DNA from: Minisyncoccota bacterium
GTDB lineage: Bacteria > Patescibacteriota > Minisyncoccia > Phycocordibacterales > UBA9973
Direction: 5' to 3'
Assembly (NCBI GenBank): GCA_036169735.1
Contig: JAVHNX010000036.1
Coordinates: 13,681 to 77,680, forward strand
Length of the DNA stretch: 64,000 nucleotides
In this document: piece after piece, positions 1 through 64,000 of the stretch
How the letters are laid out: every line of letters starts with the position of its first letter
Numbering within the stretch: position 1 is the first letter of the stretch
Program-made: the position numbers and the translations under genes
Notes under the pieces: generated by a model
Seen by the model: the letters and a program-made list of their open reading frames with translations, nothing else
What the model was told of the DNA's origin: nothing
The model's database searches: none

Positions 1-147
1 GGTTTTCTTTTTGTAAAAGCTCGTGGTAACCCTGGAGAAATTGAAGTAGCCAAAAAATCTCTACTTTATACAGTTATAGGTGCAGCAATTCTTTTAGGGG
101 CATGGGCAATTGCTCAGATTATAACGAATACAATACTGGCACTTTAA
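1..147 (+). CDS. VirB2/TrbC pilin-like small membrane protein, 5'-truncated at window edge (paralog 1 of 4)
   Basis: Frame 1 is open from the window edge to TAA at 145-147. The C-terminal hydrophobic helix ...AKKSLLYTVIGAAILLGAWAIAQIITNTILAL has the same architecture as the C-termini of the next three ORFs. Confidence 0.4.
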   Translation, partial: GFLFVKARGNPGEIEVAKKSLLYTVIGAAILLGAWAIAQIITNTILAL

Positions 148-194
148 TTTTTATAAGCTAATCTATTTATATCAACAGTATTTTATTAAACCAA

Positions 195-581
195 ATGAAA
201 AATTTTAAAAAACTTTCTTCAATAATTTTTGTCACTTCCTTTATTTTACCGATTGTTTCTTTTGCTCAAACCACAACTGTTGCCAGTTGTACCTTGGTAC
301 CAAATCCTAAATTTGGTGATTTACTAAATTTTGTTACTTGTAATATATCCAGATCAGTTATTCCTCTTGTGTTTGCTTTGGCTGTGGCTGCTTTCATTTG
401 GGGAGTAGTTCAGTATGTTATTTTGGGTGCTGAAGAAGAGTCAAAAAGAGCAAAAGGTCGACAGTTTATGATATGGGGTCTTATTGCTTTGGCCGTGATG
501 GTTTCGATATGGGGCCTTGTGGCTATCATTGGAAATACTTTCGGTATAGACAACGCTATTCCACAACTTCAGACCCATTAA
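195..581 (+). CDS. Small secreted two-helix membrane protein, TrbC/VirB2 pilin-like (paralog 2)
   Basis: Signal peptide MKNFKKLSSIIFVTSFILPIVSFA, then two hydrophobic helices separated by a short charged loop (GAEEESKRAKGRQ); conserved Cys; about 100-aa mature size, typical of T4SS pilin subunits. Confidence 0.45.
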   Translation: MKNFKKLSSIIFVTSFILPIVSFAQTTTVASCTLVPNPKFGDLLNFVTCNISRSVIPLVFALAVAAFIWGVVQYVILGAEEESKRAKGRQFMIWGLIALAVMVSIWGLVAIIGNTFGIDNAIPQLQTH

Positions 582-736
582 TATTTGCTTTTGAGGTTTT
601 TGTTGTTATAATTAAATTACCCTAATATTTAGGAAAGTTATAAAAGGTCGCTTTAAATTATCAATTATTATTAATTAAAAATTAAGTGTGTCGCGTCTTA
701 ATTGACGTTTACGCGACATGTTTTCGAAAAAACAAT

Positions 737-1099
737 ATGAAAAATAAATTAATTCCATTAGTCGCTTTTGGTTTAGTCTTAGCTCCTTTTGCTTTCGCTG
801 TAAATACAGTGGGTGGTATCATTATTACAATCGGAGGTCTTCTTAATACTGTAGTACCTATTCTTATTACTCTAGCCGTTATCTATTTCATCTGGGGAGT
901 TGTTTCTTATGTTCTTGCAAAAGAAGAAGAAGCTAAAACAGCCGGAAGAGATAAAATGATCTACGGTCTTATCGGTCTAGTAGTTATCGTTGGTATGTGG
1001 GGTCTAGTTGGTATTATTGCTAATACTTTCGGTATCGGTGTTGGTGGTGGCTCACAGGGCATTACTGCTCCTTGTATCCCAGGAACAATCGGTTGTTAA
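737..1099 (+). CDS. Small secreted two-helix membrane protein, TrbC/VirB2 pilin-like (paralog 3)
   Basis: Start trimmed from ORF-track 686 to the Met opening signal peptide MKNKLIPLVAFGLVLAPFAFA. Two TM helices with charged loop AKEEEAKTAGRDK. C-terminal motif WGLVGIIANTFGI parallels WGLVAIIGNTFGI of paralog 2. Confidence 0.45.
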   Translation: MKNKLIPLVAFGLVLAPFAFAVNTVGGIIITIGGLLNTVVPILITLAVIYFIWGVVSYVLAKEEEAKTAGRDKMIYGLIGLVVIVGMWGLVGIIANTFGIGVGGGSQGITAPCIPGTIGC

Positions 1100-1119
1100 T
1101 CTAATTACTTAAAAAATTA

Positions 1120-1488
1120 ATGAATTTTTTCTTTACAAATGTCGCTTATGCCGCTGGTGAGAGTCTGGATAAATTTATCCAGAACGTCAACAACCTGATT
1201 ATCAATCCGCTAATCGTTTTACTTTTTGCTTTAGCTTTAGCTTATTTTCTTTGGGGAGTATTTGTCTTTATTTCTAATCAAGACAATGAAGAAAAGAAAA
1301 CAACAGGGAAAAGTCACATGGTTTATGGGTTGATAGGGATTACGATTATGATGGGAGTCTGGACTATTCTTTCAATTGTTATGAATACTCTAAACATCTC
1401 CACAACAGAGATCAATCCTAGTACAGGTAAAGTTGATTTAGGTAATTACAATCCTCCGGCAGGGAGTGGTGAGTTGAAGATAAATTAA
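1120..1488 (+). CDS. Divergent pilin-like two-helix membrane protein (paralog 4)
   Basis: Same helix - charged loop (NQDNEEKKTTGKS) - helix layout, conserved Y/WGLIG motif, very short N-terminal leader, longer hydrophilic tail. Confidence 0.35.
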   Translation: MNFFFTNVAYAAGESLDKFIQNVNNLIINPLIVLLFALALAYFLWGVFVFISNQDNEEKKTTGKSHMVYGLIGITIMMGVWTILSIVMNTLNISTTEINPSTGKVDLGNYNPPAGSGELKIN

Positions 1489-1497
1489 ATTAAAATA

Positions 1498-1534
1498 AAA
1501 AAAGCCGTTCACAATTTGTGAACGGCTTTTTGTT
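1498..1534 (+). terminator. Rho-independent terminator after pilin-like gene array
   Basis: Hairpin agccgttcacaatttgtgaacggct followed by a T-run. Confidence 0.6.
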
Positions 1535-1561
1535 TGCATCGGGCAATGCGATATTATACCC

Positions 1562-2179
1562 TCAATTTAATACTTCTACTCCATAATTACTTGGTTCACC
1601 TTGGCAGACTGAAAACCAGCCTGCAAGTTGGCGACCCATGTTTAGGACTTCACCTGGTTTTAATTCCCATGTAGTCCCTGATGGAGATTTTATAATTATT
1701 TTTCCACCCTTAGGGTAAAATGCAGTTTCACTTTTTAAATAAACTGAAATACATTTTACACTGGCAGAAAACTTATAAAATACTTTTTTTGCTTCTTGTT
1801 TTTCTATTGTTTGTATTGCTGGTGTACCATGACTGCTGTGCGCAAAACGGGGTATTGTGTAATTCAAACCAATCAATACAATAATAATCAAAACTGCGAA
1901 AAACAAAAAATCTTTAAAAAAGATTAATACAATTAAAACAATTGCATTGGTAACCCAAAAGAATAAAGGAAAACCATACCATGCGTGCCAAAGTAGAGGG
2001 CACTGCAATTGCATGTAGATTATTCCTAATATGTAGAATATTATAAACAGTCCATTTTTTTTGAACCATCCCAATTCTACTTTTACTTTTATCTTACCGC
2101 CTTTTTTAATTAACGAGATAACAAAAATTAATACAACAAAAGCTACTATGCCTAAGGCAATTTCTAAAATTATTTCCAT
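1562..2179 (-). CDS. Polytopic membrane protein, possible NfeD-like partner of the adjacent SPFH protein
   Basis: 205-aa ORF with several hydrophobic segments and a C-terminal soluble beta-rich segment (SPSGTTWELKPGEVLN). Start overlaps the upstream SPFH gene stop by 1 nt (ATGA). Ends with TGA. Confidence 0.3.
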   Translation of the reverse strand: MEIILEIALGIVAFVVLIFVISLIKKGGKIKVKVELGWFKKNGLFIIFYILGIIYMQLQCPLLWHAWYGFPLFFWVTNAIVLIVLIFFKDFLFFAVLIIIVLIGLNYTIPRFAHSSHGTPAIQTIEKQEAKKVFYKFSASVKCISVYLKSETAFYPKGGKIIIKSPSGTTWELKPGEVLNMGRQLAGWFSVCQGEPSNYGVEVLN

Positions 2180-3255
2180 TATTTTCCCTCCTTTTTAGTT
2201 TCATCACCATCAACATTGATGGTGGATATTACATTAGATCCAAGGACACGTATCTGTGTCTCTTTCACTTGTTCCAAATTCATAAACGGGATTATCCCAG
2301 GATTTTTCTTTGCAACTTTACTCATCTCATCAAAGCGGTGTGCTTCAGCTTCTGTCGTAAGTATTTGTGCATCTTTTGCAAACTTAGCGCTGTCAATCAA
2401 GGCCTTGCCTTCAGAATTGGTTTTAATTTCCAAAATCTTGGCTGCGGTCTCTGATCTCGTAATCAGAGCTTTTCCTTCGTTTTCCGCTATTAAATTTTCA
2501 GCAAGCGATTTATCTACTTCTTCATTTGCTGGACCTTTGCTTATGCCATAGTTTGCAAGTTTCATGCTATCAACCTCTATTCCTAGAGTTCTTGATGTGG
2601 TTTCATTAATGGATTCAGTAATTTGTCTGATAAAATCAGAATCTTTACTTGTTTTATCCGCTTTTTCAAACGCATCCCATTCTTTATTTCTCACAAAATT
2701 ATTAACAGCTGTTTCTATGTCAGCTGAAGCTTTGTAGATTGTGATTCCATCAGGTTGTGAGAGAAAGAGCAGTTTGGTAATATTCATTACCTTAAACCTA
2801 AACTTTAGATCTAAATCTATTTTAATTTCACCACCCAATAATTCAACTTCCTTTACTATGATTCTAAAGTCATAGAGATGCTTGAAAGATGTATGTTCTT
2901 CAAATTGTTCATCATTTTGATAAACTTTAAATTTCAAGATTTCATTAATTGGACTTAACCCCAAATAGGTCATACCAAGTTTTTCAAACAAATAACCTAA
3001 ATTTTGTGGTCTGCATATGAAGTTTCCTTCGTTGTCTTTGCATTCCTTCCAGTTTCCTTCTTTGTCATAGAAACCATTTTTGGAATTAAATAATAAGTTT
3101 ACAACGTTCTTTCCCTTTACAACACCTTTACCAGTTTCTTTTGTAAGTTCTGTAAAGTGAGTGTCATTTTTTCCCAATTGCTTTAAAAGCAAAGTAAAGC
3201 CAAAACCAATTAGCGACAATATCGCTAAGATGGCAAATGTAATTAGTGCTGTCAT
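2179..3255 (-). CDS. SPFH/band-7 (stomatin/prohibitin/flotillin-like) membrane protein
   Basis: N-terminal TM anchor (ALITFAILAILSLIGFGFTLLL). Region GIEVDSMKLANYGISKGP...AENEGKALITRSETAAKILEIKTNSEGKALIDSA resembles the SPFH-domain core with its A/E-rich helical tail. Confidence 0.5.
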   Translation of the reverse strand: MTALITFAILAILSLIGFGFTLLLKQLGKNDTHFTELTKETGKGVVKGKNVVNLLFNSKNGFYDKEGNWKECKDNEGNFICRPQNLGYLFEKLGMTYLGLSPINEILKFKVYQNDEQFEEHTSFKHLYDFRIIVKEVELLGGEIKIDLDLKFRFKVMNITKLLFLSQPDGITIYKASADIETAVNNFVRNKEWDAFEKADKTSKDSDFIRQITESINETTSRTLGIEVDSMKLANYGISKGPANEEVDKSLAENLIAENEGKALITRSETAAKILEIKTNSEGKALIDSAKFAKDAQILTTEAEAHRFDEMSKVAKKNPGIIPFMNLEQVKETQIRVLGSNVISTINVDGDETKKEGK

Positions 3256-3293
3256 TTTTTGTTTCTCCTTTTTATTTTTGGTTAGTTTAATTA

Positions 3294-3360
3294 ATAGTTA
3301 TGTTCAGCGAAACGGCTCAGTATAAAAAGGGGACTGAGCATCTTTGCTGAACATAACTAT
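3294..3360. repeat. Extended two-stem inverted repeat in the 5' region of the SPFH operon
   Basis: atagttatgttcagc...gctgaacataactat (15-bp arms) enclosing inner stem gctcagt...actgagc. It lies between the IPT/TIG gene end and the SPFH gene start on the minus strand. Confidence 0.5.
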
Positions 3361-3427
3361 TTCTCTAACCTGTTTTCAAACAACTTATTATGGATAAAGT
3401 ATAGCATATATAAGCAAAAAAGTCAAC

Positions 3428-3456
3428 CATGTTGGGCTGACTTTTTTGCATTATTT
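3428..3456 (-). terminator. Putative terminator of IPT/TIG gene
   Basis: Minus-strand hairpin agtcagcc caacatg gttgact flanked by A/T runs directly after the stop at 3467. Confidence 0.35.
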
Positions 3457-3466
3457 AAGGGTGTTA

Positions 3467-4213
3467 TTAAGCGTGTTTTAAAGGAGTATGTTTTTTGTCT
3501 TCTTTAACAAAAGCTTTTCTGGCAAATATTACTATCAGTAGAACTAAGGTTAAAAGTAGAAGCCATCCGATTAAACTTGAAGGCATTAAACCGTTTGTTC
3601 CAAACAGTGCGTTGGCCATAAGACTACTACTAGAATCTGTTGATTTGGTTGTACTTTTAGCAACAGTTGTTTTCTTTACCACCTTTGCTGTTGTTACAGT
3701 CGTTGCAGTTGTTGTAGTTGTCGATTTTGCGACAGAAGCTTTGTTTAGTTGGAATATGGCGGAATTTGACATTCCACCTCCTGGTAGAGGATTAAAGACT
3801 GTTATTGTGTAAGCACCTAATCCAGACATATCTGATGGGGTAAGGGTTGTTGTAATTTTATTTGAGTTTACAAAAGTTGTTGCTCTTTCTTCACCGTTCC
3901 ATTTAGCAACTGATCCAAATGAAAAGTTGGTTCCTATGATTGTTACAACAGTAGCAGCTTTACTTGAAACTGCAGAATCAGGGCTGATTGAATTTATGGT
4001 TGGAACTAAATTGACTGTTGGCGTGGGTGTTGCTGTTGTGGGTGTATTAATATCACCTACATAGGAATATCCATTGTAGTAACTACCAGCTCCGCCGTCA
4101 TAAGAAAAGCCACCATAAGCATTAGCTTTTAAGGGTAAAACTAGGATACTGAAAACAAATATACCTAATACCCCTAAAGTCTTTATTATTAAGTTGTTAG
4201 TTGTTTTATTCAT
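3467..4213 (-). CDS. Cell-surface protein with IPT/TIG domain, Thr-rich linker and C-terminal TM anchor
   Basis: Signal peptide ...VLPLKANA. Segment PTINSISPDSAVSSKAATVVTIIGTNFSFGSVAKWNGEERATTFVNSNKITTTLTPS...YTITVFNPLPGGGMSNSAIFQ matches the IPT/TIG fold pattern. Poly-Thr stretch, then hydrophobic helix GWLLLLTLVLLIVIF and basic tail. Start trimmed to MNKTTNN. Confidence 0.5.
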   Translation of the reverse strand: MNKTTNNLIIKTLGVLGIFVFSILVLPLKANAYGGFSYDGGAGSYYNGYSYVGDINTPTTATPTPTVNLVPTINSISPDSAVSSKAATVVTIIGTNFSFGSVAKWNGEERATTFVNSNKITTTLTPSDMSGLGAYTITVFNPLPGGGMSNSAIFQLNKASVAKSTTTTTATTVTTAKVVKKTTVAKSTTKSTDSSSSLMANALFGTNGLMPSSLIGWLLLLTLVLLIVIFARKAFVKEDKKHTPLKHA

Positions 4214-4263
4214 ATAAGTCAAGTATACCATATATAAATCTAAAAGTCAAGCTTATTAAAGCT

Positions 4264-4345
4264 TATAAACATTGTGCCGGGAGGGAGACTCGAACTCCCA
4301 AGGGTTGCCCCACTAGTTCCTAAGACTAGCGCGTATACCAATTCC
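4264..4345 (-). tRNA. tRNA-Leu (anticodon TAG)
   Basis: Cloverleaf in reverse complement: acceptor GCCGGGA/TCCCGGC, anticodon stem-loop CTAGT-CTTAGGA-ACTAG, long variable arm, T-arm GGGAGTTCGAGTCTCCC. No encoded CCA. Confidence 0.85.
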
Positions 4346-4434
4346 GCCATCCCGGCATTTTTTCGATTACTATATAGAATAGCTTTCTTTTGATAATAAA
4401 TCAAACACGAGAGTAAGAAAAAATTTTTTAAATG

Positions 4435-4488
4435 CACACATAAAATTCTGCTGAATTTTTGCTCTGCTCGGCTCGTCAGCCTGCGCAA
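4435..4488 (-). repeat. Conserved ~55-nt element (copy 1) in tRNA-Lys/tRNA-Leu spacer, homologous to mnmA leader element
   Basis: Minus-strand TTGCGCAGGCTGACGAGCCGAGCAGAGCAAAAATTCAGCAGAATTTTATGTGTG is about 85 percent identical to 28823-28877. Small hairpin ggct-gacg-agcc versus ggcc-gaccg-ggcc shows a compensatory change. The spacer is bracketed by cacacgagag...ctctcgtgt. Confidence 0.5.
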
Positions 4489-4521
4489 GGCATTTTAAAA
4501 ACATTTTCTTTCTCTCGTGTG

Positions 4522-4595
4522 TGCACCCAGGAGGGATCGAACCTCCGACATTCTCCTTAAGAGGGAGCTACTCTACCAGCTGAGTTATGGGTGCA
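4522..4595 (-). tRNA. tRNA-Lys (anticodon CTT)
   Basis: Reverse complement GCACCCATAACTCAGCTGGTAGAGTAGCTCCCTCTTAAGGAGAATGTCGGAGGTTCGATCCCTCCTGGGTGCA; anticodon loop CTCTTAA. Confidence 0.8.
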
Positions 4596-4659
4596 TAAAA
4601 ACAAATATAAAAACTTACTTTCTACTTTAACATATTTATTTTATTTTCAATATGTCTTG

Positions 4660-4741
4660 TGCCCGGAGTGGGGGTCGAACCCACATCCCTTGCGAGACAC
4701 GATTTTAAGTCGTGCGCGTATACCAATTCCGCCATCCGGGC
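4660..4741 (-). tRNA. tRNA-Leu (anticodon TAA)
   Basis: Reverse complement has acceptor GCCCGGA/TCCGGGC, anticodon stem-loop CACGA-CTTAAAA-TCGTG, long variable arm, T-arm GGGTTCGACCCCC. Confidence 0.85.
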
Positions 4742-4782
4742 AAATTATAATTTAATATGATTCTTTTTTCAAATTACACTTG

Positions 4783-4855
4783 AGGCCTGGGGCGGAATCG
4801 AACCGCCGTATATTCCTTTTGCAGAGGAATGCCTTACCACTTGGCTACCAGGCCG
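4783..4855 (-). tRNA. tRNA-Cys (anticodon GCA)
   Basis: Reverse complement GGCCTGGTAGCCAAGTGGTAAGGCATTCCTCTGCAAAAGGAATATACGGCGGTTCGATTCCGCCCCAGGCCT; anticodon loop CTGCAAA; discriminator U. Confidence 0.85.
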
Positions 4856-4882
4856 TAGGCGCACAACTAACGCCTATCTATC

Positions 4883-5206
4883 TTACTTTTCTCGAAGCAG
4901 TTCGTCAATTCTTTGTCTATTTTTTTCTCCTTTATCTATCTCAATATCAATAAATGGGATTGTTTTTACTTCCATATTCTTTTTCAAGAAGTCTCGTAGG
5001 TCTGCTCTTCTGCGTTTTGCGAATTCCAATGCCAGCTTCTCTTTTGATTCAGGGAGCACAGTGATAAATATAGTTGCACGTTTCATGTCAGGGGAGGTGT
5101 TGCATGAAGTAACAGTTATGAGTGAGGTATTATTGTTCTCGCGTGCCAAAAACTGAGCAGCAAGCTCTTTTACAAATTGTGCTATTTTTTCATTTCGTGG
5201 AATCAT
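4883..5206 (-). CDS. rbfA: Ribosome-binding factor A
   Basis: 107-aa protein directly downstream of infB. KH-like RbfA pattern (...SLITVTSCNTSPDMKRATIFITVL...). Confidence 0.75.
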   Translation of the reverse strand: MIPRNEKIAQFVKELAAQFLARENNNTSLITVTSCNTSPDMKRATIFITVLPESKEKLALEFAKRRRADLRDFLKKNMEVKTIPFIDIEIDKGEKNRQRIDELLREK

Positions 5207-5207
5207 A

Positions 5208-6704
5208 TTATTTTTGTGTTATTGAAAACGACTCAAGAATGTCTCCTGCTACTATCTCAATCTTTGATTCGATCATAGTACCAAATTCTGAACCTTCTTC
5301 TACTTTGTTTGTTTTTGATTTGAATTTCTCTAGGTTTACGATTCTACCTTTACCTATTTCAAACTCACGACGAATTATTTTAACTGTTTCACCAAGAGAG
5401 ATATTTCCTTCAGTAACTTTTCCTCCGACAACTTGGCGTTCCTTGGTACGGCTGAAAGCTTTGATTATCTTAGCTCGTCCGGTAACTTCGATTGTTTCTA
5501 CTCTAGGGCGTCTCTTTTCCATTTCTTCTGTCAACCATTCTGTCATTTTGTAAATGATATCGAAAAATAGAATTGGAATGTTTTGCTTTATAGCTAAGTC
5601 ATTGGCACCTCTGTCTGCTTTTACATTAAACCCGATTACAATGATTTCTGAACCCTGGGATGATTTAATATCGGACTCAGTAATAGGTCCGACACCTTTC
5701 TGGATTATTTTGAATTCTGCACCTTCACTTTGTATTTTTTTTATTTCTTTTTCGATTGCTTCAATAGATCCCATGACATCTGCACGCAAAACTATTGGAA
5801 TCATTTTTTTATCACTTATTTCTCTCTTTTCATTTTTGGTTATTTTTTTATTTAATATTTCTTTTGCGTATTCTTCAGCATCACCTTTCTTTTCGAAAGC
5901 TTTAAACATTGCTCCAACTTTTGGAACTTTACTAAAGCCAACTAGTCGAACAGGGGATGAAAATGTGGCATCTTTAACCATTTTGCCTAAAAAGTTTTCC
6001 ATGATGCGAGTAGAACATAAAGCATCTTCCACTGCTACAGTCATACCATTTTTAAGTTTTCCATTTTTAATAATTAAAGTAGCTTGGATTCCTCTTTTTG
6101 GATCTAAGTTTGCTTCGATAACATATCCCGTTGCTCCTTCCTCCGTATTTGCTGTAAATTCTTCCATCTCAGCTATAAGAAGAATTAGAGTTAAAAGATT
6201 ATCTACGCCAGTACCAACTTTTGCAGAAATCTCAGCGACAGGTGTCTTGCCTCCGTATCCTTCAACATATATTTCATTTTCAGCAAGTTCCATTTTTGTC
6301 TTTTCGATATTAGCAGCTGGTCTATCTATTTTGTTGATAGCAACAATAAATGGAATCTTACTTTCAAGAATTGTTTTGTAAGCTTCTATTGTTTGTGGTT
6401 TTACTCCATCTTCGGCTGAAACAACTAAGATAGCAATATCTGCTGCTTCCGCTCCACGTTCACGCATTTTTGAGAAAGCTTCGTGTCCTGGAGTATCTAA
6501 GAAAGTAATTTTTTTATCTTTACCATGTTCGTCTTTATGAACAACTTCATACGCAGAAATATGCTGAGTAATTCCTCCAGCTTCACGGTCAACAATATTT
6601 GTCTTTCTGATATAGTCCAGCAACGTAGATTTACCATGGTCGATATGACCCATGACTACTACTATCGGTGGACGATCTATTATGTTTTTTATTTTGTTTT
6701 TCAT
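5208..6704 (-). CDS. infB: Translation initiation factor IF-2 (short form lacking N-terminal extension)
   Basis: G-domain motifs [22 protein letters not shown]-terminal beta-barrel domains. Followed by rbfA. Confidence 0.9.
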
Positions 6705-7165
6705 TATTGTTTAACTTCAGCTTTTTTTAGTATTTCTTTTTCTTCGTTTGTTAATTCGTATTCTGATTTTCCTTTTTTAATAGGCTTAGCAAAAACACTC
6801 ATTCTCTCACGGGAATATAAACTTGAAAGGACTACACCGTCACCGTCCTCGTTTAATAGTCCTATAGCAAAACTTTGGTTGCTGCCTTGATCAGGGAAAG
6901 GGTTGAAACGAACAGTCTCGAGTCCACGAATACTTTTTCTTAATTTTGCATTTATCTCAATAATTTCTTTTTCGTGTTCCTCTTTTATTTTTATTAAGTT
7001 AGCAAGGTCACTTTCTAGTGAAATAATGGTATCCTCTAAATCTTTTGCTTTTTTACCAACAAAAAATCTTTTTAATCTTTTCTCTGTTTTCATAACCCAA
7101 ATAACGCCAACAATGACGTAAATTCCAGTTAAAACAAAAAAAGCGATCTCGAGCTTTATATTCAT
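6704..7165 (-). CDS. DUF4446-like membrane/coiled-coil protein
   Basis: N-terminal TM helix, coiled-coil segment, then RFNPFPDQGSNQSFAIGLLNEDGDGVVLSSLYSRE motif reminiscent of the DUF4446 family. Overlaps infB start by 1 nt. Confidence 0.35.
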   Translation of the reverse strand: MNIKLEIAFFVLTGIYVIVGVIWVMKTEKRLKRFFVGKKAKDLEDTIISLESDLANLIKIKEEHEKEIIEINAKLRKSIRGLETVRFNPFPDQGSNQSFAIGLLNEDGDGVVLSSLYSRERMSVFAKPIKKGKSEYELTNEEKEILKKAEVKQ

Positions 7166-7189
7166 GCCTTTTCAATATATACTATTTTT

Positions 7190-8530
7190 ATGGTTAAATC
7201 AATCAAAAAATCAAAGAATATATATATGGATTATGCCAGCGGTGCTTCAGCTAATCCTGCCAATCCTGGAGCAATTCACGATTTTGGTGTGAAAGCGAAA
7301 AAACAACTGAATGAAGCAAGGGAAGAAATTGCCAAGATTTTAGGTGCACACTCAAATGAAGTGGTTTTTACCTCAGGGGCAACAGAGAGTAATAATTTGG
7401 CAATTTTGGGAATACTAAGAAAATATTTTGAAACTTTTAGCCCCTATGTCAGACATAGGGGAGTTTCCCCTATGTCTGACATAGGGGCTGTTCCACATAT
7501 TGTTACCACAAACATAGAACATGCATCTGTGCTGGAGGTGTGTAAATATTTAGAAAAAACAAAACAAATAGAAGTGACTTATGTTCCAGTAGAAGAAAAT
7601 GGAATAGTAGATCCGGAGAAAATAAAAAAATCACTTAGACCAAATACGATTTTTGTTTCTGTTATGTATGCGAATAATGAGATTGGAAGTATCCAGCCAA
7701 TAAGAGAAATTGCAAAAGAAATTAGACATTATCGAAAACAAGAAGCGGAAAGAATAAATGAAAAAAGGTCGGACATTAAGAATTTAGAAAGGTCCGACCT
7801 TGGTATTTTTCCAGTTTTTCATACCGATGCGACTCAAGCAATAAATTATTTACCGATCAATGTTGAAAAACTTGGCATTGATTTGTTATCTTTTAATGGA
7901 TCAAAAATTTATGGGCCGAGTGGTGTTGGAGCTTTGTATGTAAAAAGACAGACACCTATCACTAGTATTATATTTGGCGGTGATCAAGAATTTGGATTAA
8001 GACCAGGGACAGAAAATATTGTCGGTATTGTTGGATTAGCAAAAGCTTTAAAAGTTGTAGAACAAATAAAAGATAAAGAAACAAAACGTTTAATTAAACT
8101 AAGAGATTATTTTATTAAAAAAATGTCAAGGTTAAGCCTTGACACTACACATTCCCCGAAACCAGGTTTAGGGGAACTTCCCCTAAACCTGGTTTCGGGG
8201 AAAGTTATACTAAATGGTGACCTAGAAAATAGACTACCAAACAATATAAATATCACTATTCCAAAAATTCCAAGTGATCTTTTGGTAATAGAACTTTCTG
8301 CTCATGGAATTATGGCTTCTGTCAAAAGTGCTTGTAAATCTGGTGACGAAAAGGCATCCCATGTAATACAAGCTATTCGAGAAGCACAACTAGGGGAGTT
8401 ATTGGTTAATAAAGAAATTGACGGATCAATCAGATTTTCTCTTGGTAGACAAACAACCAAAGATGATATTGACTACACACTAAAGGCTTTGTCTCAAATT
8501 TTGACCAAACTAAAAAGGTGGTATAATTAG
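7190..8530 (+). CDS. Cysteine desulfurase, NifS/IscS family (class V aminotransferase), carrying four in-frame palindromic insertions
   Basis: N-terminus IYMDYASGASANP...FTSGATESNNLAILG matches the IscS start, and ...SFNGSKIYGPSGVGALYV matches the PLP-lysine region. At 446 aa it is longer than typical because of the inserted peptides SPYVRHRGVSPMSDIGA, RSDIKNLERSDLG, MSRLSLD and HSPKPGLGELPLNLVSG. Confidence 0.8.
   Translation: MVKSIKKSKNIYMDYASGASANPANPGAIHDFGVKAKKQLNEAREEIAKILGAHSNEVVFTSGATESNNLAILGILRKYFETFSPYVRHRGVSPMSDIGAVPHIVTTNIEHASVLEVCKYLEKTKQIEVTYVPVEENGIVDPEKIKKSLRPNTIFVSVMYANNEIGSIQPIREIAKEIRHYRKQEAERINEKRSDIKNLERSDLGIFPVFHTDATQAINYLPINVEKLGIDLLSFNGSKIYGPSGVGALYVKRQTPITSIIFGGDQEFGLRPGTENIVGIVGLAKALKVVEQIKDKETKRLIKLRDYFIKKMSRLSLDTTHSPKPGLGELPLNLVSGKVILNGDLENRLPNNINITIPKIPSDLLVIELSAHGIMASVKSACKSGDEKASHVIQAIREAQLGELLVNKEIDGSIRFSLGRQTTKDDIDYTLKALSQILTKLKRWYN
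7439..7490. repeat. GC-rich composite palindrome inserted in-frame in nifS
   Basis: agcccctatgtcagacatagggg-ag-ttt-cccctatgtctgacataggggct: a 52-nt palindrome made of two CCCC...GGGG half-palindromes; encodes SPYVRHRGVSPMSDIGA. Confidence 0.7.
7765..7801. repeat. Hairpin element aaggtcggac...gtccgacctt inserted in-frame in nifS
   Basis: 10-bp arms aaggtcggac/gtccgacctt with a 17-nt loop. The same arms form the stem of the rsmI terminator at 58619-58672. Confidence 0.6.
8123..8145. repeat. ATG..CAT hairpin element (family 1) inserted in-frame in nifS
   Basis: atgtcaagg-ttaag-ccttgaca. Near-identical copies at 40142-40164, 57884-57906 and the variant at 49828-49850. Encodes MSRLSLD. Confidence 0.7.
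8154..8200. repeat. GC-rich composite palindrome inserted in-frame in nifS
   Basis: ccccgaaaccaggtttagggg-aactt-cccctaaacctggtttcgggg: a perfect 47-nt palindrome; encodes PKPGLGELPLNLVSG. Confidence 0.7.
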
Positions 8531-8533
8531 CCG

Positions 8534-9319
8534 ATGGATATCAAAGATTTAAATAAACCACAACTAATACTATTGGCATTGCTTTTGAGTTTCGTTACTT
8601 CATTGGCGACTGGTATTACAACCGTTGCTTTAATGCAACAGGCTCCAGATTCTGTGACTGTTCCAATAAATAGAATTATTAGACAGACTGTTGAAAAAAT
8701 AGTACCGACTGATATCGGAAAACCAGCCCAGACAATTATTATTAAGGAAGAAGATTTAGTTGTTGATGCGATTGCTAAAAATAAATCTGCTATTTTTTCA
8801 GTGACCAAGGAATCGACTGATGAACTTGGAGCAATTATTGAAATTTCTGCTGGAAAAGGATTTGTTATTTCTTCTGATGGTATGATTGTTACCGATTCAG
8901 CATTGGTTCCAGACAAAGAAGTTTATTTTGTTAAAAATGATTCAGGTAAATTTAAAGCAGATTTTGTTTCTACAAAAGATGGATTTTCATTTTTAAAAAT
9001 CGGTGCACCGTTGGATGAAAAAAATAAACTAGTTTTTACTTTGCCTACTTGGGGAGATCTTACTAAAATGAAAATAGGACAGAAAATAATAGTCCTAGGT
9101 GGATCAATATCTTCTTTTATTTTTGATGGATCAAAAGATCTTAAAATTAATGTTACAAAATCAAATGCTGGGGGAGTGGTTCTTGATTTAGATGGAAATG
9201 TTCTGGGAATTGCTTTGTCAGGTGATAATTCATCTTTTGCTTCAATTCCTGTAATTACCGATGCGTTAAAACCAGTGCCGATTCCTGTTTCAGTTACAGA
9301 AGCACCTAGTATTCAATAA
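8534..9319 (+). CDS. Membrane-anchored trypsin-like (S1/HtrA-fold) protein, apparently catalytically inactive
   Basis: N-terminal TM helix. GKGFVISSDGMIVTDSALV aligns to HtrA GSGFIIS.DGYILTNNHVV with His replaced. SNAGGVVLDLDGNVLGIA aligns to GNSGGPL..GxVIGIN with Ser replaced by Ala. Confidence 0.45.
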   Translation: MDIKDLNKPQLILLALLLSFVTSLATGITTVALMQQAPDSVTVPINRIIRQTVEKIVPTDIGKPAQTIIIKEEDLVVDAIAKNKSAIFSVTKESTDELGAIIEISAGKGFVISSDGMIVTDSALVPDKEVYFVKNDSGKFKADFVSTKDGFSFLKIGAPLDEKNKLVFTLPTWGDLTKMKIGQKIIVLGGSISSFIFDGSKDLKINVTKSNAGGVVLDLDGNVLGIALSGDNSSFASIPVITDALKPVPIPVSVTEAPSIQ

Positions 9320-9324
9320 TTTAA

Positions 9325-9348
9325 CCCTATTGCTCGCGAGCGACGGGG
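9325..9348. promoter_or_regulatory. 24-bp operator-like palindrome abutting the clpB -35 box
   Basis: ccctattgCTCGCGAGcgacgggg. Its reverse complement matches 49974-49997 (ccccgtcgCTCGCGAGtgacaggg) at 16 contiguous positions. Confidence 0.4.
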
Positions 9349-9376
9349 TTGACATTTAATTTATTTATTCTATTAT
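9349..9376 (+). promoter_or_regulatory. Sigma70-type promoter of clpB
   Basis: TTGACA-16 nt-TATTAT, about 15 nt upstream of the clpB ATG (short leaderless-like 5' end). Confidence 0.5.
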
Positions 9377-9391
9377 ATAACATTCAAACAT

Positions 9392-12067
9392 ATGCCACCA
9401 TTAAATAAATTTACAACTAAAGCCAAAGACGCAATAAAAAAAGCTCACGAGTTGGCGATTGAACGTGGACAAAATCACGTTTCTTCTTTGCATTTACTTG
9501 CTGCATTCTTACTTCAAGAAGAGAGTATGGTGAATTCCATTTTAGATAAAATGGAAATTGATACAATGCTCTTAACCGATTCTGTTTTAGAATTGATTGA
9601 ATCACCTGAGTCACAAACAACAGTTTCTCCCTCATTCCAGATTTATTTGAATCCCGATTTAGCACAAACAATAGAACATTCCGTGAAATTGGCAGAGTCA
9701 TTAAAAGATGAATTTGTTTCGACAGAACATCTTTTTATTGCAATGCTTGAGGTGCCAGGTGAAGCACGAGAGCTTTTGGCTAGATTTAGAATTCACAAAG
9801 ATCTAGTAATAAAAATATTAGAAGAACTTCGCAGTCAAAATATTTCAGATGTATCAGAAACAAAGAAGTTTCGTCTACTTTCAAAATATACTCGCAACAT
9901 GACCAAGCTTGCCAAAGAAGATAAACTTGATCCAGTGATTGGACGTGATAATGAAATTATGCGCATAATGCAAATTCTTTCTCGACGAACAAAAAATAAC
10001 CCTATATTGATAGGTGAAGCAGGAACTGGTAAGACAGCAGTAGTAGAAGGTTTGGCTCAGAGAATAGTCAAGAACGATGTATCTGAATCTTTAAAAGATA
10101 AAGAGCTTGTTTCTTTGGATTTGGGTTCATTGATTGCTGGTACTAAATATCGTGGAGAATTTGAAGAAAGATTAAAAGGCATAATGAAAGAGATAGAGAG
10201 GTCTGACGGTAAAATAATTCTTTTTATTGATGAGATTCACACTATCGTCGGTGCTGGAGGTGCAGAGGGAACAATGGATGCTTCAAATATGTTAAAGCCT
10301 GCATTGGCTCGTGGAGAACTTCGTGCAATCGGAGCAACAACTTTGAAAGAATACCAAAAGCACATAGAAAAAGATCCAGCTTTGGCTCGTCGTTTTCAAC
10401 CAGTTTTTATCGATGAACCTTCCGTAGAAGATGCTATTGCTATCTTGCGAGGACTTAAAGAAAAATATGAACTTTTCCATGGTGTTCGCATTACTGATGA
10501 TGCGATTCTTTCTGCTGTCAATTTGAGTACTCGATATATCACAAATAGATTTTTGCCAGATAAGGCTGTTGATCTTATTGATGAGGCAGCTTCATCCTTA
10601 AAAATTGCACTTGAAAATAAACCTCCAATTTTAGAAGAAGCACACAGAAAAATAATGCGTCTGGAAATTGAAAAAGAAGCATTAAAAAAAGAAAGTTTAG
10701 AAAATAAAGATGCCAAGATGCGAGTTAAAGATATTGATAAAGATATTAGTAACTTACGCGAGAAAACAAAAGAGTTGGAGCTTAAGTGGCAGAATGAAAA
10801 AACAACTGTTACGGAAATACGTTCAATTAAAAAAGAGCTTGAGATTTTTCGTCTTGAAGCAGAGAATGCCGAAGCTCGAGCTGATCTTTCTCGTGCAGCA
10901 GAAATACGTTATGGAAAAATACCCAGTCTGAAAAAAGAACTTGAAACAAAACTTTTACGTTTGAAAAAATTACAAAAATCTAGAAAGATATTAAGAGAAG
11001 AAATAACCTCCGAGGATATTGCAGAAGTTGTTGCTCGTTGGACAGGTATTCCTCTTGTTAAAATGCTTGAAGAAGAACGTGAGAAACTAGAGAAAATGGA
11101 AGAAGAATTACGTAAACGCGTGATAGGGCAAGAAGAAGCAATAAAACGTGTGGCAGATGTTATACGTCGTTCAAGAGCTGGTATTTCTGACCCAAATCGT
11201 CCTATTGGTTCCTTTATATTTTTAGGTCCGACTGGTGTTGGAAAAACAGAATTAACAAAAGCTTTGGCTCAATTTATGTTCAATGATGATAAATCTCTTG
11301 TTCGAGTGGATATGTCAGAATACATGGAGCGTCATTCTATTTCGAAACTTATTGGTTCTCCACCAGGATATGTTGGGCATGATGAATCCGGTCAATTAAC
11401 AGAGGCAGTCAGACATCGACCATATGCTGTAATTCTTTTTGATGAAGTTGAAAAAGCGCATCCAGAAGTTTTCAATATGTTGTTACAGGTTTTAGATGAA
11501 GGAAGATTGACTGACGGAAAAGGAAGAGTAGTTAATTTTAAAAATACAATTATTATTCTTACTTCCAACATTGGTTCCCAGTTTATAAATAAAATGGAAT
11601 CAATCGGATTTTCAAATGCGTCCGACCAACAAAACTATAACAGCATGAAAGATAAAGTCATGGAGACTTTGAAAGATCATTTTCGTCCAGAGTTCTTAAA
11701 TCGATTAGATGAGACTATAGTTTTTGACATATTACCTGAGGCAGCTATTAGACAAATAGTTGATCTTAGAATAAAGGTTGTTAAAGATAGATTGGTCACA
11801 AAAGGAATTGGTTTTGAAATTTCAGATGAGACTCTTTCTTACCTTGCAAAAGAAGGTTTTAATCCTTCTTATGGAGCACGCCCATTAAATCGTCTAATTC
11901 AAAATAAGATTTTGAACTCTGTCGCTACTTTTATTATTTCGCTTAAAGCGAAAAAAGGGGATACTATTTTTGTCTCAATGAAAGATAATGAGATTGTTAT
12001 TGATACTAAGAAAGCTAAGATAAAAAGTCCTATTCGTATTAAAAGTAACTCAGTAAGCAAAATTTAA
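9392..12067 (+). CDS. clpB: Chaperone ClpB (Hsp100 disaggregase)
   Basis: Clp N domain, two AAA+ modules ([20 protein letters not shown]), long coiled-coil M-domain between NBD1 and NBD2; 891 aa. Confidence 0.9.
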
Positions 12068-12076
12068 CAAATAAAA

Positions 12077-12106
12077 AAACCTAAACTTTCGTTTAGGTTT
12101 TTTTAT
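12077..12106 (+). terminator. Rho-independent terminator after clpB
   Basis: aaacctaaac-tttc-gtttaggttt followed by a T-run. Confidence 0.65.
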
Positions 12107-12227
12107 TTGTTGGGAAGGAATTTCTCGCCTTACAGGCGCAGTATACCTTTTGCATACGCTTTCAGTCTATAAGCAAAAGCTTTTCGAGTCCTTCATAAGA
12201 GCAAATAAATTTGCTCTTACTCGACGA

Positions 12228-12268
12228 CACATACAAAAAATCCCCAAACAGAAGTTTGGGGATTTTTA
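12228..12268 (-). terminator. Terminator after tRNA-Tyr
   Basis: Minus-strand hairpin atccccaaac-ttct-gtttggggat followed by a T-run, just 3' of the tRNA. Confidence 0.5.
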
Positions 12269-12273
12269 TGTTG

Positions 12274-12356
12274 TGCGTCGGGAAGGATTCGAACCTTCGA
12301 AGCCCGGAGGCGACAGATTTACAGTCTGTTGTGATAGACCACTCCACCACCGACGC
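12274..12356 (-). tRNA. tRNA-Tyr (anticodon GTA)
   Basis: Reverse complement has acceptor GCGTCGG/CCGACGC, anticodon stem-loop ACAGA-CTGTAAA-TCTGT, long variable arm (class II), T-arm GAAGGTTCGAATCCTTC. Confidence 0.85.
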
Positions 12357-12442
12357 ATGTATACAAAATAACATAAAAATATTTTTTCTGCATCTTTTTA
12401 TTTATTTTGAAAATAAGTTATGGCTTGGTATAATTAGGGGAT

Positions 12443-12811
12443 ATGAATACTAATAAAATAGAAATATTAATAGCGAGGATTGGTTTAGCTTTTCCTTTTA
12501 TTTATGCCGCTATCGCTAGTTTGATTAATCCTTCTTTTTGGCTTGGATTTTTTCCTCCTTTTATGACGAATTTATTACCTCAAGGATTTCTAATTACAGG
12601 CTGGGCAATTTTGCAAATCACGGTTGGTTTATGGCTTGTTATCGGTAGAAAAATTCTAATTCCAAGTATAATTGCTGCGTTTATGCTTGTTGGTATCTTG
12701 ATTTTTAATTACAAACTGTTAGATCTTATTTTTAGAGATGTATCTATCTTGGCAACTGCTGTATTTTTGATTATATATTCCTACAGAGAACAGAATAATA
12801 AAACTCTATAG
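12443..12811 (+). CDS. Small integral membrane protein (4 TM; DoxX-like?)
   Basis: 122 aa with four hydrophobic helices; family assignment is tentative. Confidence 0.3.
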   Translation: MNTNKIEILIARIGLAFPFIYAAIASLINPSFWLGFFPPFMTNLLPQGFLITGWAILQITVGLWLVIGRKILIPSIIAAFMLVGILIFNYKLLDLIFRDVSILATAVFLIIYSYREQNNKTL

Positions 12812-12848
12812 ATATTGACTTTAGGTCAATTTATGTTATCATTTTAGT

Positions 12849-13406
12849 ATGATAATACCAGTAACAATACCGCCGACAATGCCTTATAACGTACCGTTAT
12901 ATTCCCAAATAAGTGATATTTCATCTGTTGCATGGAAGCAAAAAGGCTGCGGAGTAGCAGACCTTGCAATGATAATTGAATACTATAAACCCAACACAAC
13001 CTCAGTTCAAAAGGTTCTTGAGGAAGGTATTGCTGGAGGTGCTTACCAAAAGAACGTAGGGTGGAAACATGACGGGCTGGCAGCCTTGGCTGTAAAACAC
13101 GGCCTAGTCGGTAGAACTTTTGATTTTTCAAAACTAGACAAAAAGAGTGCCTTTATTGAGTTTCAAGATATTATAAAAGAGGGTCCTGCTGTGGCATCAA
13201 TTCATCATGGTTTTAATCCTAAAAGTCCGTATGGTCACCTTGTTGTCGTAACTGGTTTTGACGAAGATTTTATTTATTACAACGATCCAGGAAAACATGA
13301 TGGTATCAGAAAAGTATCAGTTACAGATTTTATGAAGGGTTGGAAGAAAAGACTTATTGTTGTAAGACCTCCTGAAACAAAAATACAAGTAGCATTAGCG
13401 CGTTAA
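12849..13406 (+). CDS. Peptidase C39-like (papain-fold) domain protein
   Basis: Catalytic Cys context KQKGCGVADLAMII and His context SPYGHLVVVTGFDED match the Peptidase_C39_2-type pattern; about 185 aa. Confidence 0.5.
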   Translation: MIIPVTIPPTMPYNVPLYSQISDISSVAWKQKGCGVADLAMIIEYYKPNTTSVQKVLEEGIAGGAYQKNVGWKHDGLAALAVKHGLVGRTFDFSKLDKKSAFIEFQDIIKEGPAVASIHHGFNPKSPYGHLVVVTGFDEDFIYYNDPGKHDGIRKVSVTDFMKGWKKRLIVVRPPETKIQVALAR

Positions 13407-15335
13407 TGCTGTACCAACAAGGCATACTTTTTGCCAAGGTTGGTAGATACTTTTGAAAATTCTTTTTTTAGTTGTACCGTCTTGGTATTTTACAGAATAT
13501 AAAACTTCAGTAGTCACACCGTCGTGTGGTGTCTCTGTGCATTGTGTTTTTCCAACAGGAATATCTTTGCTTTGGATATATTTTGTTTTTGGTGCAGGAA
13601 TTTTGTCGTGTATATATGGTTTTGATATCTCTACAGAGCGGCCATCTTTTTGTCCGTAAAGTTCCATTATAACTTGTTTATTTTCTACTCTTGCTTGTAA
13701 GAGCAGAAAACCACCTGTGTCATTTACAAAACTAAGATCTGGATGAGGGCCGTAGATTGTTGCATCGAGTCCTGGTGGATTATAATAACCAATAACAAAA
13801 CGGTGATTCATTCTTTCTGTAATAGATAATCCAGCGTTAAGAGCTAAACGAAAAAGGGTAGTAGCAACTTGGCATAAACCTCCTCCAAATTCTTTAGTGG
13901 TTTTATTTTCTTTGATTACCGTTTCTTTTACATAACCTTTTTTTCTGGTAACGGAACCAATAGAAGATACTGTGGAAAATTCTGCACCTGGGGCTATTAA
14001 TATTCCATTGATAGCAGCGACTCCTATTTTTATATTATGTTCTCGATCTTTACTACTCCCATTAAAACTTGTACGTATTTCCCCAACTAAATCCCTTATT
14101 TGATATTTTGATATTGTCTCTTTTGTTATTTTAGGCTCAACCTGAATAGTTTCAATAGGTAAATATTGGATATTATTTAGGGTATCTAAATTCATTTCTG
14201 ATTCATGAATTATTTTTTCAATTTTTTGTACAATGTTTTCTATATCTATGATGTTGCCAGGTTTACCTGGAGCTATTTCAATCAGTTTTCCATTTTGAAT
14301 TTCAAAACGGCTATTTTGGGGTGGGTTATTAATAAATTTAGTAACTGTTGTACTAAAATAATCGTTTAGTTTTGTGTTGTCAATATCGATTTTGCCTTCT
14401 TTGTTTATTGTCAGCCATGTTACAAGCTTTGGTCCTGCTATTTTCCATTCGTGTCCTTTATATTGAAATACAAAATTTGTTTTTTGTGAAAAGTTTTCAG
14501 CAAAAACTAAAAATGGACTTAGATCTTCTTGTGTTATTGTAGGAATGTCTATTTCTGTCTTGAAAACTGTAGAAGATGTGTCAAATTGATTTAATTTTTT
14601 TTCTAAAATATTAAGAATTTCTTCTTTATCTATTGTTTCTCCTGTCTCTTCTTTTAAAATAGAAATTTTATTTTCAGTAGATGAAAATCTTGCCGGTAAA
14701 TTTTTCTTCAAAAAACCAGAAAGATCATTTTCAAGCAATGAGTTAACTGCTTCATTTTGAATAGAAATAGAAAACTTGAAATTTTTTCTTACAAACAGGA
14801 GAGAAAATTGTTCTTTTAGTCTGCGGAATATATTTTTTTCATGTCCCCAAGCATAAGCTTCTTTTAGGTCATTTTCCCATTCATCAAGCGTAAAGTATTC
14901 CACAGAATTATCTGAAGTTAATCCTGTTGTGGATATTGGTATATTTATATTTTGAATTCCTTTGGATGTTTCAAAACTTACATTTAATCCATTTTTTTGT
15001 AGCTCTTCTGCTTTTTCTTTAAAATGACCGAGTGCTTCATCATAAGTCTGACCACCGATAGATTCACTACCAATAAAAACACCTGGATAAAACCGGTCGT
15101 TATACTTTGTTTCAAAAGCTATGAATGCCCATATTCCTATGAGTAATGGTAATAATAAAAATAATAAGCCCAAAAATGATAATCCAAAGGCAACAAAAGG
15201 AGGAATAGATTCCTTTGTTTTTTCTATTTGTATTTTATTTACATCTTTAGGATGGTGTTTTTTCTTGAAGTGTTTATGTGGAAAGTGTTTAAACATTTCT
15301 GTATTATAGGACTTTGTAGATGATTTTACTATCAC
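13395..15335 (-). CDS. VanW-family protein with N-terminal TM anchor
   Basis: C-terminal region GGGLCQVATTLFRLALNAGLSITERMNHRFVIGYYNPPGLDATIY is the VanW-domain signature; 646 aa with a single TM near the N-terminus. Confidence 0.6.
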   Translation of the reverse strand: MIVKSSTKSYNTEMFKHFPHKHFKKKHHPKDVNKIQIEKTKESIPPFVAFGLSFLGLLFLLLPLLIGIWAFIAFETKYNDRFYPGVFIGSESIGGQTYDEALGHFKEKAEELQKNGLNVSFETSKGIQNINIPISTTGLTSDNSVEYFTLDEWENDLKEAYAWGHEKNIFRRLKEQFSLLFVRKNFKFSISIQNEAVNSLLENDLSGFLKKNLPARFSSTENKISILKEETGETIDKEEILNILEKKLNQFDTSSTVFKTEIDIPTITQEDLSPFLVFAENFSQKTNFVFQYKGHEWKIAGPKLVTWLTINKEGKIDIDNTKLNDYFSTTVTKFINNPPQNSRFEIQNGKLIEIAPGKPGNIIDIENIVQKIEKIIHESEMNLDTLNNIQYLPIETIQVEPKITKETISKYQIRDLVGEIRTSFNGSSKDREHNIKIGVAAINGILIAPGAEFSTVSSIGSVTRKKGYVKETVIKENKTTKEFGGGLCQVATTLFRLALNAGLSITERMNHRFVIGYYNPPGLDATIYGPHPDLSFVNDTGGFLLLQARVENKQVIMELYGQKDGRSVEISKPYIHDKIPAPKTKYIQSKDIPVGKTQCTETPHDGVTTEVLYSVKYQDGTTKKRIFKSIYQPWQKVCLVGTALTR

Positions 15336-15402
15336 TCATATTATAAGTTAGATTTTTATATCTAAAGATGGCGAATTTATATATATAACATATAATGTAA
15401 AC

Positions 15403-18030
15403 ATGAATTGGCTTAGACATATTTTTTCAAAAATTAAAGGAGGAGAGGAAATTGATAATTCTTCTCAAAAGGAACTCTCAGATAATTTATTAGAATTTGC
15501 TATTAACGACTCTAATTTTGCACTAAATAAACTAGATTCTAGTGTAAGTGGTTTAGATCAAGAAGAGGTTCAAAAAAGAATTAAAATTTTTGGATTTAAT
15601 GACCTCTCTGAAGAGAAAAAAACAAATCATTTGTTTAGGTTATTTAAAATCTTAAAAGATCCTTTAAATTTACTTTTGGCAGTTTTGGCAATAGTTTCTT
15701 TTTTTGTTGGTGATACTAAAGCCGCTACTATCATCATAGTGATGGTTTTAATGAGTATTATTTTAAATTTTTATCAGGAAACAAAAGCTGAAATAGCTGC
15801 TGATAAATTAAAATCAATAATTCATGCAAAATCTACCGTAATAAGAGGGGGAATTAAATCCCAAATTTTGTTAAGAGAAATTGTTCCTGGTGATATAGTT
15901 TTTTTGTATTCTGGTACGATTATTCCAGGAGATGTTAGGTTAATTTCTTCAAAAGATTTATTTATAAATCAAGCGACATTGACTGGTGAATCGATGCCAG
16001 TTGAAAAACATATTACTGATATTGATTTAAATGATAAAAGTGTAATAGAAATTAGTAATTTGTGTTTTTTGGGTACGAGTGTTGAAAGCGGTGTGGCTAC
16101 AGCTTTGGTTTTGAGTACTGGAAGAAAAACTTATTTAGGTAATATTTCTCACGATATAAATAAAAATAATCATGTTTCTGATTTTAATAAGGAGTTAAAA
16201 CAGTTTGTTCTTTTGATTCTAAAATTTATGGCAGTTATGGTGCCTGCTGTTTTTTTATTTAATGGTTTTTTCAAAGGGGATTGGTTTGAGGCTTTTTTGT
16301 TTGCGATTGCTGTTGCTGTTGGTGTTGCACCAGAAATGATTCCAACGATTGTGGCTGTAAATTTATCAAAAGGAGCTTTGGTTTTGTCAAAAAATAAAGT
16401 TATTGTAAAACACTTGGATGCTATTGAGAATCTAGGAGTAATGGATGTTTTATGTACAGACAAGACGGGAACAATAACAGAAGGAAAAATTGTCTTAGAA
16501 AAACATTTAGATATCAATGGCAAGGAGAGTGTTGAAGCATTACATTGTGCATTTATAAATAGTTATTTTCAGACAGGTTTAAACGATATCATAGATGATG
16601 CTATTTTAAGACATGAAGAAGCCAAGGAAAAACTAGAAATAGTAAACTATCAAAAGATAGATGAAATTCCTTTTGATTACAACAGAAGAAAAATGTCGGT
16701 GATAGTATCAAATGATAAAGATAAAAATTTATTTGTCTGTAAAGGAGCAGTAGAAGAAGTTTTGGGTTCTTGTAGTGGCGTACTAGTTGATAATAAAATA
16801 GTTTCCTTAAGTGGTTTCAGTGAAGATAAAAAAATACAAATTGAAAAGGAGTTAAATAAAGATGGTTTTCGGGTTATTGCTATTGCATACAAAGAAGTTA
16901 GTAAAGATAAAAAGATTTTTACTAGTGATGATGAAAATGATCTTATTTTTGTTGGATTTCTTGCATTTTTTGATCCACCCAAACAAAGTGCTGCTGAAAC
17001 GATAGAAGATCTAAATGAGTTGGGTGTAAGTGTAAAAATTTTAACGGGTGACAACGAAATAGTTACAAGAAAAATATGCGAGGAAGTAGGTATGCATATA
17101 GATAGAATACTTTTAGGTAAAGACATTGAAAAATTTACTGATGAGGAGTTGGCAAGAGAAGTTGAATTAGTTTCAGTTTATGCCAAACTTTCTCCGTATG
17201 ATAAAGAGAGAATAATAAAAACCTTACGCAAAAATAATCACGTAGTGGGTTTTCTTGGAGATGGTATCAATGATTCTCTTTCTTTAATTTCTGCCGATAT
17301 AGGGATATCTGTCGACACAGCAGCTGATATAGCGAAAGAGTCTTCAGATATGATTTTATTGGAAAAAAGTTTACTTGTTCTTAAAGAAGGAATTAAAGAG
17401 GGAAGAAGAATTTTTGATAACATAATAAAATATATAAAAATGGCAGCTAGTTCAAATTTTGGAAATATGTTCAGTGTGGTCGGTGGAAGTATATTTTTAC
17501 CTTTCCTTCCAATGTTGCCTGTCCAGATTTTAACTAACAATATTTTGTATGATTTTTCACAAATGACTATTCCAACAGACAACGTAGACGAGGAACGTTT
17601 ATTGAAACCTAAAAAATGGGACTTCAAAAATATTAAAAGATTTATTTTGTTTTTTGGTCCGATAAGTTCTTTGTTTGATTATGCTACTTTTTTTGTAATG
17701 CTTTATGTTTTTCACGCTTGGGGTAATCCTGCTCTTTTCCAGACTGGTTGGTTTGTTGAATCATTACTTACTCAGACTTTGATTGTACATATTATTAGAA
17801 CAAGTAAGATTCCATTTTTCCAGAGTATGGCTAGCTGGCCTCTGGTTGTTTCTACTTTGTCTGTAATTGCGTTTGGAATCTACCTTCCATTTTCACCATT
17901 TGCTGAAGCCTTTAAGCTTGTTGCACTACCAGTGTCATATTTTATATTTTTAGTTATTGGGCTTATTCTTTACTTTATATTAACTCAATTCCTAAAGATG
18001 TGGTTTATTAAAAAATACGAGTGGATATAA
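15403..18030 (+). CDS. mgtA: Magnesium-translocating P-type ATPase
   Basis: DKTGTIT phosphorylation motif, TGDN motif (ILTGDNEIVTRKICEEVG as in MgtA), GDGINDS, ten predicted TM helices; 875 aa. Confidence 0.7.
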   Translation: MNWLRHIFSKIKGGEEIDNSSQKELSDNLLEFAINDSNFALNKLDSSVSGLDQEEVQKRIKIFGFNDLSEEKKTNHLFRLFKILKDPLNLLLAVLAIVSFFVGDTKAATIIIVMVLMSIILNFYQETKAEIAADKLKSIIHAKSTVIRGGIKSQILLREIVPGDIVFLYSGTIIPGDVRLISSKDLFINQATLTGESMPVEKHITDIDLNDKSVIEISNLCFLGTSVESGVATALVLSTGRKTYLGNISHDINKNNHVSDFNKELKQFVLLILKFMAVMVPAVFLFNGFFKGDWFEAFLFAIAVAVGVAPEMIPTIVAVNLSKGALVLSKNKVIVKHLDAIENLGVMDVLCTDKTGTITEGKIVLEKHLDINGKESVEALHCAFINSYFQTGLNDIIDDAILRHEEAKEKLEIVNYQKIDEIPFDYNRRKMSVIVSNDKDKNLFVCKGAVEEVLGSCSGVLVDNKIVSLSGFSEDKKIQIEKELNKDGFRVIAIAYKEVSKDKKIFTSDDENDLIFVGFLAFFDPPKQSAAETIEDLNELGVSVKILTGDNEIVTRKICEEVGMHIDRILLGKDIEKFTDEELAREVELVSVYAKLSPYDKERIIKTLRKNNHVVGFLGDGINDSLSLISADIGISVDTAADIAKESSDMILLEKSLLVLKEGIKEGRRIFDNIIKYIKMAASSNFGNMFSVVGGSIFLPFLPMLPVQILTNNILYDFSQMTIPTDNVDEERLLKPKKWDFKNIKRFILFFGPISSLFDYATFFVMLYVFHAWGNPALFQTGWFVESLLTQTLIVHIIRTSKIPFFQSMASWPLVVSTLSVIAFGIYLPFSPFAEAFKLVALPVSYFIFLVIGLILYFILTQFLKMWFIKKYEWI

Positions 18031-18074
18031 GAGTTGTTTGCTTTATTGGTTCAAGATGATAAATTAAGTATGTT

Positions 18075-18995
18075 ATGAATAAAAGATATATTATCAGTTT
18101 CATTCTAATAATTTCTATTGTTTTGTTTTTGGTCTTTTTATTCCGCATTCAAAAACAAACACCAATCAAGTCTGATAGGTTACAAGTCGTGGCTAGCTTT
18201 TACCCTTTGTATTTCTTTGCTAGTCAAATTGGTGGAGACAAAGTTCAAGTAATAAATATTACTCCTGCCGGCATTGAACCACATGACTATGAACCAAAAG
18301 CTCAAGACATGGCCAAAATAGAAAATAGTAGTTTATTAGTTTTAAATGGTGGTGGTTTGGAATCTTGGGGTAAAAATATTGAAACAAATATAAATCCTGA
18401 ACGTACAAAAATACTAACAGTAGGAGATGGTTTATTAAATAGACAAATAACAGAAAATGGAAAAGAAAGTATTGATCCACATATTTGGCTTTCACCAGAA
18501 GTTTCAAAAAAAATAGTGGATAAAATTACTGAAAGTTTCATAGAAGTTGATTCTATGAATAAAGATTATTATCTCTCTAATGCTAACATCTTAAAAGAAA
18601 AATTAAGTAACCTTGATTTGTCTTATAAACAAGGTCTAAGTAATTGCACAGAAAAAAATATTATTACATCTCATACTGCTTTTGGGTATTTAGCTGCAAC
18701 TTATGGTTTTAATCAAATATCAATCGCAGGATTGTCACCTGATGCGGAGCCTTCCACGAAGCAATTGGTAGATATACTAAAATTTGCTAAACTTAATAAT
18801 GTTAAGTACATATTTTTTGAGAGTCTGGTTAATCCAAAACTTTCAGAGACTATTGCAAACGAAATCGGAGCACAGACTATGGTATTAAATCCTATTGAAG
18901 GATTGACTCAGAGCGAACTATCTAAAGGTAAGGATTACTTTACTGAGATGCAGAATAACTTATTAAATTTAGAAATAGCATTACAATGCAAATAG
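18075..18995 (+). CDS. Metal (Zn/Mn) ABC transporter substrate-binding protein, ZnuA/TroA family
   Basis: Signal/TM anchor, VVASFYPLYFFASQIGGDKV...DPHIWLSP pattern typical of cluster A-I SBPs. Confidence 0.65.
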   Translation: MNKRYIISFILIISIVLFLVFLFRIQKQTPIKSDRLQVVASFYPLYFFASQIGGDKVQVINITPAGIEPHDYEPKAQDMAKIENSSLLVLNGGGLESWGKNIETNINPERTKILTVGDGLLNRQITENGKESIDPHIWLSPEVSKKIVDKITESFIEVDSMNKDYYLSNANILKEKLSNLDLSYKQGLSNCTEKNIITSHTAFGYLAATYGFNQISIAGLSPDAEPSTKQLVDILKFAKLNNVKYIFFESLVNPKLSETIANEIGAQTMVLNPIEGLTQSELSKGKDYFTEMQNNLLNLEIALQCK

Positions 18996-19759
18996 TAGAT
19001 CATACAAAAAATATTATAGAAGTAAAAAATATTTTCTTTTCTTATAATAAAGAAGAGGTTATTCGAGATATTTCTTTTGATGTACATCAAGGTGATTATT
19101 TAGGAATGATAGGACCAAACGGAGCGGGTAAAACAACCTTATTAAAAATAATGCTAGGACTTCTTGTTGCTGGTAGTGGTTCTGTTAAATTATTTGGACA
19201 GGATATTAAGAATTTTAAAGATTGGCAAAAAATAGGTTATGTACCACAAAAGGCGACTAGTTTTGATATCAATTTTCCTGCGACAGTGAAAGAAGTAGTA
19301 TTAATGGGTAGATATGCTCGTGCTGGACTTTTCCATGGAATGACTAAAAAAGATTTAAACTTAGTACAGAAATCTTTAGAACAAGTTGATATGTGGGAAT
19401 ACAGAGACCGACTTATTGGAGATCTTTCTGGTGGACAACAACAGCGTGTTTTTATCGCACGAGCTCTTGTCTCCGAACCAGAAATTATTTTTTTGGATGA
19501 GCCTACCTCTGGTGTAGATGAAAAAACTCAAAATGAATTTTTTAGTTTACTTAGAAAATTAAACCAGGAATTTTCTTTGACATTAGTTCTTGTTTCTCAT
19601 GATATAGAAAAGATTACTAAAGAAGTAATGCATATTGCTTGTATAGACAAAACTCTAGTTTGCCATATGTCTCCAGAAGAATATATAAAAGAAAGTCATG
19701 ATGTAAATATTTCTGGGTTGCCGGTAAAAATTATTACTTCACATCACCATAATAATTAA
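18986..19759 (+). CDS. Metal ABC transporter ATP-binding protein
   Basis: Walker A GPNGAGKTT, ABC signature LSGGQQQRV, Walker B IIFLDEP. Confidence 0.75.
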   Translation: MQIVDHTKNIIEVKNIFFSYNKEEVIRDISFDVHQGDYLGMIGPNGAGKTTLLKIMLGLLVAGSGSVKLFGQDIKNFKDWQKIGYVPQKATSFDINFPATVKEVVLMGRYARAGLFHGMTKKDLNLVQKSLEQVDMWEYRDRLIGDLSGGQQQRVFIARALVSEPEIIFLDEPTSGVDEKTQNEFFSLLRKLNQEFSLTLVLVSHDIEKITKEVMHIACIDKTLVCHMSPEEYIKESHDVNISGLPVKIITSHHHNN

Positions 19760-19777
19760 TAAAAATAATATAAAAAA

Positions 19778-20581
19778 ATGTTAGAAAATATTTTACAATA
19801 TGGTTTTGTGGTTAGGGGATTGGAAGCTGGAATTGTCGTTGCGATTATTGCTCCGTTGATTGGTATTTTTCTTGTTCTTAGAAGATACTCACTCATTGCT
19901 GATACTCTTTCTCATGTGTCCTTAGCGGGCATCTCTATCGGTTTACTCCTGGGTTTGAATCCTATGGCGACTGCTTTGGGCTCCACTGTCTTGGCTTCAT
20001 TCGGAATCGAACGTCTTCGTACTTCTAAAAGAGTCTACGGTGAATCGGCATTAGCTTTATTTATGTCCGGTAGTTTAGCGTTGGCTATTGTTTTGCTTAG
20101 TCTTTCTAATGGTTTGAATGCGAATCTTTTTAATTATTTATTTGGAAGTATTGTTACTGTTACAATAAACGATGTAATCATGATTGGTCTTTTAGCTATC
20201 GTTGTTGTTGTTACTTTGTTTACTTTTTATAAAGAACTTGTATATGTTACCTTCGATGAAGAAGCAGCAAAGGTCAGTGGCATCCCTGTTCGTTTTATTA
20301 ATACAATCCTTATTTTTCTTACAGCTCTAACTGTATCTCTTGCAATGCCGATCGTCGGTGTTTTGTTAATTGCTGCTTTGATTGTTGTTCCAGTCGTCAC
20401 AGCATTACAATTACGTAAAAGTTTCATACAGACAATTATTTGGGCAGAAATTATTTCTATTTTTTCAGTAATTTCCGGAATCATTTTTTCTTTTTATTTA
20501 AATCTTTCTACTGGAGGCACAATTGTCTTATTGATGCTTTCTATTTTTGTTATAGTTTTCTTTTCTAAACGTAGTAATTAA
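19778..20581 (+). CDS. Metal ABC transporter permease (ZnuB-like)
   Basis: 267 aa, 7-8 TM helices, follows SBP and ATPase genes. Confidence 0.65.
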   Translation: MLENILQYGFVVRGLEAGIVVAIIAPLIGIFLVLRRYSLIADTLSHVSLAGISIGLLLGLNPMATALGSTVLASFGIERLRTSKRVYGESALALFMSGSLALAIVLLSLSNGLNANLFNYLFGSIVTVTINDVIMIGLLAIVVVVTLFTFYKELVYVTFDEEAAKVSGIPVRFINTILIFLTALTVSLAMPIVGVLLIAALIVVPVVTALQLRKSFIQTIIWAEIISIFSVISGIIFSFYLNLSTGGTIVLLMLSIFVIVFFSKRSN

Positions 20582-20619
20582 AAAGGTATTTTTAGAAATT
20601 AAATTTATTTGCTGTTTTA

Positions 20620-21258
20620 TTAATCATCCAGTTCTTTATTTCCCTCTATTTTATCTTTAGGATTTTTATTTGATTCTGGTTTATCTTCTATTATTTTTTT
20701 AGTTTCATTTTCTATTTCTGGTTTATCTAACTTTAGAAGGACGCTGTTTATTTTTTGGGTTGTTGATTCAGTGTTGATATTTACGGAATTGTTTATTTTT
20801 GAAATGGCGTCAAGATTATTTTTCAGCTCGTCTCCCATTTGAGCTTTTTTTGTTTTATCCAACTTTCCAGTCAAAGATAGGGCTTGTATTTCAGCCAGAC
20901 GCCTGTCTACTATTTTTTTATGCCAGGCGATTTTGGCTTCAGGAGAAAACTGGAGAGCGGATATTATTTTTTCATTTATATTTATCTTAATAGGATGGAG
21001 TATATCTCCAGGTAGAGATTTCTCAGCGGCAAAAGCGAGTGCACCTCCTCCAAAAATAACAATCAGGCAGGCGGCAATCAACGATTTTCTAAGAGTCAAA
21101 AAATGTGACTTGAACAAATAAGGTGAAGGTGTGCTTGCCATGGGTGAAGAAAAAATAAAAGAAGATAAATTTGAACGGATAAAAATCATTTCCCTTTCGG
21201 TAATTGTTATTTTTTTTAACTTATTTATAAGTTGTTTAATCTGTTTGTCCATTTTCAT
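20620..21258 (-). CDS. Putative anti-sigma factor (single-pass membrane protein)
   Basis: Directly downstream of and overlapping the ECF sigma gene; central TM helix LIAACLIVIFGGGALAFAA; no recognizable enzymatic motifs. Confidence 0.35.
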   Translation of the reverse strand: MKMDKQIKQLINKLKKITITEREMIFIRSNLSSFIFSSPMASTPSPYLFKSHFLTLRKSLIAACLIVIFGGGALAFAAEKSLPGDILHPIKININEKIISALQFSPEAKIAWHKKIVDRRLAEIQALSLTGKLDKTKKAQMGDELKNNLDAISKINNSVNINTESTTQKINSVLLKLDKPEIENETKKIIEDKPESNKNPKDKIEGNKELDD

Positions 21259-21760
21259 TTAAAATAATTTTTAATTTTTCCAATCCTCTGTGAATTCTTA
21301 CGGAAACATTGTTTTCAGTCTCGTTTGTTATTTTTGCTATTTCTTTAATTGATAAATCTTCTACATATCGTAAAGTTATGATTTCGCTGTATTTTTCTTC
21401 AAGTTTTTTTATAGTTTCGAGTGCCTTCTCTCCTTCAAAGATCATTTCTATTTCTTCCTTCAAATCTTTTTCGTTAGCAAAGTCAAAACCGTCATCAATC
21501 ATTTTGTCTAATGAAAAGTCTTTTTTCTTTCGTCTGTCATCTATCACCGTATTTCTTGCGACTTGATACAAAAAAGCTTTTACATGCTCGATTTTATTTT
21601 CACCGGAAGACATATATGTCCAGACTTTTATAAAAGTATTTTGCGCTATATCCTTTGCTTTTTCTCGATCACTCGTTTGGAAATAGCAATAGCGGAAGAT
21701 TGCGTCTGCATACTCATCGTATATTTTCAAGAATTTTTCTTCTGATTTTTTGATGTCCAT
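21236..21760 (-). CDS. ECF-type RNA polymerase sigma factor (sigma-70 family group 4)
   Basis: Region 2 (IAQNTFIKVWTYM...FLYQVARNTVID) and region 4 (ITLRYVEDLSIKEIAKITNETENNVSVRIHRGLEKLK). Confidence 0.75.
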   Translation of the reverse strand: MDIKKSEEKFLKIYDEYADAIFRYCYFQTSDREKAKDIAQNTFIKVWTYMSSGENKIEHVKAFLYQVARNTVIDDRRKKKDFSLDKMIDDGFDFANEKDLKEEIEMIFEGEKALETIKKLEEKYSEIITLRYVEDLSIKEIAKITNETENNVSVRIHRGLEKLKIILNENGQTD

Positions 21761-21944
21761 GTTTCAATTATTAAGACGTTTTATCTTCCAAATTATTACG
21801 TTTATATATAATAGAGGCATATCAAACATATTGCAAATTAAACATTAGCGTCAAATCATGTAAGATTAGTAAGATTGCCTCGTCTTATATAATGTCGGAA
21901 CATTATTATTAAGGTTTTTATTATAAGTAATATAAATTTAATTT

Positions 21945-22748
21945 ATGAAAAAATATATAAGTACTCTGTTTTTAGTTGGTTTTCTTATGGTTCCAGGATT
22001 ATCCTTTGCTCAACAGGCAGATGTAAATCCTGCAGGAACATCTGCCTGTGCAGATATTAATGCAAATATAGGCTTTGGTAATCGTGATAGTGATGTAAAT
22101 AGTAATGCCGTATCAATGCTTCAAGATTTTCTAAGTACCAGTGGATTTTTAACAGCTACTCCAAGTGGTTACTTCGGTAGTGCCACATTGAAAGCAATTA
22201 AAGCTTTTCAAGCAGCCAATGGTATAAGTCCAACAGGCTATGTTGGTGCTCTTACTCGTGCAAAGATTAAAGACATTGATTGTAATGGTGGAACTGCAGG
22301 TACAGCACCAGCTAGTCCAATTCAACAACCGGTATCTCCAACAGTAGATAATTCATCGGTAAATAATCCTGCAACAGTTAATCCAGTAGTTCCTAATTTA
22401 TCTGTGAATCCTCTTATCAAAGGTGAAAGTGAAAATAGTAGTGTAAACAAAGGTGAAAGTGAAAGTGAAAATAGTAGTGTAAGTAAAAATGAAAATGAAA
22501 GTGAAAATAGTAGTGTAAGTAAAAATGAAAATGAAGGTGAAAATAGTAGTGTAAACAAAGGTGAAGGTGAAAATAGTAATGCAAACGGAAACAATGCTGA
22601 TTGTTCAGCGGGTGATAAATTTAGTTCAAAAACAGGACAATTATGTTCTAGTATAGCTCCTGTTGTGTATCCAGAAGGTTGTAATGCAAATTTTGCTTTC
22701 AGTCCAGTAACAGGAAAGTCATGTTCTGTTACTAGTTCAACACAATAA
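21945..22748 (+). CDS. Secreted protein with peptidoglycan-binding (PG_binding_1-like) domain and acidic Ser/Glu/Asn tandem repeats
   Basis: Signal peptide; DVNSNAVSMLQDFLSTSGFLTATPSGYFGSATLKAIKAFQAANGISPTGYVGALTRAKI resembles the PG-binding helical repeat; repeat region NSSVNKGESE x about 5; Cys-rich C-terminal end. Confidence 0.5.
   Translation: MKKYISTLFLVGFLMVPGLSFAQQADVNPAGTSACADINANIGFGNRDSDVNSNAVSMLQDFLSTSGFLTATPSGYFGSATLKAIKAFQAANGISPTGYVGALTRAKIKDIDCNGGTAGTAPASPIQQPVSPTVDNSSVNNPATVNPVVPNLSVNPLIKGESENSSVNKGESESENSSVSKNENESENSSVSKNENEGENSSVNKGEGENSNANGNNADCSAGDKFSSKTGQLCSSIAPVVYPEGCNANFAFSPVTGKSCSVTSSTQ
22422..22592 (+). repeat. Coding tandem repeat (30-39-nt units)
   Basis: Repeated gaaaatagtagtgtaa(ac/gt)aaa...gaaagtgaa units encoding NSSV(N/S)K(G/N)E(S/N)E. 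Confidence 0.7.
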
Positions 22749-22761
22749 AAATTACAAATAA

Positions 22762-22789
22762 AAAACCTCCTATTTAGGAGGTTTTTTAT
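22762..22789 (+). terminator. Rho-independent terminator
   Basis: aacctcctatttaggaggtt followed by a T-run. Confidence 0.65.
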
Positions 22790-22916
22790 TTGCTGTTTTT
22801 AAAATAATATGCTATTATGGATTTATTCAAATGAAGTCCTCGGGCTTTTTTGTTTTATTCCGCTTCTACGGCGGATTGCCGATGAGGCAATATTATTATT
22901 ATAAAAAATACACAAA

Positions 22917-24722
22917 ATGGAAATCAGAAACATCGCAATTATCGCACACGTTGACCACGGCAAGACTACCTTGACCGACGCCCTAATGAAACAAAATGGA
23001 GGCCTTCAAGATGAAGGATTGACCATGGACTCAAACGCTATTGAAAAAGAGCGTGGTATTACTATTTATTCTAAAAATACTTCTATTACTTACAAAGATA
23101 CAAAGATTAACATTGTTGATACTCCTGGACACGCTGATTTCGGTTCTGAAGTTGAGCGTGTTTTGCGTGCTATTGATTCGGTGCTTCTTTTAGTGGATGC
23201 GGTTGAAGGACCTATGCCTCAAACTCGATTCGTTTTAAAGAAATCATTAGAGCTAGGACTTAAGCCAATCGTAGTTATCAATAAAATCGACAAGCCAGCT
23301 GCAGATCCAAATCGTGTACACGAAGAAGTCCTTGGTTTGTTTTTTGAACTTGGTGCGACTGATGAACAAGCAAATTTCGAAACTATTTATGCTATTGGCC
23401 GTCAAGGTTTAGCAAAAAGACATCTTAATGATGAATCTAAAGATTTGTCTCCACTTCTAGATCTTATTTTAGAAAAAGTTCCAGCAGCTTCTGTGAATGA
23501 AGATGCAAAAATGTCCGCTCAGGTTTTCAATCTTGGTTACGACAACTTCTTAGGTAGAATGGCTGTTGCCAGAATTTACTCCGGAAAGATAACTCCAAAT
23601 AGTCAACTTTTTGTTAAAGGAGAAAACGGTACTCGACCAGCAAGAATAACAAAATTATTTACCTTTGAAGGTATCAGTAGAAAAGACGTTACAGAAGCAA
23701 CATCTGGTGATATCGTGCTTCTTGCAGGTATTCCAGATATTTATATTGGTGAGACAATCTGTGGAGACGAAAGTGTAGAACCTTTACCACACATTGCTAT
23801 TGATGAGCCTACAATTTCTCTAAACCTTTTAGTTAACGATTCTCCATTCGCAGGTAAGGAAGGAAAGTTTGTTACTTCAAGACAGATCAAAGAAAGACTT
23901 GAAAAAGAACTTGAAATCAACGTTGGTCTTAAAGTAGATTTTTCTCCAGACCAAGGTGAAATAAAATCAGGTCCAAGTTTCTTTAAAATTTATGGAAGAG
24001 GTGAATTGCACGTTGCGATTCTTCTGGAATACATGCGCCGAGAAGGATTCGAAATGCAGGTATCTCAGCCCGAGGTTATTATCAAAGAAGTGAATGGTAA
24101 AAAGACAGAACCTTACGAAGAATTGGTTGTGGATGTTCCTATGGAATCTTCCGGTGTTGTTATTGAAAAGATGGGAAAGCGCCGCGGTATCATGAAAGAT
24201 ATGACTGAAAAGGAGGGTATTGCGAGAATCGTTTTTGATATTCCTACACGTGGACTTTTGGGTTACCGTGGAGAATTTACTGTGGACACAAAAGGTGAGG
24301 GTATTATGTCCTCACGTGTTACAGGTTTCCAGGATTATGCAGGAGAAATCAAGAGACGAGAATACGGTGCTATGACCTCTATGGTTGCAGGTAAGGCTGT
24401 TGCTTTCTCTCTAGCAAACTTACAGGATCGTGGAGTTCTCTTTATTGAGCACGGAACTGAGGTTTACGAAGGTATGGTTGTTGGTAACGTTTTGAAAGGA
24501 GAAGACATGGCCGTGAACCCTACAAAAGGTAAACAGCTTACAAACATGCGTGCCTCAGGTACTGATGAAGCCTTATTTCTTAAGCCTGTTTATACTTTGA
24601 CTATTGAACGAGCCCTTGAAGTTATGAATGCAGACGAATACCTAGAAATAACTCCAAAGTCCGTCAGACTACGCAAAAAGTACCTTACAGAACAAGACCG
24701 TATTAAATCTTTACGAAAGTAA
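22917..24722 (+). CDS. typA: Translational GTPase TypA/BipA
   Basis: [22 protein letters not shown]; EF-G-like domain layout; about 600 aa, typical for BipA. Confidence 0.85.
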
Positions 24723-24838
24723 ATTTATTTCATTTATGTTAAGTCAAAATTTGACATTGTTAAAAATAAGTGTAATATGTATATGTAACTAAAATTTAAC
24801 CAAAATACTATTTATTATTAAAATTCTTTTTAAAGATT

Positions 24839-25867
24839 ATGTCAACAATATCATTTAAACCAAAACAAGTAACAAAGAAAATAACTTCACATCTTCAGGA
24901 TCGTGCGAGCGATGTTATAATGAATCGTTTTGGTTTGACTACTGATGCTCAACGTAAAACTCTAGAAGAAATCGGTAAGAAATACAGTATCACACGAGAA
25001 CGTGTTCGACAGATTGAAGATGCCGCTTTGGCTTCAATCAAGAAATCTGATGCTTATAAAGCAGAACAGGTTACTTTTGATGAGATAAAACAATTGATTC
25101 ATTCTCTTGGTTCAATCGTTGCTGAACATGAATTCTTATCTTCAATATCAAAAGATAAAGCTACCCAGAACCATATTCATTTTTATATGGTTTTAGGTGA
25201 TTCCTTCAAAAAACATCGTGAAGATGATCATTTCCAAACACGTTGGAGTATTGACGATGAAATGGCTTCTAAAGTCCATGATTCTCTAAAAAAACTTTAC
25301 TCAAGTTTGAGTGACTCAGATCTTGTTCCTGAAACTGAAATGATTAAAAAGTTTTTTGATCAAATGAAAGATGTTTCTGAACAGTTCAAAAATGAAGAGA
25401 TGGCAAAAAGATGGTTAACTATTTCAAAAACTATTTCTAAGAATCCTCTTGGAGAGTGGGGAAAATCAACATCACCAAATATTCATACTCGTGGAGTAAA
25501 AGATTATGCCTTTTTAGTAATGAGAAAACATGGAAACCCTATGCACTTCCGTGAAGTAGCTGATTCTATTTCTAAAACTTTTGGAAGAAAGACTCACTAC
25601 GCAACTTGTCATAATGAACTTATTAAAGACCCTCGTTTTGTCCTCGTTGGACGTGGAATGTATGCTCTTGCAGAATGGGGCTATAAAACAGGAATTGCAC
25701 GTGAAGTTATTCGTGATATTCTAAAAAGAGAAGGACCACTTTCTAAAGAAGATGTAGTAGAAAGAGTAATGAAAGAAAGATATTTTAAAAAGAATACTAT
25801 TTTAGTAAATCTACAGAACCCAAAATACTTCAAGAAGAACAAAAACGGACTTTATACTTTAGCTTAA
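24839..25867 (+). CDS. Putative transcription factor: sigma-70 region-4-like HTH (N-terminal) plus HARE-HTH-like winged helix (C-terminal)
   Basis: N-terminus EEIGKKYSITRERVRQIEDAALASIKK resembles the sigma region 4.2 signature. C-terminus PMHFREVADSISKTF...IKDPRFVLVGRGMYALAEWGY matches the HARE-HTH pattern known from RNAP delta subunit N-termini. Confidence 0.45.
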   Translation: MSTISFKPKQVTKKITSHLQDRASDVIMNRFGLTTDAQRKTLEEIGKKYSITRERVRQIEDAALASIKKSDAYKAEQVTFDEIKQLIHSLGSIVAEHEFLSSISKDKATQNHIHFYMVLGDSFKKHREDDHFQTRWSIDDEMASKVHDSLKKLYSSLSDSDLVPETEMIKKFFDQMKDVSEQFKNEEMAKRWLTISKTISKNPLGEWGKSTSPNIHTRGVKDYAFLVMRKHGNPMHFREVADSISKTFGRKTHYATCHNELIKDPRFVLVGRGMYALAEWGYKTGIAREVIRDILKREGPLSKEDVVERVMKERYFKKNTILVNLQNPKYFKKNKNGLYTLA

Positions 25868-25874
25868 TTTTATT

Positions 25875-26003
25875 ATGTACAATAAGGGTGTCGCTCACAT
25901 TATTTTAATTTTAATTGGTGTTCTAGTTATCCTGGTACTTTTAGGTTTTTTTTCTGTCCAACAAGGTTCTGATTCAGAAATTGATTCATCTCAGGTTCAA
26001 TAG
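25875..26003 (+). CDS. Possible 42-aa single-TM small protein
   Basis: ATG...TAG ORF MYNKGVAHIILILIGVLVILVLLGFFSVQQGSDSEIDSSQVQ in an otherwise empty 190-nt gap; not in the ORF track (too short). Confidence 0.2.
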   Translation: MYNKGVAHIILILIGVLVILVLLGFFSVQQGSDSEIDSSQVQ

Positions 26004-26061
26004 TAATAATCTATCCCCAATTTATTTTGATTTGTCTCACTTATGTATTAAAATATAACTA

Positions 26062-27315
26062 ATGGTTGATTCAATAGTTTATTTTTCTTCGTATATTTTT
26101 TCGGTAGTTTGGCCCTTTGTTGGGTTCGCACTCCTTGCTCATTTCGCATGGCTTTTTTGGCATCACTATGTAGAACATGATTTCATTGCTGGTATTGATT
26201 GGGTTCTGCTTGAAATAGTTCCTCCAAGAGACGTATTAAGATCGCCTAAGGCAATGGAATTATTTTTCACTAACGGACTTTATTCCTTAAGTAATAAGGG
26301 ATTTCTTGAAACGTACTGGCTCGGAGCAGTTCAATTGTGGTTCTCACTTGAGATTGTTTCTATTGGAGGTCAGGTTCATTTTTATCTTCGAGCCCCATCC
26401 CGAATGAAGGGTTTAATCGAGACTCAATTGTATGCACAGTATCCTCAAGCACAAGTAAAGGTAGCAGAGGATTATACTTTAGCTGTTAATAAAATATCTC
26501 CTGAAAGTGGGTGGGATCTTTGGGGGTGCGAATTTACTTTAGTAAAACCTGATGCATACCCTATTAAAACTTATGTTGATTTTGGATTAGATAAAGACCC
26601 TAAAGAAGAATTCAAGGTTGATCCGATTTCTCCGGTTATAGAACTTTTTGGTTCAATCGAAAAGGGTGAACAAGTATGGATGCAAATAGTTATAGCGCCT
26701 TCACAAAAAAAATTCCACACTCATGGCACAAGATCAGAACACCATGGATGGGTTGAAGAATCAGAACACGTAATGAAAGAGCTTACCGAAAAATATACCA
26801 AAGGCGAAGGTGAATCTTCATTTAAATTATTGCCAAAATGGTTGGACCCTGTTTTAGAAGGTATGACTAAAAAAAGCGCCAAGGTTGGGTTCGATACAGG
26901 AATAAGAGTTTGTTATGTGGCAAAGAAAGAAAATTTTCAAAACAATACCAAGCGTAATCTTCGTTTAATTTTCCGCCAGTATGAGTCAGCATCTTTGAAT
27001 AGTTTTAAGAGAGTGAATACAACAAGTTTTAGTCATTTTTGGCAATATACTGCTACTTCTCTTTTTAGATTTAAAGACAGAATGCTTGAAGAGTACAGGG
27101 AGAGAGCTTTCTTTTACCCACCTCTTATACACCATATTCCAATTCCTTTTCCTGTTTCATTATTTTTTCCAAAATATAGTCATCCAAATATTTCGGTTCT
27201 TAACACTGAAGAGTTGGCTACTATTTTTCATTTTCCAGGTCAGATATTACAGGTTCCTACTCTTGAACGTATTGAATCAAAAGAGGCAGCTCCTCCTTCT
27301 AATCTGCCTATATAA
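26062..27315 (+). CDS. Hypothetical membrane-anchored protein (two N-terminal TM helices, large soluble domain)
   Basis: 417 aa; no motif recognized; directly upstream of mltG. Confidence 0.35.
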   Translation: MVDSIVYFSSYIFSVVWPFVGFALLAHFAWLFWHHYVEHDFIAGIDWVLLEIVPPRDVLRSPKAMELFFTNGLYSLSNKGFLETYWLGAVQLWFSLEIVSIGGQVHFYLRAPSRMKGLIETQLYAQYPQAQVKVAEDYTLAVNKISPESGWDLWGCEFTLVKPDAYPIKTYVDFGLDKDPKEEFKVDPISPVIELFGSIEKGEQVWMQIVIAPSQKKFHTHGTRSEHHGWVEESEHVMKELTEKYTKGEGESSFKLLPKWLDPVLEGMTKKSAKVGFDTGIRVCYVAKKENFQNNTKRNLRLIFRQYESASLNSFKRVNTTSFSHFWQYTATSLFRFKDRMLEEYRERAFFYPPLIHHIPIPFPVSLFFPKYSHPNISVLNTEELATIFHFPGQILQVPTLERIESKEAAPPSNLPI

Positions 27316-27318
27316 TTT

Positions 27319-28263
27319 ATGGATAATATTCCTTCTTTAGATAATTCAGCCTATAAATTAGGTAGTAATTTTAAACAAAATTCTTATTTAAAGATAGTTT
27401 TTTTTGGTTTCATTGGAATATTCGTCATAATAATATTTTTTTATTTCTTATTTTTAAGTCCACCAAGTAATTTTCCAGTTGGTCAAATAATAAACATAGA
27501 ACAAGGAACAAGCCTCAGAAGTATTTCAAAAGATTTAGAAGTAAAACACTTAATAAAATCTAGAGTTGCTTTTGAAACTTTCGTCATTATTTATGGAGGT
27601 GAAAAACATATAGTACCCGGAGATTATCTTTTTGAAAATAAGTCCCTTGTTTTTGAAGTAGCTAGAAGAGTCTCATATGGGGATCATCATTTACTTCCTG
27701 TAAAAATTACTGTACCAGAAGGATTTAATATTTCTGATATTTCAAATATCATGTCTACTAAATTATTAAATTTTAATAAAGAAAAATTTTTATTAGAAGC
27801 ACAAAAAAAAGAAGGGTATCTTTTTCCTGATACATATTTTTTCTTTACTACTGCAAATGAAGAAGATGTTTTGAGTGCTATGAGTGACAATTTTACAAGA
27901 AAAATAAAGCCTATCCAAGAAGAGATTAATTTATCTGGTAAAAGTGAAAAAGAAATTATTACCATGGCATCAGTCATTGAACGTGAGGCAAAAGGAGATG
28001 CTGACAGAGGTATTATTTCAGGTATTTTATGGAATAGGTTAAATAAAGGTATGTTGCTTCAAGTCGATGCTTCACCTGAGACTTATAAAATAAAAGGACT
28101 ACCAATTAATCCGATTTCTAATCCAGGAATCGAAGCTATTAAGGCTGCACTTGAACCAGAAAATTCACCTTACCTTTTTTACTTACATGATAAAAATGGC
28201 GTGATTCATTATGCAGTTACCTTTACGGAACATAAGAAGAATATTACAAAGTACTTGAAATAA
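27319..28263 (+). CDS. mltG: Endolytic murein transglycosylase MltG (YceG-like)
   Basis: N-terminal TM, YceG-like core including GLPINPISNPGIEAIKAALEP..YLFYLHDKNGVIHYAVTFTEHKKNI. Confidence 0.7.
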   Translation: MDNIPSLDNSAYKLGSNFKQNSYLKIVFFGFIGIFVIIIFFYFLFLSPPSNFPVGQIINIEQGTSLRSISKDLEVKHLIKSRVAFETFVIIYGGEKHIVPGDYLFENKSLVFEVARRVSYGDHHLLPVKITVPEGFNISDISNIMSTKLLNFNKEKFLLEAQKKEGYLFPDTYFFFTTANEEDVLSAMSDNFTRKIKPIQEEINLSGKSEKEIITMASVIEREAKGDADRGIISGILWNRLNKGMLLQVDASPETYKIKGLPINPISNPGIEAIKAALEPENSPYLFYLHDKNGVIHYAVTFTEHKKNITKYLK

Positions 28264-28267
28264 ATAT

Positions 28268-28798
28268 ATGAAAAAACATAACCTAGCATTTATCGATATA
28301 GAGACAACCGGTCTCAACTTGATGCAACATGAGATTATTGAGATTGGTTGTATTGTTGTGAGCCCAACTTTTGAAATCTTGGAAGAGTTTGAGTTAAAAA
28401 TAAAACCAATACACATTGAGACGGCTGATCCTGTGTCTCTGAAAATAGTTCATTACGATGAAGAAAAATGGGAAGACGCCATCACTTTAAAAGAAGCAAT
28501 AAAAATACTCGCTGATAAAACAGAAGATTCAACAATGATAGGACATAATATTTCTTTTGATGCTGCATTTTTAGATAAAGCTTTTTTTGAAACGAAAACA
28601 AAAAAGAAATTTTTTCATTTTCATTTACTCGACACCATCTCAATTGCTTATGCCAAATTACATGACCGTGAAGATATTGAGAAGTTATCACTACATGAAT
28701 TGTGTGCATATTTCGATATAAAAAATGAACATGAACATTCTGCGCTATCAGATATACGCGCAACCCTCGAGCTTTACAAAAAGCTGATGAGCCTATAA
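28268..28798 (+). CDS. DEDDh 3'-5' exonuclease (DnaQ / Pol III epsilon-like)
   Basis: Exo I FIDIETTGL, Exo II IGHNISFDAAFL, Exo III HSALSDIRAT. Confidence 0.7.
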   Translation: MKKHNLAFIDIETTGLNLMQHEIIEIGCIVVSPTFEILEEFELKIKPIHIETADPVSLKIVHYDEEKWEDAITLKEAIKILADKTEDSTMIGHNISFDAAFLDKAFFETKTKKKFFHFHLLDTISIAYAKLHDREDIEKLSLHELCAYFDIKNEHEHSALSDIRATLELYKKLMSL

Positions 28799-28822
28799 AA
28801 TCAAAATACCTTATTAAAAACA

Positions 28823-28877
28823 TTGCGCAGGCCGACCGGGCCGAGCATAGCAAATTTTCAGTAGAAAATTATGTGTG
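28823..28877 (+). repeat. Conserved ~55-nt element (copy 2) in mnmA 5' leader
   Basis: TTGCGCAGGCCGACCGGGCCGAGCATAGCAAATTTTCAGTAGAAAATTATGTGTG is about 85 percent identical to the minus-strand sequence at 4435-4488. Confidence 0.5.
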
Positions 28878-28901
28878 TTTTTTAGAAGGTATTTTGATTT
28901 T

Positions 28902-30023
28902 ATGCCACTAAAAAATAAAACTATATTTGTGGGAATGTCAGGCGGGGTGGATTCCTCTGTTTCCGCTGCTATTTTAAAAGACCAGGGGCATAATGTTGTT
29001 GGGGTTTTTATTCGTACCTGGCACCCTGATTTTTTGGTTTGTAATGAAGAAGATGAGCGCCGCGACGCTATGCGCGTCGCGGCGCATTTGGATATTCCAT
29101 TTTTAACTTTTGACCTTTCAGATGTTTACAAAAAAGAAGTCGCAGACTATATGATTGCTGAGTATAAAATGGGCCGTACTCCAAACCCAGATGTGATGTG
29201 CAACAAAGAAGTGAAGTTTGGTGCTTTCTTGAAAAAGGCTCTTGAAATGGGTGCAGATTATGTTGCGACAGGGCATTATGCGCAAGTTTTAGAAAAAAAA
29301 TTAGTTAAAGGTGTTGATTCTTCAAAAGATCAATGTTATTTCTTGTGGACTTTAAAACAAGAACAACTAAAACATATTTTATTTCCCGTAGGGCATTTAA
29401 ATAAAACAGCGGTAAGAAAATTGGCAAAGAAATATAAATTGCCTGTCGCAGAAAAGAAAGACAGTCAAGGGATTTGTTTCCTAGGTGATATTGATTTGAA
29501 AGATTTTTTGAAACATTATATTAAAGAAAAAAAGGGAAAAGTAATAAATGAAAAAGGAGAAGAAATCGGATATCACGATGGTGCTGTTTTTTTGACTCTG
29601 GGAGAACGTCACGGTTTTACTATTACGAAAAAAGGCCCAAATGATGGGGCTTATTATGTTGTTAGTAAAGATGTAAAGAAAAATATCATAATTGTGTCAC
29701 AGATTTCCCCCCTCCTTAATAAGGAGGGGGTTGGGGGTGGTAATTCAAAGAATCACCACCCCGCTCTAAAGAGCACCCTTCCTCAAAAAGGAGGGGAAAA
29801 AATTAGAATTAGTGACATTAATTGGATCTCAAGTACTCCAGATGAAAATAAAGAATACACAGCTCAAGTACGTTATCATGGAGAATTTTTACCTTGCCAA
29901 GTAATTTGTGGAAGTCCGACTTCCGCAAAAGTAATTTTTGAAAAACCTGTACTCGTTGCTCCTGGACAATCAATTGTTTTCTATGATAAAGATATTTGCT
30001 TTGGTGGTGGGGTAGTAGCCTAA
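28902..30023 (+). CDS. mnmA: tRNA-specific 2-thiouridylase MnmA, with an in-frame GC-rich palindromic insertion
   Basis: Start trimmed to MPLKNKTIFVGMSGGVDSSV (PP-loop SGGVDSS). Catalytic Cys region present. Insertion peptide LLNKEGVGGGNSKNHHPALKSTLPQKGGEK comes from palindromes at 29707-29796. Confidence 0.8.
   Translation: MPLKNKTIFVGMSGGVDSSVSAAILKDQGHNVVGVFIRTWHPDFLVCNEEDERRDAMRVAAHLDIPFLTFDLSDVYKKEVADYMIAEYKMGRTPNPDVMCNKEVKFGAFLKKALEMGADYVATGHYAQVLEKKLVKGVDSSKDQCYFLWTLKQEQLKHILFPVGHLNKTAVRKLAKKYKLPVAEKKDSQGICFLGDIDLKDFLKHYIKEKKGKVINEKGEEIGYHDGAVFLTLGERHGFTITKKGPNDGAYYVVSKDVKKNIIIVSQISPLLNKEGVGGGNSKNHHPALKSTLPQKGGEKIRISDINWISSTPDENKEYTAQVRYHGEFLPCQVICGSPTSAKVIFEKPVLVAPGQSIVFYDKDICFGGGVVA
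29707..29796. repeat. Cluster of GC-rich palindromes inserted in-frame in mnmA
   Basis: cccccctccttaat-aaggaggggg, then gggggtggtaattc-aaa-gaatcaccacccc, then cccttcctc-aaaaa-ggagggg. The first resembles the priA insert ccctccccttggcaaggggaggg. Confidence 0.65.
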
Positions 30024-30050
30024 ATTTTTTATTTTGCTTTCATTTTTTGC

Positions 30051-30545
30051 TTGAAGTATAATAGCTACATGTCTCAATTTTTTATAGAAAATGGTGATTT
30101 TATTTTAAGGATAATTTTAGCAGTAGTGCTTGGTATGATGATTGGTGCTGAACGTCTTTTTGTTCACAAAGAAGCTGGAATGAAGACACATGCGTTGGTT
30201 TCCATGGGAGCAGCACTTTTTATGTTGGTTTCTGAATCTATGGTTGAAAAATACGCTGGTCTTAATGGCTTGAACCCGACTATGATACCTGCACAGATTG
30301 TGACGGGTATAGGATTCTTGGGTGCTGGTTCAATAATTCTACAAGGAACTAGACTTAAGGGTCTTACTACTGCTGGAGGACTTTGGGTCACAGCAGGTAT
30401 TGGTATGGCTGCTGGGATGGGTTTGTTTAGTCTTGCAACTATCTCAACTATCTTGGTTCTTTTTATTTTTATCGCAATGAATATTCTTGAAGAACCTATT
30501 AGAAAAATGGCAGGTGCTGATGATACAGATAAACCGGCTAATTAA
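30051..30545 (+). CDS. mgtC: MgtC/SapB-family membrane protein
   Basis: ILAVVLGMMIGAERLFVHKEAGMKTHALVSMGAALFM...GIGFLGAGSI...GLTTAGGLWVTAGIGMAAGMG matches the MgtC N-terminal domain. Confidence 0.6.
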   Translation: MKYNSYMSQFFIENGDFILRIILAVVLGMMIGAERLFVHKEAGMKTHALVSMGAALFMLVSESMVEKYAGLNGLNPTMIPAQIVTGIGFLGAGSIILQGTRLKGLTTAGGLWVTAGIGMAAGMGLFSLATISTILVLFIFIAMNILEEPIRKMAGADDTDKPAN

Positions 30546-30557
30546 AATATAAAATTT

Positions 30558-32303
30558 ATGCAATCAAACGAAATCAGATCCAGGTTTTTGAAATTTTTTG
30601 AAAACCGTGGACACAAAATAATACCTTCAGCTTCACTCGTACCAGAGAATGATCCTTCTGTTCTTTTTAATACTGCCGGCATGCAGCCTCTTGTTCCTTA
30701 TCTCATGGGACAGAAACATCCAAGTGGTACAAGGTTGGTAAATGTTCAGAAATGTATCAGAACTCAAGACATCGATGAAGTTGGAGATAATACTCATGAT
30801 ACATTTTTTGAAATGATGGGTAATTGGTCTCTCGGTGATTATTTTAAGGATGACACTATCAAGTGGAGTTATGAATTTTTAACTTCTAAGGAAGAAGGAT
30901 TAGGTCTCGACCCAAAAAGATTATACGTGACAGTCTTTGAAGGAGACGAAAATTCACCAAAAGATACAGAAGCATTTGAAATTTGGAAAAAATATATTCC
31001 TGAGAACCGTATTTACTTTATGAGCGTGAAATCGAACTGGTGGAGTGTGGGAGAAAATGGTCCATGTGGTCCTGATACTGAAATGTTTTATGATATTACC
31101 ACTGAAGGTCTCGGCTATTTAACTAAAGAAGAATACATGAAAGCTGACGAATCTCAGAAGGTTGTCGAGATCTGGAATGATGTATTTATGCAGTATGAAA
31201 AGAAAGACGGAAAGGTAATCGGCAAACTTTCTCAACAAAATGTCGACACAGGTTCTGGGCTTGAAAGAATAGTGATGGCTGCACAGGGTAAAAATAATAT
31301 TTTTGATACAGATTTATTTAGTTCTATAATGAGCAAAATAGAAGAGCTGACCGCAAGTGTAGATATCCGTGCGAAACGTATTGTTGCTGATCATGTTCGT
31401 ACTAGTGTATTTATTTTAGCCAACGGTGTTGTTCCAGATAATTCAGGACGTGGATATATCCTCCGACGGTTGTTGCGTCGCGCAGTGAGGTTTGCTGACA
31501 ACTTAAATTTGAAACATGGTTCGTTGTCTTGGTTTGCGGAGTCAGTCGTCGAGAAATATAAAGATGTGTATTCTGAACTCGAGATAAATAGTGAAGATAT
31601 CAAGAGAGAGATTAATGCTGAAGAAAATAAATTCCGTCAGACTCTAGAACATGGATTAAAAGAATTTGAAAAAGGAGTGGATCCGTTTATTCTAGCTACT
31701 ACCTACGGTTTCCCTGTAGAGCTTACTGTCGAACTTGCAAAAGAAAAAGGACAGACAGTAGACCTTGAAGATTTTCATAATAAAATGACAGAACACCAAA
31801 AGCTTTCTCAGACAGCCTCAGCTGGTATGTTCAAGGGTGGCTTAGCGAATCATAACGAAAAGACTATTAGACTTCATACAGCACACCATATGCTCCTAGC
31901 AGCAATGCAGGAGGTTGTTAATCCAGATATCAAGCAAAGAGGTAGTAATATTACCGAAGAACGCCTTCGTATTGATTTTCTGTGTGACCACAAGCTAACT
32001 GACGAAGAAAAAAAGAAAGTTGAAGATTTGGTAAATGAAAAAATAAAAATGGGATTAAATGTCGTTCGTCGTGAGATGCCGTTTATTGAAGCGGAAAAAA
32101 TTGGTGCCCAGATGGAATTCGGTGCGAAGTATCCAGAAGTTGTGAGTGTGTATTTTATTGAAGACCAAGAGGGAAGTCAGTTCTCAAAAGAATTCTGTGG
32201 TGGTCCACATGTTGCAAATACTTCAGAACTAGGTCATTTCAAAATTCTAAAAGAAGAAGCTGTTGCCGCAGGTATTCGTAGAATCAAAGCAGTACTAGAA
32301 TAA
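30558..32303 (+). CDS. alaS: Alanine--tRNA ligase, short form (581 aa; lacks C-terminal C-Ala domain)
   Basis: Catalytic core FLKFFENRGH..SASLVP..DPSVLFNTAGMQP...WSLGDYFK. Editing-domain HxxxH (HTAHHMLLAAM) and CGGPHVANTSELG Zn motif are present. Confidence 0.8.
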   Translation: MQSNEIRSRFLKFFENRGHKIIPSASLVPENDPSVLFNTAGMQPLVPYLMGQKHPSGTRLVNVQKCIRTQDIDEVGDNTHDTFFEMMGNWSLGDYFKDDTIKWSYEFLTSKEEGLGLDPKRLYVTVFEGDENSPKDTEAFEIWKKYIPENRIYFMSVKSNWWSVGENGPCGPDTEMFYDITTEGLGYLTKEEYMKADESQKVVEIWNDVFMQYEKKDGKVIGKLSQQNVDTGSGLERIVMAAQGKNNIFDTDLFSSIMSKIEELTASVDIRAKRIVADHVRTSVFILANGVVPDNSGRGYILRRLLRRAVRFADNLNLKHGSLSWFAESVVEKYKDVYSELEINSEDIKREINAEENKFRQTLEHGLKEFEKGVDPFILATTYGFPVELTVELAKEKGQTVDLEDFHNKMTEHQKLSQTASAGMFKGGLANHNEKTIRLHTAHHMLLAAMQEVVNPDIKQRGSNITEERLRIDFLCDHKLTDEEKKKVEDLVNEKIKMGLNVVRREMPFIEAEKIGAQMEFGAKYPEVVSVYFIEDQEGSQFSKEFCGGPHVANTSELGHFKILKEEAVAAGIRRIKAVLE

Positions 32304-32328
32304 TTTTTGTTTGTGGTACAATTATCTC

Positions 32329-33498
32329 ATGAATATTTTTTCTAAACCAAAAGAAAAAAAGGAATTAACTCTTGTTTTTGATATTGGCTCGACATCTGTC
32401 GGTGCAGCACTTTTCTTTTTACAAAAATCCGGTGTTCCTAAAATAATTTGTTCTATTCGTGAACCTATTATCCTTGAAAAAGAAGTTGATTTTGATCGAT
32501 TACTTTCTTTGACTGCAAAATCTCTTGAAATTGTTGCCAATAAAATTCTTTTAAAGAAACTTGGTGCACCAAAGGATATTTTTTGTATCCTTTCGTCTCC
32601 TTGGTACACTTCTCAGACAAGAACCATAAACCTAGAAAAAAATACTCCTTTTACCTTCACTGCGAAACTAGCTGATAGTTTAACTCAAAAAGAATTATCT
32701 CTATTTAAAGAGGAACATTCAATCCAGCACTCAAATTCAGGAGTTCAATTAATCGAACTTAAAAATATGAAAACTAAACTAAATGGTTATACAACATCTA
32801 GCCCTTTGGGTAAGAAATCCAAAGAGCTCGAGATGACTATTTTTATTTCAATGAGCTCTGATGTTGTATTGGAAAAGTTTAAACACGCTGTCGGTAGATG
32901 TTTTTATCCAAGCAGTATCAAGTTCTCATCATTAGCGATGGCATCATTTGTTGTCACTCGAGATATGTTCATAAATCAGAAAGATTTTTTATTAGTTGAT
33001 ATTGGCGGGGAAGTCACAGACATATCTCTAATAAAAAATGACATATTATGTGAATCAATTTCTTTCCCACTAGGTAAAAATTTTATAATAAGAAAAGCTG
33101 CATCTGTTTTAAAAACCTCGTTACATGAAGCAAAGTCTCTTGTTTCCCTTTGTAAGGATGGCCACGCCAATGAACAGACTGAAAAGATACTCAAGCCTGT
33201 TGTTGATGAATTAAAATTAGAATGGCTTAAAAATTTTCAGATATCTCTAGGTAGCCTTTCAAATAATATTTCTATTCCATCGTCTATTTTTGTGATGGCA
33301 GACCAAGATTTAGCAGATTTTTTCTCAGGAACTATTAAAATGGAACAATTTAATCAGTATACTTTAACTGAGTCAAAATTTAATGTTGTCTTGCTCAATA
33401 CAAAAACTCTTCATGGTTTTGTCATTTTAGAAAAAAATATAATTCGTGATCCTTCTCTTATCATTGAATCTATTTACATTAGTAGTTTTCTTCGCTAA
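32329..33498 (+). CDS. Actin-like ATPase of the FtsA/PilM family
   Basis: LTLVFDIGSTSVGAALF (phosphate-1-like) and DIGGEVTDISLI (phosphate-2/adenosine-like) motifs of the ASKHA fold; about 390 aa; C-terminal hydrophobic/amphipathic tail. Confidence 0.4.
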   Translation: MNIFSKPKEKKELTLVFDIGSTSVGAALFFLQKSGVPKIICSIREPIILEKEVDFDRLLSLTAKSLEIVANKILLKKLGAPKDIFCILSSPWYTSQTRTINLEKNTPFTFTAKLADSLTQKELSLFKEEHSIQHSNSGVQLIELKNMKTKLNGYTTSSPLGKKSKELEMTIFISMSSDVVLEKFKHAVGRCFYPSSIKFSSLAMASFVVTRDMFINQKDFLLVDIGGEVTDISLIKNDILCESISFPLGKNFIIRKAASVLKTSLHEAKSLVSLCKDGHANEQTEKILKPVVDELKLEWLKNFQISLGSLSNNISIPSSIFVMADQDLADFFSGTIKMEQFNQYTLTESKFNVVLLNTKTLHGFVILEKNIIRDPSLIIESIYISSFLR

Positions 33499-33507
33499 AA
33501 TATAAGT

Positions 33508-34782
33508 ATGCCTAAAAAGTCTTTTCAAGATATTGTAAAAATAAAACATATAAATAGAGATGTACTTACAGAAAGAAAAATAGAAAAGAAAGAAAAAATA
33601 GAAAAATCTGAACACAAAGAATCTCATTTTAATTATCATGTAGAGGAAAGTAATAATTCCAGATATGCACTTTGGTTTGTTGCATTAGTCTCCGTTATTT
33701 TTCTTCTTTTTGCTTTTTCTTTTTTATTCTCTAGAGCAAAAGTTACAGTTAATCCAAAAGTAAAAGATTTGGAACTAAATGAGACTTTGTCTGCCACCAA
33801 GGATTCAAGCGTTAATGGTTTATCTTTTCAGTTAATCTCAATTTCTGACAAAGAAACTAAAATAGTACCAGGTGGAGAAGAAAAAGATGTTTCTGTAAAA
33901 GCTAAAGGAGTTGTTACTATTTTTAATACTTTTAGTTCTGCTCCACAGTCTCTCAGTATCGATACACGGCTTGAAGGGTCAAACGGTAAGATGTACACAA
34001 CAGATGCCAAGATTGTCGTGCCAGGAATGGCTAAAGACGGCACTCCAGGGCGTGTAGAAGTAAATATCTCTGGAAAAGAAGCTGGGAGTGAGTATAATAG
34101 TGCTCCACTTGATTTTAAGATTTTTGGTTTTAAGGGAACTTCTAAATATTCAAAAATCTATGCTAGATCAAAGTCACCAATAACTGGTGGACTCAAAGGT
34201 AAATTTGGTCAGATTTCTGACACTGAAAAAGAAACTATAGTAAATGATTTAAAGACTATTTTGCAAACAAAATTGTTTAAAAAAGCCACTGAACAAATTC
34301 CAAGTGAATATATTTTATTTAAAGATGCAGTCTTTTTTAAGACCGAAGATCCGACAGTTGATTTTATTCCTGCGGGTGGCCAAGTTTCAATTGGTATAAA
34401 AGGAACATTGTATGGTTTTTTCTTTAATGAAAAAGATTTGACCAAAAAAATTGCTACATCAAATATTGAAGATTATGATGGCAGTGATGTTTACGTTTCA
34501 AAAATTAAAGATTTATTATTCTCTCTTACTAATAAGGAAACTATTTCATTTAGTGATGTAAAAAATATCAATTTTACACTAAAGGGTGATACAAAAATAG
34601 TATGGAGAGTAGAAAATGACAAGCTAGTTAATGATCTTTTAAATACTAAGAAGAAAGATTTTAATAGTATTTTTTCTAAATATTCTAATATCAATTCAGC
34701 TGATTTAGTTTTACGCCCAGCATGGAAGAGTTCCTTACCTGATAAAAAACAAAAAATAGATATTATAGTGAATTACCCATAA
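33508..34782 (+). CDS. Single-pass membrane protein with large beta-rich ectodomain (unknown function)
   Basis: Basic N-terminus, TM YALWFVALVSVIFLLFAFSFLF, 350-aa extracytoplasmic region; no motif recognized. Confidence 0.3.
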   Translation: MPKKSFQDIVKIKHINRDVLTERKIEKKEKIEKSEHKESHFNYHVEESNNSRYALWFVALVSVIFLLFAFSFLFSRAKVTVNPKVKDLELNETLSATKDSSVNGLSFQLISISDKETKIVPGGEEKDVSVKAKGVVTIFNTFSSAPQSLSIDTRLEGSNGKMYTTDAKIVVPGMAKDGTPGRVEVNISGKEAGSEYNSAPLDFKIFGFKGTSKYSKIYARSKSPITGGLKGKFGQISDTEKETIVNDLKTILQTKLFKKATEQIPSEYILFKDAVFFKTEDPTVDFIPAGGQVSIGIKGTLYGFFFNEKDLTKKIATSNIEDYDGSDVYVSKIKDLLFSLTNKETISFSDVKNINFTLKGDTKIVWRVENDKLVNDLLNTKKKDFNSIFSKYSNINSADLVLRPAWKSSLPDKKQKIDIIVNYP

Positions 34783-34883
34783 TAAATATTTGTTCATAAA
34801 TTTACGTTGAGTATTATATGTTGTTATTAACATAATATATTTTGACTTTATTATATAATTTTGTTAAAATAACCAAACATCAA

Positions 34884-35105
34884 ATGAGCGATCAAAGAAA
34901 CGAAAAAATTTTGACAGCTAGAGGAGTTGTCACTGAGGCATTGCCTAGTACTTTATTTCGAGTGATAATGGGTGATCAAAAGGAAATACTTGCTTACTTA
35001 TCTGGAAAGATGCGTATGCACCGTATTAAAATTTTGATAGGAGATCAAGTAGAAGTTGTACTTGACCCGTACGGTGGAAAGGGTAGAATCGTTAAAAGGT
35101 TGTAA
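34884..35105 (+). CDS. infA: Translation initiation factor IF-1
   Basis: S1-like OB fold ...ARGVVTEALPSTLFRVIMGDQKEILAYLSGKMRMHRIKILIGDQVEVVLDPYGGKGRIV. Start trimmed to MSDQ. Confidence 0.85.
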   Translation: MSDQRNEKILTARGVVTEALPSTLFRVIMGDQKEILAYLSGKMRMHRIKILIGDQVEVVLDPYGGKGRIVKRL

Positions 35106-35208
35106 TTTATTTAGAATAGTGTATTATAGTAATTACGGTTTTAGAAGACGATAAGTGTTATTAAAAATAAGGGTTTTCCCCTTGTTTTATCTTAATTTAA
35201 AAATTTAT

Positions 35209-35319
35209 ATGAAAATCAGAGCATCAGTAAAAAAAATTTGTGATAATTGCAAAATGGTCAAGCGCCAGAGGCATTTAAGAGTTATTTGCGTTAATCCTAA
35301 ACATAAACAAAAACAATAA
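35209..35319 (+). CDS. rpmJ: Ribosomal protein L36
   Basis: [36 protein letters not shown] (C-x2-C...C zinc ribbon). Not in the ORF track because of length. Confidence 0.85.
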
Positions 35320-35324
35320 AATTT

Positions 35325-35705
35325 ATGAGAATACTCGGAATTACAATACCAAATGAAAAGAGACTTGAAATCGGCTTAACCGTTCTTTTTGGAATCGGTA
35401 TCCCAGCTGCCCGTAAGATATTAGACCAAGTTGGTCTTGATCATGGAAAAAAAGCTAAAGACTTAACACCTGATGAAGAAAATAAAATTCGTGCAATCAT
35501 TGAAGTAATGACTATCGAAGGAAATCTAAAGCGTGAAATCTCTGGAAATATCAAAAGACTAAAAGACATCAAAACACACAAAGGTGTCAGACACATGAAG
35601 AGATTACCTGTCAGAGGACAACGTACAAAGACCAATTCTAGAACTGTCCGAGGTAATGTACGAAAGACTATGGCATCTGGAAAGAGAAAAGAGAGTAAGA
35701 CATAA
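35325..35705 (+). CDS. rpsM: Ribosomal protein S13
   Basis: MRILGITIPNEKRLEIGLTVLFGIG...; basic C-terminal tail. Confidence 0.9.
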   Translation: MRILGITIPNEKRLEIGLTVLFGIGIPAARKILDQVGLDHGKKAKDLTPDEENKIRAIIEVMTIEGNLKREISGNIKRLKDIKTHKGVRHMKRLPVRGQRTKTNSRTVRGNVRKTMASGKRKESKT

Positions 35706-35719
35706 AATAATTAATTAAA

Positions 35720-36148
35720 ATGGCAAAGACAAAAACAACAACAGAAGAAGTAAAGACAGAAGGAGAAGTAAAAGCTACTCCTTCTAAAACAGCAAAGAAG
35801 AAAATAACTTCTGGAATTTTATATGTTGATGCTACTTTCAACAATACTAAAGTTATTTTCGCTGATAAATTAGGCAACGTATTGTTTTGGTCAAGTTCAG
35901 GTTCACTAGGTTTCCGTGGAGCAAAAAAGGGTACTCCTTTCGCAGCTTCTAAGGTTGGAGACATTGTTGGAGACAAAGCAGCTACTCTTGGAGTTAAAGA
36001 TGCAGATGTAGTTGTCCGAGGAGTTGGTTCTGGACGTGAACCTGCTATCAGGGCATTCATGGCTCACAATATTGAAATAGTTACAATCAAGGATGCCACA
36101 CCAGTACCACACAATGGTCCAAAAGCTAAGAAGCCTAGAAGAGTTTAA
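35720..36148 (+). CDS. rpsK: Ribosomal protein S11
   Basis: GILYVDATFNNTKVIFADKLGNVLFWSSSGSLGFRGAKKGTPFAA. Confidence 0.9.
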   Translation: MAKTKTTTEEVKTEGEVKATPSKTAKKKITSGILYVDATFNNTKVIFADKLGNVLFWSSSGSLGFRGAKKGTPFAASKVGDIVGDKAATLGVKDADVVVRGVGSGREPAIRAFMAHNIEIVTIKDATPVPHNGPKAKKPRRV

Positions 36149-36169
36149 TTAATAAATTACTAAACAAAA

Positions 36170-36772
36170 ATGATTACTAAACCAAAATTTAAAATTTGCC
36201 GAAGATTAGGACCAGGAGTTTATGACAAATGTCAGACTTCTAAATTTAAGCCTTCCGCAAAGTTTGCTGGACCTGGCGCACGTCGCCCAAAGGCTCCTTC
36301 TGAATACGGAGCTCAGCTTATTGAAAAGCAGAAAATTCGTTTTTCTTATGGAATTACTGAACGCCAGCTTTCAAACTATGTTAAAAAAGCTACTCATATC
36401 AAGGGTGCTGGTACAGCAGAGAAATTTTATGAAGGACTTGAAACTCGTCTTGATAACGTAATCTATAGAATGGGTCTTGGAAGTTCAAGACGTGCAACCA
36501 GACAAATGGTGTCACATGGACATTTTATTGTCAATGATCACAAAGTTACTATTCCTTCATACGAAATGAAGCCAGGAGATATCGTAAAGATTCGTGAAGG
36601 TTCAAAAGGAAAGAAAATTTTTGAAGGTATGTCTGATAAACTAAAAGATTATAAATCTCCAGCATGGGTATCATTTGATGCAAAAACAATGGAAGGTAAA
36701 GTTTCAGCTAAACCAAAGAATACAGAAAGTTTCCTTGACCTTAATGCCGTTCTTGAATTCTACAGTCGTTAA
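36170..36772 (+). CDS. rpsD: Ribosomal protein S4
   Basis: N-terminal KICRRLG..., S4 RNA-binding domain RLDNVIYRMGLGSSRRATRQMVSHGHFIVN. Confidence 0.9.
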   Translation: MITKPKFKICRRLGPGVYDKCQTSKFKPSAKFAGPGARRPKAPSEYGAQLIEKQKIRFSYGITERQLSNYVKKATHIKGAGTAEKFYEGLETRLDNVIYRMGLGSSRRATRQMVSHGHFIVNDHKVTIPSYEMKPGDIVKIREGSKGKKIFEGMSDKLKDYKSPAWVSFDAKTMEGKVSAKPKNTESFLDLNAVLEFYSR

Positions 36773-36787
36773 TTTATTACGTTTTTT

Positions 36788-36803
36788 CCCGCCAAAGGGC
36801 GGG
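36788..36803 (+). other. GC-rich stem-loop between rpsD and rpoA
   Basis: cccgcc-aaag-ggcggg with no downstream T-run; possible processing or attenuation hairpin rather than a canonical terminator. Confidence 0.3.
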
Positions 36804-36847
36804 CAAGTATTATTAAAAAATTTAAAAATAACTTTTTATAAAAAAAC

Positions 36848-37828
36848 ATGCCTGAATATAAAATAATCATGCCATCTAAGCCTCGCGTTGTTGTTGAAGA
36901 AGGAAACAAAGGAGTATTTGAAATAGACGGTTTATATCCTGGGTACGGACATACCCTTGGTAACAGTCTACGAAGAATTATTCTTTCTTCTCTACCAGGC
37001 GCAAGTATAACATCAATCAAAATTGATGGTGTTTCTCATGAATTCTCAACACTTGAGGGAGTTAAAGAAGATGTGATTGTTATGATCTTAAATTTGAAAA
37101 AGACTCGTTTTAAAATGACTTCTGATGAACCTCAGACAGTTACTCTTTCCGTTAAAGGACCAAAAGAAGTTACTGCAGCAGATATTAAAACAAGTGGACA
37201 AGTTGAAGTTTTAAACCCAGATCTTCATATTGCTGAAGTTACTGGTAAGGTTAATTTAAATATTGAAATGAGAATCGAGAAAGGCTTAGGTTTTATCTCG
37301 AAAGAAGTTTTACAAAAAGAAAAAGTTGATGTCGGCACAATCGCTGTTGATGCTATCTTTACTCCTATTCGTCGTGTTGCTTACGAAGTTGAGAATATGC
37401 GCGTTGGAGACAGAACAAACCACAACCGCCTAAGAATATCTATCGAGACAGACGGTACTTTGACTGCGCGTGAAGTTCTTTCTCAATCTATAGAAATCAT
37501 GATCAATCAGCTTAAAGCTATTATCGATTTCAAAGAACCTGAAGAAGAAATAAAAATTGAAAAGAAAGCTCCTAAAGAAGAAGAAAAAGAATTAGAAGAA
37601 GATGATAAAAAGGGAGATGATTTTACTGATGTTTTAAAGACACGCACAGATACTCTTGATCTTTCTACTCGAACCTTAAATGCTCTTACAGCCGCAAATA
37701 TTCGTACTCTTGGAGGTCTTGCTCGCAAGAAAAGAGAAGATTTGCTTGAAGTAGAGGGTATTGGTGAAAAGGGGATAACAGAGATTAAAAAAGTGCTCGG
37801 AAAATTCGGGCTTAATTTGAAAGAATAA
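36848..37828 (+). CDS. rpoA: DNA-directed RNA polymerase alpha subunit
   Basis: N-terminal dimerization domain GYGHTLGNSLRRILLSS, acidic linker, C-terminal domain with helix-hairpin-helix (LSTRTLNALTAANIRTLGGL). Confidence 0.9.
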   Translation: MPEYKIIMPSKPRVVVEEGNKGVFEIDGLYPGYGHTLGNSLRRIILSSLPGASITSIKIDGVSHEFSTLEGVKEDVIVMILNLKKTRFKMTSDEPQTVTLSVKGPKEVTAADIKTSGQVEVLNPDLHIAEVTGKVNLNIEMRIEKGLGFISKEVLQKEKVDVGTIAVDAIFTPIRRVAYEVENMRVGDRTNHNRLRISIETDGTLTAREVLSQSIEIMINQLKAIIDFKEPEEEIKIEKKAPKEEEKELEEDDKKGDDFTDVLKTRTDTLDLSTRTLNALTAANIRTLGGLARKKREDLLEVEGIGEKGITEIKKVLGKFGLNLKE

Positions 37829-37839
37829 TTTAAAAATTT

Positions 37840-38193
37840 ATGAGACACGGTAATTCAAAAAGAAAATTTGGAAGAGAAAAGAATCAGAGAAACGCTTTGA
37901 TTAATTCATTGGCGCTCAATTTGATAGTGCGTGAAAAAATTAAGACAACTGAACCTAAAGCAAAAGAACTACGACCTTTTATCGAGAAGCTTGTTACAAA
38001 AGCAAAAGCAGGAGACCTTGCAACACGTCGATTGGTTATTTCTAAACTTTCAAACAGAAGTAAAGAGGTAAAGAAATTGTTCGATGTCATTGCACCGAAG
38101 TATTCTGATAGAAAAGGTGGATACGTTCGAGTATTAAAATTAGGCGCTAGAAAGTCTGATGGTGCCAAGATGGCACAAATAGAATTCGTATAA
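37840..38193 (+). CDS. rplQ: Ribosomal protein L17
   Basis: MRHGNSKRKFGREKNQRNALI...GGYVRVLKLGARKSDGAKMAQIEFV. Confidence 0.9.
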   Translation: MRHGNSKRKFGREKNQRNALINSLALNLIVREKIKTTEPKAKELRPFIEKLVTKAKAGDLATRRLVISKLSNRSKEVKKLFDVIAPKYSDRKGGYVRVLKLGARKSDGAKMAQIEFV

Positions 38194-38223
38194 TATTTGT
38201 ATTTTTTTTAAAAATGATTTAGT

Positions 38224-38577
38224 ATGGAAAAACACATGAAAACAATTGACGCATCAGGAAGAACACTAGGCAGAGTTGCATCAGAAGCAGCTATGTCTTT
38301 AATGGGCAAGACCAAGGCTACCTTTGAGAGGAATGTTTATTCTGGTTTTCCTGTAAATATTACGAATGCCTCAAAGCTTCGTATTACTACAAAAAAATTG
38401 GCTGAAATTTATCACACCAAGTATTCCGGTTATCCAGGCGGTCTACGTATCACAAAAGGTACTGAGACAGCTGAGAAAAAAGGACTGAAAGAATTAATCA
38501 GACTTGCGACCTACCAAATGCTTCCTGGAAATAAACTAAGAAGAGAGATGATGAAACACTTAACTATCGAAGATTAA
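38224..38577 (+). CDS. rplM: Ribosomal protein L13
   Basis: KTIDASGRTLGRVASEAAMSLMGK...; true start possibly the Met at 38236. Confidence 0.85.
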   Translation: MEKHMKTIDASGRTLGRVASEAAMSLMGKTKATFERNVYSGFPVNITNASKLRITTKKLAEIYHTKYSGYPGGLRITKGTETAEKKGLKELIRLATYQMLPGNKLRREMMKHLTIED

Positions 38578-38582
38578 ATAAA

Positions 38583-38993
38583 ATGGCAAAAACATTAACA
38601 AAAGATATATATATTGAAGGAGTAGGAAGAAGAAAAACTTCTACAGCCAGAGTTCGTATTTTTGAAGCTACAAAAGCTAGTTTTATTGTGAACAACAAAG
38701 ACTCCAAGGAATACTTCCAAACTGAAGATCAAAGACGTCTCATTCAAGATCCTATGGTCAAAGTTACTCCTGGAATGAAGTATGCTGTTGAAGCGAGAGT
38801 TAACGGTGGAGGAATTCATTCTCAAGCTGAAGCTGTCCGTCACGGTTTATCTCGCGCCCTTGTTGATTCTGACTTAGAACTTCGTGGAAAGCTAAAAGCA
38901 CTAGGATACCTAATGCGCGATCCAAGAGCGAAAGAAAGAAGAAAATTCGGTCTCAAAAAGGCGAGAAAGGCCCCACAGTGGTCAAAACGTTAA
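38583..38993 (+). CDS. rpsI: Ribosomal protein S9
   Basis: GRRKTSTARVRI...RDPRAKERRKFGLKKARKAPQWSKR C-terminus. Confidence 0.9.
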   Translation: MAKTLTKDIYIEGVGRRKTSTARVRIFEATKASFIVNNKDSKEYFQTEDQRRLIQDPMVKVTPGMKYAVEARVNGGGIHSQAEAVRHGLSRALVDSDLELRGKLKALGYLMRDPRAKERRKFGLKKARKAPQWSKR

Positions 38994-39000
38994 TCTCAAA

Positions 39001-39027
39001 AAATCCCTCTCACGAGGGATTTTTTAT
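39001..39027 (+). terminator. Rho-independent terminator after rpsI
   Basis: aaatccctc-tcacg-agggattt followed by a T-run. Confidence 0.6.
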
Positions 39028-39055
39028 TGTAAATTTTTTATGTTAATATAAAAAC

Positions 39056-39649
39056 ATGAGTGAAGAAAATGAAGAAATAAAAAATATTGAAGAAGTAGAA
39101 TCATCTGAACCTGAATCAGAGGTAGTTGAATTTGAATTCAATGATGACGGTGAAGAAGATTTAAAGAAAACTTTAAAGAAATTTAGAGCTGACATAAAAG
39201 AACTTAAAGCTCAAAAAGAAGAATACTTGACTGGCTGGCAAAAAGAGCGAGCAGACTTCGTGAATTACCGAAAAGAAGAAGAAGAAAGAAATAGGAATTT
39301 TAGAAATATTATCCAAGAAAGAATCTTGGAAAATTTCCTTTCTGTGATGGATAGTTTTGATATGGCTTTTTCCAATAAAGAGGCTTGGGAGAAAGTAGAT
39401 GCAAACTGGAGAACTGGTGTGGAATATATCTATTCTCAGATGAGTAATATCTTTGAAGAATACGGTATCACTTCTATTGGCCAAGTAGGGGAGAAATTCA
39501 ACCCAGAAATTCATCAGTCTGTGGAAGTTGTGGAAACTACTGACCAATCTAAAGATGATACTATCGCTCAAGTTTTACAAAAGGGTTACAAGACAAAAGA
39601 TAAAGTTCTTCGTGCTGCTCGAGTTAAAGTATTTGGACATAAAGAATAG
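39056..39649 (+). CDS. grpE: Nucleotide exchange factor GrpE
   Basis: Acidic N-terminus, long coiled-coil helix (YLTGWQKERADFVNYRKEEE), C-terminal beta domain (...KGYKTKDKVLRAARVKV). Confidence 0.85.
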   Translation: MSEENEEIKNIEEVESSEPESEVVEFEFNDDGEEDLKKTLKKFRADIKELKAQKEEYLTGWQKERADFVNYRKEEEERNRNFRNIIQERILENFLSVMDSFDMAFSNKEAWEKVDANWRTGVEYIYSQMSNIFEEYGITSIGQVGEKFNPEIHQSVEVVETTDQSKDDTIAQVLQKGYKTKDKVLRAARVKVFGHKE

Positions 39650-39652
39650 AAA

Positions 39653-39686
39653 TAAAAAATCTCACATAACTGTGAGATTTTTTATT
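39653..39686. terminator. Bidirectional terminator between grpE (+) and the PaaX-like gene (-)
   Basis: aaaaatctcaca-taac-tgtgagatttttt: hairpin flanked by an A-run and a T-run. Confidence 0.6.
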
Positions 39687-40257
39687 TCTTGAAAGTATCA
39701 AATAAAAACTTTTTAGTTTCTTCGTCGATGAATTGAGTTTTGATTATCATCATCTCAGTAGTGAGCTCTAAATCTTTTTTAATATTTTCAAAAAGATGTT
39801 CATAAGGATAAGGGGAGATCCAAGCAGAATTTTTTAGACATACGAACCCAGCTTTTTTTAATAAATAGCGGAGAGACCCGCGTTCACTTTTTCGGGTCTC
39901 TGGTAAATCTAATAAAATAATTCTCCAATATCCATCCCAGGAAGTATCGACGAGAGTAGTATCACTATCGAGCTTTAAGCTATTTATTTTCTTTTTTCCT
40001 TCTTTTGTTAATCGAGCGTAATCATTCTGACCAGAGGAAATATTCTCTATTAGACCAGCTTCACGAAGGCCTTTTAAAGAGCGTGTGATGGCGTAGGACA
40101 CTTTTAAATCTGCTTTACTTATATTGTTATATAAAGGCTCCATGTCAAGGTTAAGCCTTGACATTTGTTGGCTTAATTCAGGTAGGGAAATAGCTGTTTT
40201 TTCACCTAAAATTTTGAGTATTTTCTTGGAATAGTCGGGTTTAGTTGACATATTCAT
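39682..40257 (-). CDS. PaaX-like transcriptional regulator (N-terminal wHTH, C-terminal PaaX_C-like domain)
   Basis: C-terminal WDGYWRIILLDLPETRKSERGSLRYLLKKAGFVCLKNSAWISPYP fits the PaaX C-terminal pattern (W.G.W.......PE..R..R..LR..L...GF..L..S.W..P). Contains the family-1 hairpin insert encoding MSRLNLDM. Confidence 0.4.
   Translation of the reverse strand: MNMSTKPDYSKKILKILGEKTAISLPELSQQMSRLNLDMEPLYNNISKADLKVSYAITRSLKGLREAGLIENISSGQNDYARLTKEGKKKINSLKLDSDTTLVDTSWDGYWRIILLDLPETRKSERGSLRYLLKKAGFVCLKNSAWISPYPYEHLFENIKKDLELTTEMMIIKTQFIDEETKKFLFDTFKK
40142..40164. repeat. ATG..CAT hairpin element (family 1) inside the PaaX-like CDS
   Basis: atgtcaagg-ttaag-ccttgacat; same element as 8123-8145 and 57884-57906. 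Confidence 0.7.
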
Positions 40258-40308
40258 ATATTATACTATATATTGGCTTTTGACAAGCATTTCGTGGTCA
40301 CGAAAAGC

Positions 40309-40336
40309 TTGCTAAAAATAATGGGGTGTGTATAAT
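40309..40336 (+). promoter_or_regulatory. Putative sigma70-type promoter of dnaK
   Basis: TTGCTA-16 nt-TATAAT, about 180 nt upstream of the dnaK ATG. The leader contains hairpin ctggcg-gagctt-cgccag at 40379-40396. Confidence 0.4.
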
Positions 40337-40519
40337 TGTCTATGTTCATTAAAATTAATCTTTTTATAAAGCAATCTGTCTGGCGGAGCTTCGCCAGCGA
40401 ACTGCTCGTCGCTCAAGAAAATAATAAATGGAATACCATTTTTATTTTCTAAGCTCCTGTGCAAGACTTTCTAAAAAAATTAATTTTAATTTACCTTATA
40501 AACTTAATAAAATAAAATT

Positions 40520-42436
40520 ATGGCAAAAATAATAGGAATAGACTTAGGTACAACAAACTCAGCGGTCGCTATCATCGAAGGTGGTGCGCCAAAAATAATA
40601 GAAAATATTGAAGGTGCTCGTACGACTCCTTCGGTAGTTTCTGTTGCAAAAAATGGAGACAGACTTGTCGGTCTTTTAGCAAAAAGACAAGCGGTCACAA
40701 ATCCTGAAAATACCATCTATGGTATCAAGCGTTTTATGGGTCACAATTTTGAAGATCCAGAAGTACAGAAAGATTTAAAGAATGCTTCTTTTAAAATTCA
40801 GAAAGGTGCAAATGGTGGAGTAGAAGTTAAAATTGGAGATAAGTGGATGCGTCCAGAAGAAATTTCTGCGATGATTCTTTCTAAAATTAAAACAGACGTG
40901 GAAGCAAAGATCGGTGAGAAGATCACTGAAGCGATTATTACTGTACCTGCATATTTTAATGACACACAAAGACAAGCAACTATTGATGCGGGTAAAATTG
41001 CTGGCCTGACTGTAAAAAGAATTATCAATGAACCGACAGCTGCAGCATTGGCTTATGGTTTGAACTCAAAGAAAAATGAAAAGATTGTAGTCTACGATTT
41101 CGGAGGCGGAACAACTGATATCTCTGTTCTTGAAGTTGGTGATGATGTTATCGAAGTTAAATCTACTGATGGTGACAGTCACCTTGGTGGACGTGATATC
41201 GATCACAAAATTATAAATTGGATTGCTGACGAATTTAAAAAGACTTCCGGTGTAGATGTAAGAACTGATGCATTGGCATTGCAGCGTCTTGATGAAGCTG
41301 CAGAAAAAGCAAAAATCGAACTCTCAACAGCTATCGAAACTGAAATAAATATTCCTTTCATTACTTCCACCGCAGCTGGCCCTCAGCACTTGTTGTTGAA
41401 AATGACTCGTGCTCAATTGGAGTCTATCGCTGACGAATATATCACTCGTTCAATAGATATTGCAAAGCGTGCAGTTGCAGCTTCTGGTTTTAAAATCGAA
41501 GAAATAAACGAAATCATAATGGTCGGAGGACAAACCAGAATGCCAAAAATTGTCGAAGAAATAAAGAAACTATTTGGTAAAACTCCAAACCTTACAATCA
41601 ATCCTGATGAAGTTGTTGCTCTTGGTGCTGCTGTTCAAGCAGGAGTATTGCAAGGTGATGTGCGTGATGTCCTTCTTCTTGATGTTATTCCTCTTTCCTT
41701 GGGTATTGAAACACTTGGAGGAGTTGCGACAAAACTTGTAGAAAGAAACACAACTATCCCTTCTTCAAAGTCACAAACATTTTCAACTGCAGCTGACAAT
41801 CAGACTTCTGTCGAAATACACATCGTGCAAGGTGAACGTCCAATGGCTTCCGATAACAAATCTCTAGGAAGATTTATCTTAGACGGTGTTCCTCCAGCTC
41901 CTCGTGGTATGCCACAAGTTGAAGTAACTTTCGATGTTGATGCCAATGGTATTTTGAATGTTACTGCGAAAGAAAAAACTAGTGGTAAAACTCAGACTAT
42001 CAGAATCGAAGCTAGTTCTGGGTTGAAACCTGAAGATATCAAAAAAATGCAAGAAGATGCAGAGCTTCATGCTGATGAAGATAAAAAGAAAAAAGAAGTC
42101 GCTGATGCAAAGAACACAGCTGACATGACTATCTTTACTGCAGAGAAAGCATTAAAAGATAATGAAGGAAAAATTTCAGAAGAAACAAAGAAAGGTGTTG
42201 AAGAAAAAATAACAGCATTGCGTGGAGTAAAAGAAGGTTCAGACATAGAGGCAATAAAGAAATCTATAGATGAACTTTCCAGTGAAATGTCTAAAATTGG
42301 TGAAGAAATGGTAAAAGCATCTTCCAAAGTAGATGATGCTGGTGCACCACCAGTAGAGCCAAAAGAAGAAGCTTCTACTCATGAAGCTGGTTCTAAGGAA
42401 GGTGAAACTCCATCCGCTGACGAAGCTGCAAAATAA
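40520..42436 (+). CDS. dnaK: Chaperone DnaK (Hsp70)
   Basis: [18 protein letters not shown] equivalent ([13 protein letters not shown]), substrate-binding domain and acidic C-terminal lid; 638 aa. Confidence 0.95.
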
Positions 42437-42546
42437 TATAAATATTGCGAAGGACAGTCTTCCGTAGAAAGTAAAAATCCTCTCCGACTTTGGTTGTAGG
42501 GAATTTTTACTTTCACCTATTTTTAATTTTTGCTATAATTCATTTT

Positions 42547-44661
42547 ATGGAGAATCCTAAAATACCAATCAATAAAGATATGACATATATAGGTCAGACG
42601 ACCTTTAGAGATAAGAATCAGATCTTTGGTATGAAGCGCAGAGATAGACGTCAGCACGTATATGTTCTTGGAAAATCTGGTACTGGTAAATCTGTGCTAC
42701 TTTCCAATATGATTGTTCAGAACATTCAAAACGGAGATGGTGTTTGCGTTGTTGATCCTCACGGAGAATTAGTTGAAAGTGTTTTACAATCTATTCCAAC
42801 TGACCGTATCAAAGATGTTATTTATTTCAACCCAGCTGATACGGATTACCATATAGGCTTTAATGTTATTGAAATTCTAGATCCAAAATATAAACATTTG
42901 GTGGCTTCAGGCTTGATGGGAATTTTCACTAAGATCTGGGCAAATGCTTGGTCTGCTCGTATGGAATATATTTTAAATAATACAATCTTGGCATTGTTGG
43001 ATACTCCAGGTTCGACTCTTCTTGGTATTCCAAGAATGTTAGTGGACAAAGAATATCGCAAAAAAATAATTGAAAATTTAAAGGATCCAGTCATTAAAGC
43101 TTTTTGGATACATGAGTACGAAGCTTGGAATGAAAAATTTAGAAATGAAGCTATTGCTCCGATTCAGAACAAAGTTGGACAATTTCTTTCTTCTTCTATC
43201 ATTAGAAATGTTGTAGGTCAATCAATGAGTACCATTAATGTTTTTGATATCATGAATGAAGGTAAAATTTTCTTGGTGAACGTTTCCAAGGGACGTATTG
43301 GTGAAGATAATTCCGCATTGCTTGGAGGTATGATTATTACCAAGATCCAGCTCGCTGCAATGGAGCGTGTGCGTATTCCTGAAGATGAAAGAAAAGACTT
43401 TTATTTATATGTCGACGAGTTCCAGAACTTCGTGACTGATTCTTTTGCCAGTATTTTGTCTGAAGCTCGAAAATACCGATTGAATCTAACTGTTGCTCAC
43501 CAGTACACAGCTCAGCTCGTGATTGATGGGTCTTCGGCAGTGCGTGACGCTGTCTTCGGCAACGTCGGTACGATGATTGTATTTCGAGTGGGTGCTGATG
43601 ATGCACTCTTTTTGGAAAAAGAATTTGAACCAGAATTCACTCCACAGGATATCGTGAACTTGCCGAACTATCGTATTTATTTACGTTTGATGATTGATGG
43701 TATTGGTTCACGTCCATTTTCTGCAAAGACTTTGCCTCCAATAGCAAAAAATCCAGATACTCAAGTTGAAGATAAAGTTATCAGTATGTCTCGCGCACTT
43801 TACTGTAAAAAGAAAGAAGTAGTTGAACAAGAAATAAATGATTGGAGTGGTATGTCTATCGGGAATATTGTCAGTACCAGTCCTATTAGTAATGTTGAAA
43901 AATTCCCAGCTGTTTGTTCTAATTGTAAAAAGGAAACTTCAGTACCATTTAAGCCTGAACCAGGACGACCGATTTATTGTAAGGATTGTATTGCAAAAAT
44001 AAAATCTGGAGAAATAAAGCCACTTCCACAACCAGCTCCTGTTAAAGAACCAATAAATGAAGTTAAAGTAGAACCAGTAAAGTCTGGAATTCTTTCAACA
44101 CTTACAAAAGTTTTAAAACCCATTATTCCGATTATTCCTATTCGTGCTCCATCAGAAATTAAGCGAAATGATTCTGTAGAATCAAAAGCTTTTACTAAAG
44201 CTCCGACTGTTCCTGTTGTTTCAGTGCCTCCAGTTCAAAAAGAAGCCCCAAGGCCATTTATTACTCGTCCTATACCAGCCCCAGTAAAACCTACAGAAAA
44301 TACAGCTTTGAGAGATATTTTAAATAAGACTTTGTCTGAGAGTAAAGTTCTTGAGAAACTTATTGTAGTACCAGAGGTAAAAGAAATTAAAATTCCCGTA
44401 CCACCTCCTGCAATGTCATTGAGTGATTTAAAAAGAACAAATCCTATATCAACAAATTCTCTAAATAATAATGATAGATCTGCAAGTGCTGAAGATATGA
44501 ATAAACTTAAAAACTTTATTTTTGAAAAAGTACCCACAGTATCACAAGAAAAAAAAGTTGAGCCGGTGAGCGAGGAAGTAAAAAAAGAAATTCCAGTCCC
44601 AACACCTCCAAAAAATATAAAAGAAGTGCCTGAAGATGTGTTAAAGAAGATTTTAGAATAG
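42547..44661 (+). CDS. FtsK/HerA-superfamily P-loop ATPase related to T4SS coupling proteins (TraG/VirD4/TraD-like), with C-terminal zinc ribbon and Pro-rich tail
   Basis: Walker A VLGKSGTGKS, VVDPHGE, Walker B LYVDEFQNF, ARKYRLNLTVAHQYTAQL (T4CP/HerA arginine-finger region). CSNCKK...YCKDC zinc ribbon, then PxP-rich low-complexity tail. No N-terminal TM. Start set at the second Met (MENPK) after the -10 TATAAT at 42533. Confidence 0.5.
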   Translation: MENPKIPINKDMTYIGQTTFRDKNQIFGMKRRDRRQHVYVLGKSGTGKSVLLSNMIVQNIQNGDGVCVVDPHGELVESVLQSIPTDRIKDVIYFNPADTDYHIGFNVIEILDPKYKHLVASGLMGIFTKIWANAWSARMEYILNNTILALLDTPGSTLLGIPRMLVDKEYRKKIIENLKDPVIKAFWIHEYEAWNEKFRNEAIAPIQNKVGQFLSSSIIRNVVGQSMSTINVFDIMNEGKIFLVNVSKGRIGEDNSALLGGMIITKIQLAAMERVRIPEDERKDFYLYVDEFQNFVTDSFASILSEARKYRLNLTVAHQYTAQLVIDGSSAVRDAVFGNVGTMIVFRVGADDALFLEKEFEPEFTPQDIVNLPNYRIYLRLMIDGIGSRPFSAKTLPPIAKNPDTQVEDKVISMSRALYCKKKEVVEQEINDWSGMSIGNIVSTSPISNVEKFPAVCSNCKKETSVPFKPEPGRPIYCKDCIAKIKSGEIKPLPQPAPVKEPINEVKVEPVKSGILSTLTKVLKPIIPIIPIRAPSEIKRNDSVESKAFTKAPTVPVVSVPPVQKEAPRPFITRPIPAPVKPTENTALRDILNKTLSESKVLEKLIVVPEVKEIKIPVPPPAMSLSDLKRTNPISTNSLNNNDRSASAEDMNKLKNFIFEKVPTVSQEKKVEPVSEEVKKEIPVPTPPKNIKEVPEDVLKKILE

Positions 44662-44761
44662 TTATACATATACATGGGAGTTTCCTATGTAGTTGCAATC
44701 TTCACTAGAAATAAAAAATTATTATCTATTTTAAAACATAAAAATGTTATAATATTTCGGT

Positions 44762-45748
44762 ATGGTATTAAAAAAGACACTAAAAAAGAAAGATGTTGTT
44801 ATTTACCAAGCCAAAAATGGAGCTATTGAACTTCGTGGTGATTTTTCTCGTGAAACTGTGTGGGCTACTCAGGCGCAGATTGCTGATGTTTTTCAGACTG
44901 AAAGATCTGTTGTGACTAAGCATATAAGAAATATTCTTAATGATAAAGAACTTAATGCTAATTCAGTATGTGCAAAATTTGCACATACTGCAGATGATGG
45001 AAAGGTTTATCAAGTACAATTTTATAATCTTGATGTTATTTTAGCTGTTGGATATAGAACAAGTTCAAAGAAGGCTATTGAATTTCGTCAGTGGGCAACA
45101 AAAACGTTACGAAGCTATATCGTAGATGGTTTTGCAATAAATAAAAACCGAATTGCTAAAAATTATGAACATTTTTTAAATGTTGTTGATGATATTAAAA
45201 AACTTTTGCCAGCTGAATCTACGGTTAATCCAAAAGATGCTATAGAACTCATATCACTTTTTGCTGATACTTGGCTTTCTTTGGATGCTTATGATCGAGA
45301 AATTTTATCAAAAGGAAAGCTTACAAAAAAGAAAGTTAACATTACTTCCGAAAAAATTTCACGAGATTTATTCGAGCTTAGAAAAATTCTTATTGAAAAA
45401 GGTGAAGCGACAGATATTTTTGGTCACGAAAGAAATGTTGGTTTTGTGTCGGGAATAGTTGATAATGTAATGCAGTCATTCGGAGGCAATGAACTTTATC
45501 CAACAGTTGAAGAAAAGGCTGCACATCTTTTGTATTTTATGGTAAAGAACCATCCATTTACTGATGGTAATAAACGTTCAGGAGCTTTTGCTTTTGTTTG
45601 GTTATTGAAACAGGCAAATATTCTTGATATTCAAAAATTAAGCCCTTCAGCCCTGACAGCATTAACTGTGCTTGTGGCAGAAAGTGACCCAAATCATAAA
45701 GATAAGATTATTAAACTCATTTTGAATCTTATTTCAAAGAATAATTAA
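44762..45748 (+). CDS. RhuM-family N-terminal domain fused to Fic/Doc domain
   Basis: N-terminus VVIYQAKNGAIELRGDFSRETVWATQAQIADVFQTERSVVTKHIRNI matches the RhuM family. C-terminus has the Fic motif HPFTDGNKRSG. Confidence 0.7.
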   Translation: MVLKKTLKKKDVVIYQAKNGAIELRGDFSRETVWATQAQIADVFQTERSVVTKHIRNILNDKELNANSVCAKFAHTADDGKVYQVQFYNLDVILAVGYRTSSKKAIEFRQWATKTLRSYIVDGFAINKNRIAKNYEHFLNVVDDIKKLLPAESTVNPKDAIELISLFADTWLSLDAYDREILSKGKLTKKKVNITSEKISRDLFELRKILIEKGEATDIFGHERNVGFVSGIVDNVMQSFGGNELYPTVEEKAAHLLYFMVKNHPFTDGNKRSGAFAFVWLLKQANILDIQKLSPSALTALTVLVAESDPNHKDKIIKLILNLISKNN

Positions 45749-45805
45749 ATATATTTGTTAATGATTATATAAATAATATAATATATGTTATATTGCATAA
45801 ACTAA

Positions 45806-46462
45806 ATGAAAAAAGATTATTACAAAACTTTAGGGGTAGAAAAAGGCGCATCGAAAGAAGAGATTAAAAAAGCTTTTCATAAGTTGGCGCATAAATATCA
45901 TCCCGATAAAAAAGAAGGCGATGAAGCTAAATTCAAAGAGGTAAATGAAGCTTATCAGACTCTTTCTGATGATTCCAAGCGTTCAAAATACGACCAATTT
46001 GGTCCTGGTTTTGAAAACATGCAAGGCGGTGGGCAAGGACAAGGCGGATACCAACAAGGTGGTTTCAGTGGAGGTTTTGAAGGTTTCGATTTTTCTGGTT
46101 TTCAGAATGGAGGAAGTGCAGATTTTGACTTAAATGATATTTTTGGTGAATTTTTTGGTGGTGGTTTTCGTACTCAGAGAACTCCACGCGGAAGAGATAT
46201 GAAGACTGAATTATCTATTTCTCTTGTTGATTCTATTTTAGGTTCAGATAAAAAAATATCCATTAGTGGACATGACGATATTGTAATAAAAATTCCAGCT
46301 GGAATTCAGAGTGGTCAGACCATAAAAATGACTGGTGGTGGAGAACAAATAAAAGATGGAAAGCCTGGAGATTTGTATATTCTTATTACGATAAAAATAC
46401 CAAGCAAGATTTCCAAGAAAGCTCGTGAACTTCTAGAAGAACTGAAAAAAGAGGGAATTTAG
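45806..46462 (+). CDS. J-domain co-chaperone (DnaJ-like, lacks the Cys-rich zinc-finger domain)
   Basis: J domain with HPD (YHPDKK), Gly/Phe-rich linker, single C-terminal beta domain; no CxxCxGxG repeats; 218 aa. Confidence 0.65.
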
Positions 46463-46536
46463 TAGAAAACTTATTAGGTTAGCTTATTTTATATACAATA
46501 ATTTGCCTTTTTTAAAATTTTGTATATAATGTCTTC

Positions 46537-47175
46537 ATGCTTAAATTAACAGCGAAAAGTAGAGATATTAAAGAAGACTTAAAAGAAATGCGAAAAGCAG
46601 GTGAATTACCCGCTGTATTTTATGGAGCAGACAAAAAAACTACTTCCATCTCAGTATCAAAAATAGAATTTAAAAAAGTTTGGTTGAAAGCTGGAGAATC
46701 TTCTACAGTTGAAATCACAACACCAGAAGGAAAAGTGAATGTTCTAATTCATGATGTTCAGGTTGATCCTGTTACAGATGAACCTATACACATAGATTTC
46801 TTGGCTATCGATATGAACAAGAAGATTACTGTTCATGTTCCTTTTGAATTCGAAGGTGTTTCCGAGGCAGTTAAAAATGGTTCTGGAACCCTTGTCAAAG
46901 TAGCACACGAAATCGAAGTCGAAGCTCTTCCAAAAGATCTTCCACACAATATCGTTGTTGATATTTCTAAACTTAAAACTTTACACGACCAGGTTCTTAT
47001 TTCAGATTTGAAAGTCCCAGCTGGAGTTACAATTCTTGGTGAAGTTGATGAAGTTATTGCTTCTATTGCTGTTCAAGTAGAAGAAGTAGAAGAAGAAGCT
47101 TCCCTAGTTGATCTATCTGCAATCGAAGTTGAAAAGAAAGGAAAGAAAGAAGAGGAAGCTACTCCTGCAGAATAA
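46537..47175 (+). CDS. rplY: Ribosomal protein L25 / general stress protein Ctc
   Basis: L25 N-terminal beta-barrel (RKAGELPAVFYGADKK..) plus Ctc-type C-terminal extension with acidic tail. Confidence 0.8.
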   Translation: MLKLTAKSRDIKEDLKEMRKAGELPAVFYGADKKTTSISVSKIEFKKVWLKAGESSTVEITTPEGKVNVLIHDVQVDPVTDEPIHIDFLAIDMNKKITVHVPFEFEGVSEAVKNGSGTLVKVAHEIEVEALPKDLPHNIVVDISKLKTLHDQVLISDLKVPAGVTILGEVDEVIASIAVQVEEVEEEASLVDLSAIEVEKKGKKEEEATPAE

Positions 47176-47206
47176 AAATAAATCAAATTATGTTATAATA
47201 GAAGCT

Positions 47207-48550
47207 ATGATACGGAAAATGGTCATGGCTTTTATTTTTGCTATATTTTTGTTTTCAAGTTTTTCAGTGAATAAAACATTCGCTGTTTTTGATTGTTTAA
47301 CACTTTCTATTTCCTCTTCTCAGACAGACAAGGATTACTGTCGTAGTGAATTAAGCCAAATAGAACAACAGCTGACTGAACTCTTAGCAAAACAAAAAGA
47401 ACAACAGAAACAGACTGGTACACTGAAAGGTGATGTTAATTATTTGACTAGCCAGATTAATGCTTTAAAAACCAAAATCAAAGCCCGTGCGTTAGTTATT
47501 GCACAATTAAAAGTTTCTATTAGTGATAAGGTAAAAACAATAGGGACTCTATCGGATAAAATAGATCGTGAGCATGAGTCTCTTGCTCAGCTTTTACGTA
47601 ATACCAATGAGTTTGACAATGAAAATATGATACATTTGATTCTTTCTGATCAATCCGTTTCAGATTTTTATAGTGATTTAGAATCTTATGCTTCTATTAA
47701 ACAAGCTGTAAAAGCTTCCGTTGAAGAAATTACTGGAGTAAAACAAGAAACAGAAATACAAAAGAAAGATTTAGAGATAAAACAAAATGCAGAAATTGAT
47801 GCCAGAGATGAACTGCAAAGTGCACAGAAAAAAGTTGTTCAATCAGAAGCGGACAAGAAAAAGTTATTAGCTATTTCAAAAGAAAAAGAGTCTGCTTATC
47901 AAAAACTTGCTGCTGATAAAAAAGCTAGAGCTGACAAAATTCGTTCTGCACTTTTCGCTTTGCGTGATACTAAAGCAATTCCTTTCGGAACAGCTTTGAA
48001 GTATGCTCAAGAAGCCGAGAAAAAAACTGGGGTACGCCCAGCATTCGTTCTTGCTATTCTTACCCAGGAGACAAACTTGGGTGAAAATATTGGTACTTGT
48101 AATCGTGTGACTGATTCAGCTGCAAAAAATTGGGTAAATATTATGAAACCAAGCCGTGACTTGGAGCCATTTAAGAGAATCACTTCGGCTTTGGGGATAA
48201 ATCCAGAAGGCACTCCGCTTTCTTGTCCTTGGAATGGTGGTTATGGTGGAGCGATGGGCCCTTCACAATTTATTCCTTCTACGTGGGAACTTTATGCATC
48301 AAAAATTGCGAAAGCACTTGGTATAAGTGGAATGCCAAATCCATGGGAACCTAAGGATGCTTTCTTCGCATCATCTATTTATTTAGGAGAATTAGGTGCC
48401 TCAAAAGGAGGATTTACTGCTGAACGTACTGCTGCTTTGAAATATTATGCTGGCGGTAATTGGAATAAAAAGGCTAATGCTTTCTATGGTGATGGTGTTA
48501 TGAGAAAAGCTAGTCTCATCCAAGCTGATATAGATTTGCTTTCAAACTAG
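47207..48550 (+). CDS. Secreted coiled-coil protein with C-terminal MltB-like lytic transglycosylase domain
   Basis: Signal peptide MIRKMVMAFIFAIFLFSSFSVNKTFA, about 220-aa heptad-rich region, then ILTQETNLGENIG (catalytic Glu) and GGAMGPSQFIPSTW (family-3 LT signature). Confidence 0.55.
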   Translation: MIRKMVMAFIFAIFLFSSFSVNKTFAVFDCLTLSISSSQTDKDYCRSELSQIEQQLTELLAKQKEQQKQTGTLKGDVNYLTSQINALKTKIKARALVIAQLKVSISDKVKTIGTLSDKIDREHESLAQLLRNTNEFDNENMIHLILSDQSVSDFYSDLESYASIKQAVKASVEEITGVKQETEIQKKDLEIKQNAEIDARDELQSAQKKVVQSEADKKKLLAISKEKESAYQKLAADKKARADKIRSALFALRDTKAIPFGTALKYAQEAEKKTGVRPAFVLAILTQETNLGENIGTCNRVTDSAAKNWVNIMKPSRDLEPFKRITSALGINPEGTPLSCPWNGGYGGAMGPSQFIPSTWELYASKIAKALGISGMPNPWEPKDAFFASSIYLGELGASKGGFTAERTAALKYYAGGNWNKKANAFYGDGVMRKASLIQADIDLLSN

Positions 48551-48571
48551 GTTTATGATAATCTCTTAAGT

Positions 48572-48784
48572 ATGAAAAAAGGTATACATCCAAAATTTAG
48601 CACAAAAACCAAGGCCGCCTGTGCGTGTGGGGCTGAGTTTGAAGTTGGTTCCACTTTGCCTGAAATTTCAGTTGAAATCTGCAGTCAGTGTCACCCTTTC
48701 TATACTGGTAATGAAAAGATCATGGATACTGCTGGACGTGTTGAACGTTTCAACAAGCGCCGAGCTGCATCTCCAAAGAAATAA
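48572..48784 (+). CDS. rpmE: Ribosomal protein L31
   Basis: MKKGIHPKF...CACGAEF...[10 protein letters not shown] zinc-ribbon form. Confidence 0.85.
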
Positions 48785-48792
48785 CTTCTTCT

Positions 48793-48825
48793 AAACACCC
48801 TCCTTGTATAAAGGAGGGTGTTTTT
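48793..48825 (+). terminator. Rho-independent terminator after rpmE
   Basis: aacaccctcc-ttgtataa-aggagggtgtt followed by a T-run. Confidence 0.65.
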
Positions 48826-48842
48826 GATGATATAATAAATTT

Positions 48843-49814
48843 ATGGCATTTGATTTAGAAGAACTAAAAAAGAATCACAACACCAGCTACTTAGCAGGTA
48901 TTTTGGAGCGTCTAGCACGTGAAGAAGCTGAGGTACGAGAGATGCTTGCAGGCGATGATACTTTGCACGAAATGGCTCAAACTGAGCTTAAGTCAATTCA
49001 AGAACAAAGAGACGGTACTGAGAAGCAGATACAAGAAATTTTAGATAAAGATAAAGAAGAAGAAGAGTTTCCAAATGAAATCGTGCTTGAAGTACGAGCT
49101 GGAGCTGGTGGTGATGAAGCTGCTCTTTTTGCTTGGGAGCTCGCTCATATGTATGAAAGACTCGCTGAAGTTCAGGGTTGGCAATGGAAAGTAAATGATG
49201 AATCTAAAAATGATATCGGTGGATATAAAGAAGCTAGTTTTGAAATAAAAGGTAAGGATGTTTACAAAAAAATGCGTTATGAGACTGGCGTGCATAGAGT
49301 TCAAAGAATTCCAGCGACAGAAAAAAATGGCCGAGTGCATACTTCAACTGCGTCTGTGGCTATTTTGCCTATCAAGAAAAAAGTTAATTTTGTTATCAAC
49401 CCAGTTGATCTAGAAATGGAATATTCTCGTTCTGGTGGTAAAGGCGGACAAAATGTGAACAAAGTTGAGACAGCTGTACGTTTGATTCACATACCGACAG
49501 GACTTGATGTTCGTTCGACAAATGAAAGAAGTCAGCTTGCAAACCGTGAAAAGGCGATGATGATTTTGACTGCCAAAATTCAGCAATTAAAAGATGAGGA
49601 AGAAGCCAAAAAATATTCTAGTGAACGTAAAGGACAGATTGGAACAGGGGATAGAAGTGAGAAAATTCGTACTTACAATTTTCCACAAGACCGTGTGACT
49701 GATCACCGTATCAAAAAATCTTGGCATAATTTACCAAAGATAATGGAAGGTGGAATCGGAGAGGTTATAGAATCTATTGAATCCGGGGTCGTGGGGGACG
49801 AAGACGAGGAATAA
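48843..49814 (+). CDS. prfA: Peptide chain release factor 1 (short form)
   Basis: GGQ motif (SGGKGGQNVNKVETAVRL), PAT tripeptide (RIPATEKNGRVHTS) indicating RF1 specificity; 323 aa. Confidence 0.8.
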   Translation: MAFDLEELKKNHNTSYLAGILERLAREEAEVREMLAGDDTLHEMAQTELKSIQEQRDGTEKQIQEILDKDKEEEEFPNEIVLEVRAGAGGDEAALFAWELAHMYERLAEVQGWQWKVNDESKNDIGGYKEASFEIKGKDVYKKMRYETGVHRVQRIPATEKNGRVHTSTASVAILPIKKKVNFVINPVDLEMEYSRSGGKGGQNVNKVETAVRLIHIPTGLDVRSTNERSQLANREKAMMILTAKIQQLKDEEEAKKYSSERKGQIGTGDRSEKIRTYNFPQDRVTDHRIKKSWHNLPKIMEGGIGEVIESIESGVVGDEDEE

Positions 49815-49827
49815 CTTCGTGTTAAAT

Positions 49828-49850
49828 ATGTCAAAGATGCCCTTTGACAT
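49828..49850. repeat. Family-1-like ATG..CAT hairpin just after the prfA stop
   Basis: atgtcaaag-atgcc-ctttgacat; variant of atgtcaagg-ttaag-ccttgacat; may act as the prfA terminator. Confidence 0.5.
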
Positions 49851-49973
49851 GCATATTGTTTATAGTATTTATCCACACAGTATAGTTTCATTGCTTTTTC
49901 TCACTTTTGTGCTATACTGCTCCAGTAGTTTCTCCAATAGCTTTTTGTTTGAGTTGTGAGTTTTGATTTGTAC

Positions 49974-49997
49974 CCCGTCGCTCGCGAGTGACAGGGT
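49974..49997. promoter_or_regulatory. 24-bp operator-like palindrome upstream of the RRM protein gene promoter
   Basis: ccccgtcgCTCGCGAGtgacaggg; partner of 9325-9348 upstream of clpB. Confidence 0.4.
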
Positions 49998-50016
49998 TTG
50001 GCACCAATTAGGCCAA

Positions 50017-50047
50017 TTGAGCGACAAGAGTATCTACGCATTATAAT
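50017..50047 (+). promoter_or_regulatory. Putative sigma70-type promoter of RRM protein gene
   Basis: TTGAGC-18 nt-TATAAT. Confidence 0.35.
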
Positions 50048-50056
50048 TAGTTTTTG

Positions 50057-50077
50057 CCCGATTTTTTAAAACGGGAG
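50057..50077 (+). promoter_or_regulatory. 5'-leader hairpin overlapping the GGGAG Shine-Dalgarno of the RRM protein gene
   Basis: cccgatttt-tt-aaaacggg-ag; the 3' arm contains the only purine-rich SD (gggag) about 11 nt upstream of the ATG. Confidence 0.3.
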
Positions 50078-50087
50078 AAATAATAAT

Positions 50088-50435
50088 ATGGCTACAAAGC
50101 TATACGTAGGGGGACTTCCTTACAGTACCCAAGAAGATGCTCTTAAAGAGCTTTTCGCACAAGCAGGAAATGTAACTTCTGCTGTGATTATCATGGACAA
50201 AATGTCCGGTCGCTCAAAAGGTTTTGGATTCGTTGAAATGTCAACAGACGAGGAAGCACAAGGTGCAGTCTCAATGTTTAACGGTCAAGAATTCGAAGGA
50301 CGCAAACTTACAGTTAACGAAGCTCGCCCTATGGAAGCTCGCCCACCAAGAACTGGTGGAGCAGGTGGATACAGTAGTGGAGGCAATAGTGGTGGATACG
50401 GCGGTGGAAACCGTGGTGGACGCCGAGAGTACTAA
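50088..50435 (+). CDS. RRM-domain RNA-binding protein with Gly-rich C-terminal tail
   Basis: RNP2 LYVGGL, RNP1 KGFGFVEM, C-terminal GG(Y/N/S) repeats (Rbp/GRP-type). Confidence 0.75.
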   Translation: MATKLYVGGLPYSTQEDALKELFAQAGNVTSAVIIMDKMSGRSKGFGFVEMSTDEEAQGAVSMFNGQEFEGRKLTVNEARPMEARPPRTGGAGGYSSGGNSGGYGGGNRGGRREY

Positions 50436-50461
50436 TCTCTTATTAGAGACTCAAAATAAAA

Positions 50462-50491
50462 AATACCCTGACTTCGGTCAGGGTATTTTTT
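50462..50491 (+). terminator. Rho-independent terminator
   Basis: aataccctgac-ttcg-gtcagggtatt followed by a T-run. Confidence 0.65.
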
Positions 50492-50645
50492 ATTGTTTGA
50501 CTTTTTTATTATTTATGTTAATCTAAAATTGTTTTAGTTCTTCGACATATTGGTTCAATTATGAATTGTTTTGTTTTCCTTGGTTCTTTATAGAGGCAGG
50601 GAAAACAAAATAATTCACAGAATAGTTAAACCTAAAACAAAACAA

Positions 50646-51032
50646 ATGAAAATAGTAATTAGTTCACTCGTGATAGTAGTATTTAGTTTTCAAATGCTTA
50701 AAGCGCAACAAAAACAGAATTTAGAAAAAGAGAATGTTTCTAATGAATATTTCTATATGAAGCAAAAAGCAATAGAAACAGAAAATAAGTTTATGAATAC
50801 CGTACAAAATGTTATTCATGAATATTCTGTGCTGGACTCTCTTGAGAAAATTTATTTTGAGATTGAGCAGATTAAAAAAAGTAAAACTGTCTCGATTAGC
50901 TTCTTAAATAAGATGATTGATCAAAATAATGCTATTTTAAGAGCAAAAGAAGTTGCAGCCGAAGCTCAGCAAGAAAGCGATATTGCTTGCAGTCAGTTCA
51001 AATTATTAAATAACAACTACAAACCAGATTAA
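50646..51032 (+). CDS. Hypothetical secreted coiled-coil protein
   Basis: Start trimmed to MKIVISSLVIVVFSFQMLKAQQ (signal peptide); helical and charged remainder; no motif recognized. Confidence 0.35.
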   Translation: MKIVISSLVIVVFSFQMLKAQQKQNLEKENVSNEYFYMKQKAIETENKFMNTVQNVIHEYSVLDSLEKIYFEIEQIKKSKTVSISFLNKMIDQNNAILRAKEVAAEAQQESDIACSQFKLLNNNYKPD

Positions 51033-51047
51033 TAGAATTGAATAAAT

Positions 51048-51090
51048 AAAAGCCCCGTTACCATAAATGGTAACGGGGCTTTCTTTTTTT
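51048..51090 (+). terminator. Rho-independent terminator
   Basis: aaagccccgttacc-ataaa-tggtaacggggcttt followed by a T-run; the stem contains CCCGTTA/TAACGGG. Confidence 0.6.
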
Positions 51091-51122
51091 ATATATTTTT
51101 GTTATATTTTATGGGTTGATTT

Positions 51123-51194
51123 GAGTGTGTAGTTCAGTGGTAGAACGCTGTCCTGATAAGACAGAGGTCGATGGTCCGATTCCATCCACACTCA
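51123..51194 (+). tRNA. tRNA-Ile (anticodon GAT)
   Basis: GAGTGTGTAGTTCAGTGGTAGAACGCTGTCCTGATAAGACAGAGGTCGATGGTCCGATTCCATCCACACTCA; anticodon loop CTGATAA. Confidence 0.85.
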
Positions 51195-51197
51195 CAA

Positions 51198-51437
51198 ATG
51201 AAAGAATTAAATAAAAAAGGGAATGATTGGAAAATGACAGCAATGATTTTTTATGCCAAGACCACCGCGTGGATAATCATCCCAGCACTGTTGTCTATGT
51301 TTGTTAAATCTTTTTTTAGTATAAATTCTGATTTAGTTTTTCCAATTTTAATTGGATTGAGTTTCGGTGTTTCATGTTTCGGTATTTTTAAAGAAATAAA
51401 AAATTATCAAAAGAGTATAGAAAGTAATGGAAAATAA
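51198..51437 (+). CDS. Small two-TM membrane protein preceding the ATP synthase operon (AtpI/AtpZ-like position)
   Basis: Start trimmed so the ORF no longer overlaps tRNA-Ile; two hydrophobic helices; position matches atpI/atpZ; sequence not diagnostic. Confidence 0.3.
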   Translation: MKELNKKGNDWKMTAMIFYAKTTAWIIIPALLSMFVKSFFSINSDLVFPILIGLSFGVSCFGIFKEIKNYQKSIESNGK

Positions 51438-52290
51438 TACACAAAATACAAATACTGCAGTTTCCCACGAAGTGACTATCTTTGCTGAACCTATTCTTAG
51501 TGTAGGTAATTTTACTGTTACTAATTCCGTTATCACTTCTTGGTTGACTCTTATAGTTATCACAGTTCTTGCTTTGGCAATCCGCCTTAAGATTAAAAAA
51601 ATACCAGGCAAGCTTCAAAATTTTTTTGAAATAATTATGGACGGTGCTTTGTCCCTTTGTGATCAGGTGACAGGTGATAGAAAAATTTCTAAAAAAGTAT
51701 TCCCTTTTTCTTTAACTCTTTTCTTTTTTATTTTAATTAGTAATTGGCTTGGCCTTGTGCCTTTTCTAGGTTCTTTAGGTTTTACTTCTTTTGAAGGAGG
51801 AAATGCTGCGTTTGTGCCGCTTTTCAGATCTGCTACAGCTGATATAAACACCACATTGGCTCTTTCTATTGTTGTAGTTATTGCTTCAAATATTTTTGGT
51901 ATCTTTATGGTTGGATTATGGAAAACTTTTAATAAATATGTTAATCTAATATCGCTTGGTTCTGTATTCACAAAGGTGAAAAAAGATCCAACAGTGCTCA
52001 TTGTTGCTCCTATAAATTTCTTTGTTGGAGTTCTTGAGTTAGTCGGCGAGATGGCAAAAATTGCTTCCTTGTCCTTCCGACTATTCGGAAATGTTTTTGC
52101 GGGTGAAGTGTTACTAGCTTCTATGGGTGCGATTATGTCATACCTCGTCCCTGCACCATTTTTATTTTTGGAAGTGTTCGTTGGATTGATTCAGGCTGTT
52201 GTATTTAGTCTGCTTGCCACTGTGTATTTTGCAATGGCGGCACAGGATCACACTGAGCACGAGGAGAAACACAGTGAAGCACATGCATAG
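51427..52290 (+). CDS. atpB: F0F1 ATP synthase subunit a
   Basis: Five TM helices; conserved Arg in helix 4 (LSFRLFGNVFAGE). Confidence 0.85.
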   Translation: MENNTQNTNTAVSHEVTIFAEPILSVGNFTVTNSVITSWLTLIVITVLALAIRLKIKKIPGKLQNFFEIIMDGALSLCDQVTGDRKISKKVFPFSLTLFFFILISNWLGLVPFLGSLGFTSFEGGNAAFVPLFRSATADINTTLALSIVVVIASNIFGIFMVGLWKTFNKYVNLISLGSVFTKVKKDPTVLIVAPINFFVGVLELVGEMAKIASLSFRLFGNVFAGEVLLASMGAIMSYLVPAPFLFLEVFVGLIQAVVFSLLATVYFAMAAQDHTEHEEKHSEAHA

Positions 52291-52337
52291 TTATTTATTA
52301 TTATAAGTTAGTCGATTTTATTAAAAGGTTAATATAA

Positions 52338-52586
<249 letters not shown>

Positions 52587-52594
52587 TGGAATGA

Positions 52595-52716
52595 ATCCCG
52601 TTAGAAGCCGCGGTCGCAGTTTCAAATCGGGATATAAATTAATTAGGATTAAAAAAATAATTAGCAGGAAATGGTTTATTTAAAAAGATTGACCGTGACC
52701 TGCTTCTAAACGGGAT
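52595..52716. repeat. IR-flanked intergenic element A (atpE-atpF spacer); right arm overlaps atpF start codon
   Basis: Left arm atcccgttagaagc (52595-52608), right arm gcttctaaacgggat (52702-52716); about 90-nt AT-rich interior; atpF ATG at 52715. Confidence 0.6.
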
Positions 52717-53209
52717 GAATGAATTAATAACAACATTTCACATAGATTGGAAAATAATGCTCGCACAGCTATTCAACTTTGCGTTGGTTTTTGTTGCTCT
52801 TTATTTTATTGCCGCAAAACCACTTCGCAAGATGATGGACGATCGTGAGAATGAAATAAAGACCGGTTTGACTGATGCTGAAAATGCTAAGGCCGAGCTT
52901 GCAGGAGCAAGTCTAAAAAAGGAAGAAATCACAAGAGAAGCAAAGGACAATGCAAAAAATATTATTTCTCAGTCACAAGCTGACGGTAGAGACATAGTAA
53001 AAGAGGCAAAAGACAAAGCTACTCTTGAAAAAGAAGAAATCTTAAAACAAGCTCGACTTGATGTAGAAAAAGAAAAGAAGACTGGCGACGAAGCTATCAG
53101 AAAAGAAGCTGCAGAGCTCGTCTCTGTTGGTATACGAAAAATGGTTGAAGGCTACGTAGCTGCTGGTAAAGGTGATGAAATTATCAATGCAATGTTGGCT
53201 AAGAAATAA
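52715..53209 (+). CDS. atpF: F0F1 ATP synthase subunit b
   Basis: N-terminal TM helix then long charged alpha-helix; operon position. Confidence 0.8.
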   Translation: MNELITTFHIDWKIMLAQLFNFALVFVALYFIAAKPLRKMMDDRENEIKTGLTDAENAKAELAGASLKKEEITREAKDNAKNIISQSQADGRDIVKEAKDKATLEKEEILKQARLDVEKEKKTGDEAIRKEAAELVSVGIRKMVEGYVAAGKGDEIINAMLAKK

Positions 53210-53211
53210 TA

Positions 53212-53628
53212 ATGATTAAATCAAAACAACTGGCTCAGGCTTTATTTGAACTCTCAGAAGAGGAGAACTTGGTAGCAGGACTACCAAGTTCACTTGGTAG
53301 TCCTGCTACCAAGTCATTGGATGAGAAGTTTTTTAGTTTTATTGAAAAAAGAAATTTGAAAGGACAGATGAACTCAGTCCTTTATCACTTGGAAAGAATC
53401 ACTGAACAAGAAAAAGAAAAGAAGGGTATACAGATAGAAACAGCTCATGAGATAAAAGCTGAGACTGCCAAACAAATAAAGACTTTCCTAAAAGCTGATC
53501 ACCTGACTGAATCATTAAAAATCAAAAAAGAATTAGTCGCAGGATTTCGAGCGAAGTTCGGAGGAAAGATTTATGATTCGAGTATTATGACTGGTTTGAA
53601 GAAATTAGAAAGAGAGATTGCCAAATAA
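53212..53628 (+). CDS. atpH: F0F1 ATP synthase subunit delta (short, 138 aa)
   Basis: Operon position. C-terminal IKKELVAGFRAKFGGKIYDSSIMTGLKKL resembles the OSCP/delta C-terminus. Confidence 0.65.
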   Translation: MIKSKQLAQALFELSEEENLVAGLPSSLGSPATKSLDEKFFSFIEKRNLKGQMNSVLYHLERITEQEKEKKGIQIETAHEIKAETAKQIKTFLKADHLTESLKIKKELVAGFRAKFGGKIYDSSIMTGLKKLEREIAK

Positions 53629-53662
53629 AATTTTTAATATTATTAACTTTAACTAAATTATT

Positions 53663-55150
53663 ATGAGTGCGAATGCAACAATAGAAAATTTAAAAAAAAG
53701 AATTGCTGGTTTTGAAGGAGGAGCCGAGATGTATGAATACGGCACAGTGCTTTCTGTCGCAGATGGAATCGCAAAGATTTCCGGCCTTGCAAAGTGTCAG
53801 TCTTCAGAAATGGTTTCTTTTGATTCCGGAGCTATTGGACTCGCACTCAACTTGGAAGAAGATTCTGTCGGAGCTATCGTGCTCGGAGATTTTTCTAAAA
53901 TCAAAGAAGGGGAAACTGTAAAGAGAACAAATAAAATTCTTTCAATCCCTGTTGGTAAAGGTTTCATTGGACGTGTGGTAAACCCTCTAGGTGAACCCAT
54001 CGATGAAGCTGGAGCTATCCAGTCCGATGCTGTCTACCCTGTAGAAAAAGTCGCTTCAGGTGTTATGACTCGTGAACCTGTGAAAACCCCCGTACAGACA
54101 GGTATAAAGGCTATTGACGCCATGATTCCGATCGGTCGCGGACAACGCGAGCTTATTATCGGTGACCGTCAAACAGGAAAGACTGCTATCGCTATCGATA
54201 CTATCATCAACCAAAAAGGCGAAGATATTATTTGTATCTATGTCGCTATTTCACAAAAGCAATCAAAAGTCGCTCGTATCGTTTCAAAATTAAAAGAAGC
54301 AGGCGCGATGGATTATACTATCGTTGTTTCAGCCGGAGCATCTGATGGTCCAGCTTTCTCATACCTTGCTCCTTACTCTGGTACAGCACTAGGAGAATAT
54401 TTCTTGGACAAAGGGAAAGATGTTTTAATAATTTATGATGATCTTTCCAAGCACGCTGTGGCTTACCGAGAAATCTCTCTCTTACTTCGTCGTCCACCAG
54501 GTCGTGAAGCTTATCCTGGAGACGTTTTCTATTTGCACTCTCGTTTATTGGAACGTGCTTGCCGATTAAATAAAAATTACGGTGGTGGATCTATCACTGC
54601 ACTTCCAATCATCGAGACTCAAGCCGGTGATGTGTCTGCGTATATTCCTACGAACGTTATTTCTATTACTGACGGACAGATTTTCTTGGAAACAGGTCTT
54701 TTCAACAAAGGTCTTCGCCCTGCTATCAACGTCGGTCTTTCTGTTTCTCGTGTCGGTTCATCTGCCCAAATAAAATCAATGAAGAAAGTTGCGGGTAAAA
54801 TGAAACTAGCGATGGCTCAATACCGTGAGCTTGAATCTTTTGCACAATTTGATTCCGATCTTGATCCTGAGACAAAAAAAGCTATCAACAGAGGAAAGAG
54901 AGTCACTGAACTTCTAAAACAAAATCAATACTCTCCTGTGTCTGTTGCAAAACAAGTCACAAGTATCTTTGCTGTAAACGAAGGATATTTGGATGAACTA
55001 GAAACTACAGAAATCAAAGCGTGGGAAGAAGGATTTTATGCTCATCTAGACCGTGCGAAAAAAGATTTACTTACAAAACTTACTACTGGTTGGGATGATG
55101 TTATCGAAGCTGATCTTCGAAGTGCGATTGTAGAATTCATGGGAATGTAA
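53663..55150 (+). CDS. atpA: F0F1 ATP synthase subunit alpha
   Basis: Walker [14 protein letters not shown], alpha signature motifs; 495 aa. Confidence 0.95.
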
Positions 55151-55179
55151 TTTAAAAGCTAGCTAGTTTAGCTACTCAT

Positions 55180-56088
55180 ATGCCTTCGACTAAAGAAATA
55201 AAACAAAAAATAAAATCTACCGGAAACATCAAAAAAATCACTAAAACGATGGAGATGGTTTCGGTTTCCAAGATGCGCCGTGCGGTGGACAAAGCTCTTG
55301 CTTCACGCGCTTATTCTCGTTTTGCTCTTGAACTTTTGGTGAATTTATCAAAAAATAAAGATGTCTCTCATTCTTTGATGGAAAAAGGTAAGGGTGACAA
55401 GGAATTATTGATTGTCGTCGCTAGTAGCAAAGGCTTGTGCGGAGGATATCATACGAACCTTTTCAAAGCTTTAAATATTTATCTTAAAAAAGAAGAGTCC
55501 TTAGGTATAAATTTGAAGGCCATAACGATAGGTAAGTATGGCGAGAAAATTTGTAAGAAAGCAGGTGTCTCGACTTTTGCCAGCTTCCTAAACTTTTCCG
55601 AAGCTTCGAGCATGGAACAAGTAAAAGAATTGTCAGATTTGGTTTCAAAAGAATATGTCGAAGGAGGATACAAGAGTGCAAAGATTTTATACACACAATT
55701 CCTGAAATCAACTTCTTACAAACCAGTCTTACGAGAACTCTTTCCAATCAGTCCTGAATCGGTAAAAAATATTATCGAGACGCCCGAACAGAAAGTTGAT
55801 ATCAGTGAAGAGGGTAATAATTTTGTGGATTATAAGTTTGAACCGGATTTAGAAACAATATTGGAAAGTATTTTACCGGGGTTAGTGGATGTCGTTGTTT
55901 ACCAAGCTTTAGCTGAAGCCTATGCCTCTGAACACTCTGCTCGAATGTTTGCTATGAAGAATGCTGGAGATAATGCCACGACGATATTGGATAGATTGAT
56001 GTTATCTTACAACCACGCAAGACAAGACGGTATTACAAGAGAGCTTTCCGAGATAGTCGCCGGAGCGGAAGCATTATCAAGCAACTAA
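55180..56088 (+). CDS. atpG: F0F1 ATP synthase subunit gamma
   Basis: N- and C-terminal coiled-coil helices (…ITRELSEIVAGAEAL at C-terminus); operon position. Confidence 0.85.
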   Translation: MPSTKEIKQKIKSTGNIKKITKTMEMVSVSKMRRAVDKALASRAYSRFALELLVNLSKNKDVSHSLMEKGKGDKELLIVVASSKGLCGGYHTNLFKALNIYLKKEESLGINLKAITIGKYGEKICKKAGVSTFASFLNFSEASSMEQVKELSDLVSKEYVEGGYKSAKILYTQFLKSTSYKPVLRELFPISPESVKNIIETPEQKVDISEEGNNFVDYKFEPDLETILESILPGLVDVVVYQALAEAYASEHSARMFAMKNAGDNATTILDRLMLSYNHARQDGITRELSEIVAGAEALSSN

Positions 56089-57495
<1,407 letters not shown>

Positions 57496-57498
57496 TTA

Positions 57499-57622
57499 AT
57501 CCCGTTAGAGGTAGGAAGTCTTTAGACTTCCGTCAGTGTTGCCACTAAAAGTTACTTAACTAAATTTATTATAAAATATTCATTCATCAATAATATAAAA
57601 ACTATATGACCTCTAACGGGAT
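57499..57622. repeat. IR-flanked intergenic element B (atpD-atpC spacer); right arm lies in codons 2-6 of atpC
   Basis: Left arm atcccgttagaggt (57499-57512), right arm acctctaacgggat (57609-57622); inner hairpin ggaagtc-tttag-gacttcc; atpC ATG at 57606. Confidence 0.6.
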
Positions 57623-57872
57623 AAAAATCTCAATTATAGCTAAAGATAAAGTTATCTACCAAGGTGAAGCTATTTCTGTGATTGTTCCTACAAAAAGTGG
57701 AATCATCGAAGTGCTTCCTGAACACATGCAACTCGTCTCTGCTCTTGCAAAAGGTGAGATTGTTTTGACTCTCTCAAATGAAAAGAAAAATTTCACTATC
57801 TCTGGTGGAGTTTTAGAAATAAAAACAAAGAGTAATATACTTATTTTGGCTGATATTGTCTCTGAGCAATAA
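57606..57872 (+). CDS. atpC: F0F1 ATP synthase subunit epsilon (88 aa, beta-sandwich domain only)
   Basis: Operon position; N-terminal beta-sandwich pattern (…VLPEHMQLVSALAKGEI…); lacks the C-terminal helical hairpin. Confidence 0.7.
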   Translation: MTSNGIKISIIAKDKVIYQGEAISVIVPTKSGIIEVLPEHMQLVSALAKGEIVLTLSNEKKNFTISGGVLEIKTKSNILILADIVSEQ

Positions 57873-57883
57873 AATGAAAAAAA

Positions 57884-57906
57884 ATGGCAAGGTTAAGCCT
57901 TGCCAT
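57884..57906. repeat. ATG..CAT hairpin element (family 1), intergenic copy after atpC
   Basis: atggcaagg-ttaag-ccttgccat. Confidence 0.65.
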
Positions 57907-57931
57907 CTGAGATTTATAGTATAATCATTTT

Positions 57932-58609
57932 ATGTCTAAATTTTACGTAGTTGCTACACCGATAGGAAATATGGGAGACATTACCTTCCGAGCTATTGAA
58001 ACACTTAAAGAAGTGGATTTGATACTGTGCGAAGATACCCGTGATACAAAAAGGATTCTTGATAGGTACAATATCAGTAAACCGATGATGAGTTATCATG
58101 CCCAGAGTAAACTCGCAAAGGTGGATAAGATTTTTGAATTATTGGAAGAAGGTAAGAATCTTGCTTTAGTTTCAGATGCTGGCACACCAGGTATTTCTGA
58201 TCCCGGTGCTATGCTAGTTTTTAAAATAAAAGAAAGATTTACAACTGAAGAAGTCCAAGTTATTCCGATACCGGGAGCAACTGCTCTTGTAGCTGCTCTT
58301 TGTGCTTCTGGGCTGCCTACTCATGAATTTACATTTATCGGTTTTATGCCCCACAAGAAAGGCAGAGAAACATTGTTTAAAGAAATAGCAGAAGCAAAAC
58401 GTACAATGGTTTTTTACGAGTCCCCACACAGAATTTTAAAAACTTTAGAATCATTGATAAAATTCTGTCCAGACAAAAAAGTTTGCATTGCTCGTGAAAT
58501 AACAAAAATCTACGAAGAATTTAAAACCGGTTCAGCCGCAGAGCTTCTAGAATATCTGACAGTTAATCCCGTAAAACAAAAAGGGGAGTTTGTTGTGCTT
58601 GTAGCGTAA
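57932..58609 (+). CDS. rsmI: 16S rRNA (cytidine1402-2'-O)-methyltransferase RsmI
   Basis: Tetrapyrrole-methylase-fold start FYVVATPIGNMGDITFRAIETLKEVDLILCEDTR...; 225 aa. Confidence 0.7.
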   Translation: MSKFYVVATPIGNMGDITFRAIETLKEVDLILCEDTRDTKRILDRYNISKPMMSYHAQSKLAKVDKIFELLEEGKNLALVSDAGTPGISDPGAMLVFKIKERFTTEEVQVIPIPGATALVAALCASGLPTHEFTFIGFMPHKKGRETLFKEIAEAKRTMVFYESPHRILKTLESLIKFCPDKKVCIAREITKIYEEFKTGSAAELLEYLTVNPVKQKGEFVVLVA

Positions 58610-58618
58610 TTAAAGGTT

Positions 58619-58676
58619 AAACGAAGGTCGGACCTTAGACATATTTGTCTAAGGTCCGACCTTCGTTTTTTTTGTT
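58619..58676 (+). terminator. Strong rho-independent terminator after rsmI, built from the aaggtcggac repeat family
   Basis: 23-bp stem aaacgaaggtcggaccttagaca / tgtctaaggtccgaccttcgttt, 4-nt loop, then T-run. Confidence 0.7.
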
Positions 58677-58682
58677 TTTAAA

Positions 58683-58711
58683 TTGACACATCTATCTAGC
58701 CATGTTATCAT
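58683..58711 (+). promoter_or_regulatory. Putative sigma70-type promoter
   Basis: TTGACA-17 nt-TATCAT. Confidence 0.35.
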
Positions 58712-58750
58712 GCATTTTATAACAGTATTTTGACATATATTATAGTTTTT

Positions 58751-58800
58751 CAGTAGAACTCTTTGGGTACCAGGAAACTGGTTTTTAAAGAGTTCTACTG
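58751..58800 (+). other. Two-level stem-loop in the leader of the 58858 gene
   Basis: cagtagaactcttt...aaagagttctactg (14-bp outer stem) enclosing accag-gaaa-ctggt. Confidence 0.45.
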
Positions 58801-58857
58801 TGAAGTAGTACATATAAATTAAATATAATTTAAACCACTACTAAAAACTATCTTAAA

Positions 58858-59640
58858 ATGAAACAAGCACCTAACACTAACCTCGATCAAATTAAAAATG
58901 ATCCATCGGAAAAGATTAAAAAAATTTCTGGTTGGAAAGACTATTACAAAAAACAAAAAGTAATAGTAACTTTAACCAACGATACTGTTGAAGAAGAAAA
59001 AAGATTCAACAAAGAATGCGATGATATAAATGAAAATCCACAAAATGTTTCTTTCATTGTATTAGCTCCAATAACTTTTTTACACCTTCACGATTTCAAA
59101 GAAAAAGTAGAAATTGCAACCACTTTTTTTTGTTTTATGAAAAACGGACATGTAATCACAGAGGAACGTACTGGTCTCTCAACAATTAATTTTACTAAAG
59201 CATTTAATGCAATTGTAAAAAGAGTTACCGGCACTGACCCAAGTGCAATTGTTCCTGAAGTTCCACTAACTGATTTGCTTAGCTTAGAGCAAGAATCAAA
59301 ACTTCAAGAAAAACTTGATAAGTTTGGTGAAAATTTAGAACTTTGGATGGAAAAGTTTAATATACTTCCAGCAGTAAGGCGTGCGTCTCTTTTTATAGGA
59401 GATCGTCCTGGATGGTTGGTGGAAATTAGTATAAAAAGTGATTTTCCAGGTAATGATTCATGTGATGATTTCATTTTATGTATTGGTAATGAAGTTGTAA
59501 ATCCTGATTGGGATCCGGTTGGAGAAGAGTCTGCATTGTACAAAAAATGGTTCAATGAATTGAAATTGAGTTCTTACGAGAACTTATATAAGTCATTGGT
59601 GGAATTATCAAATCAATATGTTTGTATTCCGCAGGCCTAA
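58858..59640 (+). CDS. Hypothetical cytoplasmic protein
   Basis: 260-aa ORF, no signal peptide, no motif recognized. Confidence 0.35.
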   Translation: MKQAPNTNLDQIKNDPSEKIKKISGWKDYYKKQKVIVTLTNDTVEEEKRFNKECDDINENPQNVSFIVLAPITFLHLHDFKEKVEIATTFFCFMKNGHVITEERTGLSTINFTKAFNAIVKRVTGTDPSAIVPEVPLTDLLSLEQESKLQEKLDKFGENLELWMEKFNILPAVRRASLFIGDRPGWLVEISIKSDFPGNDSCDDFILCIGNEVVNPDWDPVGEESALYKKWFNELKLSSYENLYKSLVELSNQYVCIPQA

Positions 59641-59659
59641 GTGTTTTGTAAAATTATTT

Positions 59660-59686
59660 AAAAGCCCCAGATCATCGGGGCTTTTT
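59660..59686. terminator. Terminator hairpin between convergent genes
   Basis: aaaagcccc-agatcatc-ggggctttttt. Confidence 0.55.
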
Positions 59687-59692
59687 TTATTT

Positions 59693-61636
59693 CTATAAGA
59701 TATTTTCTGGATCGATATTTACTGAAAATTCACGAGGAAGTAACAAAAGTTTTTCAAGAAGTTTTTCATCAATTTTAGAATTTGTAGATAGTTCAGGTAA
59801 GGACCATTTTTTAGTATCTATTTTTATTAACATATTTGTGACATATTTATCTTTTATTTTACTCACGAAACCACTAAAAATCTCAGGGTCATAATCTTTG
59901 AATACTTCTTCAAGGGCTTTTTTTGTATGAATTGAATCTTCTTTATTTCCCATGTGCGTGATTTTAATAAAACGTTTAAATGGAGGATATCCAAGATTTT
60001 TTCTATCTTCTAATTCTTCACGCACAAAAGACAATATGTTTTCTGTCTCAACTGCATGGATAGCTGGGTCTTGCTTATTTTTGGTTTGGATAATAAGTTT
60101 GTCTTTTGTTTTGGAAATTATCGAAAAAATAAGTTGGATAATTTTCTCATTCATTTTGAAACTAGGCACACTCCAAAGTGAATCAAAAGAAGCGATGACT
60201 GAGAGGGTAACAGGTTCTTTTATATATAGTAGTGCCATCTCAGTACCGACGAGTATTGATCCAGGATTCTCTTCAAATTCCTTTATTATTTTTATTGCAC
60301 CTTTGGTTGTCTTGGCTGATTCTTTGTCGAGTTTAAAAATTTTTGTTTCAGGGAAAAGTTTTTGAGCTTCTTCAAATACAGTATCAGTACCAATACCGAG
60401 CGGCATAAGATTCCAACTATTACAATTTAAACATCTGGTCTCAGGATCTTTTTCTGTATTACATCGGTTACAAGCAAACATTCTTTTTTTACCATCTCTA
60501 GATAAATAAAGGACGACAGGTACGGAACATTTTGTGCACATGACTGGTTCATTACAATCTCGGCAAAGTGTCTCTGTTGCCAGGCCTTTTCGTAGTGAAA
60601 ATATAAAAATGCTTTCTTTTTTTGTAATCACTTCTTGTATTTCTTGGGCAGTATCGTCAGTTAATACTTTAAATTTCTCTTCCTTTTTTTCTGGTATTTT
60701 TATTTCTCCTTCAAAATTTAACCTGAAAGATAATGGGTGTACTTCAGAAAAATTATCCATTTCTTTTCGAGCTATTGTTTCAAAATGAAGTAGGGAATCA
60801 CCGAGTATAAGTTTGGCACTTATCTTTGAAGCATAAAGTTCCACAAATGAACGCAGGTCGAAATAAGGCCTATTCATCATTTTGTAAGCATTGGAACTCT
60901 CATGTTCCAGGATAATAGTCCCAAAATCACGACGTGGTATAGATAAAAATGGTGCAGTACCAAATACGAGGACTGGGTGTGAGGAAGTTACAATCTCATC
61001 AAATTTTTTTAAAATCTTTTTTGGTCCCAATCCTGCATACATTGAGAAGCTGAAGTTCTCGATTCCTTTCGATAATGTTTTTGAAAATATCTCAATATCT
61101 ATCTCAGTAGGTAAAACTATAAAAACTGATTTTTTTTCTGCGAATGATCCACGGATCAGAGTCTTGTAAAAAGAAATACGATCTTCAAGTGGATATTGAA
61201 AAAGTAATTTTTCTTTTTTTATATTCACCCCTCCCAACCCTCCCCTTGGCAAGGGGAGGGCAATGGTGTAATCTTCATTTTTTATTTTAGATATCTTGTC
61301 GTACTCTTCTCGAAAGATTGATGGGATCAAAGTCACAATTGCATCATTTTTTCTTGTTGCAAAATATTTACTGATGTCGAGAGTGGACTCGATATATTCT
61401 TTTAAGAAAATTGAGTTCTCTTTTACTTCAGTTATTTTTTTTAGATTGAATGCCAGGTTTTTTATATCAGATTTTGTGTCAGTTGCTTTCTCTGAAGAGA
61501 CCGCTAGACCAAGTATTTGTTTATTTCGAATTGGCACAGTCACAATACTCCCATCAGGTATATTTTTTGAGCTAAAATAGGTCAGATTTTCCCTGAAAGC
61601 TCCTTTTTCCAACGGGATTACTGTCACGATTTTCAT
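59693..61636 (-). CDS. priA: Primosomal protein N' (PriA) homolog; helicase motifs degenerate
   Basis: N-terminal 3'-DNA-binding domain (MKIVTVIPLEKGAFRENL...GSIVTVPIRNKQILGLAV). Cys-rich zinc-binding region CRDCNEPVMCTKCSVP...CNRCNTEK...CLNCNS. No recognizable GxGKT Walker A; DExH reads ILEHESS. Contains GC-rich palindromic insert encoding LPLPRGGLGG. Confidence 0.65.
   Translation of the reverse strand: MKIVTVIPLEKGAFRENLTYFSSKNIPDGSIVTVPIRNKQILGLAVSSEKATDTKSDIKNLAFNLKKITEVKENSIFLKEYIESTLDISKYFATRKNDAIVTLIPSIFREEYDKISKIKNEDYTIALPLPRGGLGGVNIKKEKLLFQYPLEDRISFYKTLIRGSFAEKKSVFIVLPTEIDIEIFSKTLSKGIENFSFSMYAGLGPKKILKKFDEIVTSSHPVLVFGTAPFLSIPRRDFGTIILEHESSNAYKMMNRPYFDLRSFVELYASKISAKLILGDSLLHFETIARKEMDNFSEVHPLSFRLNFEGEIKIPEKKEEKFKVLTDDTAQEIQEVITKKESIFIFSLRKGLATETLCRDCNEPVMCTKCSVPVVLYLSRDGKKRMFACNRCNTEKDPETRCLNCNSWNLMPLGIGTDTVFEEAQKLFPETKIFKLDKESAKTTKGAIKIIKEFEENPGSILVGTEMALLYIKEPVTLSVIASFDSLWSVPSFKMNEKIIQLIFSIISKTKDKLIIQTKNKQDPAIHAVETENILSFVREELEDRKNLGYPPFKRFIKITHMGNKEDSIHTKKALEEVFKDYDPEIFSGFVSKIKDKYVTNMLIKIDTKKWSLPELSTNSKIDEKLLEKLLLLPREFSVNIDPENIL
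61226..61268. repeat. GC-rich palindrome inserted in-frame in priA
   Basis: cacccctcccaa-ccctccccttggcaaggggaggg-caatggtg. Confidence 0.65.
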
Positions 61637-61679
61637 ATTTCTATTCTAGCATAATTTGTGATATATTTAGCCGTATGGG

Positions 61680-61779
61680 TCCCGTTAGAAGTTATCCTAA
61701 TGGGGCTTATTTATAAACATAATAAAGTTACCTAAAAGTCATTTATCTATAATGTAATATTGGTTAACTTCTAACGGGA
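61680..61779. repeat. IR-flanked intergenic element C (priA/mreB divergent region); right arm abuts mreB start codon
   Basis: Left arm tcccgttagaagtta (61680-61694), right arm taacttctaacggga (61765-61779) followed by ATG. The complement of the left arm can pair with atcccgttgg in priA codons 6-9. Confidence 0.6.
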
Positions 61780-61784
61780 TGGGA

Positions 61785-62792
61785 ATGTTTTCAAGAAAAA
61801 TAGGAATCGACCTCGGAACCGCTAATACATTGGTCTTTTTACCAGGTAAAGGCATTGTTTTAAATGAGCCTTCTGTTGTGGCTGTTTCTGAACAAGACAA
61901 TAAAATTCTAGCTATTGGTTTCGATGCCAAGGATATGATTGGAAAGACTCCAGATTCTATCATTGCTTATCGTCCGATGAAAGATGGAGTGATAGCAGAC
62001 TACCGTGTGACTGAAGCGATGCTTCGCTATTTCATAAATAAATCTATGGGTAGATTCAATTTATTCAAACCAGATGTGATGGTCTCAGTGCCAGCTGGTG
62101 TGACTTCCACAGAACGCAGAGCTGTCGTAGAGGCGACAATTCGTGCTGGTGCTAGAAATGCGTACGTTGTGAAAGAACCAATTCTTGCAGCGATTGGTGC
62201 AGGAATTCCTATTTATGAAGCAAGAGGTCACATGGTTGTTGATATTGGTGGAGGTACGACAGATGTTGCGGTTATTTCTCTTGGCGGAATCGTGGCTTCA
62301 ACTTCTGTAAAATGTGCTGGAAACAAAATCGATCAAGCGATAGCTGACTACATTAAAAAAACTTTCAACTTAGCGATTGGTGATAAGACAGCAGAAGAAG
62401 TAAAAATTAAAATAGGTGCAGCTGTTGCTCTCGAAGAAGAACTTCGTGTCACTATCAAAGGAAGAGATTTCATTCAAGGCTTACCACGTTCTGCTCAAGT
62501 CGGAACCAATGAAATCGTCAAAGCGATAGATGGGGAATTAAAACAAATAATTAAAGCTATCAAAGATGTTTTGCAAGAAACTCCTCCAGAACTTGCTTCT
62601 GATATTATAGACCACGGTATTGTTATGACAGGTGGCTCATCTCAACTTCGATGTTTAGCTGATTTGGTTTACCGAAGGACAGGTGTAAAAGCAGTCTTGG
62701 CTGAAGACGCACTATTTTGTGTTGTAAAAGGTACAGGTATTGCTCTTGAGCATTTAGATGTCTACAAGAGAACTATTCTAAGTAAAAAATAA
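61785..62792 (+). CDS. mreB: Rod shape-determining actin homolog MreB
   Basis: MFSRKIGIDLGTANTLVF..., DIGGGTTDVAVISLGG; ORF-track start at 61779 (MGM...) is the alternative. Confidence 0.9.
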   Translation: MFSRKIGIDLGTANTLVFLPGKGIVLNEPSVVAVSEQDNKILAIGFDAKDMIGKTPDSIIAYRPMKDGVIADYRVTEAMLRYFINKSMGRFNLFKPDVMVSVPAGVTSTERRAVVEATIRAGARNAYVVKEPILAAIGAGIPIYEARGHMVVDIGGGTTDVAVISLGGIVASTSVKCAGNKIDQAIADYIKKTFNLAIGDKTAEEVKIKIGAAVALEEELRVTIKGRDFIQGLPRSAQVGTNEIVKAIDGELKQIIKAIKDVLQETPPELASDIIDHGIVMTGGSSQLRCLADLVYRRTGVKAVLAEDALFCVVKGTGIALEHLDVYKRTILSKK

Positions 62793-62800
62793 TCGCTACT

Positions 62801-62832
62801 CAAGCCCGGCCTCACAAGTGAGGCCGGGCTTG
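62801..62832 (+). terminator. GC-rich terminator hairpin after mreB
   Basis: caagcccggcctcac-aagt-gaggccgggcttg followed by an A/T-rich stretch. Confidence 0.55.
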
Positions 62833-62842
62833 TAAAATTAAT

Positions 62843-63568
62843 ATGAAAATTTTAGAACATTTAGACAAAAACAATCTACACCATGCATATCTCATAGAAG
62901 GATCTCGAACTGAGATTTTACCGGAAATTTTTTCCTTCCTAGAAGATATAGATATTAAAACTTCAGCCAATCCTGATTTTTATAATATTGTTATTGATAA
63001 TTTTAAAATCGATGATGCCTTGAATCTCAGAGCTTCTGGTTCTGAAAAAAGTTTTTCTTCGGGCAAGAAGATATTTATCCTTTCTGTAAATCAATTCACC
63101 TTAGACGCACAAGGGGTTCTTTTAAAAATGTTTGAAAACCCGTCTCCTGATACACATTTTTTTTTGATCATGCCTGACACAGCTGCACTGTTAAAAACAG
63201 TTATTTCCAGATTTTATTATATTTCTACGAAACCGGAAATGGTTGATGAAATAAAAGAAGCTGAGAAATTTATCAGTATGAAATTAAGTGACAGAATAGA
63301 ATTTTTAAAAATATTTTCAAAACTGGAAAAAGATGAAGATGATGAATCTGCAGCAGTGACAGACGAAGAATCTCCTCGCATAAAAGCATCTAAATTTTTG
63401 AATGCATTAGAAATAGCTTTACATAATAAAATGTCAAAGACTGCATTTGACACATTTGACACATCTTTTTTCAAACACTTCTTTAAGGTTCGAGAATTTC
63501 TTCGTCAGCCTGGTTCCTCTACAAAATCTCTTATGGAGTCAGTGGCTATCATCGTGCCAAATTTATAA
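62843..63568 (+). CDS. DNA polymerase III delta'-like clamp-loader subunit (HolB-like, Walker A absent)
   Basis: HAYLIEG start and ...LLKMFENPSPDTHFFLIMPDTAALLKTVISR (sensor-1/SRC-like region) resemble the delta-prime/delta N-terminal AAA+ fold; 241 aa. Confidence 0.45.
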   Translation: MKILEHLDKNNLHHAYLIEGSRTEILPEIFSFLEDIDIKTSANPDFYNIVIDNFKIDDALNLRASGSEKSFSSGKKIFILSVNQFTLDAQGVLLKMFENPSPDTHFFLIMPDTAALLKTVISRFYYISTKPEMVDEIKEAEKFISMKLSDRIEFLKIFSKLEKDEDDESAAVTDEESPRIKASKFLNALEIALHNKMSKTAFDTFDTSFFKHFFKVREFLRQPGSSTKSLMESVAIIVPNL

Positions 63569-63587
63569 TTTCTGATACAATATATCC

Positions 63588-64000
63588 ATGCAATACAATT
63601 TTACAAATTTTAAAAATGAATTAAAAAAAGCAGGGGAATTTTTAAGTAAAGAATATAGTCAGCTTAGTACTGGCCGTGCTTCACCGATGGTTTTAGATGG
63701 AGTTTCTGTTGAAATATATGGTGATTACCAGCCAATCAAAAATATCGCTTCAGTAAATATTGAAGATCCAAAAACTCTACGTATTGCACCTTGGGACAAG
63801 GGTCAGATTAAAGCAATCGAAAAGGCTATTATGGCTGCGAACCTAGGATTATCCGTAGCTATTGATGACATGGGTATTCGTGTTATTTTTCCTCAATTAA
63901 CTACCGAGACTAGACAGACCTTGGTAAAAGTTTTGAAAGCAAAAATGGAAGATGCAAAAATAGTTGTCCGTAAAGTACGCGAGGAAGTTCTAGACGATGT
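63588..64000 (+). CDS. frr: Ribosome recycling factor (3'-truncated at window edge)
   Basis: ...LSTGRASPMVLDGVSVEIYGDYQPIKNIASVNIEDPKTLRIAPWDKGQIKAIEKAIMAANLGLSVAIDDMGIRVIFPQLTTETRQTLVK matches the RRF pattern. Confidence 0.8.
   Translation, partial: MQYNFTNFKNELKKAGEFLSKEYSQLSTGRASPMVLDGVSVEIYGDYQPIKNIASVNIEDPKTLRIAPWDKGQIKAIEKAIMAANLGLSVAIDDMGIRVIFPQLTTETRQTLVKVLKAKMEDAKIVVRKVREEVLDD

Follow-up and report, generated by a model that had tools for sequence, protein, structure and literature searches.

The gene under study encodes a protein of 342 amino acids and lies on the forward strand of the window, by which we mean the whole stretch of 64,000 nucleotides analysed here (Table 1). Pfam searches assigned Sigma70_r4 to residues 18-69 (46.8 bits against a cut-off of 24.1) and HARE-HTH to residues 220-280 (39.4 bits against a cut-off of 25.9). 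A sequence-only reading of the locus had claimed this pair, an N-terminal likeness to sigma region 4.2 and a C-terminal HARE-HTH signature, and the strings that it quoted, ITRERVRQIE and PMHFREV, are both present in the open reading frame. It had suggested profile searches and structure prediction as checks, and these recovered both domains together with a winged-helix fold. Its statement that sigma regions 2 and 3 are absent was also borne out, as neither was seen in Pfam searches, including Sigma70_r2 (PF04542), even at E<=10, and region 4 is followed by winged helices in the structural model described below.

Table 1. Features of the locus; positions are those of the window and residue numbers those of the 342-aa protein.
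Feature	Position	Strand	Basis and remarks
Promoter-like site, TTGACA-16-TAATAT	24751..24778	+	Consensus scan and sequence; start codon 61 bp downstream
Whole gene, sigma-region-4/four-winged-helix protein, 342 aa	24839..25867	+	ORF, Pfam, AlphaFold2 model; stop codon 25865-25867
Module 1, residues 1-72, sigma-70 region 4	24839..25054	+	Helices 8-16, 21-30, 42-49, 53-69
Recognition helix T52-E60, TRERVRQIE	24992..25018	+	Aligns with E. coli sigma70 T583-E591
Module 2, residues 73-139, winged-helix-like wH1	25055..25255	+	Model: helix 77-89, strand 93-95, helices 96-103 and 107-119, strands 124-126 and 135-137
Module 3, residues 140-212, winged-helix-like wH2	25256..25474	+	Secondary structure of model
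Module 4, residues 213-284, HARE-HTH winged helix	25475..25690	+	Pfam and model
Module 5, residues 285-342, basic C-terminal winged helix wH4	25691..25864	+	Secondary structure of model
DUF8128 membrane protein, 417 aa	26062..27315	+	N-terminal transmembrane helix and VirB4-N-terminal-like domain; conserved downstream partner
VirD4/TrwB/HerA-like ATPase, CxxC-x17-CxxC zinc finger	42490..44661	+	Pfam TrwB_AAD_bind, DUF87, TraG-D_C, zf_Tbcl_2

The NCBIfam sigma models aligned to the protein solely via their last ~60 positions, and it stayed far under every curated sigma cut-off, the best score being 54.2 bits against 555 for RpoD. Scores of ~54 bits thus face sigma cut-offs of 350-550, and the generic sigma model TIGR02937 gave 22.2 bits against 42.9. 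The best-scoring models for the region-4 module are RpoD-type, matches of the protein to PDB sequences are limited to region 4 of SigA/HrdB/RpoD, and we regard this helix-turn-helix as having its origin in a primary (group 1) sigma factor. The protein itself is no sigma factor. That it might be a genuine alternative one, as the PROKKA name 'RpoS' has it, is suggested by the region-4 similarity and the database names only. This reading is already refuted by the absence of region 2 (core binding and -10 recognition) in Pfam, NCBIfam and the structure, where region 3 is missing too; the scores just given, the complete separate RpoD in Southlakia and the separate sigma beside the family member in the related locus L082 also speak against it, and we regard its chance as negligible. 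A split sigma factor, with region 4 supplied in trans, was rejected as well, since the Southlakia RpoD has a region 4 of its own and the sigma of L082 carries both r2 and r4. The delta-subunit model TIGR04567 matched residues 222-287 with 26.9 bits, under its equivalog cut-off of 42. Judged from these searches, the HARE module is homologous to the delta domain, yet the protein is no delta ortholog. No significant match to the PDB was obtained with the HARE module and wH4 as a single-sequence query.

Structure and conservation of the five modules

The AlphaFold2 model of the 342-aa protein, made from an alignment with 87 diverse relatives, has a pLDDT of 96.7 and a pTM of 0.87, with no stretch below pLDDT 50 and no disordered segment. 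In this model, sigma region 4 is followed by four related winged helices, of which the third is the HARE-HTH, with units of winged-helix topology at about residues 77-137, 140-209, 220-277 (HARE-HTH) and 287-341. The HARE module shows the winged-helix fold with helices at 220-231, 237-248 and 254-263 and a wing at strands 267-269/274-277. Comparison of the modules by hhalign gave probabilities of 81% for wH1 against wH2, 88% for wH2 against wH4 and 79% for wH4 against the HARE module. The net charge is +15 for the whole protein and +6, +6 and +7 for the sigma4, HARE and wH4 modules, each of which stays at +5 to +7 across the family; wH1, slightly acidic, and wH2 are neutral or acidic. Mean identity by module is 41% for sigma4, 23% for wH1, 22% for wH2, 54.5% for HARE, which is thus the most conserved, and 44% for wH4.

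Conservation in the recognition helix is strict. Among the 87 relatives, which are of 33-53% identity, R53, E54, R55, R57 and Q58 are invariant and T52, V56 and I59 are >=90% conserved, and R30, T41 and L42 are invariant as well. According to the alignment with E. coli sigma70 PDB chains (query 11-68 to sigma70 543-599), R53, E54, R57 and Q58 align with sigma70 R584, E585, R588 and Q589, and R30, T41 and L42 with R562, T572 and L573. We take these sigma70 positions to be contacts of the -35 element, going by the complex of Taq sigmaA region 4 with -35 DNA (1ku7), a structure that is among the Foldseek matches of our model. Their invariance, together with the RpoD-type best scores, is in favour of a protein that would bind DNA of the -35 type. 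The basic character of the sigma4, HARE and wH4 modules and the absence of the acidic tail of delta likewise point to DNA binding. In the 87-sequence alignment, invariant residues of the HARE module are H236/F237, H258/N259/L261 and G271-R272-G273-Y275, and those of wH4 include T320 and F331. In the model, H258/N259 sit in the recognition helix of the HARE module and G271-R272-G273 in its wing, a placing that would suit contacts with DNA; the HARE-HTH of ASXL1 binds duplex DNA carrying 6mA. The sequence-only reading had treated HARE-HTH as a binder of RNA polymerase. This is true of delta only: the ASXL1 domain binds modified DNA, the delta model was missed, and a basic winged helix here replaces the acidic tail.

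When compared with Foldseek, the model aligned with chimeras of sigma4 and the beta flap tip over 111-114 columns (TM 0.73-0.75), as against ~60-75 columns for sigma4 alone. These alignment lengths, the sole source of the idea, hint that the next helix of the modelled protein may itself fill the flap-tip groove, letting sigma4 work without polymerase, and this hint is one of the points in favour of a free-standing factor. Helix 79-90 carries a conserved hydrophobic stripe. As a sign of flap-tip mimicry the stripe was discarded, for it equally fits ordinary core packing of wH1.

[quoted passage not shown] Such a subunit would accompany the core enzyme or the holoenzyme and tune promoter selectivity or sigma exchange. 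Sigma region 4 is a flap-binding domain by origin, the HARE module is homologous to the polymerase-binding domain of delta, and its rank as the most conserved module is what a contact with a conserved protein surface would produce; JGI calls some members 'RNA polymerase delta subunit', and the essentiality and TypA-like constraint described below would suit a polymerase subunit. The beta' jaw and the beta flap are, however, on opposite sides of the polymerase, and one compact body with a pTM of 0.87 is unlikely to fill both at once. The score of the delta model is too low for an equivalog, the working part of delta, a long acidic tail (-47), is absent from this strongly basic protein, and the Foldseek comparison hints at a flap groove that is self-occupied. 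We consider a polymerase subunit unlikely.

Family, gene order and essentiality

Relatives of the protein are numerous. The 120 best matches among at least 8000 candidates of a word-indexed search were 81-99% identical and 338-411 aa long, and all carried PF04545 and PF05066; the profile search for the family likewise gave at least 8000 matches. When representatives of clusters at 50% identity were searched exhaustively, 574 clusters reached E<=1e-30; of the best 150 among these 574, nearly all were colinear over 330-380 aa. Relatives are present in at least 467 species-representative genomes, and a contig of a Minisyncoccia MAG matches the window at 99% identity. The architecture had been called unusual, but it is catalogued in thousands of database entries, under conflicting names: RpoS (PROKKA), RNA polymerase delta subunit (JGI) and 'sigma factor-like helix-turn-helix DNA-binding protein' (PGAP). 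All named matches among those listed were Patescibacteria, including Nomura-, Niyogi-, Ryan-, Terry- and Pacebacteria. The suggested tie to one lineage accordingly appears to hold for the compact family of 340 aa, whose likely Southlakia counterpart has also been flagged as Patescibacteria-enriched, but not for the combination of sigma4 with HARE-HTH as such, which occurs in larger, defence-linked proteins outside this group. No experimental or descriptive literature on the sigma4/HARE-HTH family was found.

Two such larger proteins, both from non-CPR plasmids, combine sigma4 with similarity to the C-terminal part of the 342-aa protein. The first, of 568 aa from Abditibacteriota, is encoded directly upstream of an Eco57I/MmeI-type methylase, matches our protein at 3e-10 (sigma4) and 4e-13 (HARE and wH4), and has kept wH4 along with the HARE module. 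The second, of 1026 aa from Ruegeria, has Sigma70_r4 and a weak match to the HhH of the RNAP alpha-CTD and lies within a Dnd phosphorothioation locus; its match to the 342-aa protein spans 83% of the latter. These loci, the typical fusion of HARE-HTH domains to restriction endonucleases, for which discrimination of modified DNA has been proposed, and the binding of 6mA DNA by ASXL1 would fit a reader of DNA modification, in which the HARE-HTH senses modified bases within a restriction- or defence-like system. Our protein has no nuclease or methylase domain, and in PADLOC-DB v2 only its residues 15-69 matched, at 33 bits and to MzaA at its sigma4 end, while no defence model aligned with the greater part of the protein. 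Phage searches gave sigma4-only matches and no full-length homolog. A single copy in Southlakia, housekeeping synteny, slow evolution and essentiality are moreover the opposite of what defence genes display, and a modification reader is therefore very improbable.

The gene order TypA - 342-aa protein - 417-aa ORF - MltG is kept in 75-77 of 80 close relatives, most of which also keep the exonuclease and MnmA genes downstream. The gene stands directly upstream of the DUF8128 gene in 77 of the 80 close loci and in 10 of 11 informative deep lineages. In these deep lineages, whose proteins are 33-39% identical to ours, the upstream neighbours vary (SecD/SecF in five, FtsW, a DNA glycosylase), and after the DUF8128 gene there usually come one or two TrwB/VirD4/HerA-like ATPases with a zf_Tbcl_2 finger, often at gaps of 4-50 bp or with overlaps. 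The lineage L092 also has a fused DUF8128-ATPase protein. In the lineage of the window, the third member of this conserved triad lies 15 kb from the gene; the ATPase of the window scored 51.6 bits against NCBIfam TIGR04272 (cut-off 36). The VirB4-N-terminal-like fold of DUF8128 was obtained by structure prediction from database homologues. Two apparent Rosetta-stone fusions of the family were discarded: SecF joined to the protein (P0160) mirrors the frequent SecD-SecF order upstream of the gene and is probably gene-calling read-through, and AAA_14 joined to the C-terminal half (P0128) looks like a chimera and is uninformative.

Median identity across 79 genomes was 81.0% for the 342-aa protein, 82.9% for TypA, 64.9% for MnmA, 60.8% for MltG, 57.5% for DUF8128 and 57.4% for the exonuclease. 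By this measure of sequence, its constraint is of housekeeping grade, like that of TypA, and this grade argues for a general factor.

A likely counterpart of known phenotype is SEML1_0294 of Southlakia epibionticum, a protein of 349 aa with PF04545 at 27-72 and PF05066 at 225-283, named 'RpoS' by PROKKA (Wang et al. 2023, Cell, Tables S1/S2, PMC10633639). The authors divided it at 156, 216 and 286 into domains called 'tri-helical, winged, winged, winged', and marked it both as Patescibacteria-enriched and as belonging to the 921 core families of Meheust et al.; PF05066 is found once in their Table S2, which makes it single-copy in Southlakia (PMC10633639). The main text of that paper does not mention SEML1_0294. 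In the Tn-seq data it is class I essential and essential at all three time points (ES/ES/ES), with 24 insertion sites in the input DNA and 1-2 recovered, while both flanking genes tolerate dozens of insertions (PMC10633639). The downstream gene SEML1_0293 is non-essential (NE) and encodes a T4CP-like protein of 921 aa with TrwB/TraG/HerA domains from about residue 361, and a separate complete RpoD with regions 1.2, 2, 3 and 4 is encoded by SEML1_0063 (PMC10633639). From architecture, size, domain boundaries and neighbourhood, rather than from a sequence alignment, we infer that SEML1_0294 is orthologous to the 342-aa protein. Both Pfam domains stand at the same positions in the two proteins, the boundaries are the same and a T4CP-like ATPase is encoded immediately downstream, although SEML1_0294 is from Saccharibacteria and our protein from a Paceibacteria-type lineage. 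That SEML1_0294 is essential while the adjacent T4CP-like ATPase gene is dispensable argues further for a general factor. The essentiality of SEML1_0294 could also come from repression of a toxic operon.

The gene order bears on a further explanation, namely that the protein is the dedicated partner of a membrane translocase, either as a DNA-recognition adaptor that loads DUF8128 and the VirD4/HerA-like ATPase or as an operon-specific regulator. TraM-TraD, the gamma domain of FtsK with KOPS, and those DndH HerA/FtsK proteins that contain a sigma-type HTH would be its analogues. The triad persists in 10 of 11 informative deep lineages although the genes upstream differ, SEML1_0294 and 0293 of Southlakia are adjacent in like manner, DUF8128 and ATPase are fused in L092 and probably in SEML1_0293, and DUF8128 has a VirB4-N-terminal-like fold. 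Sigma-related HTH domains are joined to HerA/FtsK pumps in DndH variants, and the non-CPR relatives adjoin DNA-modification and restriction genes. A purely global role does not explain such tight and deep conservation of the order. Synteny and the DndH precedent strongly favour a dedicated partner, which is, however, weakened by an essential protein of the same architecture in Southlakia beside a dispensable ATPase fusion, by the far slower evolution of the protein than of DUF8128 (81% vs 57.5%, a four-fold difference in divergence), and by the ATPase having moved 15 kb off in the lineage of the window. The recognition helix, frozen in the -35-reading state of sigmaA, in addition suggests many genomic targets and not one operator. 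We regard the dedicated partner as doubtful, though a serious contender. The three-gene module with its VirB4-like split ATPase gives context to many 'orphan' VirD4-like genes of CPR, for which a preprint on CPR type IV secretion reports 5,713 VirD4-like genes in 2,918 CPR genomes, 148 of them near virB4.

Promoters and the preferred reading

A near-consensus TTGAC-N17-19-TAWWWT promoter was found <=150 bp upstream of the ortholog of the gene in 56 of 77 genomes, whereas the same scan gave 0 of 60-64 for TypA, DUF8128, exonuclease and MnmA. Distant relatives have TTGAC(A) and an extended -10 upstream of the gene, and promoters of these organisms carry TTGACA with an extended -10. The TTGACA promoters of these organisms and the near-consensus promoter of the gene itself lend support to the -35 reading. 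As no terminator-like site was seen after the gene in the window, the gene with its near-consensus promoter appears to head a transcription unit.

In 23 genomes the promoter of the gene also contains a TTGAC-N5-GTYAA palindrome, one arm of which is the -35 hexamer. All 37 matches to this palindrome in 841 kb fall in the promoter of the gene (23 loci, 14 matches being reverse-strand reads of the same sites). The palindrome is missing from the window's own promoter of the gene and from the distant lineages, and it is not enriched in the window (4 matches vs 2.6 expected). Autoregulation through a TTGAC-N5-GTYAA operator was rejected on these grounds; given its absence from the window promoter and the distant lineages, autoregulation of this kind would at best be confined to one sub-clade.

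We tentatively rank first, with a probability of about 0.4, that the protein is a free-standing, general promoter-DNA-binding factor that reads hexamers of the -35 type. Such a factor would bind duplex DNA by itself, its sigma4 module reading TTGACA hexamers, its two basic and highly conserved C-terminal winged helices holding the neighbouring DNA and its two variable central winged helices serving as a scaffold. Occupancy of the -35 element by the protein would then set the access of the sigmaA holoenzyme to promoters, which would give the protein a general, housekeeping role in promoter occupancy in Patescibacteria. Among its targets would be the unusually consensus-like promoter of its own gene, from which the downstream VirB4-like translocase gene(s) may be transcribed as well. 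The DNA target, the independence from RNA polymerase, the competition with sigmaA and the autoregulation are what we infer from the evidence above. A bolder combination is a 'sigma4-delta hybrid', an essential and Patescibacteria-specific part of the transcription machinery that would be seated on -35 DNA or RNA polymerase and would tie promoters physically to the membrane-anchored, VirB4-like DUF8128/ATPase translocase of the neighbouring genes. This is a long shot; if true, transcription initiation would be linked, in a way not known before, with an ATPase for secretion or DNA translocation, and this in a radiation to which a large share of bacterial diversity belongs.

Patescibacteria (CPR) have very few recognisable transcription regulators, and in the literature searched no experimental work on their transcription control was found. 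The family is present in thousands of their genomes, changes as slowly as a translation GTPase and has kept a -35-reading module intact although it is no sigma factor, and a protein of like architecture is essential in the one species for which there is genetics. It therefore stands out as a strong candidate for the role of a general transcription factor specific to this lineage, and the analysis corrects the misleading database names RpoS and delta subunit.

Comparison with known systems

With the primary (group 1) sigma-70 factors, RpoD/SigA, the protein shares region 4. In the protein this module is N-terminal, regions 1.2, 2 and 3 are absent, and region 4 is followed by winged helices rather than by the end of the protein. 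Lacking these regions, it has no means of binding core polymerase or of melting the -10 element in the manner of a sigma factor. Delta (RpoE) of Firmicutes consists of a HARE-HTH and a polyanionic tail of ~80 residues (-47) that displaces nucleic acids, whereas our polycationic protein (+15) combines sigma4 with four winged helices, lacks a disordered tail and ends in a module of +7. Consecutive winged helices in one body also occur in UFL1-DDRGK1, Dcc1 and RPC62 of RNA polymerase III, the sole multi-domain Foldseek matches (E ~4e-4 to 4e-3). These are eukaryotic, have a TM of ~0.2 and no sequence relationship, and share the generic architecture alone.

Also close are the larger proteins with a sigma-type HTH and a HARE-HTH. 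Aravind and Iyer reportedly described such proteins in 2012, some with an HhH like that of the RNAP alpha-CTD, and predicted that they inhibit polymerase binding at start sites; the text of Pfam PF05066 is likewise said to describe HARE-HTH joined with the HhH of the alpha subunit and with HTHs of sigma region 3/4, with a predicted delta-like inhibition of polymerase binding. The Abditibacteriota and Ruegeria plasmid proteins fit these descriptions. The domain combination is real and already in databases, and its general kind was reportedly predicted in 2012. What the present analysis adds is the five-module structure, the invariance of the -35 residues, the TypA-grade constraint, the link to an essentiality hidden under the name 'RpoS', and the deep three-gene module. 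The larger proteins resemble ours in the order of sigma4, HARE-HTH and a C-terminal winged helix; they differ in their 570-1030 aa, their extra N-terminal regions and their location on plasmids beside Dnd or Eco57I/MmeI-type modification/restriction genes. The CPR family, in contrast, is compact (340 aa) and chromosomal, and the one member tested, identified by its architecture, is essential.

An inverted repeat in the promoters of target orthologs

Upstream of the target orthologs in 23 related genomes (loci within L003-L061), we identified an inverted repeat, TTGAC-N5-GT(C/T)AA, whose left arm is the -35 hexamer of the ortholog's promoter. The repeat is located 37-135 bp upstream of the gene, and across the 23 loci the arms are conserved and the N5 spacer is variable. 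When 841,591 bp were scanned, all 37 matches, including 14 reverse-strand reads of sites already counted, fell within the target-gene promoter. The repeat was present at 20 of the 56 promoter-like sites of the target gene, compared with none of the 50 promoter-like sites elsewhere. It was found neither in the window's own target promoter nor in the distant lineages. The repeat may be an operator belonging to one sub-clade, with the target protein itself perhaps as its ligand.

The only exact TTGAC-N5-GTCAA palindrome of the window (TTGACTTTAGGTCAA) lies 20 bp upstream of an ORF encoding a 185-aa product that weakly resembles C39 peptidase/bacteriocin-exporter N-terminal domains. Allowing up to one mismatch, the motif showed no enrichment in the window (four matches against 2.6 expected).

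Features of the window and of related loci (L-numbers)
Feature	Location	Strand	Remarks
tRNA genes Leu-TAG, Lys-CTT, Leu-TAA, Cys-GCA	window 4274-4854	-	four, clustered
Exact palindrome	window 12815-12829
ORF after palindrome	window 12849-13406		185 aa
DUF5667 protein	window 20620-21258	-	downstream of ECF-type sigma gene
ECF-type sigma factor	window 21236-21760	-	174 aa; Sigma70_r2 + r4_2
PG_binding_1 protein	window 21945-22748		secreted
DnaK	window 40520-42436
VirD4/TrwB/HerA-like ATPase	window 42490-44661		723 aa
Inverted repeat, example	L037 5921-5935
Inverted repeat, example	L039 5950-5964
Inverted repeat, example	L054 5920-5934
Sigma factor	L082 5167-6825	-	552 aa; Sigma70_r2 + Sigma70_r4; convergent with target homolog
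DUF8128-ATPase fusion	L092 791-3199		802 aa
Ruegeria relative	L089 3558-6638		plasmid NZ_CP045388
Abditibacteriota relative	L090 26-1732		plasmid AP024153; annotated 'rpoD'

Gene order around DUF8128 and the ATPase

In other lineages the homologous ATPase gene is located directly 3' of DUF8128; in the window it is 15 kb off, right after DnaK. Residues 470-504 of the window's ATPase make up a treble-clef zinc finger of the pattern CxxC-x17-CxxC (zf_Tbcl_2/TIGR04272). A paralogous protein in L092 carries DUF8128 and a DUF87/TrwB ATPase as a single chain, and its gene adjoins a separate target-DUF8128-ATPase triad. This fusion supports a physical complex of DUF8128 and the ATPase. In five deep lineages (L081, L084, L088, L091, and L093), SecD-SecF lies directly upstream of the target homolog, giving a wider conserved block, SecD-SecF-target-DUF8128-ATPase. 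The adjacency also explains the apparent 'SecF fusion' of protein P0160.

Sigma factors and variable genes

The ECF-type sigma and DUF5667 genes of the window overlap by 23 nt and probably encode a sigma/anti-sigma pair, which was seen in only two of the 80 related loci. In the secreted protein, PG_binding_1 precedes a low-complexity stretch of ENSSV(N/S)K(G/N)E(S/N)E repeats, and the C-terminus contains cysteine. This protein is variable, having been found at just one locus of the 80 related ones. The sigma factor of the distant lineage L082 is of unusual architecture; its C-terminal extension resembles the DnaA C-terminal HTH (PF08299, 27 bits, below the cut-off).

Non-CPR relatives in defence loci

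Two non-CPR proteins, from Ruegeria and Abditibacteriota, combine sigma4 with similarity to the C-terminal part of the target, and both have defence surroundings. The Ruegeria gene has dndE/cysteine desulfurase on one side and, on the other, a 'DNA phosphorothioation system restriction enzyme'; the Abditibacteriota gene lies directly 5' of a gene for a 1119-aa Eco57I/MmeI-type methylase.

What the first reader, a model, noticed from the sequence alone, without database searches (positions are those of the whole stretch)
29707..29796. About 90 nt of GC-rich palindromes inserted in-frame in mnmA; ccctcc..ggaggg family shared with priA
Three consecutive GC-rich hairpins add about 30 residues (LLNKEGVGGGNSKNHHPALKSTLPQKGGEK) to MnmA between conserved blocks. 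The first, cccctccttaat-aaggagggg, resembles the priA insert ccctccccttggc-aaggggaggg at 61238-61260. Both contain a strong SD-like AAGGAGG on one arm. This is a second family of in-frame palindromic elements, distinct from the nifS ones.
Basis: seen in the sequence. Interest (0 to 1): 0.6.

Follow-up and report, generated by a model that had tools for sequence, protein, structure and literature searches.

The report
Translated palindromic mobile element inside mnmA
The 90-base GC-rich insert in the tRNA-modification gene mnmA of this tiny (Patescibacteria) bacterium is a real, translated copy of a hairpin-rich mobile repeat. The same repeat sits in many essential genes of related bacteria, and it looks like a gene-less miniature of a small cassette that elsewhere, in several phyla, carries a DUF559 nuclease gene.

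Summary
Window 29707-29796 is a 54% GC block in a 35% GC window. It folds into four consecutive hairpins, not three (RNA -55 kcal/mol, z -6.2). It lies in frame between the central and C-terminal domains of MnmA, where AlphaFold gives a low-confidence loop.

It is a repeat-family member. Near-identical copies occur at this site in 15 of the 120 closest MnmA orthologues and at a second MnmA site in 6. They also occur in TsaD, RNase R, MetRS, UvrA, GatA, IF-2 and topoisomerase I, and between genes, in many Patescibacteria.

Copies inside genes keep their length in one class modulo 3 (20 of 21), while intergenic copies do not (3 of 8). So the element is read through, not removed.

The priA insert is the minimal form of the same family. 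It replaced 27 nt of linker since divergence from a 91%-identical relative.

The end modules (CCCCCTCC..GGAGGGGG + TTGGGGGTGGTAA, and its complement + hairpin) also flank DUF559 (Vsr-like nuclease) genes in Patescibacteria, Desulfobacterota and Bacteroidota. In an independent sample chosen by the DUF559 protein, 20 of 35 genes had such flanking inverted repeats against 0 of 66 controls.

Best reading: a MITE-like derivative of a DUF559 cassette, tolerated like Rickettsia RPEs. I found no published description.

The parts
28935..30023 (+). mnmA (tRNA 2-thiouridine synthase), the host gene. The ORF is open from a GTG at 28875. The database protein P0001 starts at the ATG at 28935.
   Evidence: All three Pfam domains match: tRNA_Me_trans, tRNA_Me_trans_M and tRNA_Me_trans_C. 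phmmer against solved MnmA structures 9hlv, 2hma and 2der gives E about 1e-81. P0001 is 100% identical.
29707..29798 (+). Whole long-form palindromic element (H1, tail, H2, H3, H4). It is read in frame as PLLNKEGVGGGNSKNHHPALKSTLPQKGGE.
   Evidence: Sequence and fold. Alignment of 29 distinct copies gives A1, with a consensus structure of four hairpins. AlphaFold pLDDT is below 50 for P0001 residues 263-286.
29708..29730 (+). H1: CCCCCTCCTTA-A-TAAGGAGGGGG, an 11-bp perfect hairpin. It is the conserved end hairpin of the family.
   Evidence: I4; I21. Conserved in 85 stretches of GTDB genomes.
29731..29745 (+). Tail TTGGGGGTGGTAA(TT). It is the conserved G-rich tail that follows H1 and forms the left arm of H2.
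   Evidence: The exact 19-mer AGGGGGTTGGGGGTGGTAA is found in Patescibacteria, Spirosoma/Cytophagales, Geobacteraceae/Desulfuromonadales and other lineages.
29750..29762 (+). Complement of the tail (GAATCACCACCCC), the right arm of H2. In DUF559 cassettes the gene lies between the tail and this complement.
   Evidence: I3.
29763..29774 (+). H3: small hairpin GCTC-TAAA-GAGC.
   Evidence: Other copies have GCCC/GGGC, GCC/GGC or GCTCCGAC/GTCGGAGC stems, so the stem changes but stays paired.
29776..29796 (+). H4: CCCTTCCT-CAAAA-AGGAGGGG, the second end hairpin. This copy has one G.T/U pair.
   Evidence: The subfamily change CTCCTCC/GGAGGAG versus CCCCTCC/GGAGGGG keeps pairing. The relative L035 has the fully paired CCCCTCC.
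59693..61636 (-). priA (primosomal protein N'), the second host gene.
   Evidence: Pfam PriA_3primeBD. Homologues are named primosomal protein N'.
61225..61273 (-). Minimal form of the same family in priA: a degenerate tail complement, then the hairpin CCCTCCCCTTG-C-CAAGGGGAGGG, then the tail TTGGGAGGGGTGA. It reads ..DYTIALPLPRGGLGGV..
   Evidence: Against the 91%-identical relative L088, about 48 nt here replace 27 nt of linker. The architecture matches the 49-nt palindrome in Spirosoma L058.

Best explanation
The segment is one copy of a family of small non-autonomous palindromic repeats. It behaves like a MITE or REPIN and has landed in the linker between two MnmA domains.

Only one of its six reading frames is free of stop codons. 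Copies inside genes survive when they lie in that frame, in a surface linker, and with a length that restores the host frame. The ribosome then reads through the element, and MnmA gains a roughly 30-residue Gly/Pro/Lys-rich disordered loop. This is the outcome described for Rickettsia palindromic elements.

The family is built from two end modules:
- hairpin CCCCCTCC..GGAGGGGG followed by the tail TTGGGGGTGGTAA;
- the complement of that tail, followed by a small hairpin and a second CCYCTCC..GGAGGRG hairpin.

In Geomobilimonas and other Desulfobacterota, and in some Patescibacteria, these same modules bracket a roughly 110-140-codon DUF559 gene, which encodes a Vsr-like PD-(D/E)xK nuclease. 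The mnmA element therefore looks like that cassette with the gene deleted, and the priA insert looks like the minimal hairpin-plus-tails form.

Shown here:
- repeat-family membership;
- colonisation of many genes, in frame;
- the reading-frame constraint on genic copies;
- a recent gain in priA;
- the physical association of the end modules with DUF559 genes.

Inferred, not shown:
- that the DUF559 nuclease nicks or cuts at these hairpins and drives spread of both the cassettes and the gene-less copies in trans;
- that insertion is coupled to loss of a few local bases.
For: Repeat family and hosts.
- The 19-mer spanning the H1/tail junction hits 85 stretches of GTDB species genomes.
- In low-GC Patescibacteria loci, most copies lie in long ORFs in the frame that reads PLLxKEGVGGG.
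- The hosts are TsaD, RNase R, MetRS, UvrA, GatA, IF-2, topoisomerase I, a PaaX-like protein and a peptidoglycan-binding protein, plus MnmA at two sites.
- Other copies are intergenic.

Patchiness.
- Of 120 MnmA homologues, 15 carry the family at this site, 6 carry it at the other site, about 50 have none, and the rest carry at least 8 other insert families.

Read-through.
- Core length is 2 mod 3 in 20 of 21 genic copies (83, 86, 89 or 98 nt) against 3 of 8 intergenic copies (Fisher p = 0.0025).
- Only one frame of the long form is open (direct reading).

Location.
- The site lies between Pfam domains.
- It aligns to a gap and short linker in solved MnmA structures.
- pLDDT is below 50 with no secondary structure.

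Recent activity.
- The priA copy is absent from relatives at 91%, 83% and 81% identity.
- An unrelated palindrome entered atpH on the same timescale.

Constraint or homogenisation.
- The element is 80-86% identical between window and distant orthologues, against 70-76% for the flanking mnmA sequence.
- Stems change but stay paired.

DUF559 link.
- L080 reads H1-TT-GGGGGTGGT-[DUF559]-ACCACCCC-H3-H4. Its left end is 35/36 identical to the window element and its right end 34/44.
- In L022, 38-nt inverted ends flank a DUF559 gene. In L036 and L073 the units repeat on both sides of the gene.
- L011 compared with L003 shows the same MetRS-TatD spacer with and without the gene.
- DUF559 is the top Pfam family among the 73 nearest neighbours of modules outside Patescibacteria.
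- Eight of the 9 DUF559 genes in these loci lie within 150 nt of the 19-mer (p about 3e-10). The ninth has analogous ends with a GGGGTGAGG tail.

Independent sample chosen by the DUF559 protein.
- 34 of 62 loci have flanking inverted repeats scoring at least 16, above all shuffles (maximum 14.5).
- In the subset with full flanks, 20 of 35 genes pass against 0 of 66 displaced control intervals (p = 5e-12).
- The repeats found are of the same hairpin, optional small hairpin and GGGGTGGT type.
Against: - No DUF559 gene lies in the 64-kb window or in 30 kb of its close relative, so a trans-acting nuclease in this genome is not shown.
- DUF559 has no demonstrated transposase or homing activity. The association could equally mean that DUF559 genes prefer to land in these hairpins.
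- No target-site duplication or clean empty site was found. Both recent events, in priA and atpH, are replacements of 12-27 nt rather than simple insertions.
- The mnmA copy is shared by orthologues down to about 70% identity, so this particular copy may be old and vertically inherited rather than recently mobile.
- The genome loci were selected with an exact 19-mer. That inflates apparent conservation and limits the covariation that can be seen (only 2 pairs show double changes).
- Translation of the insert is inferred from reading-frame statistics, not from protein data.
Confidence: 0.72

Rival explanations
1. It is a REP/REPIN-type element mobilised by a RAYT (IS200/IS605-like Y1 transposase). 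The DUF559 neighbours would be incidental.
For: The basic unit is a 20-40-nt imperfect palindrome with a conserved flanking motif. In Spirosoma it forms inverted doublets of about 100 nt that fold into one long hairpin, like REPINs. Copies outside Patescibacteria are extragenic and often sit just after stop codons. Some Spirosoma copies are preceded by GTAG.
Against: - There is no consistent GTAG or CGTC tag, which defines the two REP superfamilies (abstract of PMC3733652, seen). The conserved flank is TTGGGGGTGGTAA.
- No Y1 transposase or any other transposase family ranked among the Pfam families most often matched by the 73 nearest neighbours. DUF559 ranked first.
- REP families are normally specific to a genus, yet this module is identical across three phyla.
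Confidence: 0.1
2. The insert is removed from expression. Either it is excised from the mRNA or ribosomes bypass it, as with the 50-nt gap of phage T4 gene 60 or the GC-rich inserts of yeast mitochondrial genes. In that case MnmA would be made without the extra 30 residues.
For: The block is a very stable GC-rich hairpin region in an AT-rich gene. Mobile bypass elements are known (preprint 10.1101/2022.08.31.505936, listed). No protein data are available here.
Against: - An excised or bypassed element has no need for an open frame or for a length divisible by three. Yet genic copies vary only in steps of 3 nt (20 of 21) while intergenic copies do not.
- Genic copies almost always sit in the single stop-free frame.
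- No Rfam family matched near its gathering score; the best hit scored 24 bits against a threshold of 42.
Confidence: 0.05
3. It is a selected, functional feature rather than selfish DNA. It could be a structured mRNA pause site or SD-like pause between two domains that aids co-translational folding. It could also be a flexible Gly-rich linker that the protein needs.
For: - Inserts sit in inter-domain linkers.
- The element is more conserved than the flanking coding sequence.
- Hairpins are kept by paired changes.
- AAGGAGG occurs twice in the element.
Against: - About 40% of close orthologues do without any insert at this site, and others use unrelated sequences there.
- The same DNA occurs intergenically and in both orientations.
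- Solved MnmA structures have a short linker here.
- Conservation is equally explained by recent spread or gene conversion among copies.
Confidence: 0.08
4. It is an ancestral, clade-specific protein segment of MnmA. The similarity to priA and other genes would be a coincidence of GC-rich low-complexity sequence.
For: Fifteen orthologues at 69-78% identity have the same peptide at the same position.
Against: - DNA copies of 90-100 nt occur in unrelated genes and in spacers.
- One MnmA (P0002/L001) has two copies at two sites that are identical over 75 consecutive nt from AAGGAGGGGG to GGAGGAGA.
- The exact 19-mer plus the matching left arm recur in other phyla.
Confidence: 0.03

Closest known systems
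Rickettsia palindromic elements (RPEs; Ogata et al. 2000, cited from my own knowledge)
   Same: Both are short (about 100-150 nt) palindromic repeats found inside protein-coding genes, in frame and without stop codons. Both add a surface peptide to essential proteins of a reduced-genome bacterium. In both cases there are several families per lineage and also intergenic copies.
   Different: The phylum is different (Patescibacteria). No sequence relationship was tested or is expected. This family is built of four short GC-rich hairpins with a G-rich tail, and its end modules are shared with DUF559 gene cassettes and occur in other phyla. To my knowledge no autonomous partner is known for RPEs.
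REP / REPIN elements with RAYT transposases
   Same: Both have an imperfect palindrome with a conserved flanking motif. Both occur as single units and as inverted doublets that fold into one long hairpin (Spirosoma). Both are extragenic just downstream of genes in organisms outside the candidate phyla radiation.
   Different: There is no GTAG or CGTC tag and no RAYT gene nearby. The sequence is identical across phyla, and the element occurs inside genes in Patescibacteria.
MITEs derived from insertion sequences by internal deletion (for example Correia elements or IS630-type MITEs)
   Same: Gene-less elements of 50-110 nt keep the two ends of a longer element that carries one gene (L080, L022 and L150 compared with the window).
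   Different: The gene is a Vsr-like DUF559 nuclease, not a known transposase. No target-site duplication was found, and the ends are themselves hairpins.
Vsr-like homing endonucleases (I-Bth0305I, PMC3239194; free-standing genes in 'fractured genes', PMC2677866). DUF559 is grouped with Vsr in the PD-(D/E)XK survey (PMC3424549).
   Same: A small nuclease of the Vsr fold acts as the sole gene of a selfish element. PMC3424549 places VSR, DUF559 and DUF2726 in one clade that includes a group I intron homing endonuclease.
   Different: Those enzymes sit in introns or between split inteins and have no hairpin-and-tail terminal repeats or gene-less derivatives. No activity has been shown for these DUF559 proteins.
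Translational bypass inserts (phage T4 gene 60; GC-rich inserts of Magnusiomyces mitochondrial genes, the latter cited from my own knowledge)
   Same: Both are GC-rich structured mobile inserts inside coding sequence of an AT-rich genome.
   Different: Those inserts break the frame and are skipped. The inserts here keep the frame and vary in steps of three bases.

Membership tests
MnmA (host gene identity) | HUP/PP-loop domain, PRC-barrel domain and C-terminal beta-barrel domain, in that order | tested here: met
   Pfam PF03054, PF20259 and PF20258 all score above their cut-offs. E about 1e-81 to solved MnmA structures.
In-frame palindromic repeat of the RPE kind (working definition) | The same DNA repeat is present in several unrelated protein-coding genes, in frame and free of stop codons | tested here: met
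   Copies occur in MnmA (two sites), TsaD, RNase R, MetRS, UvrA, GatA, IF-2, TopA and PriA.
In-frame palindromic repeat of the RPE kind (working definition) | Insertion at surface or linker positions of the host protein | tested here: met
   The site lies between Pfam domains. It aligns to a gap in solved structures. pLDDT is below 50 for residues 263-286.
Rickettsia RPE families proper | Sequence similarity to the RPE-1 to RPE-8 consensus sequences | not tested
   No RPE consensus was available in the tools. The different phylum and base composition make membership unlikely.
REP/REPIN-RAYT | Conserved GTAG or CGTC tetranucleotide at one end of the palindrome (PMC3733652) | tested here: not met
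   The flank is RAGC/AAC on the left and TTGGGGGTGGTAA on the right. GTAG appears only in a few Spirosoma copies.
REP/REPIN-RAYT | A RAYT (Y1 transposase) gene associated with the repeats | tested here: not met
   No Y1_Tnp or other transposase family appeared among the top families of the 73 nearest-neighbour ORFs. Whole genomes were not searched.
MITE | Terminal inverted repeats | tested here: met
   The outer inverted repeat 29704-29729 / 29776-29801 is 77% complementary. L022 has 38-nt inverted ends.
MITE | A longer, gene-carrying element with the same ends | tested here: met
   In L080 the same H1 and tail, and the same tail complement, H3 and H4, enclose a DUF559 ORF. The arrangement is general in an independent sample.
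MITE | Target-site duplication | tested here: inconclusive
   No clean empty and filled pair was found for this family. The priA event is a 27-to-48-nt replacement. The Spirosoma ends T|TACC..GGTA|A would be compatible with a TA duplication, but this is not shown.
Free-standing Vsr-like homing endonuclease gene | Encodes a Vsr/DUF559-fold nuclease | tested here: met
   PF04480 with a best E-value of 2e-32 among neighbours. phmmer links the nine genes. Invariant residues are listed for alignment A3.
Free-standing Vsr-like homing endonuclease gene | Presence/absence polymorphism of the gene at an otherwise conserved locus | tested here: met
   The MetRS-[element]-TatD spacer occurs without the gene in L003 and L027 and with it in L011 and L052. 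In L011 the element is duplicated around the gene.
Free-standing Vsr-like homing endonuclease gene | Sequence-specific cleavage of the empty target | not testable with these tools
   This requires biochemistry.

The most novel reading that the evidence does not exclude
DUF559 proteins are the nucleases of a previously unrecognised family of very small selfish elements that spans several phyla. Each element is about 450-600 nt and consists of one Vsr-like nuclease gene between hairpin-plus-G-rich-tail ends. Their gene-less derivatives of 50-110 nt spread through genomes. In the tiny AT-rich genomes of Patescibacteria these derivatives are fixed in frame inside essential housekeeping genes, which remodels the linkers of a large fraction of the proteome.
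Probability: 0.4. Interest if true: 0.85.

Novelty: new variant of a known kind. Interest (0 to 1): 0.66.

Why it matters
Three consequences follow if this reading holds.

1. Linker and loop insertions may explain much of the length variation and the odd Gly/Pro-rich segments in Patescibacteria proteins. In MnmA alone, two hot spots hold at least nine insert families. This affects annotation, alignment and phylogeny of these organisms, and the reading of their "reduced" genomes.

2. DUF559, a very common domain of unknown function, would gain a concrete and testable role, with defined DNA substrates taken from cultured isolates (Geomobilimonas luticola, Spirosoma spp.).

3. Near-identical end modules in Patescibacteria, Bacteroidota and Desulfobacterota point to horizontal movement of a minimal element between episymbionts and free-living bacteria.

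Tried and rejected
- Peptide search in the 5.8-billion-protein index. A doubled 63-aa query found only 6 candidates and 1 hit. The word index does not suit this short, repetitive query.
- Exhaustive phmmer search with the 34-aa insert. It gave only 7 hits at E <= 0.001, too few to survey hosts. I switched to DNA patterns instead.
- Rfam. There were no matches at gathering thresholds apart from tRNAs. At relaxed thresholds only chance-level hits far below family cut-offs appeared.
- Other collections. blastn of the element against plasmids and phages found nothing. The 19-mer is absent from viral contigs.
- Literature. Searches for palindromic or in-frame elements in Patescibacteria/CPR, for the literal sequence and peptide, and for DUF559 with repeats or MITEs found no description.
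- AAGGAGG as the ribosome-binding site of the DUF559 gene. I considered and dropped this, because the spacing to the start codon is 19-24 nt in L022 and L011.
- G.T mismatches as a substrate for a Vsr-like enzyme. G.T pairs recur in H1 (15 of 29 copies) and in H2 (25 of 29). I kept this only as speculation.
Full report
**What is there**

The window is AT-rich (35% GC). Its closest protein matches come from Candidatus Nomurabacteria / Paceibacterota / Minisyncoccia, that is, Patescibacteria.

mnmA occupies 28935-30023 on the + strand, and all three MnmA Pfam domains match. Positions 29707-29796 are 54% GC and read in frame as PLLNKEGVGGGNSKNHHPALKSTLPQKGGE.

The block folds into four consecutive hairpins:
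- H1, 29708-29730, with an 11-bp perfect stem;
- H2, 29733-29762;
- H3, 29763-29774;
- H4, 29776-29796.

As RNA the minimum free energy is -55 kcal/mol (z = -6.2). As DNA it is -28.8 kcal/mol (z = -6.3). No shuffle out of 200 folded as well. The window holds six perfect GC-rich hairpins with arms of at least 10 bp, whereas thirty first-order Markov simulations produced none. The observation therefore stands, with four hairpins rather than three.

**Is it an insertion?**

I aligned the 120 closest MnmA homologues. They show two length-variable hot spots. One follows ATGHYA. The other is this site, between the central barrel and the C-terminal barrel.

At this site 49 homologues have only a short native linker, 15 carry this same peptide, and the rest carry other recognisable insert families. 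At the first hot spot 6 homologues carry this same peptide. One protein, P0002, has it at both sites, and its two DNA copies are identical over 75 consecutive nt, from AAGGAGGGGG to GGAGGAGA.

Solved MnmA structures align with a gap and a short linker here. An AlphaFold model gives pLDDT below 50 and no secondary structure for residues 263-286.

The element does not simply add 90 nt. The native linker of about 10-13 residues is largely gone.

**A repeat family in many genes**

The 19-mer AGGGGGTTGGGGGTGGTAA spans the junction of H1 and the following tail. It occurs in 85 stretches of the GTDB species genomes.

In the low-GC Patescibacteria loci, most copies lie inside long ORFs in the frame that reads PLLxKEGVGGG. 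The hosts include TsaD, RNase R, MetRS, UvrA, GatA, IF-2, topoisomerase I, a PaaX-like protein and a peptidoglycan-binding protein. Other copies are intergenic, for example in the MetRS-TatD spacer of several species.

Two forms exist:
- a long form of 83-98 nt from the first to the last paired base (about 95-110 nt with its flanks), made of H1, tail, H2, H3 and H4;
- a short form of about 36-40 nt, made of H1 plus the tail.

Twenty-nine distinct long copies align into four conserved hairpins. H3 varies in sequence (GCTC/GAGC, GCCC/GGGC, GCC/GGC, GCTCCGAC/GTCGGAGC) but stays paired. H4 switches between CTCCTCC/GGAGGAG and CCCCTCC/GGAGGGG.

**Translated or removed?**

Only one of the six frames of the long form lacks stop codons (read directly).

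The distance from the first to the last paired base is 83, 86, 89 or 98 nt (all 2 mod 3) in 20 of 21 copies inside genes. Only 3 of 8 intergenic copies fall in that class (Fisher p = 0.0025). An element that was spliced out or bypassed would not need this. I conclude that ribosomes read through it. This is an inference from sequence statistics, not from protein data.

**The priA link**

PriA homologues also have a variable linker after the 3'-DNA-binding domain.

The 91%-identical relative (L088, a Minisyncoccia metagenome-assembled genome) has 27 nt there. The window instead has about 48 nt (61225-61273, - strand): ATTACACCATTG, then CCCTCCCCTTG-C-CAAGGGGAGGG, then TTGGGAGGGGTGA. This is a hairpin flanked by the tail and a degenerate complement of the tail. 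The 49-nt palindrome TTACCACCCCCAA-CCCCCTCCT..AGGAGGGGG-TTGGGGGTGGTAA in Spirosoma has the same architecture.

The more distant relatives resemble L088, so the window state is derived. This is a recent gain, and it replaced local sequence. On the same timescale an unrelated palindrome replaced 12 nt with 54 nt in atpH. So palindromic elements have recently entered coding sequence in this lineage.

**The wider family and DUF559**

The 19-mer, together with the matching left arm of H1, also occurs outside Patescibacteria:
- in cultured Spirosoma species and a Cytophagales metagenome-assembled genome;
- in Geobacteraceae and Desulfuromonadales, including the isolate Geomobilimonas luticola;
- in Desulfocapsa and a Kapaibacterium.

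In Lentimicrobiaceae and Bacteroidales contigs the same tail follows a different hairpin (CCCCCTTTAGGGGG). In all these lineages the copies are extragenic, often directly after stop codons. In Spirosoma they form inverted doublets of about 100 nt.

A Pfam scan of the 73 ORFs nearest to these modules ranked DUF559 (PF04480) first. No transposase family was among the families most often matched.

All nine DUF559 genes present in the 19-mer-selected loci are bracketed by such modules. Eight lie within 150 nt of the 19-mer (p about 3e-10). The ninth has analogous ends with a GGGGTGAGG tail.

The clearest case is Geomobilimonas (L080). It reads H1 CCCCCTCCTTGATAAGGAGGGGG-TT-GGGGGTGGT, then a DUF559 ORF, then ACCACCCC-GCCCTCCGGGC-ACCCCTCCTGAACCAAGAGGGGAA, and the unit repeats in tandem. 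The window element has the same two ends, 35/36 and 34/44 identical, with a 13-nt loop where the gene would be.

Other arrangements point the same way:
- In a Nomurabacteria contig (L022), 38-nt inverted ends flank the gene directly.
- In L011 the gene sits between two copies of the element, in a spacer that holds a single element and no gene in L003.

**Independent test**

I then selected loci by the DUF559 protein rather than by the DNA motif, taking 80 metagenome loci.
- Of the 62 with at least 200 nt on both sides, 34 had an inverted repeat between the upstream and downstream flanks scoring at least 16. That is above every shuffle (maximum 14.5).
- The repeats were of the same type: CCCCTCC..GGAGGGG, an optional small hairpin, then a GGGGTGGT, GGGGTGAGG or GGGGGATTT tail.
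- With displaced pseudo-gene intervals in the same loci as controls, the result was 20 of 35 against 0 of 66 (p = 5e-12).

**Interpretation**

The mnmA segment is best read as a gene-less miniature of a DUF559 cassette. It is tolerated inside an essential gene because it is in frame, free of stop codons and located in a surface linker. This works like the Rickettsia palindromic elements, but membership of the RPE families was not tested and is unlikely.

It fails the defining tests for REP/RAYT elements, having no GTAG/CGTC tag and no RAYT gene nearby. It meets two of three MITE criteria: it has inverted ends and a longer gene-carrying relative with the same ends, but target duplication is unresolved.

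The PD-(D/E)XK survey groups DUF559 with Vsr and with a group I intron homing endonuclease (PMC3424549). Vsr-like homing endonucleases are documented (PMC3239194 and PMC2677866). A selfish-nuclease role is therefore plausible, but it is not shown.

The element is more conserved between distant orthologues (80-86%) than the flanking coding sequence (70-76%). That points either to constraint on the DNA or RNA structure or to homogenisation among copies.

**Limits**

- No DUF559 gene lies in the window or in 30 kb of its close relative.
- The genome loci were chosen with an exact 19-mer, which biases conservation estimates.
- Copy numbers per genome could not be counted.
- No empty and filled pair was found for the long form.
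- Direction of causality between DUF559 genes and the hairpin modules is open.
- I found no published description of these elements in the searchable literature. This does not prove that none exists.

Noticed in passing
window 7439-7489 and 8149-8205 (nifS-like gene 7190-8530): Two long palindromes of unrelated sequence lie in frame in the cysteine desulfurase gene. One has perfect 24-nt arms and the other has 28-nt arms at 96% complementarity. Each is a hairpin followed by its own reverse complement.
   Followed up: partly
window 53263-53316 (atpH, 53212-53628): A perfect 23+23-nt palindrome (ACTTGGTAGCAGGACTACCAAGT..) adds 14 codons to the ATP synthase delta subunit. The 92%-identical relative L088 has 12 nt where the window has 54 nt, so this is a recent in-frame replacement by a different palindrome family.
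   Followed up: partly
window 29057-29085 (inside mnmA): A 12-bp perfect GC-rich palindrome (GCGCCGCGACGC-TATGC-GCGTCGCGGCGC) encodes the clade-conserved peptide RRDAMRVAA. In L002 both arms changed together (GCGTCGCGACGC on both sides) at the cost of an Ala-to-Thr change. L001 has lost the palindrome. Its function is unknown.
   Followed up: partly
window 48798-48818: An intergenic hairpin ACACCCTCCTT-GTATA-AAGGAGGGTGT is followed by TTTTT. It lacks the G-rich tail, so it is probably not a family member.
   Followed up: partly
window 9323-9350 and 49965-50008: Two intergenic GC-rich palindromes share the core CCC(C)GTCGCTCGCGAG(C/T)GAC(G/A)GGG. This may be a third repeat family or a regulatory site.
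   Followed up: no
MnmA homologues P0001-P0120 (alignment /scratch/mnma.aln; A4): Besides this family, at least eight other peptide families recur at the two MnmA hot spots and swap between them. Examples are ..SHSNL..AYAEKS....FALGD..GTHD....DIFLLKNSSCS....PLTRGRLGGG..PYQGEG....ELPEGPxPV....GLAGVGDPE.. and ..LPASGLRH... This suggests many more in-frame element families in this clade.
   Followed up: partly
L080 4480-5720 (Geomobilimonas luticola JCM 17780): A tandem array holds at least two DUF559 cassettes, each preceded by H1 and the tail and followed by the tail complement, H3 and H4. In L080 and L073 the PLLxKEGVGGG frame of the module is open and continuous with the DUF559 ORF.
   Followed up: partly
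L027 5660-6300; L014 4560-5341: More distant DUF559 genes are flanked by analogous ends with other sequences (CCCCCTCTCC..GGAGAGGGG + GGGGTGAGG; CCCCTTTAGGGG + ATTTAGGGGTGAGG). The hairpin-plus-GGGGTG-tail design may therefore be general for DUF559 genes.
   Followed up: partly

Follow-up and report, generated by a model that had tools for sequence, protein, structure and literature searches.

What are the genes for a coupling-protein-like ATPase and a RhuM-Fic protein doing between dnaK and dnaJ in a member of the Patescibacteria? A large part of bacterial diversity belongs to this phylum, and no function is known for most of its conserved lineage-specific genes. A type IV secretion system (T4SS) gene and a Fic toxin gene in a chaperone operon resemble a mobile island; of the two, only the Fic gene is a newcomer. 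The locus was analysed within a stretch of 64,000 nucleotides, hereafter called the window.

The dnaK-dnaJ interval

The open reading frames and the Pfam matches of the flanks confirmed the original prediction that two genes stand between dnaK and dnaJ. ATPase1 comes first and RhuM-Fic second, both on the plus strand. The features of the region were as follows.

39682-40257, minus strand: PaaX_M-domain gene between grpE and dnaK, absent from the original prediction
40520-42436, plus strand: dnaK, the upstream flank (HSP70, E 4e-240)
42512-42539, plus strand: promoter-like site TTCACC-16-TATAAT with an upstream TG (consensus scan only)
42547-44661, plus strand: ATPase1, a soluble TrwB/VirD4-fold P-loop ATPase of 704 aa
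44762-45748, plus strand: RhuM-N plus Doc-type Fic gene, 328 aa (Pfam)
45806-46462, plus strand: short dnaJ, the downstream flank, 218 aa (Pfam DnaJ and partial DnaJ_C)

The short dnaJ had no zinc-finger domain, DnaJ_CXXCXGXG of Pfam not being matched, and alignment with a 359-aa relative indicated an internal deletion. The promoter-like site ends 8 nt before the ATG of ATPase1 and may act as its promoter; no Shine-Dalgarno sequence was visible before this ATG. A longer reading frame from a TTG at 42490 was rejected because M1 of the ATG start was near-invariant in 52 homologues. Upstream of dnaK, an 11/12 palindrome at 40285-40310 was considered as a candidate operator and dropped as a conserved one, because its core was present in 0 of the 95 fetched loci.

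The two genes had been taken for an insertion, to be checked by flanking repeats and by composition. No direct repeats bounding the genes were found, and the direct or inverted repeats around RhuM-Fic were only short AT-rich chance matches. An Rfam search of the window returned tRNAs only, all far from the ATPase1/RhuM-Fic region. GC content, GC3, and codon usage were native for ATPase1, and the GC content and codon usage of RhuM-Fic were likewise not anomalous.

The ATPase and its membrane partner

The core of ATPase1 spans aa 1-445, with the Walker A motif GKSGTGKS at aa 42-49 and the Walker B residues D290 and E291; G42, G45, G47, K48, D290, and E291 were invariant in 81 sequences. Four Pfam families matched above their thresholds: TrwB_AAD_bind (46 bits, cut-off 20.5, E 4.6e-12, aa 30-349), DUF87 (36.4 bits, above the gathering score), T4SS-DNA_transf (28.1 bits, cut-off 20.1), and TraG-D_C (24.5 bits, cut-off 22). 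An AlphaFold2 (AF2) model of aa 1-495, built from an alignment of 81 diverse sequences, had a TrwB-like overall fold in which an all-alpha domain interrupts the nucleotide-binding domain. Foldseek comparison of this model with the PDB placed TrwB at the top (E 5e-13, TM 0.55-0.65), followed by Cagbeta and DotL, and HerA structures scored below both TrwB and VirB4. ATPase1 was judged to have no membrane anchor because no 19-residue segment reached a Kyte-Doolittle value of 1.6 (maximum 1.44). The type IV coupling protein (T4CP) assignment and the missing anchor of the original prediction thus held, and its length of 705 aa was corrected to 704 aa.

Two further elements follow the core.

43900-43998, plus strand: CxxC-x17-CxxC zinc ribbon of ATPase1, aa 452-484 (Cys 457, 460, 478, and 481)
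44032-44658, plus strand: Pro/Lys/Val-rich low-complexity tail of ATPase1 (composition)

The ribbon was matched by zf_Tbcl_2 (PF23477; Pfam, aa 452-484, 50.2 bits, cut-off 27) and by TIGR04272 (CxxC-x17-CxxC; NCBIfam, 51.6 against a cut-off of 36). Its four cysteines were invariant in 52 homologues, and the ribbon was found in 67 of 85 orthologues. For M. mazei members of the family, zinc binding has been reported (PMC12704099). Ribbon and Pro-rich tail had both been predicted correctly, except that the ribbon does not end the protein: about 220 aa follow it, the last 214 containing 33 Pro and 28 Lys. The tail was predicted to be disordered (full-length AF2 with 52 close homologues, pLDDT only 49) and was only 38% identical among close relatives. 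It closes with the clade-conserved motif EVPEDVLKKILE (44623-44658), which is kept in loci L001-L018 of the relatives and replaced by other end motifs outside them.

More than 8000 homologues of ATPase1 were found; the best 120 of them were all full-length and 62-93% identical, and those with a source name were almost all from Patescibacteria. In a representative library, 6,498 cluster representatives matched at E<=1e-30, and a relative was present in at least 599 GTDB species-representative genomes. Phages carried further homologues, and so did plasmids of Bacillus, Streptomyces, haloarchaea, and Sulfolobus. Within the clade of the window, the mean core identity of ATPase1 (83%) was comparable to that of DnaK (81%) and RpoA (85%), those of L13 and S9 being 76% and 70%. 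All 14 loci with a core identity of at least 78% (L001-L014) had dnaK directly upstream of ATPase1, and dnaJ lay downstream wherever the contig was long enough. These findings show that ATPase1 is inherited vertically across the phylum.

The partner of ATPase1, overlooked in the original prediction, was found elsewhere in the window. When the N-terminal extensions of fused ATPase1 homologues were searched against the window with tblastn, they matched a gene about 15 kb upstream of ATPase1 (E 6e-40 to 6e-33), here called MemN.

24839-25867, plus strand: Sigma70_r4 plus HARE-HTH gene, upstream neighbour of MemN (Pfam)
26062-27315, plus strand: MemN, 417 aa (tblastn with the N-terminal extensions)

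By hydropathy, MemN has one hydrophobic segment, at its N-terminus (aa 5-33). Of 80 species-representative loci, about 55 have a MemN gene of about 420 aa directly upstream of ATPase1 on the same strand, and the stop codon of the first often overlaps the start codon of the second. Fusions of the two account for 58 of the 150 best-scoring cluster representatives, and phrog_5156 spans both halves. The MemN profile matched the N-terminus of Bacillus phage G gp156 (3e-22) and that of a 913-aa B. subtilis plasmid protein (NZ_OX419581; 5e-15), and the ATPase profile matched these two proteins at E-values of 1e-47 and 3e-34. The plasmid protein is annotated DUF87, and its gene is followed directly by one of the relaxase family and by the transfer genes TcpD/TcpE. 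Homology thus indicates that the N-terminal half of the ATPase1 machine is encoded by a gene of its own, MemN. The MemN family gave no credible Pfam or NCBIfam match at E<=1, apart from one sub-threshold DUF5321 in one homologue, and a profile search of the PDB gave no match. Because MemN has no recognisable family, it is gene fusion and adjacency that point to its probable role as an anchor or adaptor.

The Sigma70_r4 plus HARE-HTH family precedes MemN in 42 of the 80 loci and also in L093 and L095. The distant locus L095 has the order HTH-MemN-ATPase1, and the close relatives L093 and L094 have TypA-HTH-MemN-MltG without an ATPase. MemN of the window is still at the ancestral locus HTH-MemN-...-mnmA-alaS; therefore, only the ATPase gene has moved, from the MemN operon into the dnaK-dnaJ interval of a Nomurabacteria-like clade. 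In most members of this clade, ATPase1 occupies the interval together with ATPase2, a paralogue found only in L002, L004-L016, L018, L019, L022, L026, L027, and L029; L003 is uninformative in this respect, as its contig stops directly after ATPase1. ATPase1 is the cytoplasmic motor of a split type IV coupling-protein-like translocase, the only membrane anchor being that carried by MemN. Its distribution shows this machine to be a near-universal core component of Patescibacteria, evidently passed on by vertical inheritance. An ATPase conserved to the level of DnaK is accordingly one half of a split protein, the other half being an anchored, undescribed family.

The RhuM-Fic gene

The second gene had been described as a RhuM-N plus Fic protein such as usually occurs in restriction/defence or mobile settings, and Pfam confirmed both domains. 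Virulence_RhuM (PF13310) matched with 80 bits against 33.7, over profile positions 1-87 of 252 only, and Fic with 50.8 bits against 24.

45551-45583, plus strand: Fic motif HPFTDGNKRSG, from aa 264 of RhuM-Fic

This motif was kept in 114 of 120 homologues. PDC-S23 of PADLOC matched the full length (aa 9-327, E 5.7e-107), the PHROG match was a Doc-like toxin, and the PDB match was the death-on-curing protein 9vzc (E 2.4e-5); TIGR01550 stayed below its cut-off (30.2 against 38.65). A literature search on PDC-S23 found nothing. The Doc subtype was assigned by the motif HxFx(D/N)(A/G)NKR, which we take to be diagnostic of Doc. In the Doc motif, Lys stands in place of the second Gly of the AMPylating Fic motif. 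As RhuM-Fic carries GNKR rather than GNGR, it is predicted to be a kinase-type Fic protein. The inhibitory motif (S/T)xxxE(G/N) was absent from the protein, and no Phd-like antitoxin gene lay beside it, the neighbours being ATPase1 and dnaJ.

RhuM-Fic adjoined ATPase1 only in the window and in L001, a 93%-identical relative, where it occupies the slot that holds ATPase2 in other relatives. Its homologues, 73-89% identical, stood in unrelated contexts, many of them defence islands, with toxin-antitoxin, DpnI/TIR, or type I restriction-modification genes, and those in L086-L089 never adjoined ATPase1. In the species-level lineage of the window, ATPase2 is absent from the slot and a RhuM-N plus Doc-type Fic gene is there instead. 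The gene is a recent lineage-specific insertion of a candidate defence gene; across the clade, the ATPase is conserved in the interval and the pair is not. Of the insertion originally proposed for both genes, the RhuM-Fic half was upheld and the ATPase half gave way to vertical inheritance. The RhuM-Doc protein would be an independent single-gene candidate for defence or toxicity, functionally unconnected with both the ATPase and the chaperones.

Function of the split machine and comparison with known systems

The original prediction had offered three explanations: a degraded conjugative element, a toxin or defence module, and a translocase for host interaction coupled to the pilin-like genes at the window start. 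It is highly improbable that both genes are left over from a conjugative or mobile element that integrated into the chaperone operon. T4CP-family domains and Fic/Doc genes are typical mobile-element cargo, and plasmid and phage homologues exist; against this, the ATPase is at the site in 14 of 14 clade loci and occurs phylum-wide, the borders show no relaxase, integrase, att-like repeat, or tRNA, the composition is native, and ATPase1 and RhuM-Fic have different histories. It can hardly be credited either that the pair is a defence or toxin module akin to HerA plus effector. Weak PADLOC matches of the ATPase to mad8 (4.9e-16) and HerA, together with the PDC-S23 match of RhuM-Fic, speak for such a module; however, the pair is confined to the window and L001, PDC-S23 is a stand-alone candidate, and the constant partner of the ATPase is MemN, not an effector.

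The pilin-like genes of the third explanation are three tandem VirB2-like T4SS pilin genes, matching PF18895 (T4SS_pilin, cut-off 26.6) with 30.2, 30.5, and 33.2 bits and lying 41 kb from ATPase1.

195-581, plus strand: VirB2-like T4SS pilin gene
686-1099, plus strand: VirB2-like T4SS pilin gene
1120-1488, plus strand: VirB2-like T4SS pilin gene

No other T4SS genes, and no relaxase, VirB4, or VirB6, were identified among the window ORFs inspected, which lay outside 33-36 kb. A host-interaction translocase linked to the pilin array is possible. ATPase1 would form a ring on the membrane via MemN, and its ATP hydrolysis would deliver a protein or nucleic acid substrate to an envelope channel, most likely a chromosomal monoderm-type T4SS with these pilins. 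The zinc ribbon, the disordered tail, and the conserved terminal peptide may constitute a module that recruits substrates or adaptors. This reading as a whole, a vertically inherited split T4CP-like core machine with a relocated ATPase, coupling to a T4SS, and an independent RhuM-Fic, seems to us rather probable.

The family is almost certainly that of the orphan VirD4-type homologues, about two per genome, described in passages of the survey by Quinonero-Coronel et al. (2025; PMC12102498): 5,713 such homologues occurred in 2,918 of 3,035 Patescibacteria genomes, only 148 of them near virB4, and their function was left unassigned. Those passages are silent on a split or fused N-terminal partner, on the zinc ribbon, on the paralogy of ATPase1 and ATPase2, and on the placement between dnaK and dnaJ; the role left open there is here attached to a concrete, testable object. 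A literature search on CPR bacteria with TraG and DnaK found nothing. According to the same source (PMC12102498), T4CP homologues occur in 96% of genomes and VirB4 in 80%, and in Southlakia epibionticum the t4cp homologue is dispensable, whereas the T4SS genes are essential; for these reasons, the ATPase may not work with a T4SS, and the survey authors themselves raised exaptation. MemN and ATPase1 (with ATPase2 where it occurs) might then be a self-contained housekeeping membrane translocase for DNA movement in uptake or segregation, or for protein movement or unfolding, an alternative that seems possible but less probable.

Besides the excess over VirB4 and the rarity of virB4 nearby, conservation on a par with DnaK and RpoA agrees with such a motor, as do its usual neighbours across loci, which are secD, secF, and an HTH gene rather than T4SS genes. 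In the clade, moreover, ATPase genes and genes for Cys-rich proteins are interspersed among grpE, dnaK, and dnaJ; a role in protein movement or unfolding would explain this location with chaperone genes and Cys-rich zinc-ribbon proteins, and that with secD/secF elsewhere. However, because synteny in the clade extends over the entire S13...rpoA...grpE...dnaJ region, the conserved position amounts to background synteny only. Among about 70 more distant loci, ATPase1 was near dnaK only in L039 and L052, 3' of dnaJ and not between dnaK and dnaJ. Of the homologue contexts that can be characterised, the nearest is a conjugation locus, and no substrate is indicated. It is likewise conceivable, although doubtful, that MemN and the zinc-ribbon ATPase (joined by ATPase2 in certain lineages) are an undescribed T4SS-independent translocase of the patescibacterial core, derived from a monoderm conjugative T4CP and essential for housekeeping. 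It could serve the import or handling of host macromolecules, or protein export and quality control, and the Nomurabacteria-like clade would have drawn the ATPase into the grpE-dnaK-dnaJ region with a Cys-rich zinc-ribbon family.

Several known systems were compared with the two proteins. RhuM-Fic shares the HxFxDGNKR motif and the Fic fold family with Doc (P1 death-on-curing) and the RhuM-N plus Fic architecture with BifA of Streptococcus equi. ATPase1 was rejected as a VirB4, AAA_10 being below threshold (19.4 against 27.5) and the CagE_TrbE_VirB N-domain not detected, and as a HerA helicase (helicase_HerA 14.5 bits against 970, no Pfam HerA N-terminal domain); no NurA, Sir2, or similar effector gene adjoined it. 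The C-domain of DptH (DndH) was also compared, and no dnd genes were seen at the locus.

With the T4CPs (TrwB of R388, VirD4, TraD/TraG, Cagbeta, and DotL), ATPase1 has in common the RecA-like domain with its inserted all-alpha domain, the four Pfam families, and the invariant Walker motifs. It missed the NCBIfam cut-offs of the named T4CP models SXT_TraD (52 against 366), conj_TOL_TraD (37 against 648), CD1115 (35 against 250), and TraD_Ftype (28 against 521). Whereas T4CPs carry an N-terminal transmembrane domain in the same chain, the anchor of ATPase1 is the separate MemN, and ATPase1 has the ribbon and the predicted disordered tail in addition; it is chromosomal, vertically inherited, and conserved to the DnaK level, with no relaxase or T4SS genes nearby. 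The fused Bacillus plasmid and phage proteins (NZ_OX419581, phage G gp156, SPO1-like phages, and phrog_5156) are homologous to both MemN and ATPase1. The NZ_OX419581 copy sits at the position of a coupling protein. These fused proteins are single polypeptides without the zinc ribbon, are carried on mobile elements, and are only 25-30% identical.

The interval between dnaK and dnaJ

Open reading frame and Pfam analysis confirmed the two plus-strand genes predicted within positions 42547-45748, with dnaK on one side and a short dnaJ on the other.

40520-42436: dnaK, upstream flank
42547-44661, plus strand: ATPase1, 704 aa, with Pfam and NCBIfam matches
44762-45748, plus strand: RhuM-Fic, 328 aa, with Pfam RhuM and Fic matches
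45806-46462, plus strand: short dnaJ, downstream flank

ATPase1 had been predicted as a 705-aa protein without a membrane anchor; it has 704 aa, and zero hydrophobic segments were found in its polypeptide. The expected CxxC...CxxC ribbon is present but internal, being followed by a tail of about 220 aa rather than forming the protein end. The grpE-dnaK-dnaJ series is indeed interrupted by the two genes, but the original prediction did not give a further break between grpE and dnaK, formed by a minus-strand gene with a PaaX_M (Cas2-like) domain.

The PaaX_M gene (39682-40257) is divergent from dnaK across an intergenic region at 40258-40519, and was seen in the 14 clade loci with an ATPase core at least 78% identical (L001-L014) wherever the contig extends upstream of dnaK. 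Its product may be a local chaperone regulator. An 11/12 palindrome at 40285-40310 abuts a promoter-like site; its core was absent in all 95 fetched loci. TATAAT boxes with a preceding TG were observed at 42534-42539 for ATPase1 and 44747-44752 for RhuM-Fic, ending 8-10 nt before the ATG, and no Shine-Dalgarno sequence was visible ahead of either ATG. This arrangement suggests separate, nearly leaderless transcripts.

The dnaJ product (218 aa) comprises a J domain, a G/F region, and one C-terminal beta-domain, without the CXXCXGXG zinc-finger domain. DnaJ is about 360 aa in relatives, except in L012 (218 aa) and in the 93%-identical relative L001 (217 aa). Downstream, after L25, a plus-strand gene at 47108-48550 encodes a 480-aa protein with an N-terminal signal/anchor, a long coiled-coil, and an SLT_2 lytic transglycosylase domain, which is kept in L001.

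Vertical inheritance of ATPase1 and separate history of RhuM-Fic

ATPase1 passed the gathering thresholds of five Pfam models, TrwB_AAD_bind, DUF87, T4SS-DNA_transf, TraG-D_C, and the treble-clef zinc finger zf_Tbcl_2, and its CxxC-x17-CxxC domain exceeded the NCBIfam cut-off. The ribbon cysteines are residues 457, 460, 478, and 481, and the tail that follows is rich in Pro, Lys, and Val. An AlphaFold model of residues 1-495, based on an alignment of 81 diverse homologues, had a pLDDT of 90.4, and the Walker A and B residues were invariant in 81 of 81 ATPase sequences. Foldseek against PDB ranked TrwB (E 5e-13) above Cagbeta and DotL, followed by HerA and VirB4, which places the fold in the VirB4/coupling-protein group; within it, the Pfam sequence profiles prefer the coupling-protein side. 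A survey of Patescibacteria reports 5,713 VirD4-type homologues in 2,918 of 3,035 genomes, just 148 of them near virB4, and its authors state that exaptation of these homologues 'cannot be ruled out' (PMC12102498). The ATPase1 gene almost certainly belongs to this set.

More than 8000 homologues came up in a database search. Each of the best 120 was full-length and 62-93% identical, and those with a named source were almost all labelled Patescibacteria. An exhaustive search of cluster representatives gave 6,498 relatives at E<=1e-30, and at least 599 species-representative genomes encode one. In every locus of L001-L014, dnaK lies directly upstream of ATPase1, and dnaJ lies downstream wherever the contig is long enough. 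Mean core identity across these loci was 83% for ATPase1, compared with 81% for DnaK, 85% for RpoA, 76% for L13, and 70% for S9. The GC content, GC3, and codon usage of ATPase1 were inside the range of the neighbouring housekeeping genes, and no integrase, relaxase, tRNA, or flanking repeat was found at the borders of the dnaK-dnaJ insert region. The fixed position, native composition, and lack of border repeats contradict a degraded conjugative element or insertion as the origin of ATPase1. Of the two outcomes named beforehand as refuting the insertion idea, vertical inheritance holds for the ATPase, which is conserved after dnaK; the other, an ATPase unrelated to the TraG/HerA clade, does not hold, as ATPase1 is a member of that clade.

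The two-gene observation is real, but the mobile-island reading fails for the ATPase, and the newcomer is RhuM-Fic. The pair is not conserved as a unit, since RhuM-Fic adjoins ATPase1 only in the window and in L001 (93% identical). As predicted, Pfam and motif analysis identified a RhuM-N and Fic protein, consisting of the first third of the RhuM profile and a Fic domain with HPFTDGNKRSG. Over its full length it matched PDC-S23, a candidate single-gene defence family in PADLOC (E 5.7e-107); further matches were to a PHROG family of Doc-like toxins and to a death-on-curing protein of solved structure. Its motif carries Lys in place of the Gly of AMPylating Fic proteins, a Doc signature that is linked to kinase activity in P1 Doc. 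BifA, the sole studied protein found with the RhuM-Fic architecture, promotes phosphorylation of its target (PMC6529018). Neither an adjacent antitoxin gene nor an internal inhibitory motif was found. RhuM-Fic is a candidate defence gene that entered by an ordinary insertion, and its history is separate from that of ATPase1.

The membrane half and relocation of the ATPase gene

Among the 150 best cluster representatives, 58 were proteins of 750-1130 aa carrying an extension of 350-460 aa ahead of the ATPase core. This extension starts with hydrophobic helices and matched no Pfam family. It is homologous to a separate ORF directly upstream of the ATPase in about 55 of 80 species-representative loci, where stop and start codons often overlap, and to a window ORF at 26062-27315 (E 6e-40), hereafter MemN. 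MemN has a single N-terminal hydrophobic segment (aa 5-33), and no relatives were found in Pfam, NCBIfam, or PDB. Of 85 ATPase1 orthologues, 67 carry the zinc ribbon, but all 58 fused forms lack it.

The function-unknown PHROG family phrog_5156 spans both halves. Fused homologues are encoded by Bacillus phage G (gp156), SPO1-like phages, and a B. subtilis plasmid of 63.6 kb, and 268 Bacillus plasmid records contain ATPase homologues. On the B. subtilis plasmid, the 913-aa fused protein occupies the coupling-protein position, with a relaxase-family gene and the TcpD/TcpE transfer genes directly downstream. The phage G gene (L091, 3861-6338) adjoins the 'VirB-like' gp155, and the large Bacillus phages with the fused protein include JL, CP-51, and SPO1-like phages. 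The fusion of the two genes and their conserved adjacency argue strongly that MemN and the ATPase act as one protein.

The usual Patescibacteria order is secD-secF, a Sigma70_r4/HARE-HTH gene, MemN, and the ATPase, often with mnmA and alaS downstream. The window retains the HTH gene (24839-25867), MemN, mltG, an exonuclease gene, mnmA, and alaS, without the ATPase in that array. Two close relatives likewise lack the ATPase at the MemN locus, whereas one distant locus has it in place, so in the window's clade the ATPase gene shifted by about 15 kb, to a site between dnaK and dnaJ. The plus-strand Sigma70_r4 and HARE-HTH gene precedes MemN as a conserved neighbour in 42 of 80 loci, mostly after secD and secF; its product may regulate, or be part of, the MemN-ATPase unit.

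The last 10-12 residues of ATPase1 sort into clade-specific motifs across L001-L085. The window protein has the C-terminal peptide EVPEDVLKKILE; the motif EVPEDVLRKILE occurs exactly in the loci without adjacent MemN (L001-L018), and the other ends are of the 'LxxALKxxL' or '(I/V)KPGExxKF' type.

In most clade members, a paralogue, ATPase2, lies between ATPase1 and dnaJ, about 45% identical, with intact catalytic motifs and without ribbon or tail, together with up to two copies of a Cys-rich protein (about 575 aa, no known family). Neither was found within the 64-kb window. The Cys-rich proteins (about 560-590 aa; L002 at 10152-13782, L008, L010, L020, L030, and others) carry CxxC pairs at each end and matched neither Pfam nor NCBIfam; relatives have one to five copies around grpE, dnaK, and both ATPase genes. 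Synteny in the clade extends over the entire stretch of ribosomal-protein genes, rpoA, grpE, and dnaK, so the conserved ATPase position needs no functional tie to chaperones. Outside the clade, the ATPase was near dnaK in just 2 of about 70 more distant loci (L039 and L052), after dnaJ rather than between dnaK and dnaJ.

Possible partner of the ATPase

In the mechanism proposed here, the ATPase would assemble on the membrane via MemN and push a substrate toward an envelope channel, with the zinc ribbon and the tail bearing the clade-specific terminal peptide as a putative recruiting module. The most economical partner would be a chromosomal monoderm-type T4SS. The pilin-like array predicted at the window start was confirmed as three tandem small genes for VirB2-like T4SS pilins, each above the PF18895 T4SS_pilin threshold, an array type known from Patescibacteria T4SS loci:

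195-581, plus strand: T4SS pilin
686-1099, plus strand: T4SS pilin
1120-1488, plus strand: T4SS pilin

Further T4SS genes, if adjacent to the pilins, would be expected upstream of the window.

A MemN/ATPase machine working independently of a T4SS is the less likely reading, to which we nevertheless give weight because, according to the survey, the ATPase family is more widely spread than VirB4, which roughly 600 of the assemblies lack, and seldom linked to virB4, and the Southlakia t4cp homologue is reported as dispensable while T4SS genes are essential (PMC12102498). The overall explanation, with T4SS coupling as its functional part, appears reasonably probable: confidence is high for the identity and history of ATPase1 and moderate for its role in coupling.

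In the survey passages on these homologues (PMC12102498), no description was found of a membrane partner encoded separately, of the zinc ribbon, of ATPase1 and ATPase2 as paralogues, or of the placement in the chaperone region. ATPase1 itself is almost certainly a member of the published class of orphan coupling-protein homologues and is mostly explained by it.
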